Part shown: positions 1 through 37,474 of the stretch, piece by piece
Layout: every line of letters begins with the position of its first letter
Numbering within the stretch: the first letter of the stretch is position 1
IMG/VR virus record: IMGVR_UViG_3300037483_001819
Location: 1 to 37,474 of that record
DNA length: 37,474 bases
Strand: one strand, 5' to 3'
From: a virus
Taxonomy: Duplodnaviria; Caudoviricetes
Made by a program: the position numbers and the translations under genes
The notes under the pieces: model-generated
Database searches by the model: none
Seen by the model: only the letters and a program-made list of their open reading frames with translations
Told to the model about the DNA's origin: nothing

Positions 1-267
1 TCAGCCCTCAGCTCTGCGGCGAAGCAGTGTCTGCTCCACCACATCTGCAATGCCCTCAACGGCGTTATCGGCGGCATCCAGATAGGGCGGAATGACCTCG
101 CGCTGGACGCAGCCTGGCATATAGTTGCAGACCTTGAAATGATGGGTATCCGCAGCACAAAAACGCAGATAAGAGAGACAGCGAGAATAAATGAAGACGC
201 AGCAAGGGGAGACAACCCCCTGGCCCCCTTTTCTAAAGGGGAATTAAAAGAGGAGGTGAAAGTTTGA
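1..267 (+). CDS. Hypothetical phage protein, 5' truncated by window edge
   Basis: Frame 1 is open from base 1 to TGA 265-267, which overlaps the start of the next gene; not in ORF track. Confidence 0.55.
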   Translation, partial: SALSSAAKQCLLHHICNALNGVIGGIQIGRNDLALDAAWHIVADLEMMGIRSTKTQIRETARINEDAARGDNPLAPFSKGELKEEVKV

Positions 268-581
268 GCGAACAAGAACCAGGAGAAAAAAAGAGGGAGG
301 CGAAGACGGATTATTTTGTCGAGGCGCAGGAAAACCTCATGAGGGTCGTGGAGTTTTTGGCTACGGATGTGTTCAGGCCCTCGACAGTCAAGGACCTATG
401 TGATGCGCTGAGTATAAGTCAGAACAAGGTTGTCTGGGTGCTTTACAACCTCAGGCGGCGCGACTGGGCGGAGCAGGTCGGCGACTCATGGAGGCTTAGC
501 CCCCGGATCGTCAGGATCGCGGATAGTGTGAGGGCAGGGATTGGGCAGAACATTCAGAGATATCTTGTGGAGGTGAAGTGA
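264..581 (+). CDS. Winged HTH (IclR-like) DNA-binding protein
   Basis: TVKDLCDALSISQNKVVWVLYNLRRRDWAEQVGDSWRLSP HTH-wing pattern; GAGGAGG RBS; early position. Confidence 0.7.
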   Translation: MSEQEPGEKKREAKTDYFVEAQENLMRVVEFLATDVFRPSTVKDLCDALSISQNKVVWVLYNLRRRDWAEQVGDSWRLSPRIVRIADSVRAGIGQNIQRYLVEVK

Positions 582-736
582 TGGTTCACGCGAGAAGCAA
601 AGAGGATTTATTTGTAGCGCTGATAGATGAATCCGAAAGACTAATGAAAGAGGCTGAAATGAAGCGCACAGCAGCCCTTAGAGTGCTTATAAGGGCGATC
701 AGACTACTTAAGAAAGAGGGGAAAAATGGCAAATAA
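581..736 (+). CDS. Hypothetical protein (51 aa)
   Basis: Manual translation MVHARSKEDLF...GKNGK*; GGAGG RBS; fills the gap and overlaps both neighbours. Confidence 0.55.
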   Translation: MVHARSKEDLFVALIDESERLMKEAEMKRTAALRVLIRAIRLLKKEGKNGK

Positions 737-1586
737 GAAACAGGCACCAAAGCATCCATGCTCTGGATGCGAGAAAGAGAAAAAAGAGTGCAAAAGCTGC
801 GAAAACGCAGGGGCCAAGGCCCTACAGTTGGCGGACATAGACAGGATGCAAAGAGAAGTGAAGATCAATTTGCTTGAGGGCGATTTGCCTTATAACCGGG
901 ACGCCTACATCACCCAGGCAAGGTTTTTAGCAAAACAGACCGCAGAATCAATGCTTATGCTCGGGAAAATACTCCTCATGATCAAGGAAAAAGAGGGCCA
1001 TGGAAACTTCATGAGGATTGTAGAAGAAGAAATAAATATACCCTATAAAACGGCGCAACGCTTCATGAACGGGGCTTTAGCGTCAGAGCAGTTCCCGAGA
1101 ATAGATTTTTCCAAAATGGACAAATTGTCCAGTTTGTATGCCCTCCTGGGCGCGCCTGACGAAGACTTAAAAGAGCTTGAATCTACTGGAATTTTAGCGG
1201 GAAACACCATTGATGACCTCCAGCGCATGTCTGTCAAGGAGATGCGGAACCTCATTAAAGAACTCAAAGATGACAGGGAATCTATAGCCAAGGGCATCAA
1301 AAAAGAGTTTCAGGCCGAGATGAAGGCTTACCAAAAGGAAATCAAGCGTCTGAGTCCCTTTGACCCAGAGGGAACAAAGGAAGGGCTTGAACACCTGTCC
1401 GAACAGATGGATTCAATCGACTCTATGCTTAATGAGGCGGACACCCTTATGCGTAAATTTATCTTTGATGAACGGGTACTGGAACTGCCCGAGATACAGT
1501 CCAGAGTAGAAGCGGTGCAGGCGCGCATGCGTAGCCGCATCGAGAGCCTTATAGATAATTGGGACGCGTTTGTAAACCCGGCATGA
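726..1586 (+). CDS. DUF3102-like protein
   Basis: LGKILLMIKEKEGHGNF...TAQRFM motif; typical position directly upstream of the transposase in Mu-like phages. Confidence 0.75.
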   Translation: MANKKQAPKHPCSGCEKEKKECKSCENAGAKALQLADIDRMQREVKINLLEGDLPYNRDAYITQARFLAKQTAESMLMLGKILLMIKEKEGHGNFMRIVEEEINIPYKTAQRFMNGALASEQFPRIDFSKMDKLSSLYALLGAPDEDLKELESTGILAGNTIDDLQRMSVKEMRNLIKELKDDRESIAKGIKKEFQAEMKAYQKEIKRLSPFDPEGTKEGLEHLSEQMDSIDSMLNEADTLMRKFIFDERVLELPEIQSRVEAVQARMRSRIESLIDNWDAFVNPA

Positions 1587-3169
1587 TCGAACCGGCCCTT
1601 ATAGAGCAGATCAGGCGCGACCTCAATTCAGCGCCGTATACGATGCGCACGGCCATGGCCGGAGATTGGGCCAGAATGCTGGGTATCGTGCCTCAGACGC
1701 TCTATATGGAACTGCGCGGGGAGACAAACGGGCGTGGCCGCAAGGGCACTCCAAAACGGCCTGAATACCAGGAATGGACGCGGACCGTCTCTGCTATCAA
1801 AAAATCACCGCCTGAGGGAGCAGGCGAGATCAGCACTGACCAGGCTGTTGCCATGGGGGTGCAATGGGGCAAGCTTCCGAAAGAGGCGCTGGAAGTGCCG
1901 GTCGGGACTTTTGACCGCATTGCCCGCGACATGGGACTAAACAAGAAGCTTAGGAAGGTGAGCCGCTTTCAGGCGGAAAGGCCGAACCAGCTTCACCACT
2001 TTGACGCCTCAAGCTCGAAATTCCTCTATATCCACAGCAGGGTGTCAGAGGATGATTTTATTATTAAAATCCATCGACCAGGCAGCGGAGACTATAAGAA
2101 CAAACCCATCCCCTGTGACAGGCTCAGGCCGTGGTATTACGGCGTTGTGGATGACCACTCAGGGCGCATGCACGGGACGCTGGTTGCCGCTGCCGGTGAA
2201 AACTCACTGCACAGCATCCAGGCGGTCTGCAATGCCTGGGCAGTGATGGGCGTGCCGGACGCGCTCCTGGCCGACCAGGGCATGCTTAAAAAAGGACTTA
2301 TATCCAAGGACCTCATAGCACGGCTTAACGTCGAACTGCCTGAATCCATGCCTTACGCCAAAGAGGCCCACGGTAAGATCGAGCGCACCTGGAGGACAGG
2401 CTGGCAGAGATTTGAAAAGCCCTTTTATGCCGGGGATTGGAAAAAATTCACAATATTATTTTCTGAGCTTAAACAGCAGTTTGAAACGTACCTCGCCGAT
2501 GACTATAACCAACTCGCTCACAGGTTTGATAAGGGGATAACAAAGATGCAGGCATGGAGTCGTATAAACCTCTATGGCGGCATTGTGGAGATACCCGAAA
2601 ACGCGATAGCAACAGCGGCCAGACGCATCGAGAGAACAGTTGATCAGGACGGGACACTACAAATTGACGGACAGACCTATGAAGTTAAACACCTGCACAG
2701 CGCTAAGGTGGTCGTATTTATGGGCGTTGTTGACGGCAAGATCATTGTCCAGGACAAAGCAGACGGCAAAAAATATGAGGTGCGCGCCTTCAAACCCCTA
2801 AACGTAGGGGAATACAAGGGCCACTTAGATACACCGCATCAGAAACTGATTAAAGAATTTGCGCCACAGCTAACAGGTTCCGCCCCCATGCTCTACGCCG
2901 AGAAAAAGGAGGCCTCCGTAAAGGTCGCCTCCATGCCTATCCGCACAAAAGAGGAACGCGTCATAGAGGACCCCTTTGACGTGGACAGCTTCGCGGACAT
3001 CAACGAGGCAATGCGGGAATTCATGACATATCTGCCGGGGATATTTCTATCAACAGACGAAAGGAGGGAAGTGGAGGAAACAATCGGGACACATGGCTTA
3101 AGCAGGAGTTTTGTGGGGAACTTTGCCCTTGAGGTGAGGGCGAATTTATCAAAACGGGCGGCGATGTAA
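1583..3169 (+). CDS. Mu-like DDE transposase (MuA analogue)
   Basis: RFQAERPNQLHHFDAS, VVDDHSG, LADQG, AHGKIER catalytic-core motifs; C-terminal RTVDQDGTLQIDGQTY; ATG 1583 overlaps the upstream stop (ORF track start 1559). Confidence 0.9.
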   Translation: MIEPALIEQIRRDLNSAPYTMRTAMAGDWARMLGIVPQTLYMELRGETNGRGRKGTPKRPEYQEWTRTVSAIKKSPPEGAGEISTDQAVAMGVQWGKLPKEALEVPVGTFDRIARDMGLNKKLRKVSRFQAERPNQLHHFDASSSKFLYIHSRVSEDDFIIKIHRPGSGDYKNKPIPCDRLRPWYYGVVDDHSGRMHGTLVAAAGENSLHSIQAVCNAWAVMGVPDALLADQGMLKKGLISKDLIARLNVELPESMPYAKEAHGKIERTWRTGWQRFEKPFYAGDWKKFTILFSELKQQFETYLADDYNQLAHRFDKGITKMQAWSRINLYGGIVEIPENAIATAARRIERTVDQDGTLQIDGQTYEVKHLHSAKVVVFMGVVDGKIIVQDKADGKKYEVRAFKPLNVGEYKGHLDTPHQKLIKEFAPQLTGSAPMLYAEKKEASVKVASMPIRTKEERVIEDPFDVDSFADINEAMREFMTYLPGIFLSTDERREVEETIGTHGLSRSFVGNFALEVRANLSKRAAM

Positions 3170-3180
3170 ATTAACAAAAG

Positions 3181-3240
3181 CGTTCTTGGTTCTTGGTTCG
3201 TAGTTAACAAAGAACGAAGAACAAAGCACCAAGAACAACG
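3181..3240. repeat. Heptamer-periodic imperfect inverted repeat (GTTCTTG.../...CAAGAAC), family copy 1
   Basis: Intergenic; shares core TAGTTAACAAAGAAC with 21141-21203. Confidence 0.7.
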
Positions 3241-3246
3241 CAGGAG

Positions 3247-4671
3247 GTGAATGAAGTGAGCACAGCAGCAGCGAAAATTTACAGCATGCCTTACAGTCCA
3301 TTGATAGCACGGGACCTGCTTGCGCAATGCGGGATATCCCAGCCAGAGGCGGCAGCAGCCATAGGCTTTAACAAAGAGACAGTGCGGCTGGCAATCAACA
3401 GAGGTTATATCCCCAGGGCAAACGTCAGGCGGAACCTCAGGCAGCAGCTTGAGGCATTCCTTGGCACAAACACCACAGCAGCAGAATGGCTGCGCAGGCA
3501 CGGCCTGACAATGGCTGACATCTGGAGAAAAAGCAGCAACGAAGCAGCGAGCATTTATCCCATCAATCACGGTGAGAAGGTCTATCACAGCAGGCGGCAT
3601 GACCTGCAGGCAATACCCCGTGTCGGACGTGAACATAAAAAACTACAAAGACAACTCGGAAGGAGAAAGCAGATTATGGAAAACGGCTACGCAACATTGG
3701 CTGCCTATGGTTACAACGGCAGTCCATTTTCAGAGGTCCGCATACCAACAGCGGACGGCAGCACGCTCAGGCGTCTTTTTAAAATGGCAACTGAGGCAAA
3801 GGCGATGGTCTCTGTTATCGCGCCTTACGGGGCAGGAAAGACCACAGCGATCGAGACAGCGCTTGACGGCCTGCCCTGTCATCACATATGCCTCAATCTT
3901 GCAGACAAGGAAAACATGAAGGTCGCGGACATCGAACGTGCGCTGGTCCGCAGGCTCTCACAGGAGCCCATTGCGCGGGACCGCGACACAAGGGCCTTGC
4001 AGGTCAGCCGTGTCGTGGGTGAGGCAGGCAAGAGCAAGCCGGTTGTGCTGATCATCGAAGAGGCCCATGTAATGCACCATAGCACTCTCCGGGCGCTCAA
4101 GCGGATCCGCGAGTATGACTGGATGGGCCGCAGACCTCTGCTGGCGGTTGTACTGATCGGCCAGTTCGATAAATTAAAGACAGCCAACCTCGCTGAGTGC
4201 CACAGGGGAGTCAGAAGCGACACCTATAAACTGCAGGGTCTGGCGCCCTCAGAGGCGCGGCTTTATGTCAATGAGACAGTCGGCGAGTGCTTCGAACCCG
4301 AGGCTGTAAAGGCGCTTTCAGAGCTGCCAGACGCGCGGAATTTTCTTGATCTGCAGGAGGCGATCATCACCCTTATGCAGGCAGGCCTCAGCAGCGGGAC
4401 AAAAAAGGTGACTGTGCTCGATGTGTTTCAGGCTTATGGCGGAGGCATCAAACAACTCATGGACAAATACGATATTAAATTATCGCAGCTTGCGGAACTC
4501 ACAGGCGAGCATAACAGCACACTGAGCCTGGTCATCAACAACAAACCGCATACACTGAGTAAGGAAAAGGAAGTGGCGGTGAAGACCGCCATATCTGACG
4601 CGATCAAAACACTGACCCAGCAGCCAGGGCACAAATCGCATAAAGCTGCTGCTGATTTAAAGGTGGTGTAG
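3247..4671 (+). CDS. Transposition AAA+ ATPase (MuB/ExeA-like) with HTH-like terminal segments
   Basis: Walker A APYGAGKTT, Walker B LIIEEAH, VVLIGQ; follows the transposase. Confidence 0.85.
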   Translation: MNEVSTAAAKIYSMPYSPLIARDLLAQCGISQPEAAAAIGFNKETVRLAINRGYIPRANVRRNLRQQLEAFLGTNTTAAEWLRRHGLTMADIWRKSSNEAASIYPINHGEKVYHSRRHDLQAIPRVGREHKKLQRQLGRRKQIMENGYATLAAYGYNGSPFSEVRIPTADGSTLRRLFKMATEAKAMVSVIAPYGAGKTTAIETALDGLPCHHICLNLADKENMKVADIERALVRRLSQEPIARDRDTRALQVSRVVGEAGKSKPVVLIIEEAHVMHHSTLRALKRIREYDWMGRRPLLAVVLIGQFDKLKTANLAECHRGVRSDTYKLQGLAPSEARLYVNETVGECFEPEAVKALSELPDARNFLDLQEAIITLMQAGLSSGTKKVTVLDVFQAYGGGIKQLMDKYDIKLSQLAELTGEHNSTLSLVINNKPHTLSKEKEVAVKTAISDAIKTLTQQPGHKSHKAAADLKVV

Positions 4672-4673
4672 CC

Positions 4674-4862
4674 ATGGGAAAAAACGGATCAGGAAAAATC
4701 ACACTGAGGCAAAAAATGGGCGTGGTAAATCATGCCCCTGCAAAGGGCGGCGACATCAAATGCCCGGTGACTGGGTTGCCGATGGACGTATCAGTCTGCA
4801 CAGTCAACCAGCAAAGGTATCCGCAGGCGTGCAAGCAAAGCGGATGCGAGGAGGCGGCATGA
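4674..4862 (+). CDS. Small Cys-containing hypothetical protein
   Basis: 62 aa ORF tightly packed in the early operon. Confidence 0.55.
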   Translation: MGKNGSGKITLRQKMGVVNHAPAKGGDIKCPVTGLPMDVSVCTVNQQRYPQACKQSGCEEAA

Positions 4863-5167
4863 AAAAACAAACATTGACTCTGGTTACACGTCCATATCTT
4901 TGTACCCAGTGCGGCAAGCATGACGTAGTTGCCGGCGGCTATCACGTCAACATCGAGCATCTGCCTGGGATGATCACGCTCTATGCTGTTGAGCACGGGC
5001 AGATGTATGACGAGGCAAAATTCAGACACCATGTCTGCGGCAGGGCCTGCTGTGTGCTGGCGTGGAATGCCGCGATGGATGAGATGGAGAGGCCCCGGAC
5101 CGACCCCGGGACCTCTCCTGAGACGCACATTGTTAACCCCGCGTGGGAGGTGCAACATGCAGGATAG
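4859..5167 (+). CDS. Hypothetical protein with CxxC motifs
   Basis: GGAGG RBS before ATG 4859; CTQC...HVCGRAC. Confidence 0.6.
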   Translation: MKKQTLTLVTRPYLCTQCGKHDVVAGGYHVNIEHLPGMITLYAVEHGQMYDEAKFRHHVCGRACCVLAWNAAMDEMERPRTDPGTSPETHIVNPAWEVQHAG

Positions 5168-5264
5168 GATAACACATATTCTTACCTGCATCTGCACTGT
5201 AGTTGCCCTGTGGCTGCTTTACAGCATTGCCTTTGAAGGCTGGCTTATGATGGGAGGGAAGTGA
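5157..5264 (+). CDS. Small membrane peptide (35 aa)
   Basis: GGAGG RBS; MQDRITHILTCICTVVALWLLYSIAFEGWLMMGGK has one hydrophobic helix. Confidence 0.5.
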   Translation: MQDRITHILTCICTVVALWLLYSIAFEGWLMMGGK

Positions 5265-5629
5265 TGGCTACAGCGGTTGCAAGGCAGCAATTGGAGAATG
5301 AATTAAACGACGGGTTTAAGCGCCTGTGGGCAGGCAATGTCCGGGAATGCATCAACCCCGGCTGTGAGATCCCCACGCGCTCGGAAAGCGGGCAGTGCGC
5401 TGTCTGCACGGTTTTGCAGAGGGCGGAGGAAAGGGTCGCCAGAGGCGAGGTGCATTCTGAGGTATTGACCACAGCATGCTGCAACTGCAAGGAGCCGTTT
5501 TACAGGTTAGGAAAAGAACACACCTGCCCCTCCTGCCGCGTAGCCGCGCTTAAACGATCCGATTATTCCCCCGCGCGCGTAGAGCTTGAAAAAGAAAAGA
5601 TACTCAGGAGGGCGCATGCAGTCAACTAA
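5261..5629 (+). CDS. Zn-ribbon-like hypothetical protein
   Basis: Several CxxC pairs (CAVC, CCNC, CPSC). Confidence 0.6.
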   Translation: MMATAVARQQLENELNDGFKRLWAGNVRECINPGCEIPTRSESGQCAVCTVLQRAEERVARGEVHSEVLTTACCNCKEPFYRLGKEHTCPSCRVAALKRSDYSPARVELEKEKILRRAHAVN

Positions 5630-5810
5630 AACATTGAAAGAATTTATTAATGAACTCTGCAAAGAGCACGGGATAGATGTCGTGACCGAGGTGGTGAGGG
5701 AAAGGCTTGAGAAATACTTCAGGCTGCAGGAGCTGGGGCAGACTGCAAACAGGATGGGGTTGGTTTCACACATGAAGGAAAACGTAGAAATAAAAGGGAG
5801 GCAAAACTAA
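5616..5810 (+). CDS. Hypothetical protein
   Basis: AGGAGG RBS before ATG 5616; stop overlaps the gam start. Confidence 0.6.
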   Translation: MQSTKTLKEFINELCKEHGIDVVTEVVRERLEKYFRLQELGQTANRMGLVSHMKENVEIKGRQN

Positions 5811-6370
5811 TGGCAAGATTAAAACCGAAAAACACTATCACTTCAAAGGCACAGGCAGAGGCGGCAATGATGAAATTAAACAGCATCGATACTGAGCTGG
5901 CCCGGATGGACCTTGATGAGGCTGAGGCTATCTGCGCTGTCAGGGAAAAACACAACACAAAGCAGCGTGAGGCAGGTCGCCCTGGAATGGAGGCTGAAAA
6001 GGCCCTGCTGATAAAGGAGCTTGAGGCCTGGGCTGAAGGTGATCAGGCCACCTGGGGAAAGCGCAGCATCGAGACGCCCTTCGGGATGTTTGGCTTCCGA
6101 GTGGGCCAGCCGACTGTTTCGATTATTAAAAAGATTGCCAAGAGCTTTGACGCTGCCCTGGAGCTTTTAAAGGCCGCGCTGCCCGGATATGTGAGAGATG
6201 TGCCCCAGATAGACAAGGCTCAGATCCTCGCGGATAACGCTGCCAAAGTGCTGGACGAAGAGGCGCTCCGGGAGTGCGGCCTCGAGGTGAAACAGGATGA
6301 CGAGTTCTGGGTCGAGACAGCGGCAAGCAAAGACCTTGAGACGGCGGCGAAGAAATTGAGGGCGGCTTGA
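5810..6370 (+). CDS. gam: Mu Gam-like host-nuclease inhibitor
   Basis: Coiled N-terminus, KRSIETPFGMFGFRVGQP, IDKAQIL, GLEVKQDDEFWVE pattern. Confidence 0.85.
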   Translation: MARLKPKNTITSKAQAEAAMMKLNSIDTELARMDLDEAEAICAVREKHNTKQREAGRPGMEAEKALLIKELEAWAEGDQATWGKRSIETPFGMFGFRVGQPTVSIIKKIAKSFDAALELLKAALPGYVRDVPQIDKAQILADNAAKVLDEEALRECGLEVKQDDEFWVETAASKDLETAAKKLRAA

Positions 6371-6576
6371 AGACCGGCTGGATAAAAACAGAGTTGAAGA
6401 TCGGAAGGCCTAAATGGCATTTCTTTGATCGTAAAAAAATGCACGGGGCCAGAGAGGTGTCTTTATGCGGGCAGATCAGGCTGTATACAGTTACTGACCT
6501 GGAGACGCGACATATTATGGAGGCGGGTAACTGTCTGCTGTGTGTGAAGATTTTAAAGAAGATGGAGGTGGTATGA
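6367..6576 (+). CDS. Hypothetical protein
   Basis: 69 aa; KWHFF...SLCG...CLLC; overlaps both neighbours. Confidence 0.55.
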   Translation: MKTGWIKTELKIGRPKWHFFDRKKMHGAREVSLCGQIRLYTVTDLETRHIMEAGNCLLCVKILKKMEVV

Positions 6577-6809
6577 GCACAAAAAACAAATTGACCGATT
6601 TGAACAATCATTTATTTGCCCAGTTGGAACGGCTCTCCGATGAAGAGACAGTGGGCGACAAGCTTGCTGAGGAAATTGAAAGATCGCGGGCTGTGGGAGG
6701 AATCGCAAGGACCATTATCGACAATGCCAAGCTCGCACTGGAGGCTCAAAAGGCGTTAGATGACACGGTGCGCACGCTTCCGCCTGTGTTAAGCATCGGG
6801 GACAAATGA
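6573..6809 (+). CDS. Conserved phage hypothetical protein preceding the HNH gene
   Basis: KNKLTDLNNHLFAQLERL motif; GGAGG RBS. Confidence 0.7.
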   Translation: MSTKNKLTDLNNHLFAQLERLSDEETVGDKLAEEIERSRAVGGIARTIIDNAKLALEAQKALDDTVRTLPPVLSIGDK

Positions 6810-7426
6810 GACGTTATACAAAGGAGCATTTGGATTTTCTTTGCGCTCATTACCCGGAGATGTCGCGTTCCGAGCTGACAACATTATTTAATGCGCAATT
6901 CGCGGAGAACGTGACTGTGAAGGGACTGGTCTCCACAATTGAAAATCACAAGATCATCTCCGGTAGAACAGGGCAATTTGTAAAGGGGCAGGAGGCGTGG
7001 AACCTCGGAGTGAAGGGGTACATGGGGCCGAACAAAACCAGCTTCAAAAAGGGAAGTGTGCCGTCCAACAGAAAGCCGATCGGATCTGAAAGGATCTGCT
7101 CCAAGGACGGCTTTATCCTTGTAAAGATAAAAGAGCGTAATCCATATACGGGGTACCCGACCCGGTACAAGCACAAGCATGTCCACGTATGGGAGAAAAA
7201 ACACGGCACTGTGCCAAAGGGCCATGTTGTGGTATTTAAAGACGGGAACAAACTTAACTGCAAGCCGGGCAACCTGATGCTGCTGACCAGGGCTGAGCTG
7301 CTGGTCCTAAATCAGCACGGATACAAAGAGGCCCCAGCCGAATTAAAACCTACTATCCTTGCACTGGTAAAGCTGGAGACCAAGGCCGGGTTCAGATCGC
7401 GGCTAGTCAGGGGACGAAATGGCTGA
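6806..7426 (+). CDS. HNH endonuclease family protein
   Basis: KHVHVWEKKHGTVPKGHVVVFKDGNKLNCKPGNLMLLTRAEL; FKKG..P.N repeats. Confidence 0.85.
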   Translation: MRRYTKEHLDFLCAHYPEMSRSELTTLFNAQFAENVTVKGLVSTIENHKIISGRTGQFVKGQEAWNLGVKGYMGPNKTSFKKGSVPSNRKPIGSERICSKDGFILVKIKERNPYTGYPTRYKHKHVHVWEKKHGTVPKGHVVVFKDGNKLNCKPGNLMLLTRAELLVLNQHGYKEAPAELKPTILALVKLETKAGFRSRLVRGRNG

Positions 7427-7850
7427 GCAGATCAAAATTGATTTTAAAAATGTAGGGGCGCTGCTTGCCGCGCCCGGTATTAACGGCAACAGCCAGGGCG
7501 CGGCAAGCAGCGCCCCTACGGGAGACATGACGGACATCGAGACCCGCGTCCTCGCCCTCATTCAGCGGGGCCGCAGCAACGCCATCAGTATGCCTGCGCT
7601 GGCTGAGGCCTGCGGGATATCCACCAGAGAGTTGCAGTCGATTAAGAAACACCTGGTTGAAGACCACGGGGTTTTGATCGTCTCATCCTGCGGGAAAAAC
7701 AACGGATATTATTATCCGGAGAACGCCGAAGAATTCGACGCAGGAGCAGACCAGATAATTCATCGGATCATCTCCCTGGCGAAACTCCTCAGGGCGATGA
7801 ACAAAGAGAAATACGAGCACATATTCTGCCAGGGAAGGATTGAGCTATGA
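7419..7850 (+). CDS. Winged HTH domain protein
   Basis: GRSNAISMPALAEACGISTRELQSIKKHL...GYYY. Confidence 0.7.
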   Translation: MAEQIKIDFKNVGALLAAPGINGNSQGAASSAPTGDMTDIETRVLALIQRGRSNAISMPALAEACGISTRELQSIKKHLVEDHGVLIVSSCGKNNGYYYPENAEEFDAGADQIIHRIISLAKLLRAMNKEKYEHIFCQGRIEL

Positions 7851-8587
7851 TCAGTAAAATCCAGATCAAACTCATCAAGATCGGACAGAAGCAGATCGGT
7901 CTGAGCGATGAGCAATACCGCGACATGCTCTCTGACCGCTACTGGAAACACTCCTGCACAGAGCTGACGTATAAAGAGGCCTCTGACCTGATCGATCATT
8001 TTAAGACGCTGGGGTTTGCGGTAACTCCCCCATCCCCCTCTTATGTTAAGAGGGGGCAAGCAAAGCGCGGGGGCGTTACGAGATACGAATCCTCCATTGC
8101 CGGGCTGCGGCAGGAGATCGCAGACATTGCGCGTGAGAGGTTTGGCCGTGATTTCGAGTCCCCGCTCAATGCCCTGTGCAAAAAATTCAAGGTCGATCAC
8201 TGGAAATTTTTAAACGTGGCCACAGGCAAGGAGATCAAGGCTGCGTTGATAAGGATGCAACAAAGCGGACAGCCAAAAAACTCTTTACCACCCCGGCCTG
8301 CGGCCACCCCTCCTAAAATAGGCGGGGAGCTCATGACCAAACAGCAACTCAAAGAGATCGAGTTGCTCAAGGCTGATGTGCTCTGGAGCAGTGGGCCGAT
8401 GGGCTATTACAAATGGCTGAAGGCGTATTTAAAAAAGGACAGCATCTCAACATATAAGGAGGCGGAGGCGGTCAAGAAGGCGCTGAAGGGAATGCGGAAT
8501 GCGGAATGCGGAATGCGGAATGCGGAGACAGGGGAGAACTATTTCCGCCGTGATGGCGGGCTGTATGGAGGGCATTATGAATGGTAG
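7847..8587 (+). CDS. gemA: GemA/gp16 (DUF1018) family regulatory protein
   Basis: QIKLIKIGQKQIGLSDEQYRDML...SCTELTYKEASDLIDHFKTLGF N-terminal signature. Confidence 0.85.
   Translation: MISKIQIKLIKIGQKQIGLSDEQYRDMLSDRYWKHSCTELTYKEASDLIDHFKTLGFAVTPPSPSYVKRGQAKRGGVTRYESSIAGLRQEIADIARERFGRDFESPLNALCKKFKVDHWKFLNVATGKEIKAALIRMQQSGQPKNSLPPRPAATPPKIGGELMTKQQLKEIELLKADVLWSSGPMGYYKWLKAYLKKDSISTYKEAEAVKKALKGMRNAECGMRNAETGENYFRRDGGLYGGHYEW
8491..8525 (+). repeat. Tandem heptamer (AATGCGG)x5 inside the 3' end of gemA
   Basis: Five perfect copies read directly. Confidence 0.95.
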
Positions 8588-8774
8588 GAAGATAGACCCT
8601 GAATCACAAGCGATATGGGATGATCTGCGCAAAGCAGAACGATCACAAACATGCCCTCAATTATCCTGCTGCGATATGGTTCATGGCCTGATCAGGGCCG
8701 GCTATACGCGGATAATGGTAGATAACCTGAGCGTCACACTGAGGTTTTGTCCTCAGTGCGGCAGGAGGTTGTAG
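8577..8774 (+). CDS. Small Zn-ribbon protein
   Basis: GGAGG RBS; CC...FCPQCGRRL C-terminus. Confidence 0.65.
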   Translation: MNGRKIDPESQAIWDDLRKAERSQTCPQLSCCDMVHGLIRAGYTRIMVDNLSVTLRFCPQCGRRL

Positions 8775-8784
8775 GGAATTTAAT

Positions 8785-9150
8785 ATGAAAATTGACGACA
8801 AAATAAAGACACCGGGAGGGGTAGGAATTGTGGAAACTATTAATGATGTAAAAGCGATTGAAAGAGTTGAGAGTCTTCTTTCTCTTCTGAAGGTTGACGG
8901 CGATGCTATTTTTAAAATTATCGGATTGGTGCAGGACCACGCCGATTTCTTCAATGTGAGAATGGGCCATCGTTGCCTTCAGGCGGCAGCGACAAAGCTT
9001 GAGCAACTGGTCCGTGAGAATGTGGCCGATAAGCTGTACCCCGCTCGGGGATCAGCTTTATTGGCTTTGTTCGTCGGCGCGGAGCAGAGACGGACAAAGA
9101 CACAGCTTATCGGCCACATTCGCCGGACGCAATGGAAAAGTCTCTTTTAG
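8785..9150 (+). CDS. Hypothetical protein (C-terminal third runs through a palindrome)
   Basis: 121 aa ORF; last ~45 codons overlap the 9010-9128 inverted repeat. Confidence 0.55.
   Translation: MKIDDKIKTPGGVGIVETINDVKAIERVESLLSLLKVDGDAIFKIIGLVQDHADFFNVRMGHRCLQAAATKLEQLVRENVADKLYPARGSALLALFVGAEQRRTKTQLIGHIRRTQWKSLF
9010..9128. repeat. Branched palindrome with perfect 20-bp stem
   Basis: GAATGTGGCCGATAAGCTGT (9018-9037) is the exact reverse complement of 9102-9121; two internal hairpins. Confidence 0.85.
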
Positions 9151-9195
9151 TGAAACGGATATCTAATTTAAAAGGGCATTGGATTGGAGAAAATA

Positions 9196-9357
9196 ATGGA
9201 GAATAAAAGTCCTCAAGAATTAGCCGAAGCCCACTGGAAGTATATTGAAGACCTTTTAAAAGAACACGGCGAATCAGATGCCGTTATTTCTAAGATTGGA
9301 TTTCAAGTCGCCTCGATGAAATTGTTGTGTGAGGTGTTATATGGCTTTTTATATTAG
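9196..9357 (+). CDS. Small hypothetical protein (53 aa), reads through the attC half-site
   Basis: GGAG RBS; MENKSPQELAEAHWKYIEDLLKEHGESDAVISKIGF then continues into attC-derived sequence. Confidence 0.55.
   Translation: MENKSPQELAEAHWKYIEDLLKEHGESDAVISKIGFQVASMKLLCEVLYGFLY
9306..9330 (-). other. Truncated attC (R''/L'' arm only)
   Basis: Minus strand ACACAAC-AATTT-CATCGAG; matches the GTTGTGTG start of the same cassette; no partner arm found. Confidence 0.65.
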
Positions 9358-9508
9358 ACCTGAACGCATAGAGAAAATAATGGTGTGGCTGAGATGCCTC
9401 ATTTCTCATGATTGGGAATTTCGGGGTAATTTCTTTGTAGTAAGTGGCGGAGATAAGCCGTGGGGCCTGCATAAATGTAAACGATGTGGAAAGACGGCAG
9501 CATGGTAG
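9341..9508 (+). CDS. Cassette 5 (distal) ORF, 55 aa, C-x3-H...CxxC zinc-ribbon-like (DUF1660-like)
   Basis: Manual translation MAFYIRPERIEKIMVWLRCLISHDWEF...HKCKRCGKTAAW*; GAGGTG RBS. Confidence 0.7.
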   Translation: MAFYIRPERIEKIMVWLRCLISHDWEFRGNFFVVSGGDKPWGLHKCKRCGKTAAW

Positions 9509-9512
9509 TTAC

Positions 9513-9605
9513 ACACAACGCTCCGTTTAACCCGCGCGGAGTAAGACCTGAGACAGAAAAAACCGACGCGGTGAAGCTGCGTCGGTGTTGAAACGGTTGT
9601 TATAA
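9513..9605 (-). other. attC recombination site (93 bp)
   Basis: Minus strand TTATAAC-AACCG-TTTCAAC...GTTAAA-CGGAGC-GTTGTGT: 5/6-bp spacers and an extra base in L''. Confidence 0.9.
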
Positions 9606-9623
9606 AACCGACTTGGAGAACCT

Positions 9624-9800
9624 ATGAAAAAATGTGATTGTAGTTATCGTCGTTTTGTAGGGACTTATGGACATGACCGTTGCTACAAGGGGATGACATA
9701 TAAAATATTCCCTGACGGAGTGGTGGCTGAATATACAAAAAAATGCAGTTGGTTGAGGCGCTTGATTTGCGGAAAAGGCATTGATAAGCCGGTTTTATAA
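9624..9800 (+). CDS. Cassette 4 ORF, 58 aa Cys-rich hypothetical
   Basis: Manual translation MKKCDCSYRRFVG...GIDKPVL*; GGAG RBS; stop TAA inside the TAAC core. Confidence 0.7.
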   Translation: MKKCDCSYRRFVGTYGHDRCYKGMTYKIFPDGVVAEYTKKCSWLRRLICGKGIDKPVL

Positions 9801-9885
9801 CAACGCCGTCATGAGGGGCCGGGAATCCGATAATGGATTTTCAAACCTTAGCTATTCCCGGTCACTCTCGAAGCGGTTGTTACAC
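9795..9885 (-). other. attC recombination site (91 bp; irregular L'-R' spacer)
   Basis: Minus strand GTGTAAC-AACCG-CTTCGAG..CCGGGAAT...ATTCCCGG..CTCATG-ACGGCGTT-GTTATAA. Confidence 0.8.
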
Positions 9886-9917
9886 ATTTTTTCATCTTCT
9901 TTTATTAAGGAGGCACA

Positions 9918-10121
9918 ATGCCAGGAGTAGACCATAGATGCACAACACACCATTACGCCTGTGATTGCAGGGAGGCTGCTATAAAGTTTGTGGCCGAAAG
10001 ATTGCTTTCTGAACATGATGAACTTGCAAAATTCAAATCTGGATTTGGAAAGCCACGCCCATGCTTCTGTGCTGGCTGCCAAGAGGCGCGTAAGTTGATG
10101 GCGATTTCGGTAGATGTGTAA
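9918..10121 (+). CDS. Cassette 3 ORF, 67 aa Cys/His-rich hypothetical
   Basis: AAGGAGG RBS; CTTHHYACDCRE...CFCAGC; stop in TAAC core. Confidence 0.75.
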   Translation: MPGVDHRCTTHHYACDCREAAIKFVAERLLSEHDELAKFKSGFGKPRPCFCAGCQEARKLMAISVDV

Positions 10122-10203
10122 CGCCGTGCTCATTTGCCGGGGCACGAGCAAAACTAAAAACCGACCGGCGTTATTCGGGGTCGGCTGGGAGAAATTGTTA
10201 AAC
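10116..10203 (-). other. attC recombination site (88 bp)
   Basis: Minus strand GTTTAAC-AATTT-CTCCCAG...ATGAG-CACGGC-GTTACAC. Confidence 0.8.
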
Positions 10204-10230
10204 ATTTTCTATGCCTTGAAAGGAGGAAAA

Positions 10231-10509
10231 ATGTTCATTGAAGTAACAGATAAAATCAAGGATTCGTTGGAAGATCCATTGGATAGGATTTTCCGTAACG
10301 ATTACACCCCGGAGGGTATGTTTGAAAATGCTCAGTTCTTGAGGTATCGGCACAAAACTGGTACATGGGAAATTGAAATCAGGTCTGGTTTTTCTAAATT
10401 CAAGGTGATGCTTCAAGAATTTCAGGCTATGGCAATAATCAACAACGAGTTGGGGCATGACTTTACGCTTCAGGTCAGCAAATATGATAGAGATGCATTG
10501 TATGTTTAA
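10231..10509 (+). CDS. Cassette 2 ORF, 92 aa hypothetical
   Basis: AGGAGG RBS before ATG 10231 (ORF-track start 10114 would translate the attC); stop in TAAC core. Confidence 0.75.
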   Translation: MFIEVTDKIKDSLEDPLDRIFRNDYTPEGMFENAQFLRYRHKTGTWEIEIRSGFSKFKVMLQEFQAMAIINNELGHDFTLQVSKYDRDALYV

Positions 10510-10593
10510 CGTGCCGCGTGAGGCGCACGGGAACAGACGTGTGCTAAAAACAAACCAGCCTTCAACCGTGTCGCTTCGACGCGGTTGTTATGA
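10504..10593 (-). other. attC recombination site (90 bp)
   Basis: Minus strand TCATAAC-AACCG-CGTCGAA-GCGACACGG...CCGTGCGC-CTCACG-CGGCAC-GTTAAAC. Confidence 0.9.
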
Positions 10594-10608
10594 GGAGGTA
10601 TTAAATTT

Positions 10609-10842
10609 ATGGTTCAGGTAGTTGAAGAGCTTTATGAAATAAATATTGGTGGTGTTCCGGGTGATGAAGAAATGGGGCCGTCTTTTTTGATTAAGGCTTT
10701 CAAAGGCAAAAGAACTGAGAAATTCTATGGGCTGAAGATTATTCCCTCTGACGGCAGCAAGACACGGGAAATTTGGTTTAGCGATTTAAACCAGATAGCG
10801 AAACTGATAGAAAAAACGGGAGGCAAGACGGATGCCTCATAA
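10609..10842 (+). CDS. Cassette 1 (attI-proximal) ORF, 77 aa hypothetical
   Basis: GAGGAGG RBS overlapping the R'' box; stop TAA in the attI core. Confidence 0.75.
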   Translation: MVQVVEELYEINIGGVPGDEEMGPSFLIKAFKGKRTEKFYGLKIIPSDGSKTREIWFSDLNQIAKLIEKTGGKTDAS

Positions 10843-10865
10843 CAATTACTCTACGGAGAAAATGG
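10837..10865 (-). other. Putative attI site (crossover G|TT at 10843/10842)
   Basis: Minus strand ...CCGTAGAGTAATTG|TTATGAGG; GTTATGAGG complements R'' CCTCATAAC of the first attC; no hairpin; directly 5' of intI. Confidence 0.7.
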
Positions 10866-10891
10866 CTATGTATGAAATCTGGAGGTGATGC

Positions 10892-11917
10892 ATGAATACA
10901 GCGACAGCAAAGGTTTATTACCTCAATAAGAATAAATATCAGAAAAGCAATTGCCGACCAGAAGAGGAAGGGGCTTTTTGGAAGGGCATGCGGAATGAGA
11001 TCAGGCTGCGGCATTATAGCTACAGCACTGAAAAGACCTATGTTGACTGGTGTAAAAAGTTTGTCCTTTATTACAAGAAGAAGCACCCCCGTGACATGGG
11101 ATCGCAAGAGGTAAAGGACTATCTCACATACCTGGCGGTAAAGAGAAACCACGCCGCCTCGACGCAAAACCAGGCGTTTAATGCGCTGCTTTTTATGTAC
11201 CGGGAATACCTCAAAATAGAATTGACGGGGATAGATGCTGTCCGGGCGAAGAAGCCGAAGAAACTACCGGTGGTATTTACACATGATGAAGTGGATGCGG
11301 TTATGGACCATATGCGAGGGACGTATTGGATCATGTTCGCGTATATGTATGGCGCAGGGCTCAGGCTGATGGAGTGCTGCCGCTTAAGGGTTAAGGATAT
11401 TGATTTTGGGATGAAAAACATAACTGTCCGCGACGGCAAGGGTGGTAAGGACAGAACAGTGCCGCTGCCTGAGACCTCCATCGACAGAACCAAGCGGCAC
11501 CTGGAAAAAGTAAAAGCTGCACATGAAAAAGATTTACGCGAGGGCTACGGTACGGTCGAAATGCCCTTTGCGCTCGATCGGAAATATCCAAACGCAAAGA
11601 GGGAGTGGGGATGGCAATACGTCTTCCCCGCTGAATTCAGATCACGCGATCCACGCAGCGGCATTGTCCGGAGGCATCACCTCCATGAATCGGCAGTCCA
11701 GAAAATGGTCCATTCCGCAATCTTGAAGGCGAGGATTGTTAAACAGGCATCATGCCATACCCTTCGTCACAGCTTTGCCACTCATCTCCTTATGGCAGGC
11801 ACGGATATCCGCACAATACAAACACTAATGGGGCATAAAAACATAGAGACAACCATGATATATTTGCACGTGATAGGACAGGGCGCAGCAGTCAAAAGCC
11901 CTATGGATATGAGATGA
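10892..11917 (+). CDS. intI: Integron integrase (tyrosine recombinase)
   Basis: [45 protein letters not shown], IntI-specific insertion [21 protein letters not shown]...[30 protein letters not shown]; catalytic R-K-H-R-H-Y intact. Confidence 0.96.
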
Positions 11918-12228
11918 ACTGGCTTGACAACATACGGCGTGAGGACCTGCATGAAAGTTATCAGGAGCTGATGGATGTTATGACTGGCGTCATCGGAGAT
12001 GCGCTAAGCATTGAGCTGATTATGAAATTGTCGTGCCACTACAAGGGCCAGTTTTATTTCCGCAGCCTGCAGGACATGATTTCCGACCGCAAGAAGAAAT
12101 TTATTATCGCTAATTTTAACGGTGACAACCATGAAGAGCTGGCGCGCAAGACAAACTGGTCGCTGCGCTATATCTACGATATTCTCGCCGAAGACCGCAA
12201 TAAATCTCAGCTCTCTTTTTTGAACTAG
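11914..12228 (+). CDS. mor: Mor/C family transcription activator
   Basis: [25 protein letters not shown]-terminal HTH, QLSF tail; sits just before the lysis/late genes. Confidence 0.88.
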
Positions 12229-12235
12229 TTCAAAA
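12218..12235. promoter_or_regulatory. Perfect 18-bp palindrome TTTTGAACTAGTTCAAAA; candidate late-activator binding site
   Basis: Dyad spans the mor stop codon at the start of the early/late intergenic region; function inferred from position. Confidence 0.5.
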
Positions 12236-12384
12236 GACGCCTTCCCTTCTGCTCCGATAAAATCGGAGCATGCGTAACAAATCCATTGAGTTTTCCCCAT
12301 TAAAGCTGCAGGTTGTTTCACCCCCTGGGGGCGTCGGGCTTCACCTCCCTCAGCGCCCCTGCCTCACCCTCCCTTGCAGTGGCA

Positions 12385-12419
12385 ACAACCCCCTTGATCC
12401 CCCTTTGCTAAGGGGGAAT
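12385..12419. repeat. REP-like element ACAACCCCCT..CCCCCTTT.CTAA.GGGGAAT (second copy at 212-244)
   Basis: Two near-identical dispersed hairpin copies. Confidence 0.75.
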
Positions 12420-12421
12420 AT

Positions 12422-12868
12422 TTGATGCCTAAGGAAATCTTTGAAAAGTTATCAGACCTCGAACTCATCACTCTCTGCGTCTATGGCGAGGCGCGCAATC
12501 AGGGGCTTGACGGTATGCTGGGAGTGGCCTCGGTAATTGTCAACCGCGCGAAGCATCCCTCCTGGTGGGGCAGTGACATAAAGACCGTGGTGCTTAAGCC
12601 CAAACAGTTTTCCTGCCTTAATGAAAACGATCCCAACGTCTCGATTCTCAGGCAGATAGCAGAGGACTTCTCCGGCAGCCTTTCAAAACTCGGCGTGCTG
12701 AGGTTATGCCACTGGATATGCAGGGGCCTGCTTGAGGGCATGCTCTACAGCAACGTCGGCAGCGCAACGCACTACCACACTGTAAACTGCGATCCTGAGT
12801 GGGACGATAACATGCGACTGATTAAAAAAATCAACCAGCATGTGTTTTTTGAGGTGAAAAAGAAATGA
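12422..12868 (+). CDS. Endolysin, SleB/Hydrolase_2 cell wall hydrolase
   Basis: YGEARNQG, VASVIVNR, PKQFSCLN, ATHYH, INQHVFF. Confidence 0.9.
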   Translation: MMPKEIFEKLSDLELITLCVYGEARNQGLDGMLGVASVIVNRAKHPSWWGSDIKTVVLKPKQFSCLNENDPNVSILRQIAEDFSGSLSKLGVLRLCHWICRGLLEGMLYSNVGSATHYHTVNCDPEWDDNMRLIKKINQHVFFEVKKK

Positions 12869-13464
12869 AATATGTAACCCCAATATATGGCAAAGACTTC
12901 GGCCCCGGATATGTGGGTTTCTCGCGCAGGCGCAAAACAGGGCACATCATCAATGACGTTATTGTCTGGTTTGGCAATCTTCAGGAGGCCTGCGATTTTT
13001 CCGCTTCTCATGTGTTTGTGGTAGTAAACGAACGCATGGGGATTGAAAGCGCTGAAAGAGGCGCGGAGTATTTCAATCTTCAAAAAAGGCTATCCAACCC
13101 TGACCTGGAATTTGTCTTCAGGGAGCCCTCGCAGCTTGGCTGGCTGACAGTCAGGGAGATGCTGGAAGAAGGAGCAAGGCTGGAGAAAAAGGAAGTGCCC
13201 TATGACTATACAGGCCTGATCTTCGGGCATCCCATAGCAGCACTGGGACTGGCGAGGTGGTTTAAACCGCTGAGAAAAATGCCTGTACTGTTTCATTGGC
13301 CGGGATCTATGGTGTGTTCGAGCCTCGGGGCAAGACTGTTGAAGGCCACTACTGTGTTTAAAAATTTCAGGCTGTTCAGGGAATGGAATATTTTAAGGAT
13401 AACGCCTGTGATCCTTTACAATCACGGGCCATTTAAACCTTTTCGTTTCGACAAAAACAGATAG
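12865..13464 (+). CDS. Permuted papain-like NlpC/P60 (YiiX/YaeF-like) protein
   Basis: His motif (ASHV) precedes PYDY and Cys motif (MVCSSL). Confidence 0.7.
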   Translation: MKYVTPIYGKDFGPGYVGFSRRRKTGHIINDVIVWFGNLQEACDFSASHVFVVVNERMGIESAERGAEYFNLQKRLSNPDLEFVFREPSQLGWLTVREMLEEGARLEKKEVPYDYTGLIFGHPIAALGLARWFKPLRKMPVLFHWPGSMVCSSLGARLLKATTVFKNFRLFREWNILRITPVILYNHGPFKPFRFDKNR

Positions 13465-13473
13465 GAGGAAATT

Positions 13474-14016
13474 GTGATGAAACAGATTTACTGGATTTTG
13501 ATGGTGAGCGTGTTATTGACAGGCTGTGCCTCAGACAGGGCGTATGAGGCCTATGGCAACGCCTATGCGGCCTATGCAGGGCAACCTGATGTACAGACAA
13601 AGGCATGTGAAATTAACACTAAAAATGCGGTGACGCTGCCGGAAGGTTTTAATCTTGTCTGTTATCAGGCAAACACCGCGGCCAATCTTGTGCCTCCGCA
13701 GCAGATAAAGGACAGCGAATGGACAGCCCCTGTGCATAGCCTTGTCGGTGTTGTCGGCACAGTCGGAAGCATCGCTGTCGGCGGTCAGATGTTAAAGGAG
13801 GTCGTGGGAAAAGTCGGGAAATATGCAGGACACAATACTGCAGGGTCTTACAATCCAGTGGACAACTCCAACCAGGGCAATCCGATAGACAACTCCAATC
13901 AGGGAAACCCTGTGACGACTCCGGCCCCTGTGATAGTGAATCCTCCGGTAGTTATCACTCCTGTCTATGAGCCGCCGGTTGTTATAACACCTGTCATCCA
14001 GGGTGCGGCGCAATGA
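13474..14016 (+). CDS. Lipoprotein with Pro/Val-rich C-terminus
   Basis: Lipobox LLTGC; NPVDNSNQG duplication; PPVVITPV repeats. Confidence 0.7.
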   Translation: MMKQIYWILMVSVLLTGCASDRAYEAYGNAYAAYAGQPDVQTKACEINTKNAVTLPEGFNLVCYQANTAANLVPPQQIKDSEWTAPVHSLVGVVGTVGSIAVGGQMLKEVVGKVGKYAGHNTAGSYNPVDNSNQGNPIDNSNQGNPVTTPAPVIVNPPVVITPVYEPPVVITPVIQGAAQ

Positions 14017-14225
14017 AGGCGGGCCTTATCGCAGCATTGCTGTTGCTGATGGTTATGATTGGAGGCTGCGCCTCTGTGAGTGTGGACAACGGCAAATGCC
14101 ACGCGCAGTACTCCTCCTGGTTTAAAACACTCGACGGCGTCAGTATGTCCGCCTGCAGCGCGCAGGGCTCGGCAGTCAAATCAACAGTGGACATCCAGGA
14201 TTTCACTGACGGGGTGATGAAGTAG
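14013..14225 (+). CDS. Small lipoprotein
   Basis: Signal peptide ending IGGC. Confidence 0.65.
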   Translation: MKAGLIAALLLLMVMIGGCASVSVDNGKCHAQYSSWFKTLDGVSMSACSAQGSAVKSTVDIQDFTDGVMK

Positions 14226-14540
14226 ATGACTGAATTCGCCTCAGCGATAAAAGATTTCATGCTTGCGGCCCAGACACTGGGGCCGTGGGGCGTGGTCTTT
14301 TTTCTCTGGTGGGACAGCCGCAAACAGGACGCGAAATGGCAGTCCAGGTTTACCTCAGTTGAAGAGATGTACAAAAACAACGTCAAGCTGGTTGAGGCAT
14401 ACGAGAAGATGGCCGGCGGATACCAGGACATCGTTATCTTCAACACGCAGAAAATAACCGGGGTCATCGACCGGGTCGATAACAATCTTTTTTGCCCTAT
14501 CGTAAAGGACAAGACCAAGCCCAAGGAGGTGCACGGTTGA
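14226..14540 (+). CDS. Single-TM phage protein (possible holin/antiholin)
   Basis: LGPWGVVFFLWW hydrophobic segment then coiled region, C-terminal FCP; lysis-region position. Confidence 0.5.
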   Translation: MTEFASAIKDFMLAAQTLGPWGVVFFLWWDSRKQDAKWQSRFTSVEEMYKNNVKLVEAYEKMAGGYQDIVIFNTQKITGVIDRVDNNLFCPIVKDKTKPKEVHG

Positions 14541-14785
14541 GCGACGCGCGGTTACATTTAAAAGGTGAGCTTGCGGATTTAAAACAGCAATTGATGGAAC
14601 TGGAAATTGTCGGCAAAAACCATGCAGACGAAATCAAGACGCTCCTGTCGCTGTCCGCGGCCCGCCCTATCGAAAAAATAGACACACAGGAAATCCTGTC
14701 GCGCGCCAGGCAGCTCCACGAGGCCAGGGAAAAGCAGGCACAGTTAATGACAACGATCAGGCGGATTGCCAGGGAGCTGGAATAG
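14537..14785 (+). CDS. Coiled-coil hypothetical protein
   Basis: AGGAGG RBS before TTG 14537; overlaps both neighbours. Confidence 0.6.
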   Translation: MSDARLHLKGELADLKQQLMELEIVGKNHADEIKTLLSLSAARPIEKIDTQEILSRARQLHEAREKQAQLMTTIRRIARELE

Positions 14786-15363
14786 TGGCAAAGAAAAGCA
14801 CCCTCACCCCTGCCCTCTCCCCTCAAGGGCGAGGGAGAAAAGAGCACGAGAAAAAACGGCGGCATGGGAAGGTATACGAACTGCCGGAGGCGGTCAGGCA
14901 CGAAGTCAATGCGCTCATTGTACAACCGGAAATAACCTACGAAGATATCAGCGCCTTTTTAAAAACACGGGGCTATGACATTAGCACCTCCGCAATCGGC
15001 AGATACTGCCAGTGGTTCTTTAACGAGGTCCGCGAAACAGAGATGCTGCGCGACCAGGCAAAGCTGCTCACATCTGATCCGGATAAAGTCCTGCTGCTTG
15101 AGAAGCTCACATCGAGCATGATCGTCAAGCGGTTGGCAATTGCGCTACAGGAAGAAGAATTCGACGTGATGAAAAACGCCAAGCTGATCGCGGCCTATGC
15201 ATCATTGCAAAAGGCGAACCTTGACCGCGAGAAGTGGGGGGCGGAGATACAAAAGACAATCAAGGGTGTGGCAGAGGATGTCAGCAAGATCGTCAAGAAA
15301 AACGGTCTGTCGGAAGCTGCTGCAAGCCAGATCAGGAATAAGATACTGGGGATAAAAACATGA
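14785..15363 (+). CDS. DUF3486 / Mu gp27-like putative terminase small subunit
   Basis: RRHGKVYELP...TYEDISAFLKTRGYDISTSAIGRY; GLSEAAASQIRNKILGI C-terminus. Confidence 0.88.
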   Translation: MAKKSTLTPALSPQGRGRKEHEKKRRHGKVYELPEAVRHEVNALIVQPEITYEDISAFLKTRGYDISTSAIGRYCQWFFNEVRETEMLRDQAKLLTSDPDKVLLLEKLTSSMIVKRLAIALQEEEFDVMKNAKLIAAYASLQKANLDREKWGAEIQKTIKGVAEDVSKIVKKNGLSEAAASQIRNKILGIKT

Positions 15364-15370
15364 AATACAA

Positions 15371-17053
15371 ATGGTCGACGACAGCCAATTTGTCATTCCA
15401 CGGCTTGACCGGGGAATCCACGACAGGAAACTGGATGCCCGGATCAAGTCCGAGCATGACAGTCAGGTGGATATGATCACAGTCATTGATGAAATAAAGG
15501 CGCTGCAAAACGATGGTGTCCTCCTGAAATACCAGAAACGCTGGGTCGAAGACAAATCGCCTGTGAAGGTATGGGAGAAGTCCCGCCGGATCGGCGCGAC
15601 CTGGGCAGAGGCTGCGGATGACGCTTTGATAACTGCTACAGAGACCGGCATGGATGTTTTTTACATCGGCTACAACAAGGACATGGCCCGCGAGTTTGTG
15701 GATGAATGCGCCTCCTGGCTGCGGCATTATCAACTGGCAGCGGAGGAGGTCGAGGAATTCATATTTAAAGACAAGACCCCTGAGGGAGACAAAGACATAC
15801 ACGCCTTCAGGATCGATTGCGCCTCGGGGTTTAAAATTCTTGCGCTCAGCTCAAGGCCTTCGAACCTCAGAGGCAAACAGGGCATTGTGATCATAGACGA
15901 GGCCGCGTTCCATGACGACCTGCAGGGGCTCATCAAGGCTGCGATTGCGCTATTGATGTGGGGCGGCTTTGTCCGGATCATTACCACACACTTTGGCGAG
16001 GACAATCCCTTTAATGATCTGGTCAATTCCATCCGCGAGGGCAAGCTGCCCTATAGCCTGCATCGGACGACTCTGGATGACGCGCTGGCGGACGGGTTAT
16101 ACAAACGCATCTGTCTGGTATTAAACAGGGAGTGGACTCCGGAGTCCGAGGCCGCCTGGAGAGATGAGCTGATTAAATTCTACGGCGATCATGCTGACGA
16201 AGAACTTTTCTGCGTGCCTTCCAAGGGCTCGGGGATCTACTTCACCTCTGCGCTTATCAGGTCCTGCATGAAAGACGATATCCCTGTGCTGCGCTATACC
16301 TGCAGAGACGGCTTTGACGAGCTGCCGGATGAAGCCAGGAGGGCGGAGTGTCAAGCGTTCATTGACGACAATCTTGAACCTCTCCTGAAGGCGCTTCATA
16401 AATCGTCCCTGCATACACGCAATCATTTCTTTGGCGAGGACTTTGCCAGGGACATCGATCTGACGGTCATCACGCCTCTTACTGAACTTCAAAACCTTAC
16501 TCTTCGCGCTCCCTTTATCGTGGAGCTTCGGAACGTGCCGTTTAAACAGCAGGAGCAGATCCTGTTTTATATTGTCGATCGCCTGCCTAATTTCAGGGGC
16601 GGGGCGATGGACGCAAGGGGCAACGGACAATATCTGGCCGAGGTCGCCATGCAGCGCTATGGCACCTCAAGGATTTTTCAGATCATGCTCACCCGGCAGT
16701 TCTATCAGGACGCCATGCCGAAGTATAAGGTGCGCTTTGAAGACAAGACAATAGAGATCCCTCTGGATGCCGACATACTCGATGACCATAAGGTCGTCAG
16801 ATTGGAAAAGGGCATACCCTTAATTTCTGACACCCGCAAGGTCTCAGGGGAAGGCGGCAAGCGCCATGGTGACTCTGCAGTTGCCGGCATGCTCGGAGTT
16901 TATGCTTCGGACAATGCGGCCTCCGGGCCGATCGAATACGAGACAGTTGCCGTGCGCTCTCCGTTTTCCAACAAAGACGATGACTCTGACAGCAGGTTGA
17001 AGATGAGGGCGGATGACAATCCTCATCCGTTTAGAAAAAAGGGGGCATGGTGA
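15371..17053 (+). CDS. Terminase large subunit (Mu gp28-like); true start may be ATG 15473
   Basis: EKSRRIGATW, NLRGKQG, IIDEAAF, GEDFAR..DLTV, RHGDSAVA. Confidence 0.95.
   Translation: MVDDSQFVIPRLDRGIHDRKLDARIKSEHDSQVDMITVIDEIKALQNDGVLLKYQKRWVEDKSPVKVWEKSRRIGATWAEAADDALITATETGMDVFYIGYNKDMAREFVDECASWLRHYQLAAEEVEEFIFKDKTPEGDKDIHAFRIDCASGFKILALSSRPSNLRGKQGIVIIDEAAFHDDLQGLIKAAIALLMWGGFVRIITTHFGEDNPFNDLVNSIREGKLPYSLHRTTLDDALADGLYKRICLVLNREWTPESEAAWRDELIKFYGDHADEELFCVPSKGSGIYFTSALIRSCMKDDIPVLRYTCRDGFDELPDEARRAECQAFIDDNLEPLLKALHKSSLHTRNHFFGEDFARDIDLTVITPLTELQNLTLRAPFIVELRNVPFKQQEQILFYIVDRLPNFRGGAMDARGNGQYLAEVAMQRYGTSRIFQIMLTRQFYQDAMPKYKVRFEDKTIEIPLDADILDDHKVVRLEKGIPLISDTRKVSGEGGKRHGDSAVAGMLGVYASDNAASGPIEYETVAVRSPFSNKDDDSDSRLKMRADDNPHPFRKKGAW
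15391..15461. repeat. Paired palindromic element TGTCATTCCACGGCTTGACCGGGGAATCCA...TGGATGCCCGGATCAAGTCCGAGCATGACA
   Basis: Two inverted, individually hairpin-forming units (REP/RPE-like). Confidence 0.8.
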
Positions 17054-17063
17054 AAAAAAACAT

Positions 17064-17203
17064 TTGTTCTTTGTTTTTTGTTTTTTGTTCTTTGCTTTTA
17101 AACCACGAACCACGAACCACGAACTGCGAACCTGTCAGTTTAACCAGAGGCCGTAGGATCGACGATCCCCCCCCCTGTATGGGCAAAGAGGGGGGGGTCG
17201 GTC
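17064..17203. repeat. Heptamer-periodic repeats (TTTGTTT/AACCACG) plus C-run/G-run hairpin between terL and portal
   Basis: Read directly; intergenic. Confidence 0.7.
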
Positions 17204-17264
17204 TGTTATCTCAAAAAACTGCCTTTATAAAGTCAACTGGGGCCTATTGCGGAGGACAGTGCAG

Positions 17265-18893
17265 ATGATATTTGACGCCTTTGGCAGGGAAGTGACAATG
17301 ACCAGGCGTCCGGTGACGGATGAAATCGTTGTCTCCTCGGTCCGCGACAGATACAATTCCTATCCTGCTCAGGGACTCACGCCGGAGAATCTGGCCCTGA
17401 TATTCAAAGAGGCTGATCAGGGGGATGTCTACCGCCAGTCCGAGATGTTTGAGGAGATGGAGGAGCGGGACGCGCATTTGGGCAGCACTCTTCAGACCCG
17501 CAAGCTGGCCATACAGGGACTGTCCTGGGAGATACTACCGGCCTCTGAATCTCCTGAGGACAGCAAAATAGCGGATGCGGCAAAAGAGATGGTCGAATAC
17601 ATCGAGGATTTTGAAGGCGGTCTGCTGGACATCATGGACGCCCTCGGCAAAGGCTTTTCAGTCTCTGAAATCATGTGGGAGTTTGCAGAGAGGAGATGGT
17701 GGATTAAATCCCTCAACTGGGTGCACCAGAAAAGACTTACCTTCTCCGGCCCGCCAACAGCAGAGGACCTCGGGAGAGGCAACGCCTCACCCCTGCTTAA
17801 ACTGCCACGGCTGCTTACTGAGACAGAACAGGTCTGGGGCGAGGAATTGATGCCCTATAAATTTATTTATCATCGCGCCAAGTCACGCTCCGGGATTGCG
17901 CCCAGGGGCGGACTGCTGAGGCCCTGCGCGTATATGTATCTCTTTAAAAATTACGATATCAAGGACTGGCTGATATTTAACGAGCTTTATTCCGTGCCTA
18001 TGAGGATCGGCAAGTATGCCGCAAGCGCGACCCCGGCAGAGAAGACCGCGCTGAGGCAGGCGGTATTTAACCTGGGCGTGGATGCAGCGGCCATTGTCTC
18101 TGACTCAACAGTCATTGAATTGCTGGAGTCTAAAGTCAGGGGCGAGACCAGCGCGTTTAAAGACCTCGCGGATTTCTGTGATAAGGCGATGTCAAAGGCA
18201 GTGCTCGGCCACACAGGCAGCTCTGAAGGCACACCCGGCAAACTAGGCAGCGAAGACTCTGCCAATGAAGTCAGGCAGGACATACTCGAGGCGGACGCAA
18301 AGGCCCTGATGAAAACCCTCAGGGCGCAACTGCTGGCCCCGTGGGTTGTCTATAACTTCGGGCCTGACAAAGGCGTGCCGCAGTTTAAATTCCATTTCGA
18401 GGGTGAGGAAGATCTGGAGAAGATCGCCCGCACCTACGGCATCCTCGTCAAGGACGTTAATTACAAAGGCATCGGCGTCAAACATATTGCCGACAGGTTC
18501 GGCATCCCTCAGCCTGAGAAAGGGGAGGAGACGGTATCTGCGGTAGTCACGCCGAATCCGTTTGACGTAGAGGCGAAAGATCGGAAGATCGGAAGCGCGG
18601 AAGAAACAGCAACGCAGAAAAACAAAGGCGCGTTGCCATCAAAGGAAAAGCATCTCCCAATGATTGAATCTCAACAATCGGTTGACAATCTGGCTGACAA
18701 TGCGCTGGATGCAGGCGAAATTGATATAGAGACCATGAAAAACCTGATAGAACAGGCAACCTCCTATGAGGATTTACAGCAGAGGATAAAAGGGGCTTAC
18801 GGCAGCCTGGATATGAAACAGTTTCGCACCGTGATGGAGCAGGCGATGTTTATGGCTGATATTGCAGGGAGGTCGCTCAATGTCCGGGGCTGA
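17265..18893 (+). CDS. Portal protein (Mu gp29 / DUF935)
   Basis: FEEMEERDAHL...QTRKLAI, GLLRPCAYMYLFKNY..KDW..FNELY..PMRIGKY, MSKAVLG. Confidence 0.95.
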   Translation: MIFDAFGREVTMTRRPVTDEIVVSSVRDRYNSYPAQGLTPENLALIFKEADQGDVYRQSEMFEEMEERDAHLGSTLQTRKLAIQGLSWEILPASESPEDSKIADAAKEMVEYIEDFEGGLLDIMDALGKGFSVSEIMWEFAERRWWIKSLNWVHQKRLTFSGPPTAEDLGRGNASPLLKLPRLLTETEQVWGEELMPYKFIYHRAKSRSGIAPRGGLLRPCAYMYLFKNYDIKDWLIFNELYSVPMRIGKYAASATPAEKTALRQAVFNLGVDAAAIVSDSTVIELLESKVRGETSAFKDLADFCDKAMSKAVLGHTGSSEGTPGKLGSEDSANEVRQDILEADAKALMKTLRAQLLAPWVVYNFGPDKGVPQFKFHFEGEEDLEKIARTYGILVKDVNYKGIGVKHIADRFGIPQPEKGEETVSAVVTPNPFDVEAKDRKIGSAEETATQKNKGALPSKEKHLPMIESQQSVDNLADNALDAGEIDIETMKNLIEQATSYEDLQQRIKGAYGSLDMKQFRTVMEQAMFMADIAGRSLNVRG

Positions 18894-19536
18894 ATGGAAA
18901 CCACTACCGTTTGATGAGGCTATAGCCTTATTCAAAAGCAAGGTTGTTTTGACTCCGGAGGAATACAAGGCGCTTGAAGCGGCTGTCAGCCAGGCGGCTT
19001 TTACGGTCTCCGGGATCACTGAGGCGGATATCATCAACGATATTTACGATGAGCTACAAAGCGCTCTTGAAAAAGGGACTACATTCATTGATTTTAAAAA
19101 ACAGTTATTGCCAAAAATCGAATCAGCCTGGGGGAGTACTGCGCCTTACAGACTCGATACCATATTCAGGACGAATATCCAGTCCATGTATCAGGCGGGC
19201 CACTGGAAACAACAGATGGAAGTTGTTGATACACGACCCTACTGGCAATACGTTGCTGTAATGGATGGCCGTGTCAGACCTGCCCATGCTGCCATGAATG
19301 GAAAAGTTCTCCCAGCTGATGATCCTTTCTGGCAGCAGAACTATCCACCCAATGGGTTTAACTGCCGTTGTACCGTCAGGTCGCTATCTACCGGGGAGAT
19401 GGACCGCGAGGGGTTGTCTGTGTCTAATGTCAAACAGAATATTTTTGATAAAGGGTTTGGCACAAATCCTGCGGACTTATGGACTCCCGACTTATCCAAA
19501 TACCCTGATTGGCTAAGGGAGAAGATGACAAAATGA
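18880..19536 (+). CDS. Mu gpF/gp30-like minor head protein
   Basis: TIFRTN, YVAVMDGRVRPAH, YPPNGFNCRC. Confidence 0.92.
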   Translation: MSGAEWKPLPFDEAIALFKSKVVLTPEEYKALEAAVSQAAFTVSGITEADIINDIYDELQSALEKGTTFIDFKKQLLPKIESAWGSTAPYRLDTIFRTNIQSMYQAGHWKQQMEVVDTRPYWQYVAVMDGRVRPAHAAMNGKVLPADDPFWQQNYPPNGFNCRCTVRSLSTGEMDREGLSVSNVKQNIFDKGFGTNPADLWTPDLSKYPDWLREKMTK

Positions 19537-20039
19537 GCGGCGTAATTATCACCATAAAACATGATGACGCTAAGGTAAAGACATTATTGACTACGTTAAA
19601 AGAGCGCACCGGCAATCTCACCCCCGTAATGAAAGATATCGGCCAGATTGTGAGAAATTCGGTCATTCAGAACTTTATCTCTAGTGGCAGGCCGCAGAAA
19701 TGGAAACCTAATGCGTTTGCAACAATTATGGGTGGCCTTGGCAGAAAGGATTTCACAAAGAAAGGCACAGTGCGGAAGCCTTCAAGCCGCAGACTCTCCA
19801 AAGGCAAGGTGTTAATAGATACGGCAAGACTTCAAAATTCAATCACATCACGGGCCTTTAGCGACCATGTGGATATAGGCACTAATGTTATCTATGCGGC
19901 AATCCATCAATTTGGAGGCCCGGCTGGACGCGAATTGAACGTAACTATTCCTGCCCGACCATTTCTGATGATTCAGAAGGAGGATAAAACAGCATTCAGG
20001 GTAGCAGTCGAAAACTTTTTAATGAAAGGGGTGAAGTAA
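19533..20039 (+). CDS. Mu gpG-like virion morphogenesis protein
   Basis: LIDTARLQNSI, GTNVIYAAIHQFGG, IPARPFL. Confidence 0.92.
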   Translation: MSGVIITIKHDDAKVKTLLTTLKERTGNLTPVMKDIGQIVRNSVIQNFISSGRPQKWKPNAFATIMGGLGRKDFTKKGTVRKPSSRRLSKGKVLIDTARLQNSITSRAFSDHVDIGTNVIYAAIHQFGGPAGRELNVTIPARPFLMIQKEDKTAFRVAVENFLMKGVK

Positions 20040-20041
20040 TA

Positions 20042-21136
20042 GTGAAAAGTGACGGACATAAAATATTGATCTGCAATGCAGTTAAGCCGCTGGATAACGA
20101 CCTCATGATGCTCCTTTGCAAGGACCTCGCAGGCGTAGTGCCTGCGGAGATACAGGTGGTCCCTGCAGGGTTTCACCAGACGCCAAAGGGTGATTTTCTT
20201 TGCGATGAGGAATCCGCTGCCTCGGTAATCAGCGCGTTTGATTCCCAGATCAACGACATGGTGATTGACTATGAGCATCAGACGCTCACAGGCGGAGAGG
20301 CCCCGGCCTCGGGCTGGATCAAGAAGCTGATCAATAAAGGCAGCGAAGGCATATGGGCTGCTGTTGAGTGGACAGATAAGGCCAGGGAGAGAATAGCAAA
20401 CAAGGAATACAAATACGTGTCCCCTGTATTTCTTAAGCGGATATCCGACAACAAGGTTATCAGACTTATCAACGTTGCCTTGACAAACCAACCGAACATC
20501 GACGGCATGGTGCCGCTGATAAATAAGCAAACAGCTATCAGCAATCAGCGATCAGCTGAAGAAACAAAAAAGGAGGAAGGAACTATGTTCAAAGAATTAT
20601 TGAAGTTGCTCGGACTCCAGGAGACAGCTACGGAGACCGAGGCCATAGCGGCATTTAATACTGTTATGGCGAACAAGGCGGCTATTGTCGCCAACAAGGC
20701 AGTGTTTGCAGCGCTGGGAGTGGCTGAAACAGCCAGTGAAAGTGAGGTCGTGGCCACGATCATGGCGAACAAGCAGGGGCATGACCTGATTGAAAAACTC
20801 ACCCTGCAGGTCAACAAGCTAACGGATGAGCTGAAGACCAAGGCGGATGGCGACATTGAGGAGATGGTCAATAAGGCCATCGCGGGTGATGACAAGGGCG
20901 CGAAGATTACGCCTGCTCAGAAAGACTGGGCACTCGGCTATGCAAAGACCGACCTCGAGGGATTCAAACTGTTTCTGAACAAGGCCCCCTATCAGGTGCT
21001 CAGAGGGCAGAAGGCCCCGGAGGATGACGGTAAGAATCAGGACAAAGTCATTCTCGATGCGGCCCAGATGCAGGTCAACAAAATAATGGGAGTTGACGAC
21101 GAGACGTTTAAAAAGTTTGCACCGAAGGAAAAATAA
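20042..21136 (+). CDS. Mu gpI-like prohead protease/scaffold
   Basis: VIDYEHQT, APASGWI, VEWT..A...I...EYKYVSPVF, VALTNQP, KITPAQKDWA. Confidence 0.93.
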   Translation: MKSDGHKILICNAVKPLDNDLMMLLCKDLAGVVPAEIQVVPAGFHQTPKGDFLCDEESAASVISAFDSQINDMVIDYEHQTLTGGEAPASGWIKKLINKGSEGIWAAVEWTDKARERIANKEYKYVSPVFLKRISDNKVIRLINVALTNQPNIDGMVPLINKQTAISNQRSAEETKKEEGTMFKELLKLLGLQETATETEAIAAFNTVMANKAAIVANKAVFAALGVAETASESEVVATIMANKQGHDLIEKLTLQVNKLTDELKTKADGDIEEMVNKAIAGDDKGAKITPAQKDWALGYAKTDLEGFKLFLNKAPYQVLRGQKAPEDDGKNQDKVILDAAQMQVNKIMGVDDETFKKFAPKEK

Positions 21137-21140
21137 AAAA

Positions 21141-21203
21141 CGTTCGTGGTTCCTGGTGCTTCGTTCTTAGTTAACAAAGAACCAAGAACAAAAAACGACG
21201 AAC
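21141..21203. repeat. Heptamer-periodic imperfect inverted repeat, family copy 2
   Basis: Shares core with 3181-3240. Confidence 0.7.
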
Positions 21204-21229
21204 AACAAAAGAAAAAGGAGGATTTGAAA

Positions 21230-22588
21230 ATGATTAAAAGAGTTTTTAGCATGGGCATTATCTTAGTGATGATCGCCTGTATGTTTTGCGTAGTAAACCC
21301 GCAGGCGTCCTATGCCGCGCTGACAGCGGAGAGGGACACGGCATCAAGGGCAGGACAGACTTTTGAACTGGGAGTCGCCGCCTCTGTCGAAATTTACAAA
21401 GGCGCTCTGGTCGCGGTTGATGCCAGCGGTTATGCCACTCCGGGGGCAACTGCTACTACCATCGTAGGACTCGGCAGGGCTGAGGAGACCAAGGACAATA
21501 CCACAGGCTCTAACGGGGATTTAAACGTCAGGATCAGCAGAGGCATATTCAGATATGCCAACTCTGCAGACGCGGACTTGATCGCAAATGACGACATCGG
21601 CAAACTCTGCTACATAGTGGACGACGCCACTGTGGCCTTAACTAACGGCAGCGACACCCGGTCACCTGCAGGCAGGATCTTCGGGGTTGATAGTTCAGGC
21701 GTATGGGTGGAGTTTCTACACTTCAGCGCGCCGGGCACTGTGGTGTCAGCGGACATTGTTGATGGGACCATTGTAACTGCCGACATAGCGGATGATCAGG
21801 TGACAAGCGCCAAGCTGGCAAACGATCTCACTTTCGGATCAGCCATTACCGATGAGATTACTGTCACGGGGGCCTTGCAAGGAGCGATTGCGTTTTATCT
21901 CGATGGCGCAACAGACAACGCCTTTGAACTGGGGATCGGGGCGCTTGACGATCCTCTGGCAGACAAGACAGTCAAAATACCTTCCAAAACTGACGCAACA
22001 TTAATGATTTCAAGCCTTGTGACCAATGACATTGATGTTGCCAATAGCGTATGGGGAGTATCCAACGGCTTTGCCTTCGGAGGAGCAACGGGCGGAGATG
22101 GGTTTGAAGTTACCGTCAGCCCCTCGGCTGATCCGGGCGCGGACGTGGCAATAGGCTTGCCTGCGGCCAGCGGAACTTTGGCAAATACTGCGGGAGCCGG
22201 ATCAAATAAAACCGTGGTAGCAGGCTCCGGCGCAAATACGGTCGCAGCTACCGACTGCGGCAAGGTCTTCACTGCTGCGGCTGATGCTGATGGAGTATTT
22301 AATCTCCCGGCAACAGTGGCAGGCTGTGAGCTGACATTTATTAACATCGGGGCAGACACCAATAACCTGCTGACCGTCAACCCGGACGATGCGGATAAAA
22401 TATTTTGCGTTGGCCTCAGCGCTGCAGCTGATACCCAGGGCGTTGATATCGAGGGATCTGATGGTGATGCCATATCAAACACCAAAGGCACTGCGGAGCG
22501 TGGTGATCAGGTGACGCTTATCGGCGATGGCGCGGACGGCTGGTACTGTAAGGGTTTTGCTGTGGGCATATGGGCTGATATTAATTAA
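21230..22588 (+). CDS. Putative capsid decoration/cement protein with N-terminal signal peptide and long C-terminal extension
   Basis: AGGAGG RBS at 21230; ALTAERDT...VAASVEIYKGALV..DASGYA...DIGKLCYIVDD..V...AGRIFGVDSSGVWV domain; lies between protease and major capsid genes. Confidence 0.75.
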   Translation: MIKRVFSMGIILVMIACMFCVVNPQASYAALTAERDTASRAGQTFELGVAASVEIYKGALVAVDASGYATPGATATTIVGLGRAEETKDNTTGSNGDLNVRISRGIFRYANSADADLIANDDIGKLCYIVDDATVALTNGSDTRSPAGRIFGVDSSGVWVEFLHFSAPGTVVSADIVDGTIVTADIADDQVTSAKLANDLTFGSAITDEITVTGALQGAIAFYLDGATDNAFELGIGALDDPLADKTVKIPSKTDATLMISSLVTNDIDVANSVWGVSNGFAFGGATGGDGFEVTVSPSADPGADVAIGLPAASGTLANTAGAGSNKTVVAGSGANTVAATDCGKVFTAAADADGVFNLPATVAGCELTFINIGADTNNLLTVNPDDADKIFCVGLSAAADTQGVDIEGSDGDAISNTKGTAERGDQVTLIGDGADGWYCKGFAVGIWADIN

Positions 22589-22616
22589 CAACAACTAAAA
22601 AAAGGAGGATAATTTC

Positions 22617-23588
22617 ATGACAAAGATTTTAAGGTTTCTCTTAGTGTTTATCACGATGTTGATGCGGCCTGTTGTAAATAATGGCGGCTACATCACCATC
22701 ACCCCGGCCATATCAACGGCCATCAGGCAGAACTTCCAGACCATCTTTAACCAGGCCTTTAAAGGGGTAACGCCCTGGTGGCCGAAGGTGGCGATGCGAG
22801 TGCCTTCGACAACCAGCAAGGAAATCTACGCCTGGCTGTCGGCCTTCCCAAAGATGCGGGAATGGCTTGGCGACAGGGTCATCGCGAACCTCGCGGCCTC
22901 GGATATGGAGATCGTCAACAAGGATTTCGAACTTACCATCGAGGTTGATAGAAACGAGATCGAGGATGAGCGCATAGGGCTTTATAACCCGATCATCTCC
23001 ATGGGCGGCGACTCCTGCGCCAAGCAGCCCGACGAGCTGATCTTCCCGCTGATGACAGACGGCTTCGACCATGTCTGTTTTGACGGCCAATACTTCTTTG
23101 ACACCGATCACCCGCACATCAAGACAGACGGCACAACGGAAAACGTCTCCAATGACGGCGGCGGCGGCGGCAATCCTTGGTTCCTGCTTGACCTCTCCCG
23201 CCCTGTAAAACCCTTTATCTTCCAGGACAGGCGTCCGCTGTCATTTACGTCGCTGGATAAACCGGATGATGAAAACGTCTTTTATCGCAGGAAATACATC
23301 TATGGCTGGGACTCCAGAAACGCCGCAGGCTACGGCCTCTGGCAGCTTGCCTATGGGTCTAAGGCCACCCTCGACTCGACCAACTATGCGGCCTACCGCG
23401 CGGCAATGGGCGCATTTAAAAAGGACATGTCCGAGCAGCCTTTAGGCATTGTGCCGACACATCTGGTCTGTGGGCCTGCAAGCGAGGCAGCTGCAAGAGC
23501 AGTGCTGATTGACGAGAGGCTGGCCAACGGCCAGACAAATACCTGGAGAAACACAGCCGAGCTGATAGTGGTGCCCTGGCTGCCATAA
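22617..23588 (+). CDS. Major capsid protein (Mu gpT-like)
   Basis: YAWLSAFPKMREWLGDR, NKDFELTIEVDRNEIED, CFDGQYFFDTDHP, KPFIFQDR, GYGLWQLAYGS. Confidence 0.96.
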   Translation: MTKILRFLLVFITMLMRPVVNNGGYITITPAISTAIRQNFQTIFNQAFKGVTPWWPKVAMRVPSTTSKEIYAWLSAFPKMREWLGDRVIANLAASDMEIVNKDFELTIEVDRNEIEDERIGLYNPIISMGGDSCAKQPDELIFPLMTDGFDHVCFDGQYFFDTDHPHIKTDGTTENVSNDGGGGGNPWFLLDLSRPVKPFIFQDRRPLSFTSLDKPDDENVFYRRKYIYGWDSRNAAGYGLWQLAYGSKATLDSTNYAAYRAAMGAFKKDMSEQPLGIVPTHLVCGPASEAAARAVLIDERLANGQTNTWRNTAELIVVPWLP

Positions 23589-23647
23589 AGGCCGTGAAAC
23601 GTGAATCGTAAAACGTGAAATGTAGGGGCACCCCTGGAGGGTGCCCT
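23589..23647 (+). repeat. Composite element AGGCC(GTGAAnn)n...TGAAATGTA-hairpin after major capsid gene
   Basis: Related copy at 28926-29022. Confidence 0.7.
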
Positions 23648-23677
23648 GAATACACAGAAAAAAGGAGGAAATAAAGA

Positions 23678-23866
23678 ATGCCAAAGGTAAGAGTAAGCGC
23701 CATACCGGAGAAGGGTTTTGGCCGTATAGGTAAAAGGTTCAGCCGTGAGGCCACGGAGCATGAGGTCACAGCAAAGGAACTGGATATCCTCAAGAAAGAG
23801 AAGATGCTGGTTGTTGTGGAGATCCCGGCTGAGAAGAAAGAGAAAGAGAAAGAGAAAGAGAAATAA
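23678..23866 (+). CDS. HI1506/Mu gp35-like small protein
   Basis: GFGRIGKRFS...ELDILKKEKMLVV; follows gpT; AGGAGG RBS. Confidence 0.7.
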   Translation: MPKVRVSAIPEKGFGRIGKRFSREATEHEVTAKELDILKKEKMLVVVEIPAEKKEKEKEKEK

Positions 23867-23887
23867 CAAATTTACAAAAAGCGAAAC

Positions 23888-23986
23888 CCGACCGCTTGAT
23901 TCAGGCGGTCGGAGTCATCCGGCGGTGGTTGGCGCTTAATGCGCCTACTGTTGGCGCTTAATGCGCCTACTGTTGGCGGGCCGGAT
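23888..23986. repeat. Hairpin cluster with 2.3 tandem copies of the 22-mer GTTGGCGCTTAATGCGCCTACT
   Basis: Copies at 23928-23949, 23950-23971, partial to 23978; enclosed by ATCCGGC/GCCGGAT; upstream hairpin 23888-23912. Confidence 0.8.
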
Positions 23987-24130
23987 CTGATGAGCAGCCA
24001 AAAGAAGATGGGAAAGGTAATGGCAAATGAAAACTAAAATTACTCAGGCAGGGGATTATTACCTGTATGTGATTAATACAGACACTGCACGAAGCATGGA
24101 AGTGTATGTGGGGGCTTCTTGTTACTAAAT

Positions 24131-25561
24131 ATGAAAAAACTCTTTGCACTTTTGATAATACTGTTGGTCCCGGCCTATGCTCAGGCAGAGACACTCTCCG
24201 CAAAAATCAATACAGCAGCAACTTATGACTCAGCAAAAATTACTCTTCAGCGGGGGGACACTGAATTTTCATTGGCAGGGTTATCTGTCCCAACCACCCT
24301 TGCAAGGTCGGCATTTAATCCTATTTTCTCCCCTACTGGCACTGGATGGGAGTCCGCCAGAGTATACTCGCCTATAATTCTGAAGGAAGATGGCATTTAT
24401 TATATGTGGTATACGGGATTTGACGATTCTCCTATATCAGCCAGCATTGGGGTAGCAACATCTTTTGATGGTCTTAATTGGACCAGATACGCAGGCAATC
24501 CTATTTTACAACCAGGAACTGCCGGGACTTGGGATGATTATTTAGTCATATCGGCAGGGAGCGTCATCAATGACAACGGCACTTATAAAATGTGGTACAC
24601 CGGCAATGATGGGACAACAAACAAAATTGGCTATGCCACAGCAACATCACCTTTTGGCCCTTGGACCAAATATGCAAGCAACCCTGTATTGGATTTGGGA
24701 GCTGGTGGGACATGGGATGATTACATCGTTGCTGGTGGACAAGTAATTAAGGATGGCAGCACTTACAAGATGTGGTATGGAGGCCATGATGGGGCCGCTT
24801 ACCGTGTAGGCTACGCTACAAGCAGCGATGGTATATCCTGGACTAAATATGCAAGTAATCCAGTATTGGATTTGGGTACGGGAGGATCTTGGGATGATGT
24901 CATTGTTGATATGCCTAAAGTGCTTAAAAAAGCAGGCACATATCATATGTGGTATAGAGGCTATGATGGTGCATACTCCCGTATCGGATACGCCTCCTCA
25001 TCCGATGGAATATCCTGGACCAAATATGCAAGTAACCCCGTGCTCACTTTAGGTACGGGAGGGGCCTGGGACGACGACCAGGTGTATTACCATGAGGTTA
25101 TTAATGATGGTGATATTTTTAAAATGTGGTATACAGGTACGAAGTCTTCAGGACTGGTAAAAATAGGCTATGCTGTGTTTAACACCTTTTCCTTCGATGC
25201 AACAGCCCCCACAATCGACCCTGTTTTTTTAGTGGATAGTGGCGCCAGCAGCGCGGAATGGAATATGTCGTCTCTCAACATAATAGAGAATCAGGGGGAT
25301 GAGACAGGGGCTATAACATATCAATACAGTTGTGATAGTGGGTCACGCAGTTATAACGGCTCATGGCTGACACTAGCGCAGTTGCAGTCTGGAGCTGATC
25401 CCACCGGACAATATTTGGCAATCAAGGCAACACTTACGTCAGGAGGCACACAAGACGCCAGTATTGCTGATAGCAGTATTGATGTAGCTTTGCCTGTTTC
25501 AACCGGTGGCAGTGGAAGCAGATCTCAAATAGGCGGTAAATCGGAGGTGTTTGGTGATTAA
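24131..25561 (+). CDS. Signal-peptide protein with five-bladed beta-propeller glycosidase-like repeats (GH32/43/130-like fold)
   Basis: MKKLFALLIILLVPAYAQA; five repeats of NPV/IL...WDD...VI.D...YKMWY.G...IGYA.S.DG..W. Confidence 0.8.
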   Translation: MKKLFALLIILLVPAYAQAETLSAKINTAATYDSAKITLQRGDTEFSLAGLSVPTTLARSAFNPIFSPTGTGWESARVYSPIILKEDGIYYMWYTGFDDSPISASIGVATSFDGLNWTRYAGNPILQPGTAGTWDDYLVISAGSVINDNGTYKMWYTGNDGTTNKIGYATATSPFGPWTKYASNPVLDLGAGGTWDDYIVAGGQVIKDGSTYKMWYGGHDGAAYRVGYATSSDGISWTKYASNPVLDLGTGGSWDDVIVDMPKVLKKAGTYHMWYRGYDGAYSRIGYASSSDGISWTKYASNPVLTLGTGGAWDDDQVYYHEVINDGDIFKMWYTGTKSSGLVKIGYAVFNTFSFDATAPTIDPVFLVDSGASSAEWNMSSLNIIENQGDETGAITYQYSCDSGSRSYNGSWLTLAQLQSGADPTGQYLAIKATLTSGGTQDASIADSSIDVALPVSTGGSGSRSQIGGKSEVFGD

Positions 25562-26738
25562 AAAATTATTATGTTTTACATTGGTAATAGTTTTATTTTG
25601 TGCAATATCACAACAGGCGCAGGCACAGTCTGAGGCTTTTTCCTTTGCTGACAGGACCCTTACTGGCAAGGTACTGGCTGATATCACAATAGATTTTTGC
25701 AAGGAGATGAATGGCGATGCGGTCTCACAGACAGGCATGACCCTGGTGGAACTGGGCGTTGGAAAATACGTGTTGAATAATCCTAACGTGACGGAGAGGA
25801 CTGTATGCTCGGGATACCTAACTGCTGATGATACAAAATCGTTTTCCATACTGTTCGATCCTGTTGATGGGGATATAGCCCTTGAGACAACTGCACAGAG
25901 CATACTCACAGATACAGGTACAACCTTAGATGGGAAAATAGATACTATTGCTGTTGACGTTGCAGGACTTGATGGAGCAGCTATGAGGGGGACTGATAAT
26001 GCTGCCCTCGCCTCAGTATGCACAGAGATAAGACTGGCTGAACTGGATGCGGGGAATTTACCGGCCAACATTGACACAATCGCCGGTGACGTAGCTGGCC
26101 TTGACGGGGCGGCGATGAGAGGGACAGATGGGGCATATACAGGCACTCCCCCAACAGCCGAGGCCATACGCACAGAGATGGATAACAACAGTACAAAACT
26201 GGCCGCTATTCCTACAAACCCACTCCTGACAAATGATGCTCGTATACCTGCGACGCTTATTGCGTCTCAGGCGGATGTGGAGGCGCTGCCGGCTGCTTCT
26301 GATATCTGGGGCTTTGCCAGACGGGATCTCACCTCCGCCTATACAGACGAGTCTCCGGTCCGTGACATGGCCGGGGCCGTGGTTGTTCTGCCTGCCATCC
26401 AGGGACAGGCATATACAGCTGTTGCAGCTCAAGCGCTGGAGATATCCATTGTCCGGGGCGATTCACCCAGAATCCCCTTTGACCTGGGCGCAGACTACAC
26501 TGGCTGGACTATTAAGTTTGGCGCAAAGGCAAGCTCCTCATCAACCGCGGCATATGTTATAGCGCTGAAAGACGGCTCCTGGTCAGATGCCTCAGCAGGG
26601 GAAGGCTATGTAGACCTCACATCAACAGACACTTCCTCAGCGCAGAAACTCTATGCAGAGGTGGAGCTGCGCAATGGGGACCAGAGGCTCACTGTAATCA
26701 AGTTTGTTTTGAAAATCATGGAGGACGTAATCAGATGA
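25551..26738 (+). CDS. Signal-peptide virion-associated hypothetical protein, C-terminal BppU-like domain
   Basis: KKLLCFTLVIVLFCAISQQAQA; internal repeat IDTIAxDVAGLDGAAMRGTD; ISIVRGDS...YTGWTIKF. Confidence 0.6.
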   Translation: MVIKKLLCFTLVIVLFCAISQQAQAQSEAFSFADRTLTGKVLADITIDFCKEMNGDAVSQTGMTLVELGVGKYVLNNPNVTERTVCSGYLTADDTKSFSILFDPVDGDIALETTAQSILTDTGTTLDGKIDTIAVDVAGLDGAAMRGTDNAALASVCTEIRLAELDAGNLPANIDTIAGDVAGLDGAAMRGTDGAYTGTPPTAEAIRTEMDNNSTKLAAIPTNPLLTNDARIPATLIASQADVEALPAASDIWGFARRDLTSAYTDESPVRDMAGAVVVLPAIQGQAYTAVAAQALEISIVRGDSPRIPFDLGADYTGWTIKFGAKASSSSTAAYVIALKDGSWSDASAGEGYVDLTSTDTSSAQKLYAEVELRNGDQRLTVIKFVLKIMEDVIR

Positions 26739-27193
26739 GCTACAACCTTTATGCCAGTCTAAAAGACCAGCTGCCTGAAAAAAAGATCATACAGCTCTGT
26801 GATGATGAACAACTGCGGCCTGATGTCCTGGACTCTGCGGAGACAGCACACGCCGCGATATTCAGCCGCATCAATGAGGCCGGGGACAATGCTGACGCAG
26901 AGGCAGACAGTTACTGCGGGGCAAAATACAGCGTGCCCTTTGCAACGCCCCCTGCAGAGGTCAAAAGGCTTTCCCTGGAGATATGGATATACAACCTCTA
27001 TAAGCGCCGCACGGTGCCGGAGGAGATTGAAAAACGCTACGACAAGGCGATCAGACAACTCCAGGACATCGCAAAGGGGATTAAGACCCTTGGCGTGGAT
27101 CCGCCGCCCTCAGCTCCGACAGAAGGCGGCGCTGAATCAAACAAAACAGAATCCGATCGCATCTTTACCAGGACAAAGCTGGAGGGGTTTTAA
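26735..27193 (+). CDS. Mu gp36-like (DUF1320) head-tail connector
   Basis: IIQLCDD, ADAEADSY...YSVP, IYNLYKRR, RYDKAIRQLQDIAKG...LG, RIFTR. Confidence 0.92.
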   Translation: MSYNLYASLKDQLPEKKIIQLCDDEQLRPDVLDSAETAHAAIFSRINEAGDNADAEADSYCGAKYSVPFATPPAEVKRLSLEIWIYNLYKRRTVPEEIEKRYDKAIRQLQDIAKGIKTLGVDPPPSAPTEGGAESNKTESDRIFTRTKLEGF

Positions 27194-27640
27194 GTGGCCT
27201 ACGAAATCGAGGATATCCAGGGCGGGATACTGGCCGCGCTCAGGGCGTATGCGGGAATGCCGGCAGAGGTCAGGACCATAGAGGCGTACCACGGGGAGAT
27301 CCCGGACATCATCGACGATGTGGTAAAAGGCGACCTTGATTTTGACCTTAACGCAGTCCTTGTATGCTATGCAGGCTCTAAATTCACGGAAGACGCGAAC
27401 CTGTCTTTCACTGATGAACAGTTATTCGCAGTCACCTGCATATCGGAAAACCTCAGGAGTAGGGAAGAGGTACAGACCAATATGCTGGCGATGCTCAAAG
27501 TATTAAAGACGTGCCTGATTGCAGAGGACCTCGACCTGAACATCGAGCCGCTTAAGCCTGTATCAATCGCCCTGGAGCACGCGACAAAGACCGTAAGTAT
27601 ATATAGCTTTCTGATAGAAACATCATTTTCAATGGATTAA
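27194..27640 (+). CDS. Mu gp37-like (DUF1834) tail completion protein
   Basis: IEAYHGE, AVLVCYAGS; follows gp36. Confidence 0.75.
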   Translation: MAYEIEDIQGGILAALRAYAGMPAEVRTIEAYHGEIPDIIDDVVKGDLDFDLNAVLVCYAGSKFTEDANLSFTDEQLFAVTCISENLRSREEVQTNMLAMLKVLKTCLIAEDLDLNIEPLKPVSIALEHATKTVSIYSFLIETSFSMD

Positions 27641-27659
27641 ATAAAAAGGAGGAAACACA

Positions 27660-28925
27660 ATGAAAAATTATCTGGCAAATTATGATCAGATCGCGGTATC
27701 GGCGAACCTGAAGGAAACAGCGCTCAACACAGAGCAGACGCTCGATACGCAGTTGCTGGTCGCAAAGTCCACTGTCCTGAATCTGGAGCCGAGGCGTGAG
27801 GACAACAAAGACGAGCTCACAGGCAAGGAAGAGGCAGACACCATCTATGACCTGGGCAACCTCTCAAACGCCGTACTTGCATTTGATAAGGCGCAGACGC
27901 AGCATTTTGGCTTCGGCTATTCATACGGAATGGGAGTTTCAACCCCGTCAGCCTGGGGCGGCGGATTCAAACACGCGATCACGCCGACAAGCGACCTGGA
28001 ACTGCCCTCCTTCACAGCAGTCATGAGGGTTGGCCGCACGATCATGAAGAGGCGCTTTGCCTCTATGTTTGTTGACACACTCAAGGCGACCTATGCAAAG
28101 GACTCCTGGGCAAAACTCGAACTGGGGATAAAGGGCACAGGCAAATTCACAGACAACATGACCTCTGAGATAGTCGAGGCTGCCTTTAACGCAACAGCCC
28201 TCACACTGGCTGCAAATGCAGTTGAAGGCGCAACAGCAGCCCTCAGGCTTGACAACGTCCACAGCATCAGGGTAGTTGTCCCGGCAACAGGAGAATATCA
28301 GGAAGTGGTATTTTCCGCTGTCTCAGATGCCACCCCTGCTGTCATAACAATAGTTGCCCCAGGGGTCGCAGCCACTCTCTGTAATTACGAGATCCTCTAT
28401 ACGCCTGAAGAGGCTGCCTGGTGCACGTTCCCGGCAAGGGTGTCAGAGCCGCCGCTGAGGGTGACTGACCTGGTTGTCAAGATCGGCGGCAAATGGTCAG
28501 GGTCCGCGTTTCTGGGCGGCAGGACGTACTCCTCAGAGATCGAGTCCATCGAGCATAACCTCAACAATCAATTATTGGTTGAATACAGGGTCGGCGGCAC
28601 CGGCAACTATGCCAACTCTGCCATCAAGCAAGGCAGGCTCCAGACCCTTGCGCTTAACAGGCAGGCCCGGGACTTCATCCTGCAGCAAAAACTTTCAGAG
28701 ACCGAATATTTCGGCGTCTCGATGGTGGCCACAGGCGCTGAGTTTGAGACAGGCAAGAATTACTACGTCTCAGCCGTATTTCCCCGCTGTGCGATACTGA
28801 AGGCCCCCATAACAGTCAACGGCAACATACTGGCTGAGGCAGGGGACTTCACAGTACTTGAAGACGACACTTATGGCTCAGCGATCATCGAGGTGGGCAA
28901 TGAAGTCACAGGGTACGCGCAGTAG
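27660..28925 (+). CDS. Major tail tube protein (putative)
   Basis: Lies between tail completion and chaperone/tape measure genes; HAITP...LPSFT; strong RBS. Confidence 0.7.
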   Translation: MKNYLANYDQIAVSANLKETALNTEQTLDTQLLVAKSTVLNLEPRREDNKDELTGKEEADTIYDLGNLSNAVLAFDKAQTQHFGFGYSYGMGVSTPSAWGGGFKHAITPTSDLELPSFTAVMRVGRTIMKRRFASMFVDTLKATYAKDSWAKLELGIKGTGKFTDNMTSEIVEAAFNATALTLAANAVEGATAALRLDNVHSIRVVVPATGEYQEVVFSAVSDATPAVITIVAPGVAATLCNYEILYTPEEAAWCTFPARVSEPPLRVTDLVVKIGGKWSGSAFLGGRTYSSEIESIEHNLNNQLLVEYRVGGTGNYANSAIKQGRLQTLALNRQARDFILQQKLSETEYFGVSMVATGAEFETGKNYYVSAVFPRCAILKAPITVNGNILAEAGDFTVLEDDTYGSAIIEVGNEVTGYAQ

Positions 28926-29022
28926 AGGCCGTGAAGCGTGAAGAGTGAAGAGTGAAAAGCCCGCCACAGGAGGGTCCGCCGAGGCGGATGAAATGTAAGG
29001 GCGAGGCGAGCCCCTCGCCCTT
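28926..29022 (+). repeat. Composite element AGGCC(GTGAAnn)n...TGAAATGTA-hairpin after major tail gene
   Basis: Related to 23589-23647. Confidence 0.7.
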
Positions 29023-29038
29023 TAAAAAAGGGAGATCA

Positions 29039-29539
29039 ATGGAAAATAAATTTGAATACGAAATAGACGGACGCAGATTTATTCAGCGTCAACTGGTGCC
29101 GGGCCAGATTAAGCAGCTCAGAAAATTTCTTGAGGGCATGGTCCTGCCAGTTGATTTCAGTCCTTCCAATATTTTAGCTGTGCTGGGTGACAGGGTCAGT
29201 GAGGCAGCGGCCATAGTATTGACCCCTTCGGATGGAACAGAGGGGGGATATTTAGCGCTTAAAAACAAAGATGTCAAAGCACTGACAGAGGAGTTTGAAT
29301 ATTCTCTGGCCATAGAGACCTCCATTCAAGTGGTGACGGATTTTTTCGACTGCAACCCGATAGCTTCCATATTGGAGAAGCTGGCGGGGGCGGCAACAAA
29401 AATGACGGACCAGGTGATTACACTGAGGAGGACAGCGATGAAATCGACAGCCTTGTCGCAACCCTCGCAGGAGGAGACATCACCAAAAGAGACAGCATCC
29501 TCTGGGGATACAGTCTTGCAGAGTGCAGACCTTACCTGA
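29039..29539 (+). CDS. Tail assembly chaperone (gpG-like)
   Basis: GGGAG RBS before ATG 29039; between tube and tape measure; contains slippery T TTT TTC. Confidence 0.75.
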   Translation: MENKFEYEIDGRRFIQRQLVPGQIKQLRKFLEGMVLPVDFSPSNILAVLGDRVSEAAAIVLTPSDGTEGGYLALKNKDVKALTEEFEYSLAIETSIQVVTDFFDCNPIASILEKLAGAATKMTDQVITLRRTAMKSTALSQPSQEETSPKETASSGDTVLQSADLT

Positions 29540-29739
29540 AATACAGGTCAAGGGAGGTCCTCTTCAGGGAGGTGATCATCAGTGTCTTTACAGGCGGCAA
29601 GGATGCGGGCAAGGAGACATGCAATGAGCAAACAAAAGAAAACTGCAGGGCTGAATTCGGGGATTTCCTTGAGTGGGCCTGCGACAAGTGCGAGATGAAC
29701 ACTAAAAAAATAAAAACAGCTAAGGCCGCAGATGAATAA
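29341..29739 (+). CDS. -1 frameshift extension of tail chaperone (gpGT-like)
   Basis: -1 frame is open 29299-29739 (…EIDSLVATLAGGDITKRDSILWGY…); no early start codon; stop overlaps the tape measure ATG. Confidence 0.75.
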   Translation, partial: FFRLQPDSFHIGEAGGGGNKNDGPGDYTEEDSDEIDSLVATLAGGDITKRDSILWGYSLAECRPYLKYRSREVLFREVIISVFTGGKDAGKETCNEQTKENCRAEFGDFLEWACDKCEMNTKKIKTAKAADE

Positions 29740-32239
29740 GGTCCAGATAACCATAGAGGCGTACAACAAGGCCAAAACTGCCTTTGATGAACTGACTAAA
29801 CAGGTAAAAGGCGTTGATGAAGGCATAAAGTCCTCTGATAAAAACATGCAGGCCTTTGGCAGTCGCGCCATCGCTGTCGGCAATATCGTACAGGCAGTTT
29901 TCGGTGTCGCTATTGTTGCGGCGATGACGCGTGCGCTGGTCGAACCGTTTAAGAAAGGCCTTGCCGCTGCGGATGACTACAAAACATCGCTCGCTACGCT
30001 TTCGGCCATCACACTGACTTTCATGAAACAGGAAGGCACTATTGATCAAAGGTGGAAAGAGGCAAAAGAATATGCAGAGGGGCTAATTCCAGCAGTCGAG
30101 GACCTTGCCGCAAAAACGCTTTTATCAGGCGAACAGGCAAATATGATGGTGCAGGAGTTTGCGAAGGCTGGGCAGGTAATAGACGCCACAAATAAGTCAC
30201 AAACGGATGGTCTCCAAAATATTGCCAACGCACTTTTTGTGGTTACTGGCGGCAGAAATCTTGACATGCAGATCATTACGGAAATCGGACATCTGATGGC
30301 CGGGCAGGTGACTGCCCAGGACAGACTCGGCAAGCTGTTGTTAGCGGTTGACCCTGAACTTCAGAAACATCTTAAAACGTGGACTGCCGAGGGCACGGTC
30401 ATTGAACATATAGGCCAACTACTGCAAGGCTTTGAGCCGGCAACAAAGGACCTTGCAGAGACGTGGAATGCTGTCAAATCAACTATTGAGACAACCACAA
30501 ACCAGATTCTCCGGGGCGCCATGCTGCCCGCTTATGGACAGATCATGGGGGTCCTTTCAGATATCCAGATTTTATTGAATGACCATAAGGATACAATACA
30601 GCAGGGTATTCATAAGGCATGGGTAGCTGTGAGCGGGATCGTCAGAAGTGTTTTTGATCTGCTTTTAATTTTCAAGGGGCCTTTGACCGTTGCCTCCGGG
30701 TTGGTAGGTATGATGCTTGAGGGCTGGGGCGCGATTTTTGCGGTCCTCCCGGCAGTTACTGGCAGAATCAGAGATATCTTTCAGGCCATATGGGAATCAG
30801 TCAAGATGGTAGGCCACTTCGGAGAGGCGCTTTATCGCCTTGTTATCGGAGACTTTGCCGGGTCAAAAAACGCATGGGAACAGGCAAAGAAAAACTGGAA
30901 CGAGTCAGGCAGGTTGACGGGACAGGCATTTGCCGGAGGGTTTGGGCAGGAAGTCGACAAGCTGTTAACTGATTACTACAGTAAGGGGCTATCGCAGGAT
31001 AAGAGACAGGGAAAGTTACCAAAGCTCAACAGATCCCTGTCCGAGGACGAAGATGCCACGGCAAAAAAGGCAAAATCAGAATTCTTCGGGCCTGACAAGA
31101 CGGAGTTTGAGAAATATAAAAGAGCTGCTGAAGAGGTACTTAATAAGATCAGGGACCTCACAGAGGATGAATTTGAAGTCCGCAGGCAAAAGGCCATGGA
31201 GTGGTATCAGGAGCAGGCTGCAATACTTGGAAACACGCCTGATCTCTATAAGGCGCTGCAACTGGAGATTGCAACGATAGATTCTGAGGCAGCGGATGAG
31301 AGGGCAAAAATCGCAAAGGAGATGAAAGACTCCTGGCTCGACTCCATGGGCGCTATCACTGACCAGTTTGAGACACTCTCCATGACTGAAAAAGAACAGA
31401 TGCTGCCTTTGATGGAGGAGTTTATGCAGAAGCTCGCCTCAACAGGCGACATAGGCTCGGATGCCTATAACAGGATATTTGAAGCGCTTAAACGCTACGG
31501 GGTCGAGCTGAAAGAACTTAACCAATTGCAAATTGAGACTAACGGCACCTTTCAGCAGGGGATGTCAGCAGGGATTGACGAATACTTTGCGCATTTTGAA
31601 ACAAAATTTCAGGAGGGCAAGGATCTCGTTATCAATGTGGCACAGGAGATGGAGCAGGGGTTTAATAATTTTTTCTTTGACGCCATGACAGGCAAATTAC
31701 AAACCCTGCAGGATTACTGGAGGAGCTTTGCAAATGCTGTTATGGGGTATCTCTCTGAGATCATGGCAAAACAGGCCATGTCCGGATTGTTTGGCAATGG
31801 ATCATCCGGCGGCTCAGGGCTTGTGGGCGCTTTTATTTCAGCATTTGGGATGGCAGGCGGCAGCAGCATGCCGGCAGGCTCTGCTATCGCCTCTGATTTG
31901 TTTGTTGGCCATACAGGCGGGGCAGTCAAAAATTTGGGGCATTATGTCCCGAAGTTTCACCTTGGCGGGCTTGCCTCTGATGAGCGCATGACAGTCAATA
32001 AAGTCGGAGAGAGATATATTACGGCTGAACAAAATGAATGGCTTACAAACGTCGCCAGAACGATAGGCAAAGAAGAAAGCCAGGTTAACTATCAGCAGCC
32101 ACCTGTGATTGTCCATATGACTGTCAATGCCATTGATGCAAAGTCTTTTGAGGGGCGCATTATGGAAAGTAAAAACGCCATAGCTGCGGCAGTCATGTCA
32201 GCCGGGTCAAACAATCATCCGGCCAGGAGATCCAGATAA
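29732..32239 (+). CDS. Tail tape measure protein
   Basis: 835 aa, Ala/Gly-rich helical; N-terminal VQITIEAYNKAK; lambda-like C-terminal region and FHLGG motif. Confidence 0.92.
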   Translation: MNKVQITIEAYNKAKTAFDELTKQVKGVDEGIKSSDKNMQAFGSRAIAVGNIVQAVFGVAIVAAMTRALVEPFKKGLAAADDYKTSLATLSAITLTFMKQEGTIDQRWKEAKEYAEGLIPAVEDLAAKTLLSGEQANMMVQEFAKAGQVIDATNKSQTDGLQNIANALFVVTGGRNLDMQIITEIGHLMAGQVTAQDRLGKLLLAVDPELQKHLKTWTAEGTVIEHIGQLLQGFEPATKDLAETWNAVKSTIETTTNQILRGAMLPAYGQIMGVLSDIQILLNDHKDTIQQGIHKAWVAVSGIVRSVFDLLLIFKGPLTVASGLVGMMLEGWGAIFAVLPAVTGRIRDIFQAIWESVKMVGHFGEALYRLVIGDFAGSKNAWEQAKKNWNESGRLTGQAFAGGFGQEVDKLLTDYYSKGLSQDKRQGKLPKLNRSLSEDEDATAKKAKSEFFGPDKTEFEKYKRAAEEVLNKIRDLTEDEFEVRRQKAMEWYQEQAAILGNTPDLYKALQLEIATIDSEAADERAKIAKEMKDSWLDSMGAITDQFETLSMTEKEQMLPLMEEFMQKLASTGDIGSDAYNRIFEALKRYGVELKELNQLQIETNGTFQQGMSAGIDEYFAHFETKFQEGKDLVINVAQEMEQGFNNFFFDAMTGKLQTLQDYWRSFANAVMGYLSEIMAKQAMSGLFGNGSSGGSGLVGAFISAFGMAGGSSMPAGSAIASDLFVGHTGGAVKNLGHYVPKFHLGGLASDERMTVNKVGERYITAEQNEWLTNVARTIGKEESQVNYQQPPVIVHMTVNAIDAKSFEGRIMESKNAIAAAVMSAGSNNHPARRSR

Positions 32240-32779
32240 ATGTCCACACAGACTTTTCCCACGACTATAATTTTTAATTATCCTTTTATCAAAATCCCCG
32301 AATTCCGGACAAATATTATTTCTTACGGCAATAAGGTTGAACAGCGCATAGCCATGGATTCGGCTGCCAGATATTCATTTTCGGGCACGTTGGCCAGACG
32401 GGATGCGGCATCAGCAAATCAGATACTTGCGTTTTTTGAAGCCAGGAAGGGGTCCTGCGAGAGCTTTTATCTTCAGTCTCCGGAGGAGGCGCTCAGAGGT
32501 ACAACCTGGGCTGCCGGCACAGTTTATACAGCGGGGTTGATTGTACGTCCGACCACGATTAACAACCGCTCATACAAATGCACGGTTGGCGGCACAAGTC
32601 ATGCGGCAACAGAGCCTGTATGGCCTACAACAGTTAACGGCACTGTCGCCGACAACACAGTGACATGGGCGGAAAACACATATTTAGTGCGGTTCAAGGA
32701 GGACTCCATTAACCAGGAATATTTCCGCTATATGCTTTATACCTTCGGGGTTGTTAAGTTCATCCAGGTCTCAGCATGA
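32240..32779 (+). CDS. Distal tail protein (DUF2460-like) with inserted carbohydrate-binding-like module
   Basis: FRTNI...EQR, FFEARKG..ESF, VRF; insert WAAGTVYTAG...YKCTVGGTS..TEPVWPT. Confidence 0.75.
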   Translation: MSTQTFPTTIIFNYPFIKIPEFRTNIISYGNKVEQRIAMDSAARYSFSGTLARRDAASANQILAFFEARKGSCESFYLQSPEEALRGTTWAAGTVYTAGLIVRPTTINNRSYKCTVGGTSHAATEPVWPTTVNGTVADNTVTWAENTYLVRFKEDSINQEYFRYMLYTFGVVKFIQVSA

Positions 32780-33603
32780 CAGTTGTATATACAGGCGCAA
32801 ATCCGACTATTGCTGATATATACATAATAACGTGCAAGGACGGCTCTATAGCTCGTTTTACATCACATGACAGCAACATCGTATACGCCGGTAATACGTA
32901 TCAGGCGATTCCGATATCCAGATCAAATGTGGAATTTCACTCCAACTTGCAGGTAGATAAGGTTGATATATCATTCGGACTTATCGGAATAACTGTGGGT
33001 ACGAGTTCATACAGTATCCCGCAGGTTATAAGACGGGGGTTTTTAAGAGAGGCCCACGTTGAAATATACAGAGTAGATTATGTGGCATTAAATGACCATG
33101 ATATTCTTTTTGATGGCTATGTTTCAGGGGACATATCGTTTAATGCAGGAGTAGTAACTTTGTCTGTTGGTTCGATGCTGGATAGATTAAACGATAAATT
33201 CCCGAAGATCGCATATACGGAAACCTGCAATCATAAACTTTACGGAACATATTGCGGACTGACCAAAAACGACTACCGTTTAAGCGGTACTGCTGACACG
33301 GGCTCGACACAGAAAAAGATATATCACCCCTTATTTGCCTTTGCTGAATACGCTGAAGGATACTGGGTAAAAGGCGAGTTGCGTGTCGGTCAAATAGAGT
33401 CTCGTTCGATTGAGACGCATGGTGATGGCTTTGTAACTGTTATGTTTCCTTTTGAAGAGACAATCGAGGATGGTATAACTGAAATCGAGGCGTGGCCCGG
33501 ATGTGATAAAACAGATGTGACCTGCAATGATAAATTCTCAAACATTGAAAATTTCCTAGGTTTTACGAAGATCCCCAAGCCGGAAACTTTATATTATGCG
33601 TAA
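32776..33603 (+). CDS. DUF2163/BR0599-like tail hub protein
   Basis: RFTSHD, CNHKLY...CGL, PGCDKT..TC..KFSN..NFLGF..IP. Confidence 0.88.
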   Translation: MTVVYTGANPTIADIYIITCKDGSIARFTSHDSNIVYAGNTYQAIPISRSNVEFHSNLQVDKVDISFGLIGITVGTSSYSIPQVIRRGFLREAHVEIYRVDYVALNDHDILFDGYVSGDISFNAGVVTLSVGSMLDRLNDKFPKIAYTETCNHKLYGTYCGLTKNDYRLSGTADTGSTQKKIYHPLFAFAEYAEGYWVKGELRVGQIESRSIETHGDGFVTVMFPFEETIEDGITEIEAWPGCDKTDVTCNDKFSNIENFLGFTKIPKPETLYYA

Positions 33604-34018
33604 TCAGGAGATAATCACAGAAGCCCGCCTATGGAAGGGCACCAGATGGATGCACGGCCAGGCCCTTAGAGGCGTTGGCACGGACTGCATACAATTCCTG
33701 ATATCAATTGCAAAGAAATTCATGTTAGTGCCTCAAGATTATAAACCACCTGCATACACTCGTGATTATGCTTTGCATAATGATGTGAGTTTAATGAAAC
33801 AGGAAATAAGTAAATTTTGCTTTGAAGTAAAAGATATGCAGAGTGGTGACATTATTCTCTATAAAGTAGGTAAGTGCGCGTCACATGCCGGGATATATGT
33901 TGGAGGCAATAAGGTCATTCATTCACACATTAAGCAAGGCGTTATTGAAGACGAATTGAGAAACATCAAATTCCCGGTTGACAGCGTATGGAGGTTCAAT
34001 GTTCACACGACTGATTAA
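33596..34018 (+). CDS. NlpC/P60 tail-associated peptidase
   Basis: ARLWKGTRWMHG...GVGTDC, GDIILY, HAGIY, VIHS. Confidence 0.9.
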   Translation: MRNQEIITEARLWKGTRWMHGQALRGVGTDCIQFLISIAKKFMLVPQDYKPPAYTRDYALHNDVSLMKQEISKFCFEVKDMQSGDIILYKVGKCASHAGIYVGGNKVIHSHIKQGVIEDELRNIKFPVDSVWRFNVHTTD

Positions 34019-37000
34019 TATAATTTTAAAACCTTTTAAAGCAAATATAGTAAACAATGAGCGTGGAAATTCTATCGGGCAAGTTATCACAGGAGTTGTA
34101 GGCGCTGTTGTTGGTGCTATAATTGGTGGTCCTGCTGGAGCAATTAAAGGTGCAATGTATGGGTTTACTATTGGCCTCACGGTTGGTGGGATTCTCTTTC
34201 CGGCGGAGATGCAAACACAAAAAGTAAAACCTGGAACGCTTAATATTCAAACAAGTCAGTATGGTATCCCTGTACCTGTAGTATATGGTTCTCGGAAAAT
34301 AGCAGGGAATCTCATAGATTATTGTAATTTTCAGTCACATGAAAACGAGGAAGAAACAGGTGGTAAGGGCGGCGGTGGTCAGTCATACACCACTTTCACT
34401 TATTCTGTAACTGTCGCTTTTGGCTTGTGCATGTCTCCCTCAGACAGACGTATGACAGTCATTAAAGCCTGGGCCGGGAAAGATGAAATATCACTTGATT
34501 TATTGACGATATATGACGGCTCGCAGACTGCGCCGGACTCTTATCTTGCCAATTATGATGATAGGCCTAAGACGTGGAAAAATCTCTGCTATGTTGTGTT
34601 GAGGGATTATAACTTAGGGAATTCTACGCAGATACCGAATTTTACGTTTGAGTTGGGAATTGAAACAAGTTTAACAACAACTTTTCAGAGGGATTCAGCA
34701 TTAACGCTTAATGCAGGCGAAGGACTGATGAGAGTTTTACTGATAGATGAACAAAATGGTTTTATGTATGCTGCATCCCAAGCTGATAGCACTATTATTA
34801 AAATAAACATCTCAGATTTTACTGTGGTTGATATTATTAATATACCTGACTGGCTAACTCCAGACAGAGGCGTTATAGATACTGTAAATGGTTATGCATA
34901 TTTTGTACTTTTAGAAGCTCCAGCGCAAATAATAAAAATAAGATTATCTGATTTTACAATTGTGGATACACTGGAAATCACTGCAGCTTACTTAACAACA
35001 GCAGTGATTGATGTTGATAACGGATTTGCCTATTTTGGAGATGAACATACGCCTGCACACATTTGGAAAATTGACCTTTCCAATTTTACTTTAGATTCAA
35101 CCTTGGAATTAAATACTGGTGAAAACAACACACAGGCTTCCTGCATAGACACCGTAAATGGATTTGCTTATTTTGGAACAAAAGGCGGATCTCTAAATTC
35201 TATTGTTAAAATCCAACTTTCTGATTTTACAAGAGTTGATGCGTTGACAATGCATATTACTGGGCAATGGCGAAGGGCTATATCATCAGTAATTGATACT
35301 ACGAATGGATTTGCATATTTTGGATTTGAATATGGCGGTGGTGCAAATATTGTCAAGATTAATCTTTCTGATTTTACTTACGAAGATGATCTTGATTTGG
35401 ATAGCTTATCTTCATATTGGTATTCAGCAGCCATTGATGTTGAAAATGGGTTTGGATATTTTGCTGGTTGGGCAAATCCAACAGTTGTTGCTCAAATCAA
35501 ATTGTCTGATCTATCACTGGAAGCATATATAACTTTAAATGCCGGAGAAAAAGAAACGTGGGGAGCTGCGGCAATTGATTTGAGCAATAACTTTTTATAT
35601 ATTGGGACAGGTTCATCTAGTGTGATACCGGGCATAATTACTAAAATACAGTTACCCAGTACTTCTACCTCTACAGGAACTTTTGACATGGCCCCTCCCG
35701 ACATCACAGAAGACATTCTCACAAATGATCTTTACGGTCTTGGCCTTAGTTCGTCAAAACTTGATTCTGGTGTATTTGCAGCTACAAAATCATATTGCGA
35801 GACAAACAGTTTGCTGATATCACCTATATTTGATTCGCAAATCAGCGTACTGGACGCCCTTCAGCACATCATCAGTCATCACAACGGCTATATTGCATAT
35901 TATGACGGCCTAATTAGTCATAATCAGCTTAAAGAAGAGACGCCTATCAGCGCACTCACTGATGCTGATACAGTTAAAAAGGACGGTGAATTTCCGATAC
36001 AAATCTCAAGAAAGGGCGGCAGATCATTTAACAACAAAATCACTGTTGAGTGGACTAAACGTAATAGAGAATATATTACTGGAACAGTCCAGGATAGCAG
36101 TGATTTCGATATTGATACTTATGGGTTGAAAGATGCGACGGTTAAATTGGATGGAATAACAACATTTAATCTGGCCTCGAAAATGTGTCATCTCTTGTTG
36201 AAAAAATCCTTGGTAAATGCTGAATTATACGGCTTTGAACTCGGGCCAAAGTCCATAGGCATAAAGCCCGGAGAAGTACATACCCTAACTGACTCAAACG
36301 TAGAGCTGTCAGTTAAACCTATCAGGATTGAAACGATAAGCGAGACTCCGGATAAACATATTGATGTGTCAGCAATTGAAGAAGTAGAAGGTATCCACGA
36401 CTTAATTGTGATAGGTAGTGATACATCGGCAGCATCTGAACCTCCAGCATTACGCACAGAACCTGATGCTTCGTTTGATGTAGTCAACCCACTAATAACC
36501 GAAGTGCCTGACATATATAATAATGAGACTCAGCGCCAGATAGTTGCCACATACTCAAAGCCGGCTGATTTGGAGGCATGGGTCGGGGCCTCGCTGTATA
36601 TGTCTACCAACCCTATTGCCGGTTTTGTCAAAAAATCATCTAGCACAGGCTCTGGACTTACAGGCACTGTGGATGATCTGGGTTTCGACGGTGTGCTCAG
36701 TCTTGCGTATATAGATGTTGTTTTGGATTGGGGTGCTACGCTTTCATCGGCGGCGAGTATGGATGAATTAGTAGCTAATCCATATAAAAATCTTATGTTT
36801 GCAAGAGTGGATGATGTTGATACATTCATGCAATACCAAACTGTGGAATTGATAGGGACAAATACATGGAGACTTTCTGGTTTAATTTATGATCTGGTGA
36901 ATACACCCACAATCAATGACTATGGAACTGTGGTGATAGGCAGCAAGATCGGGTTTTATTATAATATTCCGCATACAGTTTTGCTGGAGCCATTTTATGA

Positions 37001-37103
37001 GGGCTCTTCGCTTCTGTACTTCAAGATCGTTTCATTCAATCATGCAGGCGTTGAGCAAAGCCTTGCAGATGTCTCAGTAATCCAAGTGGAGTTGTTACCA
37101 TAA
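33999..37103 (+). CDS. Tail tip / host-specificity protein (GTA-type) with inserted 7-repeat beta-propeller
   Basis: QTSQYGIPVPVVYG..KIAGNLI, GGKGGG, LGNSTQIPNFTFE; GGAGG RBS before ATG 33999. Confidence 0.85.
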   Translation: MFTRLINIILKPFKANIVNNERGNSIGQVITGVVGAVVGAIIGGPAGAIKGAMYGFTIGLTVGGILFPAEMQTQKVKPGTLNIQTSQYGIPVPVVYGSRKIAGNLIDYCNFQSHENEEETGGKGGGGQSYTTFTYSVTVAFGLCMSPSDRRMTVIKAWAGKDEISLDLLTIYDGSQTAPDSYLANYDDRPKTWKNLCYVVLRDYNLGNSTQIPNFTFELGIETSLTTTFQRDSALTLNAGEGLMRVLLIDEQNGFMYAASQADSTIIKINISDFTVVDIINIPDWLTPDRGVIDTVNGYAYFVLLEAPAQIIKIRLSDFTIVDTLEITAAYLTTAVIDVDNGFAYFGDEHTPAHIWKIDLSNFTLDSTLELNTGENNTQASCIDTVNGFAYFGTKGGSLNSIVKIQLSDFTRVDALTMHITGQWRRAISSVIDTTNGFAYFGFEYGGGANIVKINLSDFTYEDDLDLDSLSSYWYSAAIDVENGFGYFAGWANPTVVAQIKLSDLSLEAYITLNAGEKETWGAAAIDLSNNFLYIGTGSSSVIPGIITKIQLPSTSTSTGTFDMAPPDITEDILTNDLYGLGLSSSKLDSGVFAATKSYCETNSLLISPIFDSQISVLDALQHIISHHNGYIAYYDGLISHNQLKEETPISALTDADTVKKDGEFPIQISRKGGRSFNNKITVEWTKRNREYITGTVQDSSDFDIDTYGLKDATVKLDGITTFNLASKMCHLLLKKSLVNAELYGFELGPKSIGIKPGEVHTLTDSNVELSVKPIRIETISETPDKHIDVSAIEEVEGIHDLIVIGSDTSAASEPPALRTEPDASFDVVNPLITEVPDIYNNETQRQIVATYSKPADLEAWVGASLYMSTNPIAGFVKKSSSTGSGLTGTVDDLGFDGVLSLAYIDVVLDWGATLSSAASMDELVANPYKNLMFARVDDVDTFMQYQTVELIGTNTWRLSGLIYDLVNTPTINDYGTVVIGSKIGFYYNIPHTVLLEPFYEGSSLLYFKIVSFNHAGVEQSLADVSVIQVELLP

Positions 37104-37474
37104 TGGCCGCGCCGAAGATCCCATATAACGTAAGAATTAATGAAATCGGTGTAAATAGCGGAGAGAGCCTGGCAATTGCCGCTGGAGATATTGTACTTAC
37201 CTGGATGTCAAGGAATCGACATAACTTAGGCGCATCCAGCGTGACCAGGACAGACACCATTGTAGATGACTCAGACTTTTCAAGCTTTGAAATTGAGATA
37301 TATGAAGGCGTGAATTTACTTAGGACAGTAACGCAAACATCAAAAACATACACATATACGACGGCATTACAGACAACTGACGGTGGCCCTTATAGTGCGT
37401 ATACATTCAAAATAAGGCAGATGAATACGCTGCTGATGTCCGGGCAAGAAACAGTAAACGTAACAACGGTTTAA
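37103..37474 (+). CDS. Tail protein resembling the C-terminal domain of GTA-type tail tip proteins
   Basis: LTWMSRNR...FEIEIYEG..LLRTV...TYTYT; start overlaps the previous stop. Confidence 0.6.
   Translation: MAAPKIPYNVRINEIGVNSGESLAIAAGDIVLTWMSRNRHNLGASSVTRTDTIVDDSDFSSFEIEIYEGVNLLRTVTQTSKTYTYTTALQTTDGGPYSAYTFKIRQMNTLLMSGQETVNVTTV

Follow-up and report, generated by a model that had tools for sequence, protein, structure and literature searches.

A mirror-image integron in a Mu-like phage, probably the phage's own device for exchanging small accessory genes

Introduction

Integrons have been treated as bacterial devices, and lately as stores of anti-phage genes, in which the orientation of the cassettes is a fixed rule. 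Counter-defence genes are often found among the small early accessory genes of phages, and the PeSL cassettes of T4 are promoter-stem-loop repeats, not known to include an integrase, in clusters of short, variable early ORFs. The locus described here raises the question of what an integron, with its integrase gene and attC array, does in the early region of a Mu-like phage.

In the portions of the literature drawn on here, correct cassette orientation is described as essential (PMC5027507), and cassettes lie mostly opposite to intI (PMC4889954). Integrons and CALINs are reported in the genomes of phages Va_90-11-286_p16, P1 L-II, Shewanella M16-3 and TJE1, together with phage attC sites that are substrates of IntI1 and a prophage of Vibrio flanked by attC sites (Qi et al., 2023; PMC9892861). 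The accessory regions of Mu-like phages (RGPs) likewise hold clusters of short variable ORFs in the early region; the mechanism of their gain is left open, with Red-like recombination suggested (PMC4378225). The locus studied here differs from RGPs, and from the PeSL cassettes, in the presence of a site-specific recombinase together with its sites.

The phage and its integron

The 37.5-kb window (the whole stretch of DNA analysed, 37,474 nt) is a Mu-like phage that carries an IntI integron. Its identification as Mu-like in an initial annotation, made from the sequence alone, is upheld by Pfam and PHROG matches to the DDE transposase, B ATPase, Gam, GemA, Mor and the Mu-type head genes (Mu portal, I and gpT), and phage genes flank the integron on both sides. 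The likely host group is Nitrospirota. The G+C content of the integron is slightly lower than that of its surroundings (0.43-0.45 vs ~0.50). An insertion bounded by IS ends had been named as the case that would count against a phage-owned integron, and no IS ends were seen at its borders. The record's termini fall inside genes or short of the transposition ends; a 53,421-nt contig with these phage proteins also exists. The features are as follows.

1559..3169, +, Mu-type DDE transposase (phrog_310, E 3e-27)
3247..4671, +, Mu B-like transposition ATPase (Pfam/PHROG; 68% identity to a Nitrospirota prophage counterpart)
7847..8587, +, gemA (PF06252, E 3e-16)
9196..9357, +, small ORF, truncated at ~9306 and fused to a half attC
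9306..9330, +, half attC at the left border of the array, made up of the 3' arm (T and G extrahelical), spacer and GTT
9324..9518, +, body of the distal (fifth) cassette, with ORF 9380-9508 (42 aa, Cys-rich)
9513..9605, + (= bottom strand), attC A (35.5 bits; scanner 11.2), three extrahelical bases G, T, T
9519..9800, +, 282-bp cassette, attC A and ORF 9624-9800 (58 aa)
9795..9885, +, attC B (18.3 bits; scanner 13.2), 8-nt spacer with doubled AAC
9801..10121, +, 321-bp cassette, attC B and ORF 9918-10121 (67 aa)
10116..10203, +, attC C (25.2 bits), joining 5' and 3' arms from two attC types
10122..10509, +, 388-bp cassette, attC C and ORF 10231-10509 (92 aa)
10504..10593, +, attC D, canonical (41.5 bits; scanner 14.2), extrahelical G and T on the + strand
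10510..10842, +, 333-bp proximal cassette, attC D and ORF 10609-10842 (77 aa)
10835..10870 (right limit approximate), -, putative attI, crossover AAC at 10841-10843
10892..11917, +, intI, intact, 341 aa (TIGR02249), stop overlapping the mor start (ATGA)
11914..12228, +, mor, middle operon regulator family (PF08765, E 9e-10)

The integrase and its relatives

The claim of an intact IntI with the family-specific insertion is borne out by a TIGR02249 score of 426 bits (cut-off 265) and by an alignment of residues 29-338 with VchIntIA that includes the insertion. Residues R158, K183, H289, R292, H315 and Y324, which we take to be catalytic, are all present and are invariant across a nine-member clade. 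Eight full-length relatives lie at 60-76% identity, and the closest IntIs, P0002 and P0004, are encoded on contigs equal in length (2022; 36,096) to those of the Mor homologues P0123 and P0124, so that the two genes are probably linked; a genome bearing P0004 was not found among 317 genomes. In two trees the window IntI falls outside the sampled Nitrospirota chromosomal IntIs; it groups with viral and prophage IntIs at an SH-aLRT of 97 in one tree, the grouping being unsupported in the other. A single origin of the IntIs of Mu-like phages was considered, and exclusive monophyly of an eight-row group was rejected (p-AU 0.002), in a test that is weak because the group was picked after the first tree had been inspected.

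Assignment to the mobile class 1 integrons was set aside in view of only 44% identity to IntI1 and of cassette ORFs without a Pfam, PHROG or NCBIfam match, and assignment to the CALINs because intI adjoins the attC cluster. Nor does the locus look like a fragment taken over from a sedentary chromosomal integron, since the best tblastn identity to Nitrospirota IntIs is ~55% (30 loci, with the actual host genome outside this set) and phage genes lie on both sides.

Recombination sites and cassettes

A covariance model trained on 26 attC sites of bacterial origin, with no window site among them, gives seven hits across the window, and in this search, of the kind that the initial annotation had proposed, the four attC sites rank first, the next hit scoring 11.1 bits. 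All four have + as their bottom strand. A custom attC scanner recovers three of the four at scores of 11.2-14.2, where shuffled 2-kb regions yield 0.07 hits scoring at least 10 (200 shuffles). Four full hairpins of 88-93 bp had been described; three sites are canonical in their AAC/GTT boxes, paired L boxes and extrahelical bases on one arm, but attC C is chimeric with a mismatched L box and is predicted to be a weak site. The spacer of attC B is 8 nt rather than 6 nt, and its lowest-energy fold is the full hairpin. A site related to attC A is present in prophage L388/L394. Unconstrained folding of three attC sites produced side hairpins, for which reason the sites were assessed by the covariance model and by constrained folding; Rfam returned three weak matches, all below gathering scores and uninformative.

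The crossover AAC of the putative attI sits 48 nt before intI and is complementary to the other end of the proximal cassette, and the short + strand motif that follows it resembles motifs 5' of intI in other phage integrons. The covariance model gives no attC hit at this site, and no attC fold was found there. Among rows with an end match of at least 8 (24 viral and 28 bacterial rows in all), the distance from attI to the intI ATG is at most 81 nt in 15 of 18 viral loci vs none of 20 bacterial loci.

AAC crossover triplets at 9517, 9799, 10120, 10508 and 10841 give spacings of 282, 321, 388 and 333 bp, in agreement with the cassette sizes first put forward. Four of the five cassette ORFs have their stop codon inside their own TAAC, and a purine-rich leader precedes each of the five. 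The distal fifth cassette survives in part: its body and ORF are present, but its attC is a 3' half site whose 5' arm is absent, with no model hit above 0.6 bits, and because of this incomplete site the cassette is predicted to be immobile. The small ORF that runs into the half attC belongs to a family that continues with a conserved FHY...HG.KH tail, missing in the window. Complementary cassette ends had also been stressed; each of the ten end motifs occurs once in the window, at its expected place, but complementarity of 8-12 nt is an ordinary feature (mean 8.06 in 64 viral and 7.72 in 90 bacterial cassettes), and long ends were dropped as a special trait. The cassette proteins have no hit in Pfam, PHROG, NCBIfam or PADLOC, and their Atlas matches are leads only.

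Mirror-image polarity

The locus resembles canonical bacterial integrons (class 1, and sedentary ones such as that of V. cholerae with VchIntIA, PDB 2A3V) in its IntI family and specific insertion, in a putative attI at the 5' end of intI, in attC hairpins with AAC/GTT, extrahelical bases and spacers, in the side of the array and the attC polarity relative to intI, and in its complementary cassette ends. It differs from them in an IntI only 44% identical to IntI1, in the mere 48 nt between attI and intI, in the overlap of intI with a phage regulator and, above all, in its cassette genes: the five ORFs are all encoded by the attC bottom strand (+), in the direction of intI and the early genes, and face the opposite way from the cassettes of bacterial integrons.

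Such inversion is frequent in viral loci. Upstream arrays are inverted in 30 of 42 viral IntI loci (3 canonical, 9 undecided) vs 2 of 37 bacterial ones (30 canonical, 5 undecided). A stricter orientation test is less sharp, with 31 bottom-only vs 17 top-only stops at 97 viral sites and 10 vs 46 at 100 bacterial sites.

A promoter scan, itself below chance (3 found vs 5.4 expected), gave no promoter-like site for the - strand or for the stretch separating attI from intI, and nothing within 10781-10960 matches any of three LexA-box patterns. A Pc reading into an array of top-strand cassette ORFs, as in complete integrons, is thus not seen here, and the bottom-strand ORFs together with the lack of a Pc-like site class the window integron as a variant.

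The initial annotation knew of no described equivalent, which may hold for the polarity but does not for phage integrons as such, since Qi et al. likewise report intI and/or attC arrays inside phage records (PMC9892861). Their three complete phage integrons are host or class 1 pieces, unlike the window integron, and the passages of that paper drawn on here mention neither inverted ORFs nor transposable phages. When M16-3, Va_p16 and TJE1 were re-scanned, most or all ORFs had normal polarity; M16-3, considered as a Mu-like precedent, is P2-like instead. Inverted-integrase integrons of the Treponema type also have intI co-directional with the cassette genes, but there intI is turned relative to attC and the cassettes are normal, whereas in the window intI, attI and attC are in normal arrangement and the cassette genes are turned (PMC4889954).

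Cassette exchange and integrity of the assembly

In the assembly graphs of runs X1 and X2, the unitig 9516-9801, which holds the 282-bp cassette, has two neighbours on each side and branches exactly at both AAC crossovers, so that an identical copy of the cassette stands in another DNA context. Its depth is 31.8, with 19.5 and 11.4 for the upstream neighbours and 13.4 for the foreign downstream neighbour, which starts like another attC arm; the foreign upstream neighbour recurs in X4. Two of the neighbours measure 3368 and 1482 nt. The 58-aa protein of this cassette is found on four contigs, the longest of 171,400. These graph branches indicate that the 282-bp cassette moves as a unit cut between AA and C, whichever enzyme moves it, and a second context bounded at the predicted cut points makes it likely that the phage uses the integron to swap small accessory genes. 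Among the matches listed for six runs (X5 and X6 having none), no joints of excision or reordering were seen within the window array.

A chimeric assembly, of phage contig and integron reads, had been named as a danger at the outset and is hardly credible. The attC repeats do branch the assembly graph, and no one piece covers the whole region, but mismatch-free pieces bridge 8498-9545 (X1), 9252-9449, 9449-9706 and 10835-10985 (X3) and 11752-12026 (X4), X3 and X4 coming from other studies, and an IMG/VR contig (L001) is 99.99% identical, in the same order, over 9918-21914.

Proposed mechanism and alternatives

Taken together, the sequence features describe a complete mirror-image integron that is probably the Mu-like phage's own device for the capture, excision and exchange of small accessory genes. 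By the established integron mechanism, IntI would cut the folded + strands of attC between AA and C, so that the mobile unit would be an attC with the gene 3' of it, and new cassettes would enter at attI beside intI. Judging from the layout, a separate Pc/PintI module would be absent and the cassettes, intI and mor would be read as the tail of the early transcript, in which case shuffling would be switched on at induction or infection. Exchange would take place with phages and prophages belonging to the same group of hosts, which have the attC family in common. Adaptation of the integron to the phage, anticipated as domestication for shuffling accessory early genes, is supported by inverted ORFs that match the early operon, the short attI-intI gap, the intI/mor overlap and the cassette found in a second context. 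Signs of array decay count against the proposal, namely the chimeric attC C, the half attC at the left border and the 8-nt spacer of attC B, as do the lack of excision or reordering joints among the matches listed and the unchanged order in L001.

The foremost competing account, which we consider improbable though worth keeping in view, holds that the cassettes are mobile but are moved mainly by a host IntI or by homologous recombination between similar attCs, the phage intI being a dispensable passenger. The structure of attC C fits it, resembling a recombination product formed inside the loop of two attCs and not at AAC, as do inverted cassettes without intI in the DNA examined of phages L309 and L394, an IntI at E 1e-120 or better in 42 of 401 Nitrospirota genomes, and host attCs of the same family. 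A passenger gene is harder to reconcile with an intact intI that has eight full-length relatives, with the reported recognition of an attI by its cognate integrase only (PMC2095811), and with the mor overlap: the same 4-nt overlap occurs in the Mu-like phage L046, whose IntI is 49% identical. Much less probable is one accidental capture of a host chromosomal integron piece, comparable to the Vibrio and Shewanella cases (Qi et al., 2023). The abrupt left border inside a phage ORF, the lower G+C, close Mu-like relatives without the integron and attCs resembling host attCs all accord with capture. Yet the host integrons (L395, L396) are of canonical polarity, as are 30 of the 37 bacterial arrays, published captures retain normal polarity on re-scanning, and the window IntI lies outside the sampled Nitrospirota chromosomal IntIs, with the viral and prophage ones in one of two trees. 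That IntI serves the phage genome, integrating it into attC arrays of the host or resolving its replication products, and not cassette traffic, is very unlikely. The attC-bounded Vibrio prophage (PMC9892861) offers a parallel, but this phage encodes a DDE transposase and B protein, its attI is in the middle of the genome and filled with cassettes, and cassette-level exchange requires no such role.

A phage pool of cassettes and its distribution

A reading of the locus as the phage's own exchange device bears on a broader idea, which we regard as evenly poised: phages may run their own mirror-image integron system, with a pool of reversed cassettes traded across Mu-like, lambdoid and other phages by IntIs wired into early operons. 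Behind a bacterial Pc a mirror cassette would not be expressed, nor would a bacterial cassette in a phage operon, which would keep two gene pools apart under one recombination chemistry. If true, cassettes can form independently of the bacterial orientation rule, which would give a handle on the unsolved origin of cassettes. A reversed, phage-adapted integron with evidence of recent exchange would show in concrete terms how small early accessory genes can turn over rapidly, and whether strand choice is tuned for high turnover becomes a testable question. The making of cassettes becomes testable too, since genes in both orientations go with a single attC family in host and prophage: that of the window has inverted cassettes in the prophage-like L393 and L397 and canonical ones in host integron L395.

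In Mu-like phages the integron platform is an accessory trait, not an ancestral one, and non-Mu phages share it. Two other Mu-like phages have such integrons, L046, where intI overlaps mor, and L053, with six attC sites followed by intI, their IntIs being different and their cassettes unrelated; most Mu-like relatives checked have none, IntI being absent near mor in 5 of 6 viral Mu-like loci and 12 of 12 Nitrospirota regions. Viral scans by Mor alone, the 58-aa cassette protein, the B protein and the foreign upstream neighbour gave no new close relative, and L313 was a chance hit. A metagenome pattern scan (35 of 64 parts) yielded 120 loci, 118 with IntI, of which none belongs to the window's clade or has further genes of the window. 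A normal array 3' of intI is seen in some viral loci (L018, L032 and Rctr41k).

Architecture and Polarity of the Integron

The window, a 37,474-nt virus record in full, belongs to a Mu-like phage and carries a genuine integron of mirror-image type that is adapted to the phage. Phage genes on the + strand run in the order transposase, B protein, Gam, HNH, and GemA, followed by the integron region and, 3′ of it, by Mor, lysin, Mu gp27, terminase, Mu portal, F, I, gpT, and tail genes (Pfam, PHROG). The initial annotation had described an intact integron integrase (IntI) with the family insertion, and this is borne out for the ORF at 10892–11917, which scores 426 bits against a cut-off of 265 (TIGR02249), aligns to VchIntIA with residues 29–338 and the family insertion covered, and shares 44% identity with IntI1. 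The stop codon of intI overlaps the start of mor, and the putative attI crossover lies just 48 nt from where intI begins. A promoter scan of the integron region yielded no promoter-like site that stands out.

9513–9605, bottom strand +, attC A
9795–9885, bottom strand +, attC B
10116–10203, bottom strand +, attC C
10504–10593, bottom strand +, attC D
10835–10870, putative attI

These four attC sites, proposed from the sequence at the outset, are the top four of seven window matches to an independent model trained on bacterial attCs, the next best scoring 11.1 bits. The model was built from 26 bacterial sites of 84–100 nt at normal-cassette loci, chosen by our own scanner; in their alignment 94.7% of cells are paired and 8 of 13 pairs are changed on both sides, partly by construction. 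Crossover triplets are spaced 282, 321, 388, and 333 bp apart, matching the cassette lengths originally given, and all ten cassette-end motifs lie where they had been placed.

The recombining bottom strand is described as having AAC first and extrahelical bases near L″ (PMC5027507). By this reading the bottom strand is + in all four attCs, so that intI, attI, and the attCs retain the usual geometry with the five cassette ORFs on the bottom strand, a placement missed in the first reading. The ORFs are consequently co-directional with the early phage genes, intI, and mor. In four of them the stop codon falls within TAAC, and every one is preceded, directly past GTT, by a purine-rich leader of its own. 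Pfam, PHROG, NCBIfam, and further searches gave the cassette ORFs no function. As a lead only, a language model likens the 92-aa cassette protein (10231–10509) to PolC N-terminal domain I (PF14480) at a borderline score of 0.90, with recognition below the bar. The 77-aa proximal cassette protein (10609–10842) has a variant, differing by two substitutions, on a 949-nt NCBI contig.

Cassette Traffic and Wear in the Array

Assembly graphs of the compared sequencing runs (X1–X4) provide direct sequence evidence of cassette traffic in this integron. In X1, possibly the run this DNA came from, 9516–9801 forms a single mismatch-free unitig (depth 31.8) joined upstream to the window's own neighbor (19.5) and to a foreign 3368-nt contig (11.4), and downstream to a foreign 1482-nt neighbor (13.4) that starts with a 6-nt spacer and an arm resembling that of attC B. 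The unitig limits are identical in X2, and X4, from a different study, has the same foreign upstream neighbor. Since these limits are the AAC triplets at 9517–9519 (plus one shared base) and 9799–9801, the moving unit is attC A together with the gene 3′ of it, which fits the polarity prediction exactly; had the cassette been of normal orientation, attC B would have moved with the gene instead. This cassette's 58-aa protein occurs on four contigs, the longest of 171,400 nt, against up to 53,421 nt for most other phage proteins looked up. As for the excised circles or reordered arrays that the initial annotation had suggested looking for, the graphs of the compared runs list no excision or reordering joint inside the array; they show one cassette in a second context, bounded at its AACs. 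L001, an IMG/VR contig matching window 9918–21914, keeps the window's cassette order. An assembly chimera is ruled against by mismatch-free pieces in X1, X3, and X4 that span the left border, attC A, attI-intI, and intI-mor.

The array also shows wear. The L box of attC C is poorly paired; an intact site in locus L387 agrees with it in the 5′ arm and loop and differs in the 3′ arm, and the 3′ arm of attC C matches a type found in the prophage-like locus L397. Contigs of X1 and X4 split at the same place, near 10172–10176. Judged by these matches, attC C is a hybrid, likely formed by recombination between two loops with loss of the intervening DNA. A small ORF at the left border keeps to the sequence of its family up to IGF and breaks off at ∼9306, where a half attC starts; hence the prediction that the distal cassette is fixed.

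Relatives and Probable Host

The window IntI falls in one clade with eight full-length integrases that are 60–76% identical to it (SH-aLRT 99, larger tree). Two of the eight lie on contigs equal in size to those bearing two of the three Mor homologues, a coincidence that points to the same pairing of intI with mor in these relatives. The smaller tree (SH-aLRT 97), though not the larger one, places viral and prophage IntIs as the sister group of this clade. Two further Mu-like phages carry such integrons. L046 has two attCs, two inverted cassettes other than the window's, and an intI (49% identical) that overlaps mor; in L053, mor is accompanied by six attCs, intI, and lysin. The bacterial attC model missed the L046 sites, in which C is the first extrahelical base. 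IntI is absent near mor in five of six other viral Mor loci and in all 12 Nitrospirota regions, including L349 (B protein 68% identical) and L345 (Mor 57% identical), and the platform is thus accessory.

The phage host is likely a member of the Nitrospirota. Prophage-like loci in Nitrospirota genomes (L393, L397) carry inverted arrays with the window's attC family and a similar attI, neighbored by helicase, primase, and integrase genes, and a Nitrospirota host integron (L395) has the same attC family as these two with normal cassettes. The L397 integron (8756–15352) has eight attCs; one cassette bears a PAPS-reductase/DUF3440 gene pair, and two share end types with window cassettes (GTTAAACATTTT and GTTGTGTGAGG starts). 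A prophage array at L394 (9700–10750, G389:C6), between terminase and portal genes and with no intI nearby, holds an inverted cassette, its attC resembling attC A, between two copies of a normal-polarity ORF unit, possibly a host-type cassette inside a phage array. In the Mu-like phage L309, a single attC (36.6 bits) together with one inverted ORF lies between two mor-like genes (10286–10600), with no intI in the stretch examined.

Inversion in Viral and Bacterial Loci

IntI loci were drawn from IMG/VR (29 + 79) and GTDB (the best 80 from 8 of 64 parts); leaving out loci without an IntI match at E 1e-20, exact duplicates, and window copies kept 76 viral loci, some of them with phage context confirmed by Pfam, and 80 bacterial loci. 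In arrays 5′ of intI, viral cassettes were inverted in 67 cases, canonical in 13, and unclear or too short in 40, as against 11, 104, and 27 for bacterial cassettes. By locus, 30 of 42 viral arrays were inverted (3 canonical, 9 undecided) vs. 2 of 37 bacterial ones (30 canonical, 5 undecided), with a Fisher p of 8e-13 that is overstated because the loci are not independent. Inverted arrays turn up in several distinct regions of the IntI tree. Agreement was less sharp in a stricter stop-codon test, with 31 bottom-only vs. 17 top-only among 97 viral sites and 10 vs. 46 among 100 bacterial sites. The attI-to-start distance was ≤81 nt in 15 of 18 viral loci vs. 0 of 20 bacterial loci. Complementary cassette ends, pointed out initially, are present but no special feature, viral and bacterial groups being alike.

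In ten viral loci the array lies 3′ of intI, and in eight of these the cassettes are normal, a second route to full co-directionality. Normally oriented cassettes on the 3′ side occur in L018, L032, and Virus Rctr41k (L400, 4680–10100; KX853513), where an IntI-like gene annotated xerD precedes five attC-like sites. The IntI of a Nevskia MAG (L178, 7500–12700) groups with viral IntIs, has inverted cassettes, and is followed by a serine recombinase; this locus is probably an unrecognized prophage. Variant attCs occur in L042 (4480–5990) and L046 (9003–9725), some having AAT/ATT cores in place of AAC/GTT, others a C in the first extrahelical position and a following ORF that begins within the loop.

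Known Phage Integrons and Proposed Mechanism

In its account of 10,705 phage genomes, PMC9892861 gives three complete integrons (host or class 1 pieces), one In0, and 17 CALINs. Our re-scan of M16-3, Va_p16, and TJE1 gave normal polarity; some of the other 18 records may be inverted. M16-3 is P2-like (PMC8541194), not Mu-like. Nine of 50,697 GenBank phage records match the window IntI at E 1e-40, all below 60%. The open literature, with subscription journals and bioRxiv supplements outside the search, yielded no account of phage integrons with inverted genes or of transposable phages carrying an integron, in keeping with the initial annotation, which knew of no described equivalent.

To the observed parts, polarity, mor overlap, and exchange of one cassette at the predicted points, we add a model in which IntI would recombine folded + strands, new cassettes would enter at attI, and cassettes, intI, and mor would share one early transcript. 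Shuffling would then coincide with lytic development, making a LexA box unneeded; none of three LexA patterns matched near intI. G+C skew is positive over most of the window, and Mu replication has a left-to-right bias, both in line with a fork that follows transcription. If it does, inversion might, more speculatively, select the bottom strand on the lagging-strand template, where bottom strands are described as recombining more (PMC5371416). The main rival assigns most of the cassette movement to a host IntI or to homologous recombination. The original proposal of a phage-domesticated integron shuffling early genes is supported as to phage adaptation and one exchange; shuffling by the phage IntI is likely.

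Further Features of the Phage Genome

At 6540–7426, a phrog_2044 ORF and the HNH gene share 76 and 55% identity, respectively, with genes of the non-Mu phage L049, where their counterparts sit immediately upstream of an inverted integron. The end of gemA bears a tandem repeat of a heptamer, and a C-rich/G-rich hairpin repeat is present in several copies; the two together account for the repeats at 8488–8527, 8285–8331, ∼213–243, and ∼12385–12420, and both match very many unrelated contigs in the compared runs. Between the capsid and head-tail adaptor genes, 24119–26738 encodes glycoside hydrolase 130/32/43-like and BppU-like proteins.

What the first reader, a model, noticed from the sequence alone, without database searches (positions are those of the whole stretch)
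9341..10843. All five cassette ORFs are inverted relative to attC polarity, with stop codons inside the crossover core
Seen: the 5-bp/6-bp spacer asymmetry, the extra base in L'' and the attI position place the attC top strand on minus, yet every ORF with a good RBS is on plus. Four ORFs end with a TAA that is the complement of the G|TTA crossover (9798-9800, 10119-10121, 10507-10509, 10840-10842). Two RBSs abut or overlap the R'' box (GTTATGAGGAGG, GTTGTGTGAGGTG). Established: canonical cassettes are mostly co-oriented with attC, often stop in R'', and are read from Pc near attI. Inference: this is a mirror-image cassette class read from the phage early promoter at the far end, so the newest cassette would be the most promoter-distal. 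Such cassettes would be silent or antisense in an ordinary host integron.
Basis: partly seen in the sequence, partly recalled or inferred. Interest (0 to 1): 0.9.

Follow-up and report, generated by a model that had tools for sequence, protein, structure and literature searches.

The report
Mu-like phage integron with mirror-image cassettes
A transposable phage carries a complete integron whose five small cassette genes face the opposite way to those of bacterial integrons, a layout repeated in many other phage integrons, so phages likely run their own gene-swapping pool that would be read from the phage's own promoter.

Summary
Confirmed, with corrections. The window is a Mu-like phage with an intact integron integrase (10892-11917, +), an attI-like site (crossover 10843|10842) and four attC sites plus a half site. 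Their top strand is minus: bulge positions, folding bias and a covariance model built from canonical sites agree (2 of 4 sites significant). All five cassette ORFs are on plus. Four, not five, stop in the crossover core; the 5/6 spacer asymmetry holds for three of four sites. The unit attC + ORF at 9519-9800 occurs unchanged between other neighbours in three sequencing runs (two may be the source), and near-identical phages elsewhere differ by such units cut at AA|C. Among other phage integrase loci with this layout, 72 of 90 cassettes are inverted and 16 unclear; both 'canonical' calls were inverted on inspection. Non-viral loci gave 39 canonical, 5 inverted of 54. Cassette genes are phage-type. 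Transcription from the phage early operon is inferred; no RNA data exist here. Ten literature searches found phage integrons but not this inversion. This scan noted the same layout before on other DNA (79 findings).

The parts
10892..11917 (+). Integron integrase IntI, 341 aa, intact; its stop overlaps the start of the Mor-family activator gene
   Evidence: TIGR02249 426 bits vs cut-off 265; R158, K183, H289, R292, H315, Y324 invariant in alignment A2
10836..10860 (-). attI-like site, crossover G|TT at 10843|10842, 49 nt from the intI start
   Evidence: Position between the last cassette and intI; core is the 9-bp complement of R'' of attC D; function inferred
10609..10842 (+). ORF of cassette D (77 aa, attI-proximal, likely newest); TAA in the crossover core
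   Evidence: no family
10504..10593 (-). attC D (5/6 spacers, C16 and A23)
10231..10509 (+). ORF of cassette C (92 aa); TAA in the crossover core
   Evidence: only itself
10116..10203 (-). attC C, degenerate or hybrid (poor L-box pairing)
   Evidence: 3.3 bits, not significant
9918..10121 (+). ORF of cassette B (67 aa), member of a common phage early-gene family with a THHYACDCRE motif; TAA in the core
   Evidence: 14 relatives in other viral contigs, none flanked by attC
9798..9885 (-). attC B (C16, A20, A24); an extra AAC gives two possible R' registers (9804 or 9801)
   Evidence: boundary used in nature is 9801|9800
9624..9800 (+). ORF of cassette A (58 aa); TAA in the crossover core
   Evidence: two full-length relatives, 55% and 51% identity
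9513..9605 (-). attC A (5/6 spacers, C16, A20, A24)
9519..9800 (-). Cassette A as a mobile unit (attC A + inverted ORF), found unchanged between other neighbours
   Evidence: shared unitig 9516-9801 with alternative flanks
9341..9508 (+). ORF of the distal cassette (55 aa); stops at TAG 10 nt before the core
9307..9330 (-). Half attC (R'', spacer, L'', GAC); no convincing L'/R' partner
   Evidence: best full-site score 11.5, below the 15.5 threshold
9196..9357 (+). Phage-type ORF that runs into the half attC and looks truncated there
   Evidence: one viral relative aligns over residues 3-25 only; truncation inferred
11914..12228 (+). Mor-family transcription activator directly after intI
   Evidence: PF08765; phrog_532
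1559..8587 (+). Mu-like early region (transposase, transposition ATPase, Gam, GemA) upstream of the array

Best explanation
This is a complete integron in the accessory slot of a Mu-like phage (between gemA and mor) whose cassettes carry their genes on the attC bottom strand, so the integrase likely inserts and removes them by the normal route while they would be read, together with intI, from the phage's own upstream promoter. Shown: intact IntI, attC polarity opposite to all five ORFs, and movement of the attC+ORF unit at the AA|C boundary in nature. Inferred: IntI cuts the folded plus strand of attC and joins it to attI at 10843|10842. Each new cassette lands next to intI, farthest from the early promoter. 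Its ORF ends at or near the six cassette bases beside the crossover, so stop and RBS travel with the cassette. No cassette promoter (Pc) is needed, and the 49 nt before intI show none. intI overlaps mor, so integrase is likely made during lytic growth. The cassette genes come from the phage accessory pool, and this layout is the norm for phage integrons whose array lies 5' of intI.
For: Polarity. Mobile unit: run X1 holds a 286-nt unitig exactly at 9516-9801 (depth 31.8) with two left neighbours (the window's, 19.5; another 3368-nt contig, 11.4) and a different attC arm on the right (1482 nt, 13.4). The same foreign left flank appears in X2 and X4. L013 differs from L012 by two insertions cut at AA|C, each a site on minus followed by a plus ORF; L077 and L078 differ by two more. 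Survey: viral loci with minus-strand attC gave 72 inverted, 2 canonical, 16 unclear of 90 cassettes in 34 loci; metagenome loci of the same layout gave 28 canonical, 4 inverted, 6 unclear of 38; genome loci 11, 1, 4 of 16; annotated controls 18, 0, 5 of 23. Viral loci with the array 3' of intI have canonical cassettes (7 of 9, 2 unclear), so genes run with intI in both phage layouts. 15 of 31 plus-strand cassette ORFs hit PHROGs, against 0 of 8 minus-strand alternatives. All genes from 264 to 12228 are on plus with gaps of 180 nt or less. An independent run (X3) bridges attC A, covers attC D and joins the attI end to intI with no differences.
Against: No recombination or transcription was measured. 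No promoter was located: 3 weak plus-strand matches against 7.1 expected by chance. Sites B and C are not significant in the model, C pairs badly, and the lowest-energy folds of A and C are not the recombinogenic ones, so part of this array may be sluggish or fixed. No excision joint was seen for the window's own array. X1 and X2 may be the source samples. Strand calls in the survey are automated (16 of 90 unclear) and the loci are related. 5 of 54 non-viral cassettes were also called inverted, and 2 of 3 metagenome cassettes 3' of intI. 35 of 90 viral integrase loci showed no attC.
Confidence: 0.8

Rival explanations
1. No separate phage class: the phage took a host integron and merely keeps the rare inverted host cassettes that fit its operon direction; the pool is shared with the host.
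For: The attC B half-site matches chromosomal attC of Nitrospirota genomes (94% and 91% over 33 nt; L212, L239, L236), though these were found with a pattern from the window. 5 of 54 non-viral cassettes were called inverted. Inverted arrays sit in several integrase clades.
Against: Cassette genes are phage-type: ORF B has 14 relatives among phage genes without flanking attC; other arrays hold phage exonucleases, methylases and a Mom-like gene. The window's IntI falls in a 10-tip all-viral subclade (support 0.88).
Confidence: 0.15
2. The array is a relic: cassettes were once mobile but now change by homologous recombination between phages at the attC hairpins, not by this integrase.
For: Degenerate site C, odd register of B, half site at the far end; no excision joint seen.
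Against: IntI is full length with all catalytic residues. Breakpoints fall at the AA|C core, not inside the hairpins. Cassette A is 100% identical in two contexts.
Confidence: 0.12
3. The strand call is wrong: plus is the top strand, and these are ordinary cassettes with a co-oriented integrase, as in the inverted-integrase group.
For: The end-to-end inverted repeats of each cassette fit either polarity; intI is co-oriented with the ORFs; inverted-integrase integrons are known (PMC4889954).
Against: Bulges, spacers, folding bias and the model all give minus. The unit that moves is left attC + ORF, whereas this reading predicts ORF + right attC (L012/L013). [quoted passage not shown]
Confidence: 0.03

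Closest known systems
Canonical bacterial integrons (class 1 mobile integrons; sedentary chromosomal integrons)
   Same: IntI passing the integron-integrase model, attI next to the 5' end of intI, attC sites with G16 plus T20/T24 or T23 bottom-strand bulges, intI pointing away from attC polarity, cassettes with complementary ends.
   Different: ORFs lie on the attC bottom strand and run with intI; stops often fall in the crossover core rather than R''; no Pc or separate integrase promoter is apparent; embedded in a phage operon; genes are phage-type.
Phage-borne integrons and CALINs (Qi et al. 2023, PMC9892861)
   Same: Integron parts in phage genomes; phage attC sites shown there to recombine with IntI1 by the bottom strand.
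   Different: The complete integrons there are host-derived; three that I fetched are canonical (L031-L033). The passages I read do not report ORFs inverted against attC, or an integron built into a Mu-like early region.
Inverted-integrase integrons (Treponema and others; PMC4889954)
   Same: intI and cassette genes point the same way.
   Different: There intI is flipped relative to attC and cassettes are normal. Here intI/attC geometry is normal and the ORFs are flipped. Some phage loci in my set do use the inverted-integrase layout (L010, L044, L058).
Semi-essential early region of phage Mu and relatives (recalled, not from a call)
   Same: Variable small accessory genes between the transposition genes and the Mor-family activator, on one strand.
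   Different: Here the variable genes are bounded by recombination sites and served by a dedicated recombinase.

Membership tests
Integron | Integron-type tyrosine recombinase (IntI) | tested here: met
   TIGR02249 426 bits, cut-off 265; catalytic residues conserved
Integron | attC sites with R/L boxes and extrahelical bases | tested here: met
   A and D significant in own covariance model; A, B, D in scan; C degenerate
Integron | attI site beside intI | tested here: inconclusive
   Position and core fit; insertion at the equivalent place seen in L012/L013, not in this phage; no attI model available
Integron | Cassettes move as units at the G|TT crossover | tested here: met
   Cassette A in two contexts; indel pairs in other phages
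Integron | Recombination catalysed by this IntI on the bottom strand | not testable with these tools
   needs a strand-delivery assay
Canonical (bacterial-type) cassette array | ORFs on the attC top strand | tested here: not met
   0 of 5
Canonical (bacterial-type) cassette array | Pc promoter near attI reading into the array | tested here: inconclusive
   No sigma-70 match on minus in 8500-12500; the scan is crude and the host is unknown
Inverted-integrase integrons | intI in the same orientation as attC | tested here: not met
   intI plus, attC minus
Mu-like transposable phage | Transposase, transposition ATPase, Gam, GemA, Mor, Mu-type head genes | tested here: met
Mu-like transposable phage | Genome ends with host DNA and target duplication | not tested
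   contig starts and ends inside the phage; ends not examined beyond

The most novel reading that the evidence does not exclude
Phages run their own integron economy: ordinary early genes are turned into cassettes inside phage genomes, because a TAA stop followed by C reads GTTA on the other strand and offers the integrase an entry point in exactly this inverted polarity. The resulting mirror cassettes circulate among phages, expressed there and silent in host arrays. Phage integrons would then be a visible site of cassette genesis.
Probability: 0.3. Interest if true: 0.9.

Novelty: new variant of a known kind. Interest (0 to 1): 0.74.

Why it matters
Integrons are known as bacterial devices whose cassette genes face the way of attC so that Pc can read them, and phage integrons have been described as rare host captures. 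Here the integrase is wired into a phage operon and handles phage genes in mirror polarity, and the same holds in most phage integrase loci examined. This gives a sequence-encoded mechanism for accessory-gene turnover in phages and a simple signature (ORF strand versus attC strand) to tell phage from host cassettes. It also gives gene families that exist both as plain phage genes and as cassettes, a direct handle on the open question of how cassettes are made.

Tried and rejected
Rfam has no match at family level in 8500-12500. The first alignment of control attC sites (A1) was too poor for a model; A3 was set aside because some rows had been found with a pattern from the window; A4 was used. 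First-pass survey gave 32 inverted, 9 canonical, 3 unclear in viral loci; missed sites had merged cassettes, so it was redone with model hits. One search found no attC near the 14 relatives of ORF B, but the model later found an array 1.2 kb from one of them (L248). The attC pattern search in viral contigs gave 3 chance hits in structural or unrelated genes. No RNA holder listed. Runs X5-X7 laid nothing; uncovered parts in X1, X2 and X4 prove nothing. No function for any cassette ORF: PHROGs, NCBIfam and Pfam blank; homologue searches returned only the proteins themselves; Atlas hits are below their own bars. Viral searches with ORF A and the distal ORF gave only weak or motif-level hits. No cultured phage matches the array and no relative of the Mor gene beyond a twin contig, so the empty or alternative state of this slot in kin was not seen. 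No proteobacterial LexA box before intI (motif recalled). A scan hit at 21636-21764 (score 15.5) lies inside a structural gene and is not found by the model; treated as chance. Paper search was swamped by an unrelated term.

Full report
Context. The window is one 37,474-nt contig. PHROGs and Pfam show a Mu-like phage: transposase, transposition ATPase, Gam, GemA, Mor-family activator, endolysin, terminase, portal, head and tail genes, all on plus. Between gemA (7847-8587) and mor (11914-12228) lie small ORFs and a 341-aa recombinase (10892-11917) that passes the integron-integrase model (426 bits, cut-off 265) and keeps the catalytic residues. Its stop overlaps the mor start.

Polarity of the sites. 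I wrote a scan that scores attC only in top-strand orientation. It placed all 29 sites in four annotated control records on the strand of most of their cassette genes, and placed window sites A (9513-9605), B (9798-9885) and D (10504-10593) on minus. It found 0 sites in 300 resampled copies of the region. Read on minus, all four sites, including C (10116-10203), have C at position 16; A and B have A at 20 and 24, and C and D have A at 23. These are the complements of the bottom-strand bulges G16/T20/T24 and G16/T23 named in PMC5027507 (passages read). The plus strand folds more stably in 4 of 4 sites, matching the bottom-strand bias reported there. A covariance model from 14 canonical sites that were not picked with any window-derived pattern hits A and D on minus with E 7.6e-6 and 1.3e-4. 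B and C are recovered at their exact ends on minus but are not significant. Spacers are 5/6 in A, C and D; B has 5/5 or 5/8. A half site (9307-9330) ends the array. At the other end, G|TTATGAG at 10843|10842 is the 9-bp complement of R'' of D and lies 49 nt from intI, the place of attI.

ORFs. Five plus ORFs fill the cassettes: 9341-9508, 9624-9800, 9918-10121, 10231-10509 and 10609-10842, each with an RBS run of 4-6 bases. The longer minus ORFs have weak RBS. Four end in TAA followed by C, the complement of the crossover core; the distal one ends at TAG 10 nt earlier. Each ORF lies wholly inside its predicted cassette. Plus is the coding strand by homology for B (14 viral relatives) and A (two full-length relatives); C and D rest on RBS and length only. 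No function was found for any.

The unit that moves. In run X1 a unitig covers exactly 9516-9801 at depth 31.8. It has two left neighbours (the window's, 19.5; a 3368-nt contig, 11.4) and a right neighbour (1482 nt, 13.4) that begins with a different attC arm. The same foreign left flank is seen in X2 and in X4, a soil run of another study. X1 and X2 may be the source of the window. The shared unit is the left attC plus the ORF on its right, as minus polarity predicts; plus polarity predicts ORF plus right attC. X3, another study, covers 9449-9706, 10445-10606 and 10835-10985 without differences, so these junctions are not assembly errors. No excision joint was listed in the 7 runs laid (X1 twice). 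In other phages, L013 differs from L012 by a 337-nt insertion at attI (attC on minus, then a plus ORF) and a second distal insertion whose attC is reduced to its two cores; both are cut at AA|C. L077 and L078 differ reciprocally by two cassettes cut at AA|C.

How general. I took 90 viral integrase loci (left out: the window's twin L001, nine distant recombinases L021-L029, eight re-fetched duplicates), 80 metagenome loci, 47 genome loci found with an attC pattern and 4 annotated controls. Searches kept only the best 80 of 582 and 588 hits. Sites were the union of scan and model hits (genome and control loci by scan only). 55 of 90 viral loci had an attC. Distinct cassettes between two sites: viral, attC on minus, 72 inverted, 2 canonical, 16 unclear of 90 in 34 loci; both canonical calls turned out to hold a plus ORF, one ending at the crossover TAA. 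Metagenome, same layout: 28 canonical, 4 inverted, 6 unclear of 38. Genomes: 11, 1, 4 of 16. Controls: 18, 0, 5 of 23. By locus majority the contrast is 26:0 against 0:19 (Fisher p 4e-13, overstated because loci are related). Viral loci with the array 3' of intI have canonical cassettes (7 of 9, 2 unclear), so in both phage layouts the genes run with intI. Against the pattern, 2 of 3 metagenome cassettes 3' of intI were called inverted. Of 76 inverted viral cassettes, 30 stop at the crossover TAA, 28 read into the next attC and 18 stop earlier, so stop-in-core is frequent, not defining.

What the genes are. 15 of 31 plus-strand cassette ORFs from other phages hit PHROGs (exonucleases, DNA methylases, a Mom-like protein, a DHH phosphoesterase, unknowns), against 0 of 8 minus-strand alternatives. 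ORF B belongs to a family found as an ordinary packed gene in phage operons: none of 14 relatives is flanked by attC, though one has an array 1.2 kb away. In a 162-tip tree the window's IntI lies in a 10-tip all-viral subclade (0.88) inside a 43-tip clade with 41 viral tips (0.83); inverted arrays occur in at least four clades and deep support is weak. The attC B half-site resembles chromosomal attC of Nitrospirota genomes; in the two with a full site (L212, L239) the cassette genes are canonical. This is a weak host hint, since those loci were found with a window-derived pattern.

Mechanism. The recombination chemistry need not be new: IntI, attI and attC keep the usual geometry, so bottom-strand (plus) recombination would insert cassettes next to intI. 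What is mirrored is the cargo. With every gene from 264 to 12228 on plus and gaps of 180 nt or less, the simplest reading is one phage-driven transcript through the array, intI and mor. New cassettes would then be farthest from the promoter, and the same cassettes behind a host Pc would be antisense. This is inference: the promoter scan was uninformative and no RNA run is listed. How the cassettes arise is open. IntI1 inserts cassettes at genomic GWT sites (10.1101/2022.09.11.507474, passages read), and a TAA-C gene end is such a site on the other strand, which could seed inverted polarity. This does not explain the 8-12 bp matching ends, so I rate it low.

Literature. Ten searches found phage integrons (PMC9892861; parts 2 and 3 of 7 and passages read) and inverted-integrase integrons (PMC4889954, passages), but no report of phage cassettes with ORFs opposite to attC. 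I also read passages of PMC8618304, PMC8352920, PMC5371416, PMC10500605 and PMC13492144. I opened no supplements; those of PMC9892861 may show ORF strands in phage arrays. Subscription papers are not covered. This scan's own notes record the same layout in other genomes (79 findings); I had formed my reading before that look-up, and those notes are not evidence.

Verdict. A real integron and a new variant of a known kind: a phage-type, mirror-oriented cassette system, here in a transposable phage. Confidence in the inversion is about 0.95, in the whole mechanism about 0.8. Interest 0.74.

Noticed in passing
window 9018-9121: Perfect 20-nt inverted repeat with a 64-nt loop inside ORF 8785-9150, just beyond the array; lacks properly spaced R boxes, so not called an attC.
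   Followed up: partly
window 7452-7519: Perfect 24-nt inverted repeat in frame inside ORF 7419-7850; looks like a REP-type palindrome (recalled, not tested).
   Followed up: no
window 8489-8523: Five tandem copies of a 7-nt unit at the overlap of gemA and the next ORF; could vary in number and shift the frame.
   Followed up: no
window 9558-9590 and 10158-10185: attC A and C each hold an internal hairpin followed by a T run on the minus strand; it competes with the recombinogenic fold and might stop minus-strand transcription. Not listed by the terminator scan.
   Followed up: partly
window 9799-9804: Extra AAC at the junction of cassette A and attC B gives two R' registers; origin unexplained.
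   Followed up: partly
L002, L005-L007, L017, L050 and others: 35 of 90 viral integrase loci show an intact-looking intI in a phage gene run with no attC detected nearby.
   Followed up: partly
L010 8107-11876, L058 7111-10076, L044 8386-8746: A second phage layout: array 3' of intI with canonical cassettes, again co-directional with the phage genes.
   Followed up: partly
L013 6510-6530: A cassette whose attC is cut down to two cores 6 nt apart, present in L013 and absent from L012.
   Followed up: partly
L248 2982-3848, L260 4152-5172, L262 2877-3230: Inverted cassettes in phage loci fetched without reference to an integrase.
   Followed up: partly
run X4, window 11752-12293 and 9516-9608: Pieces identical to the intI end and mor, yet cassette A with a foreign left flank: possibly a variant of this phage with another array.
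   Followed up: no
window 10892-10985: N-terminal extension of IntI shared in kind with neighbouring phage integrases (L003, L045).
   Followed up: no
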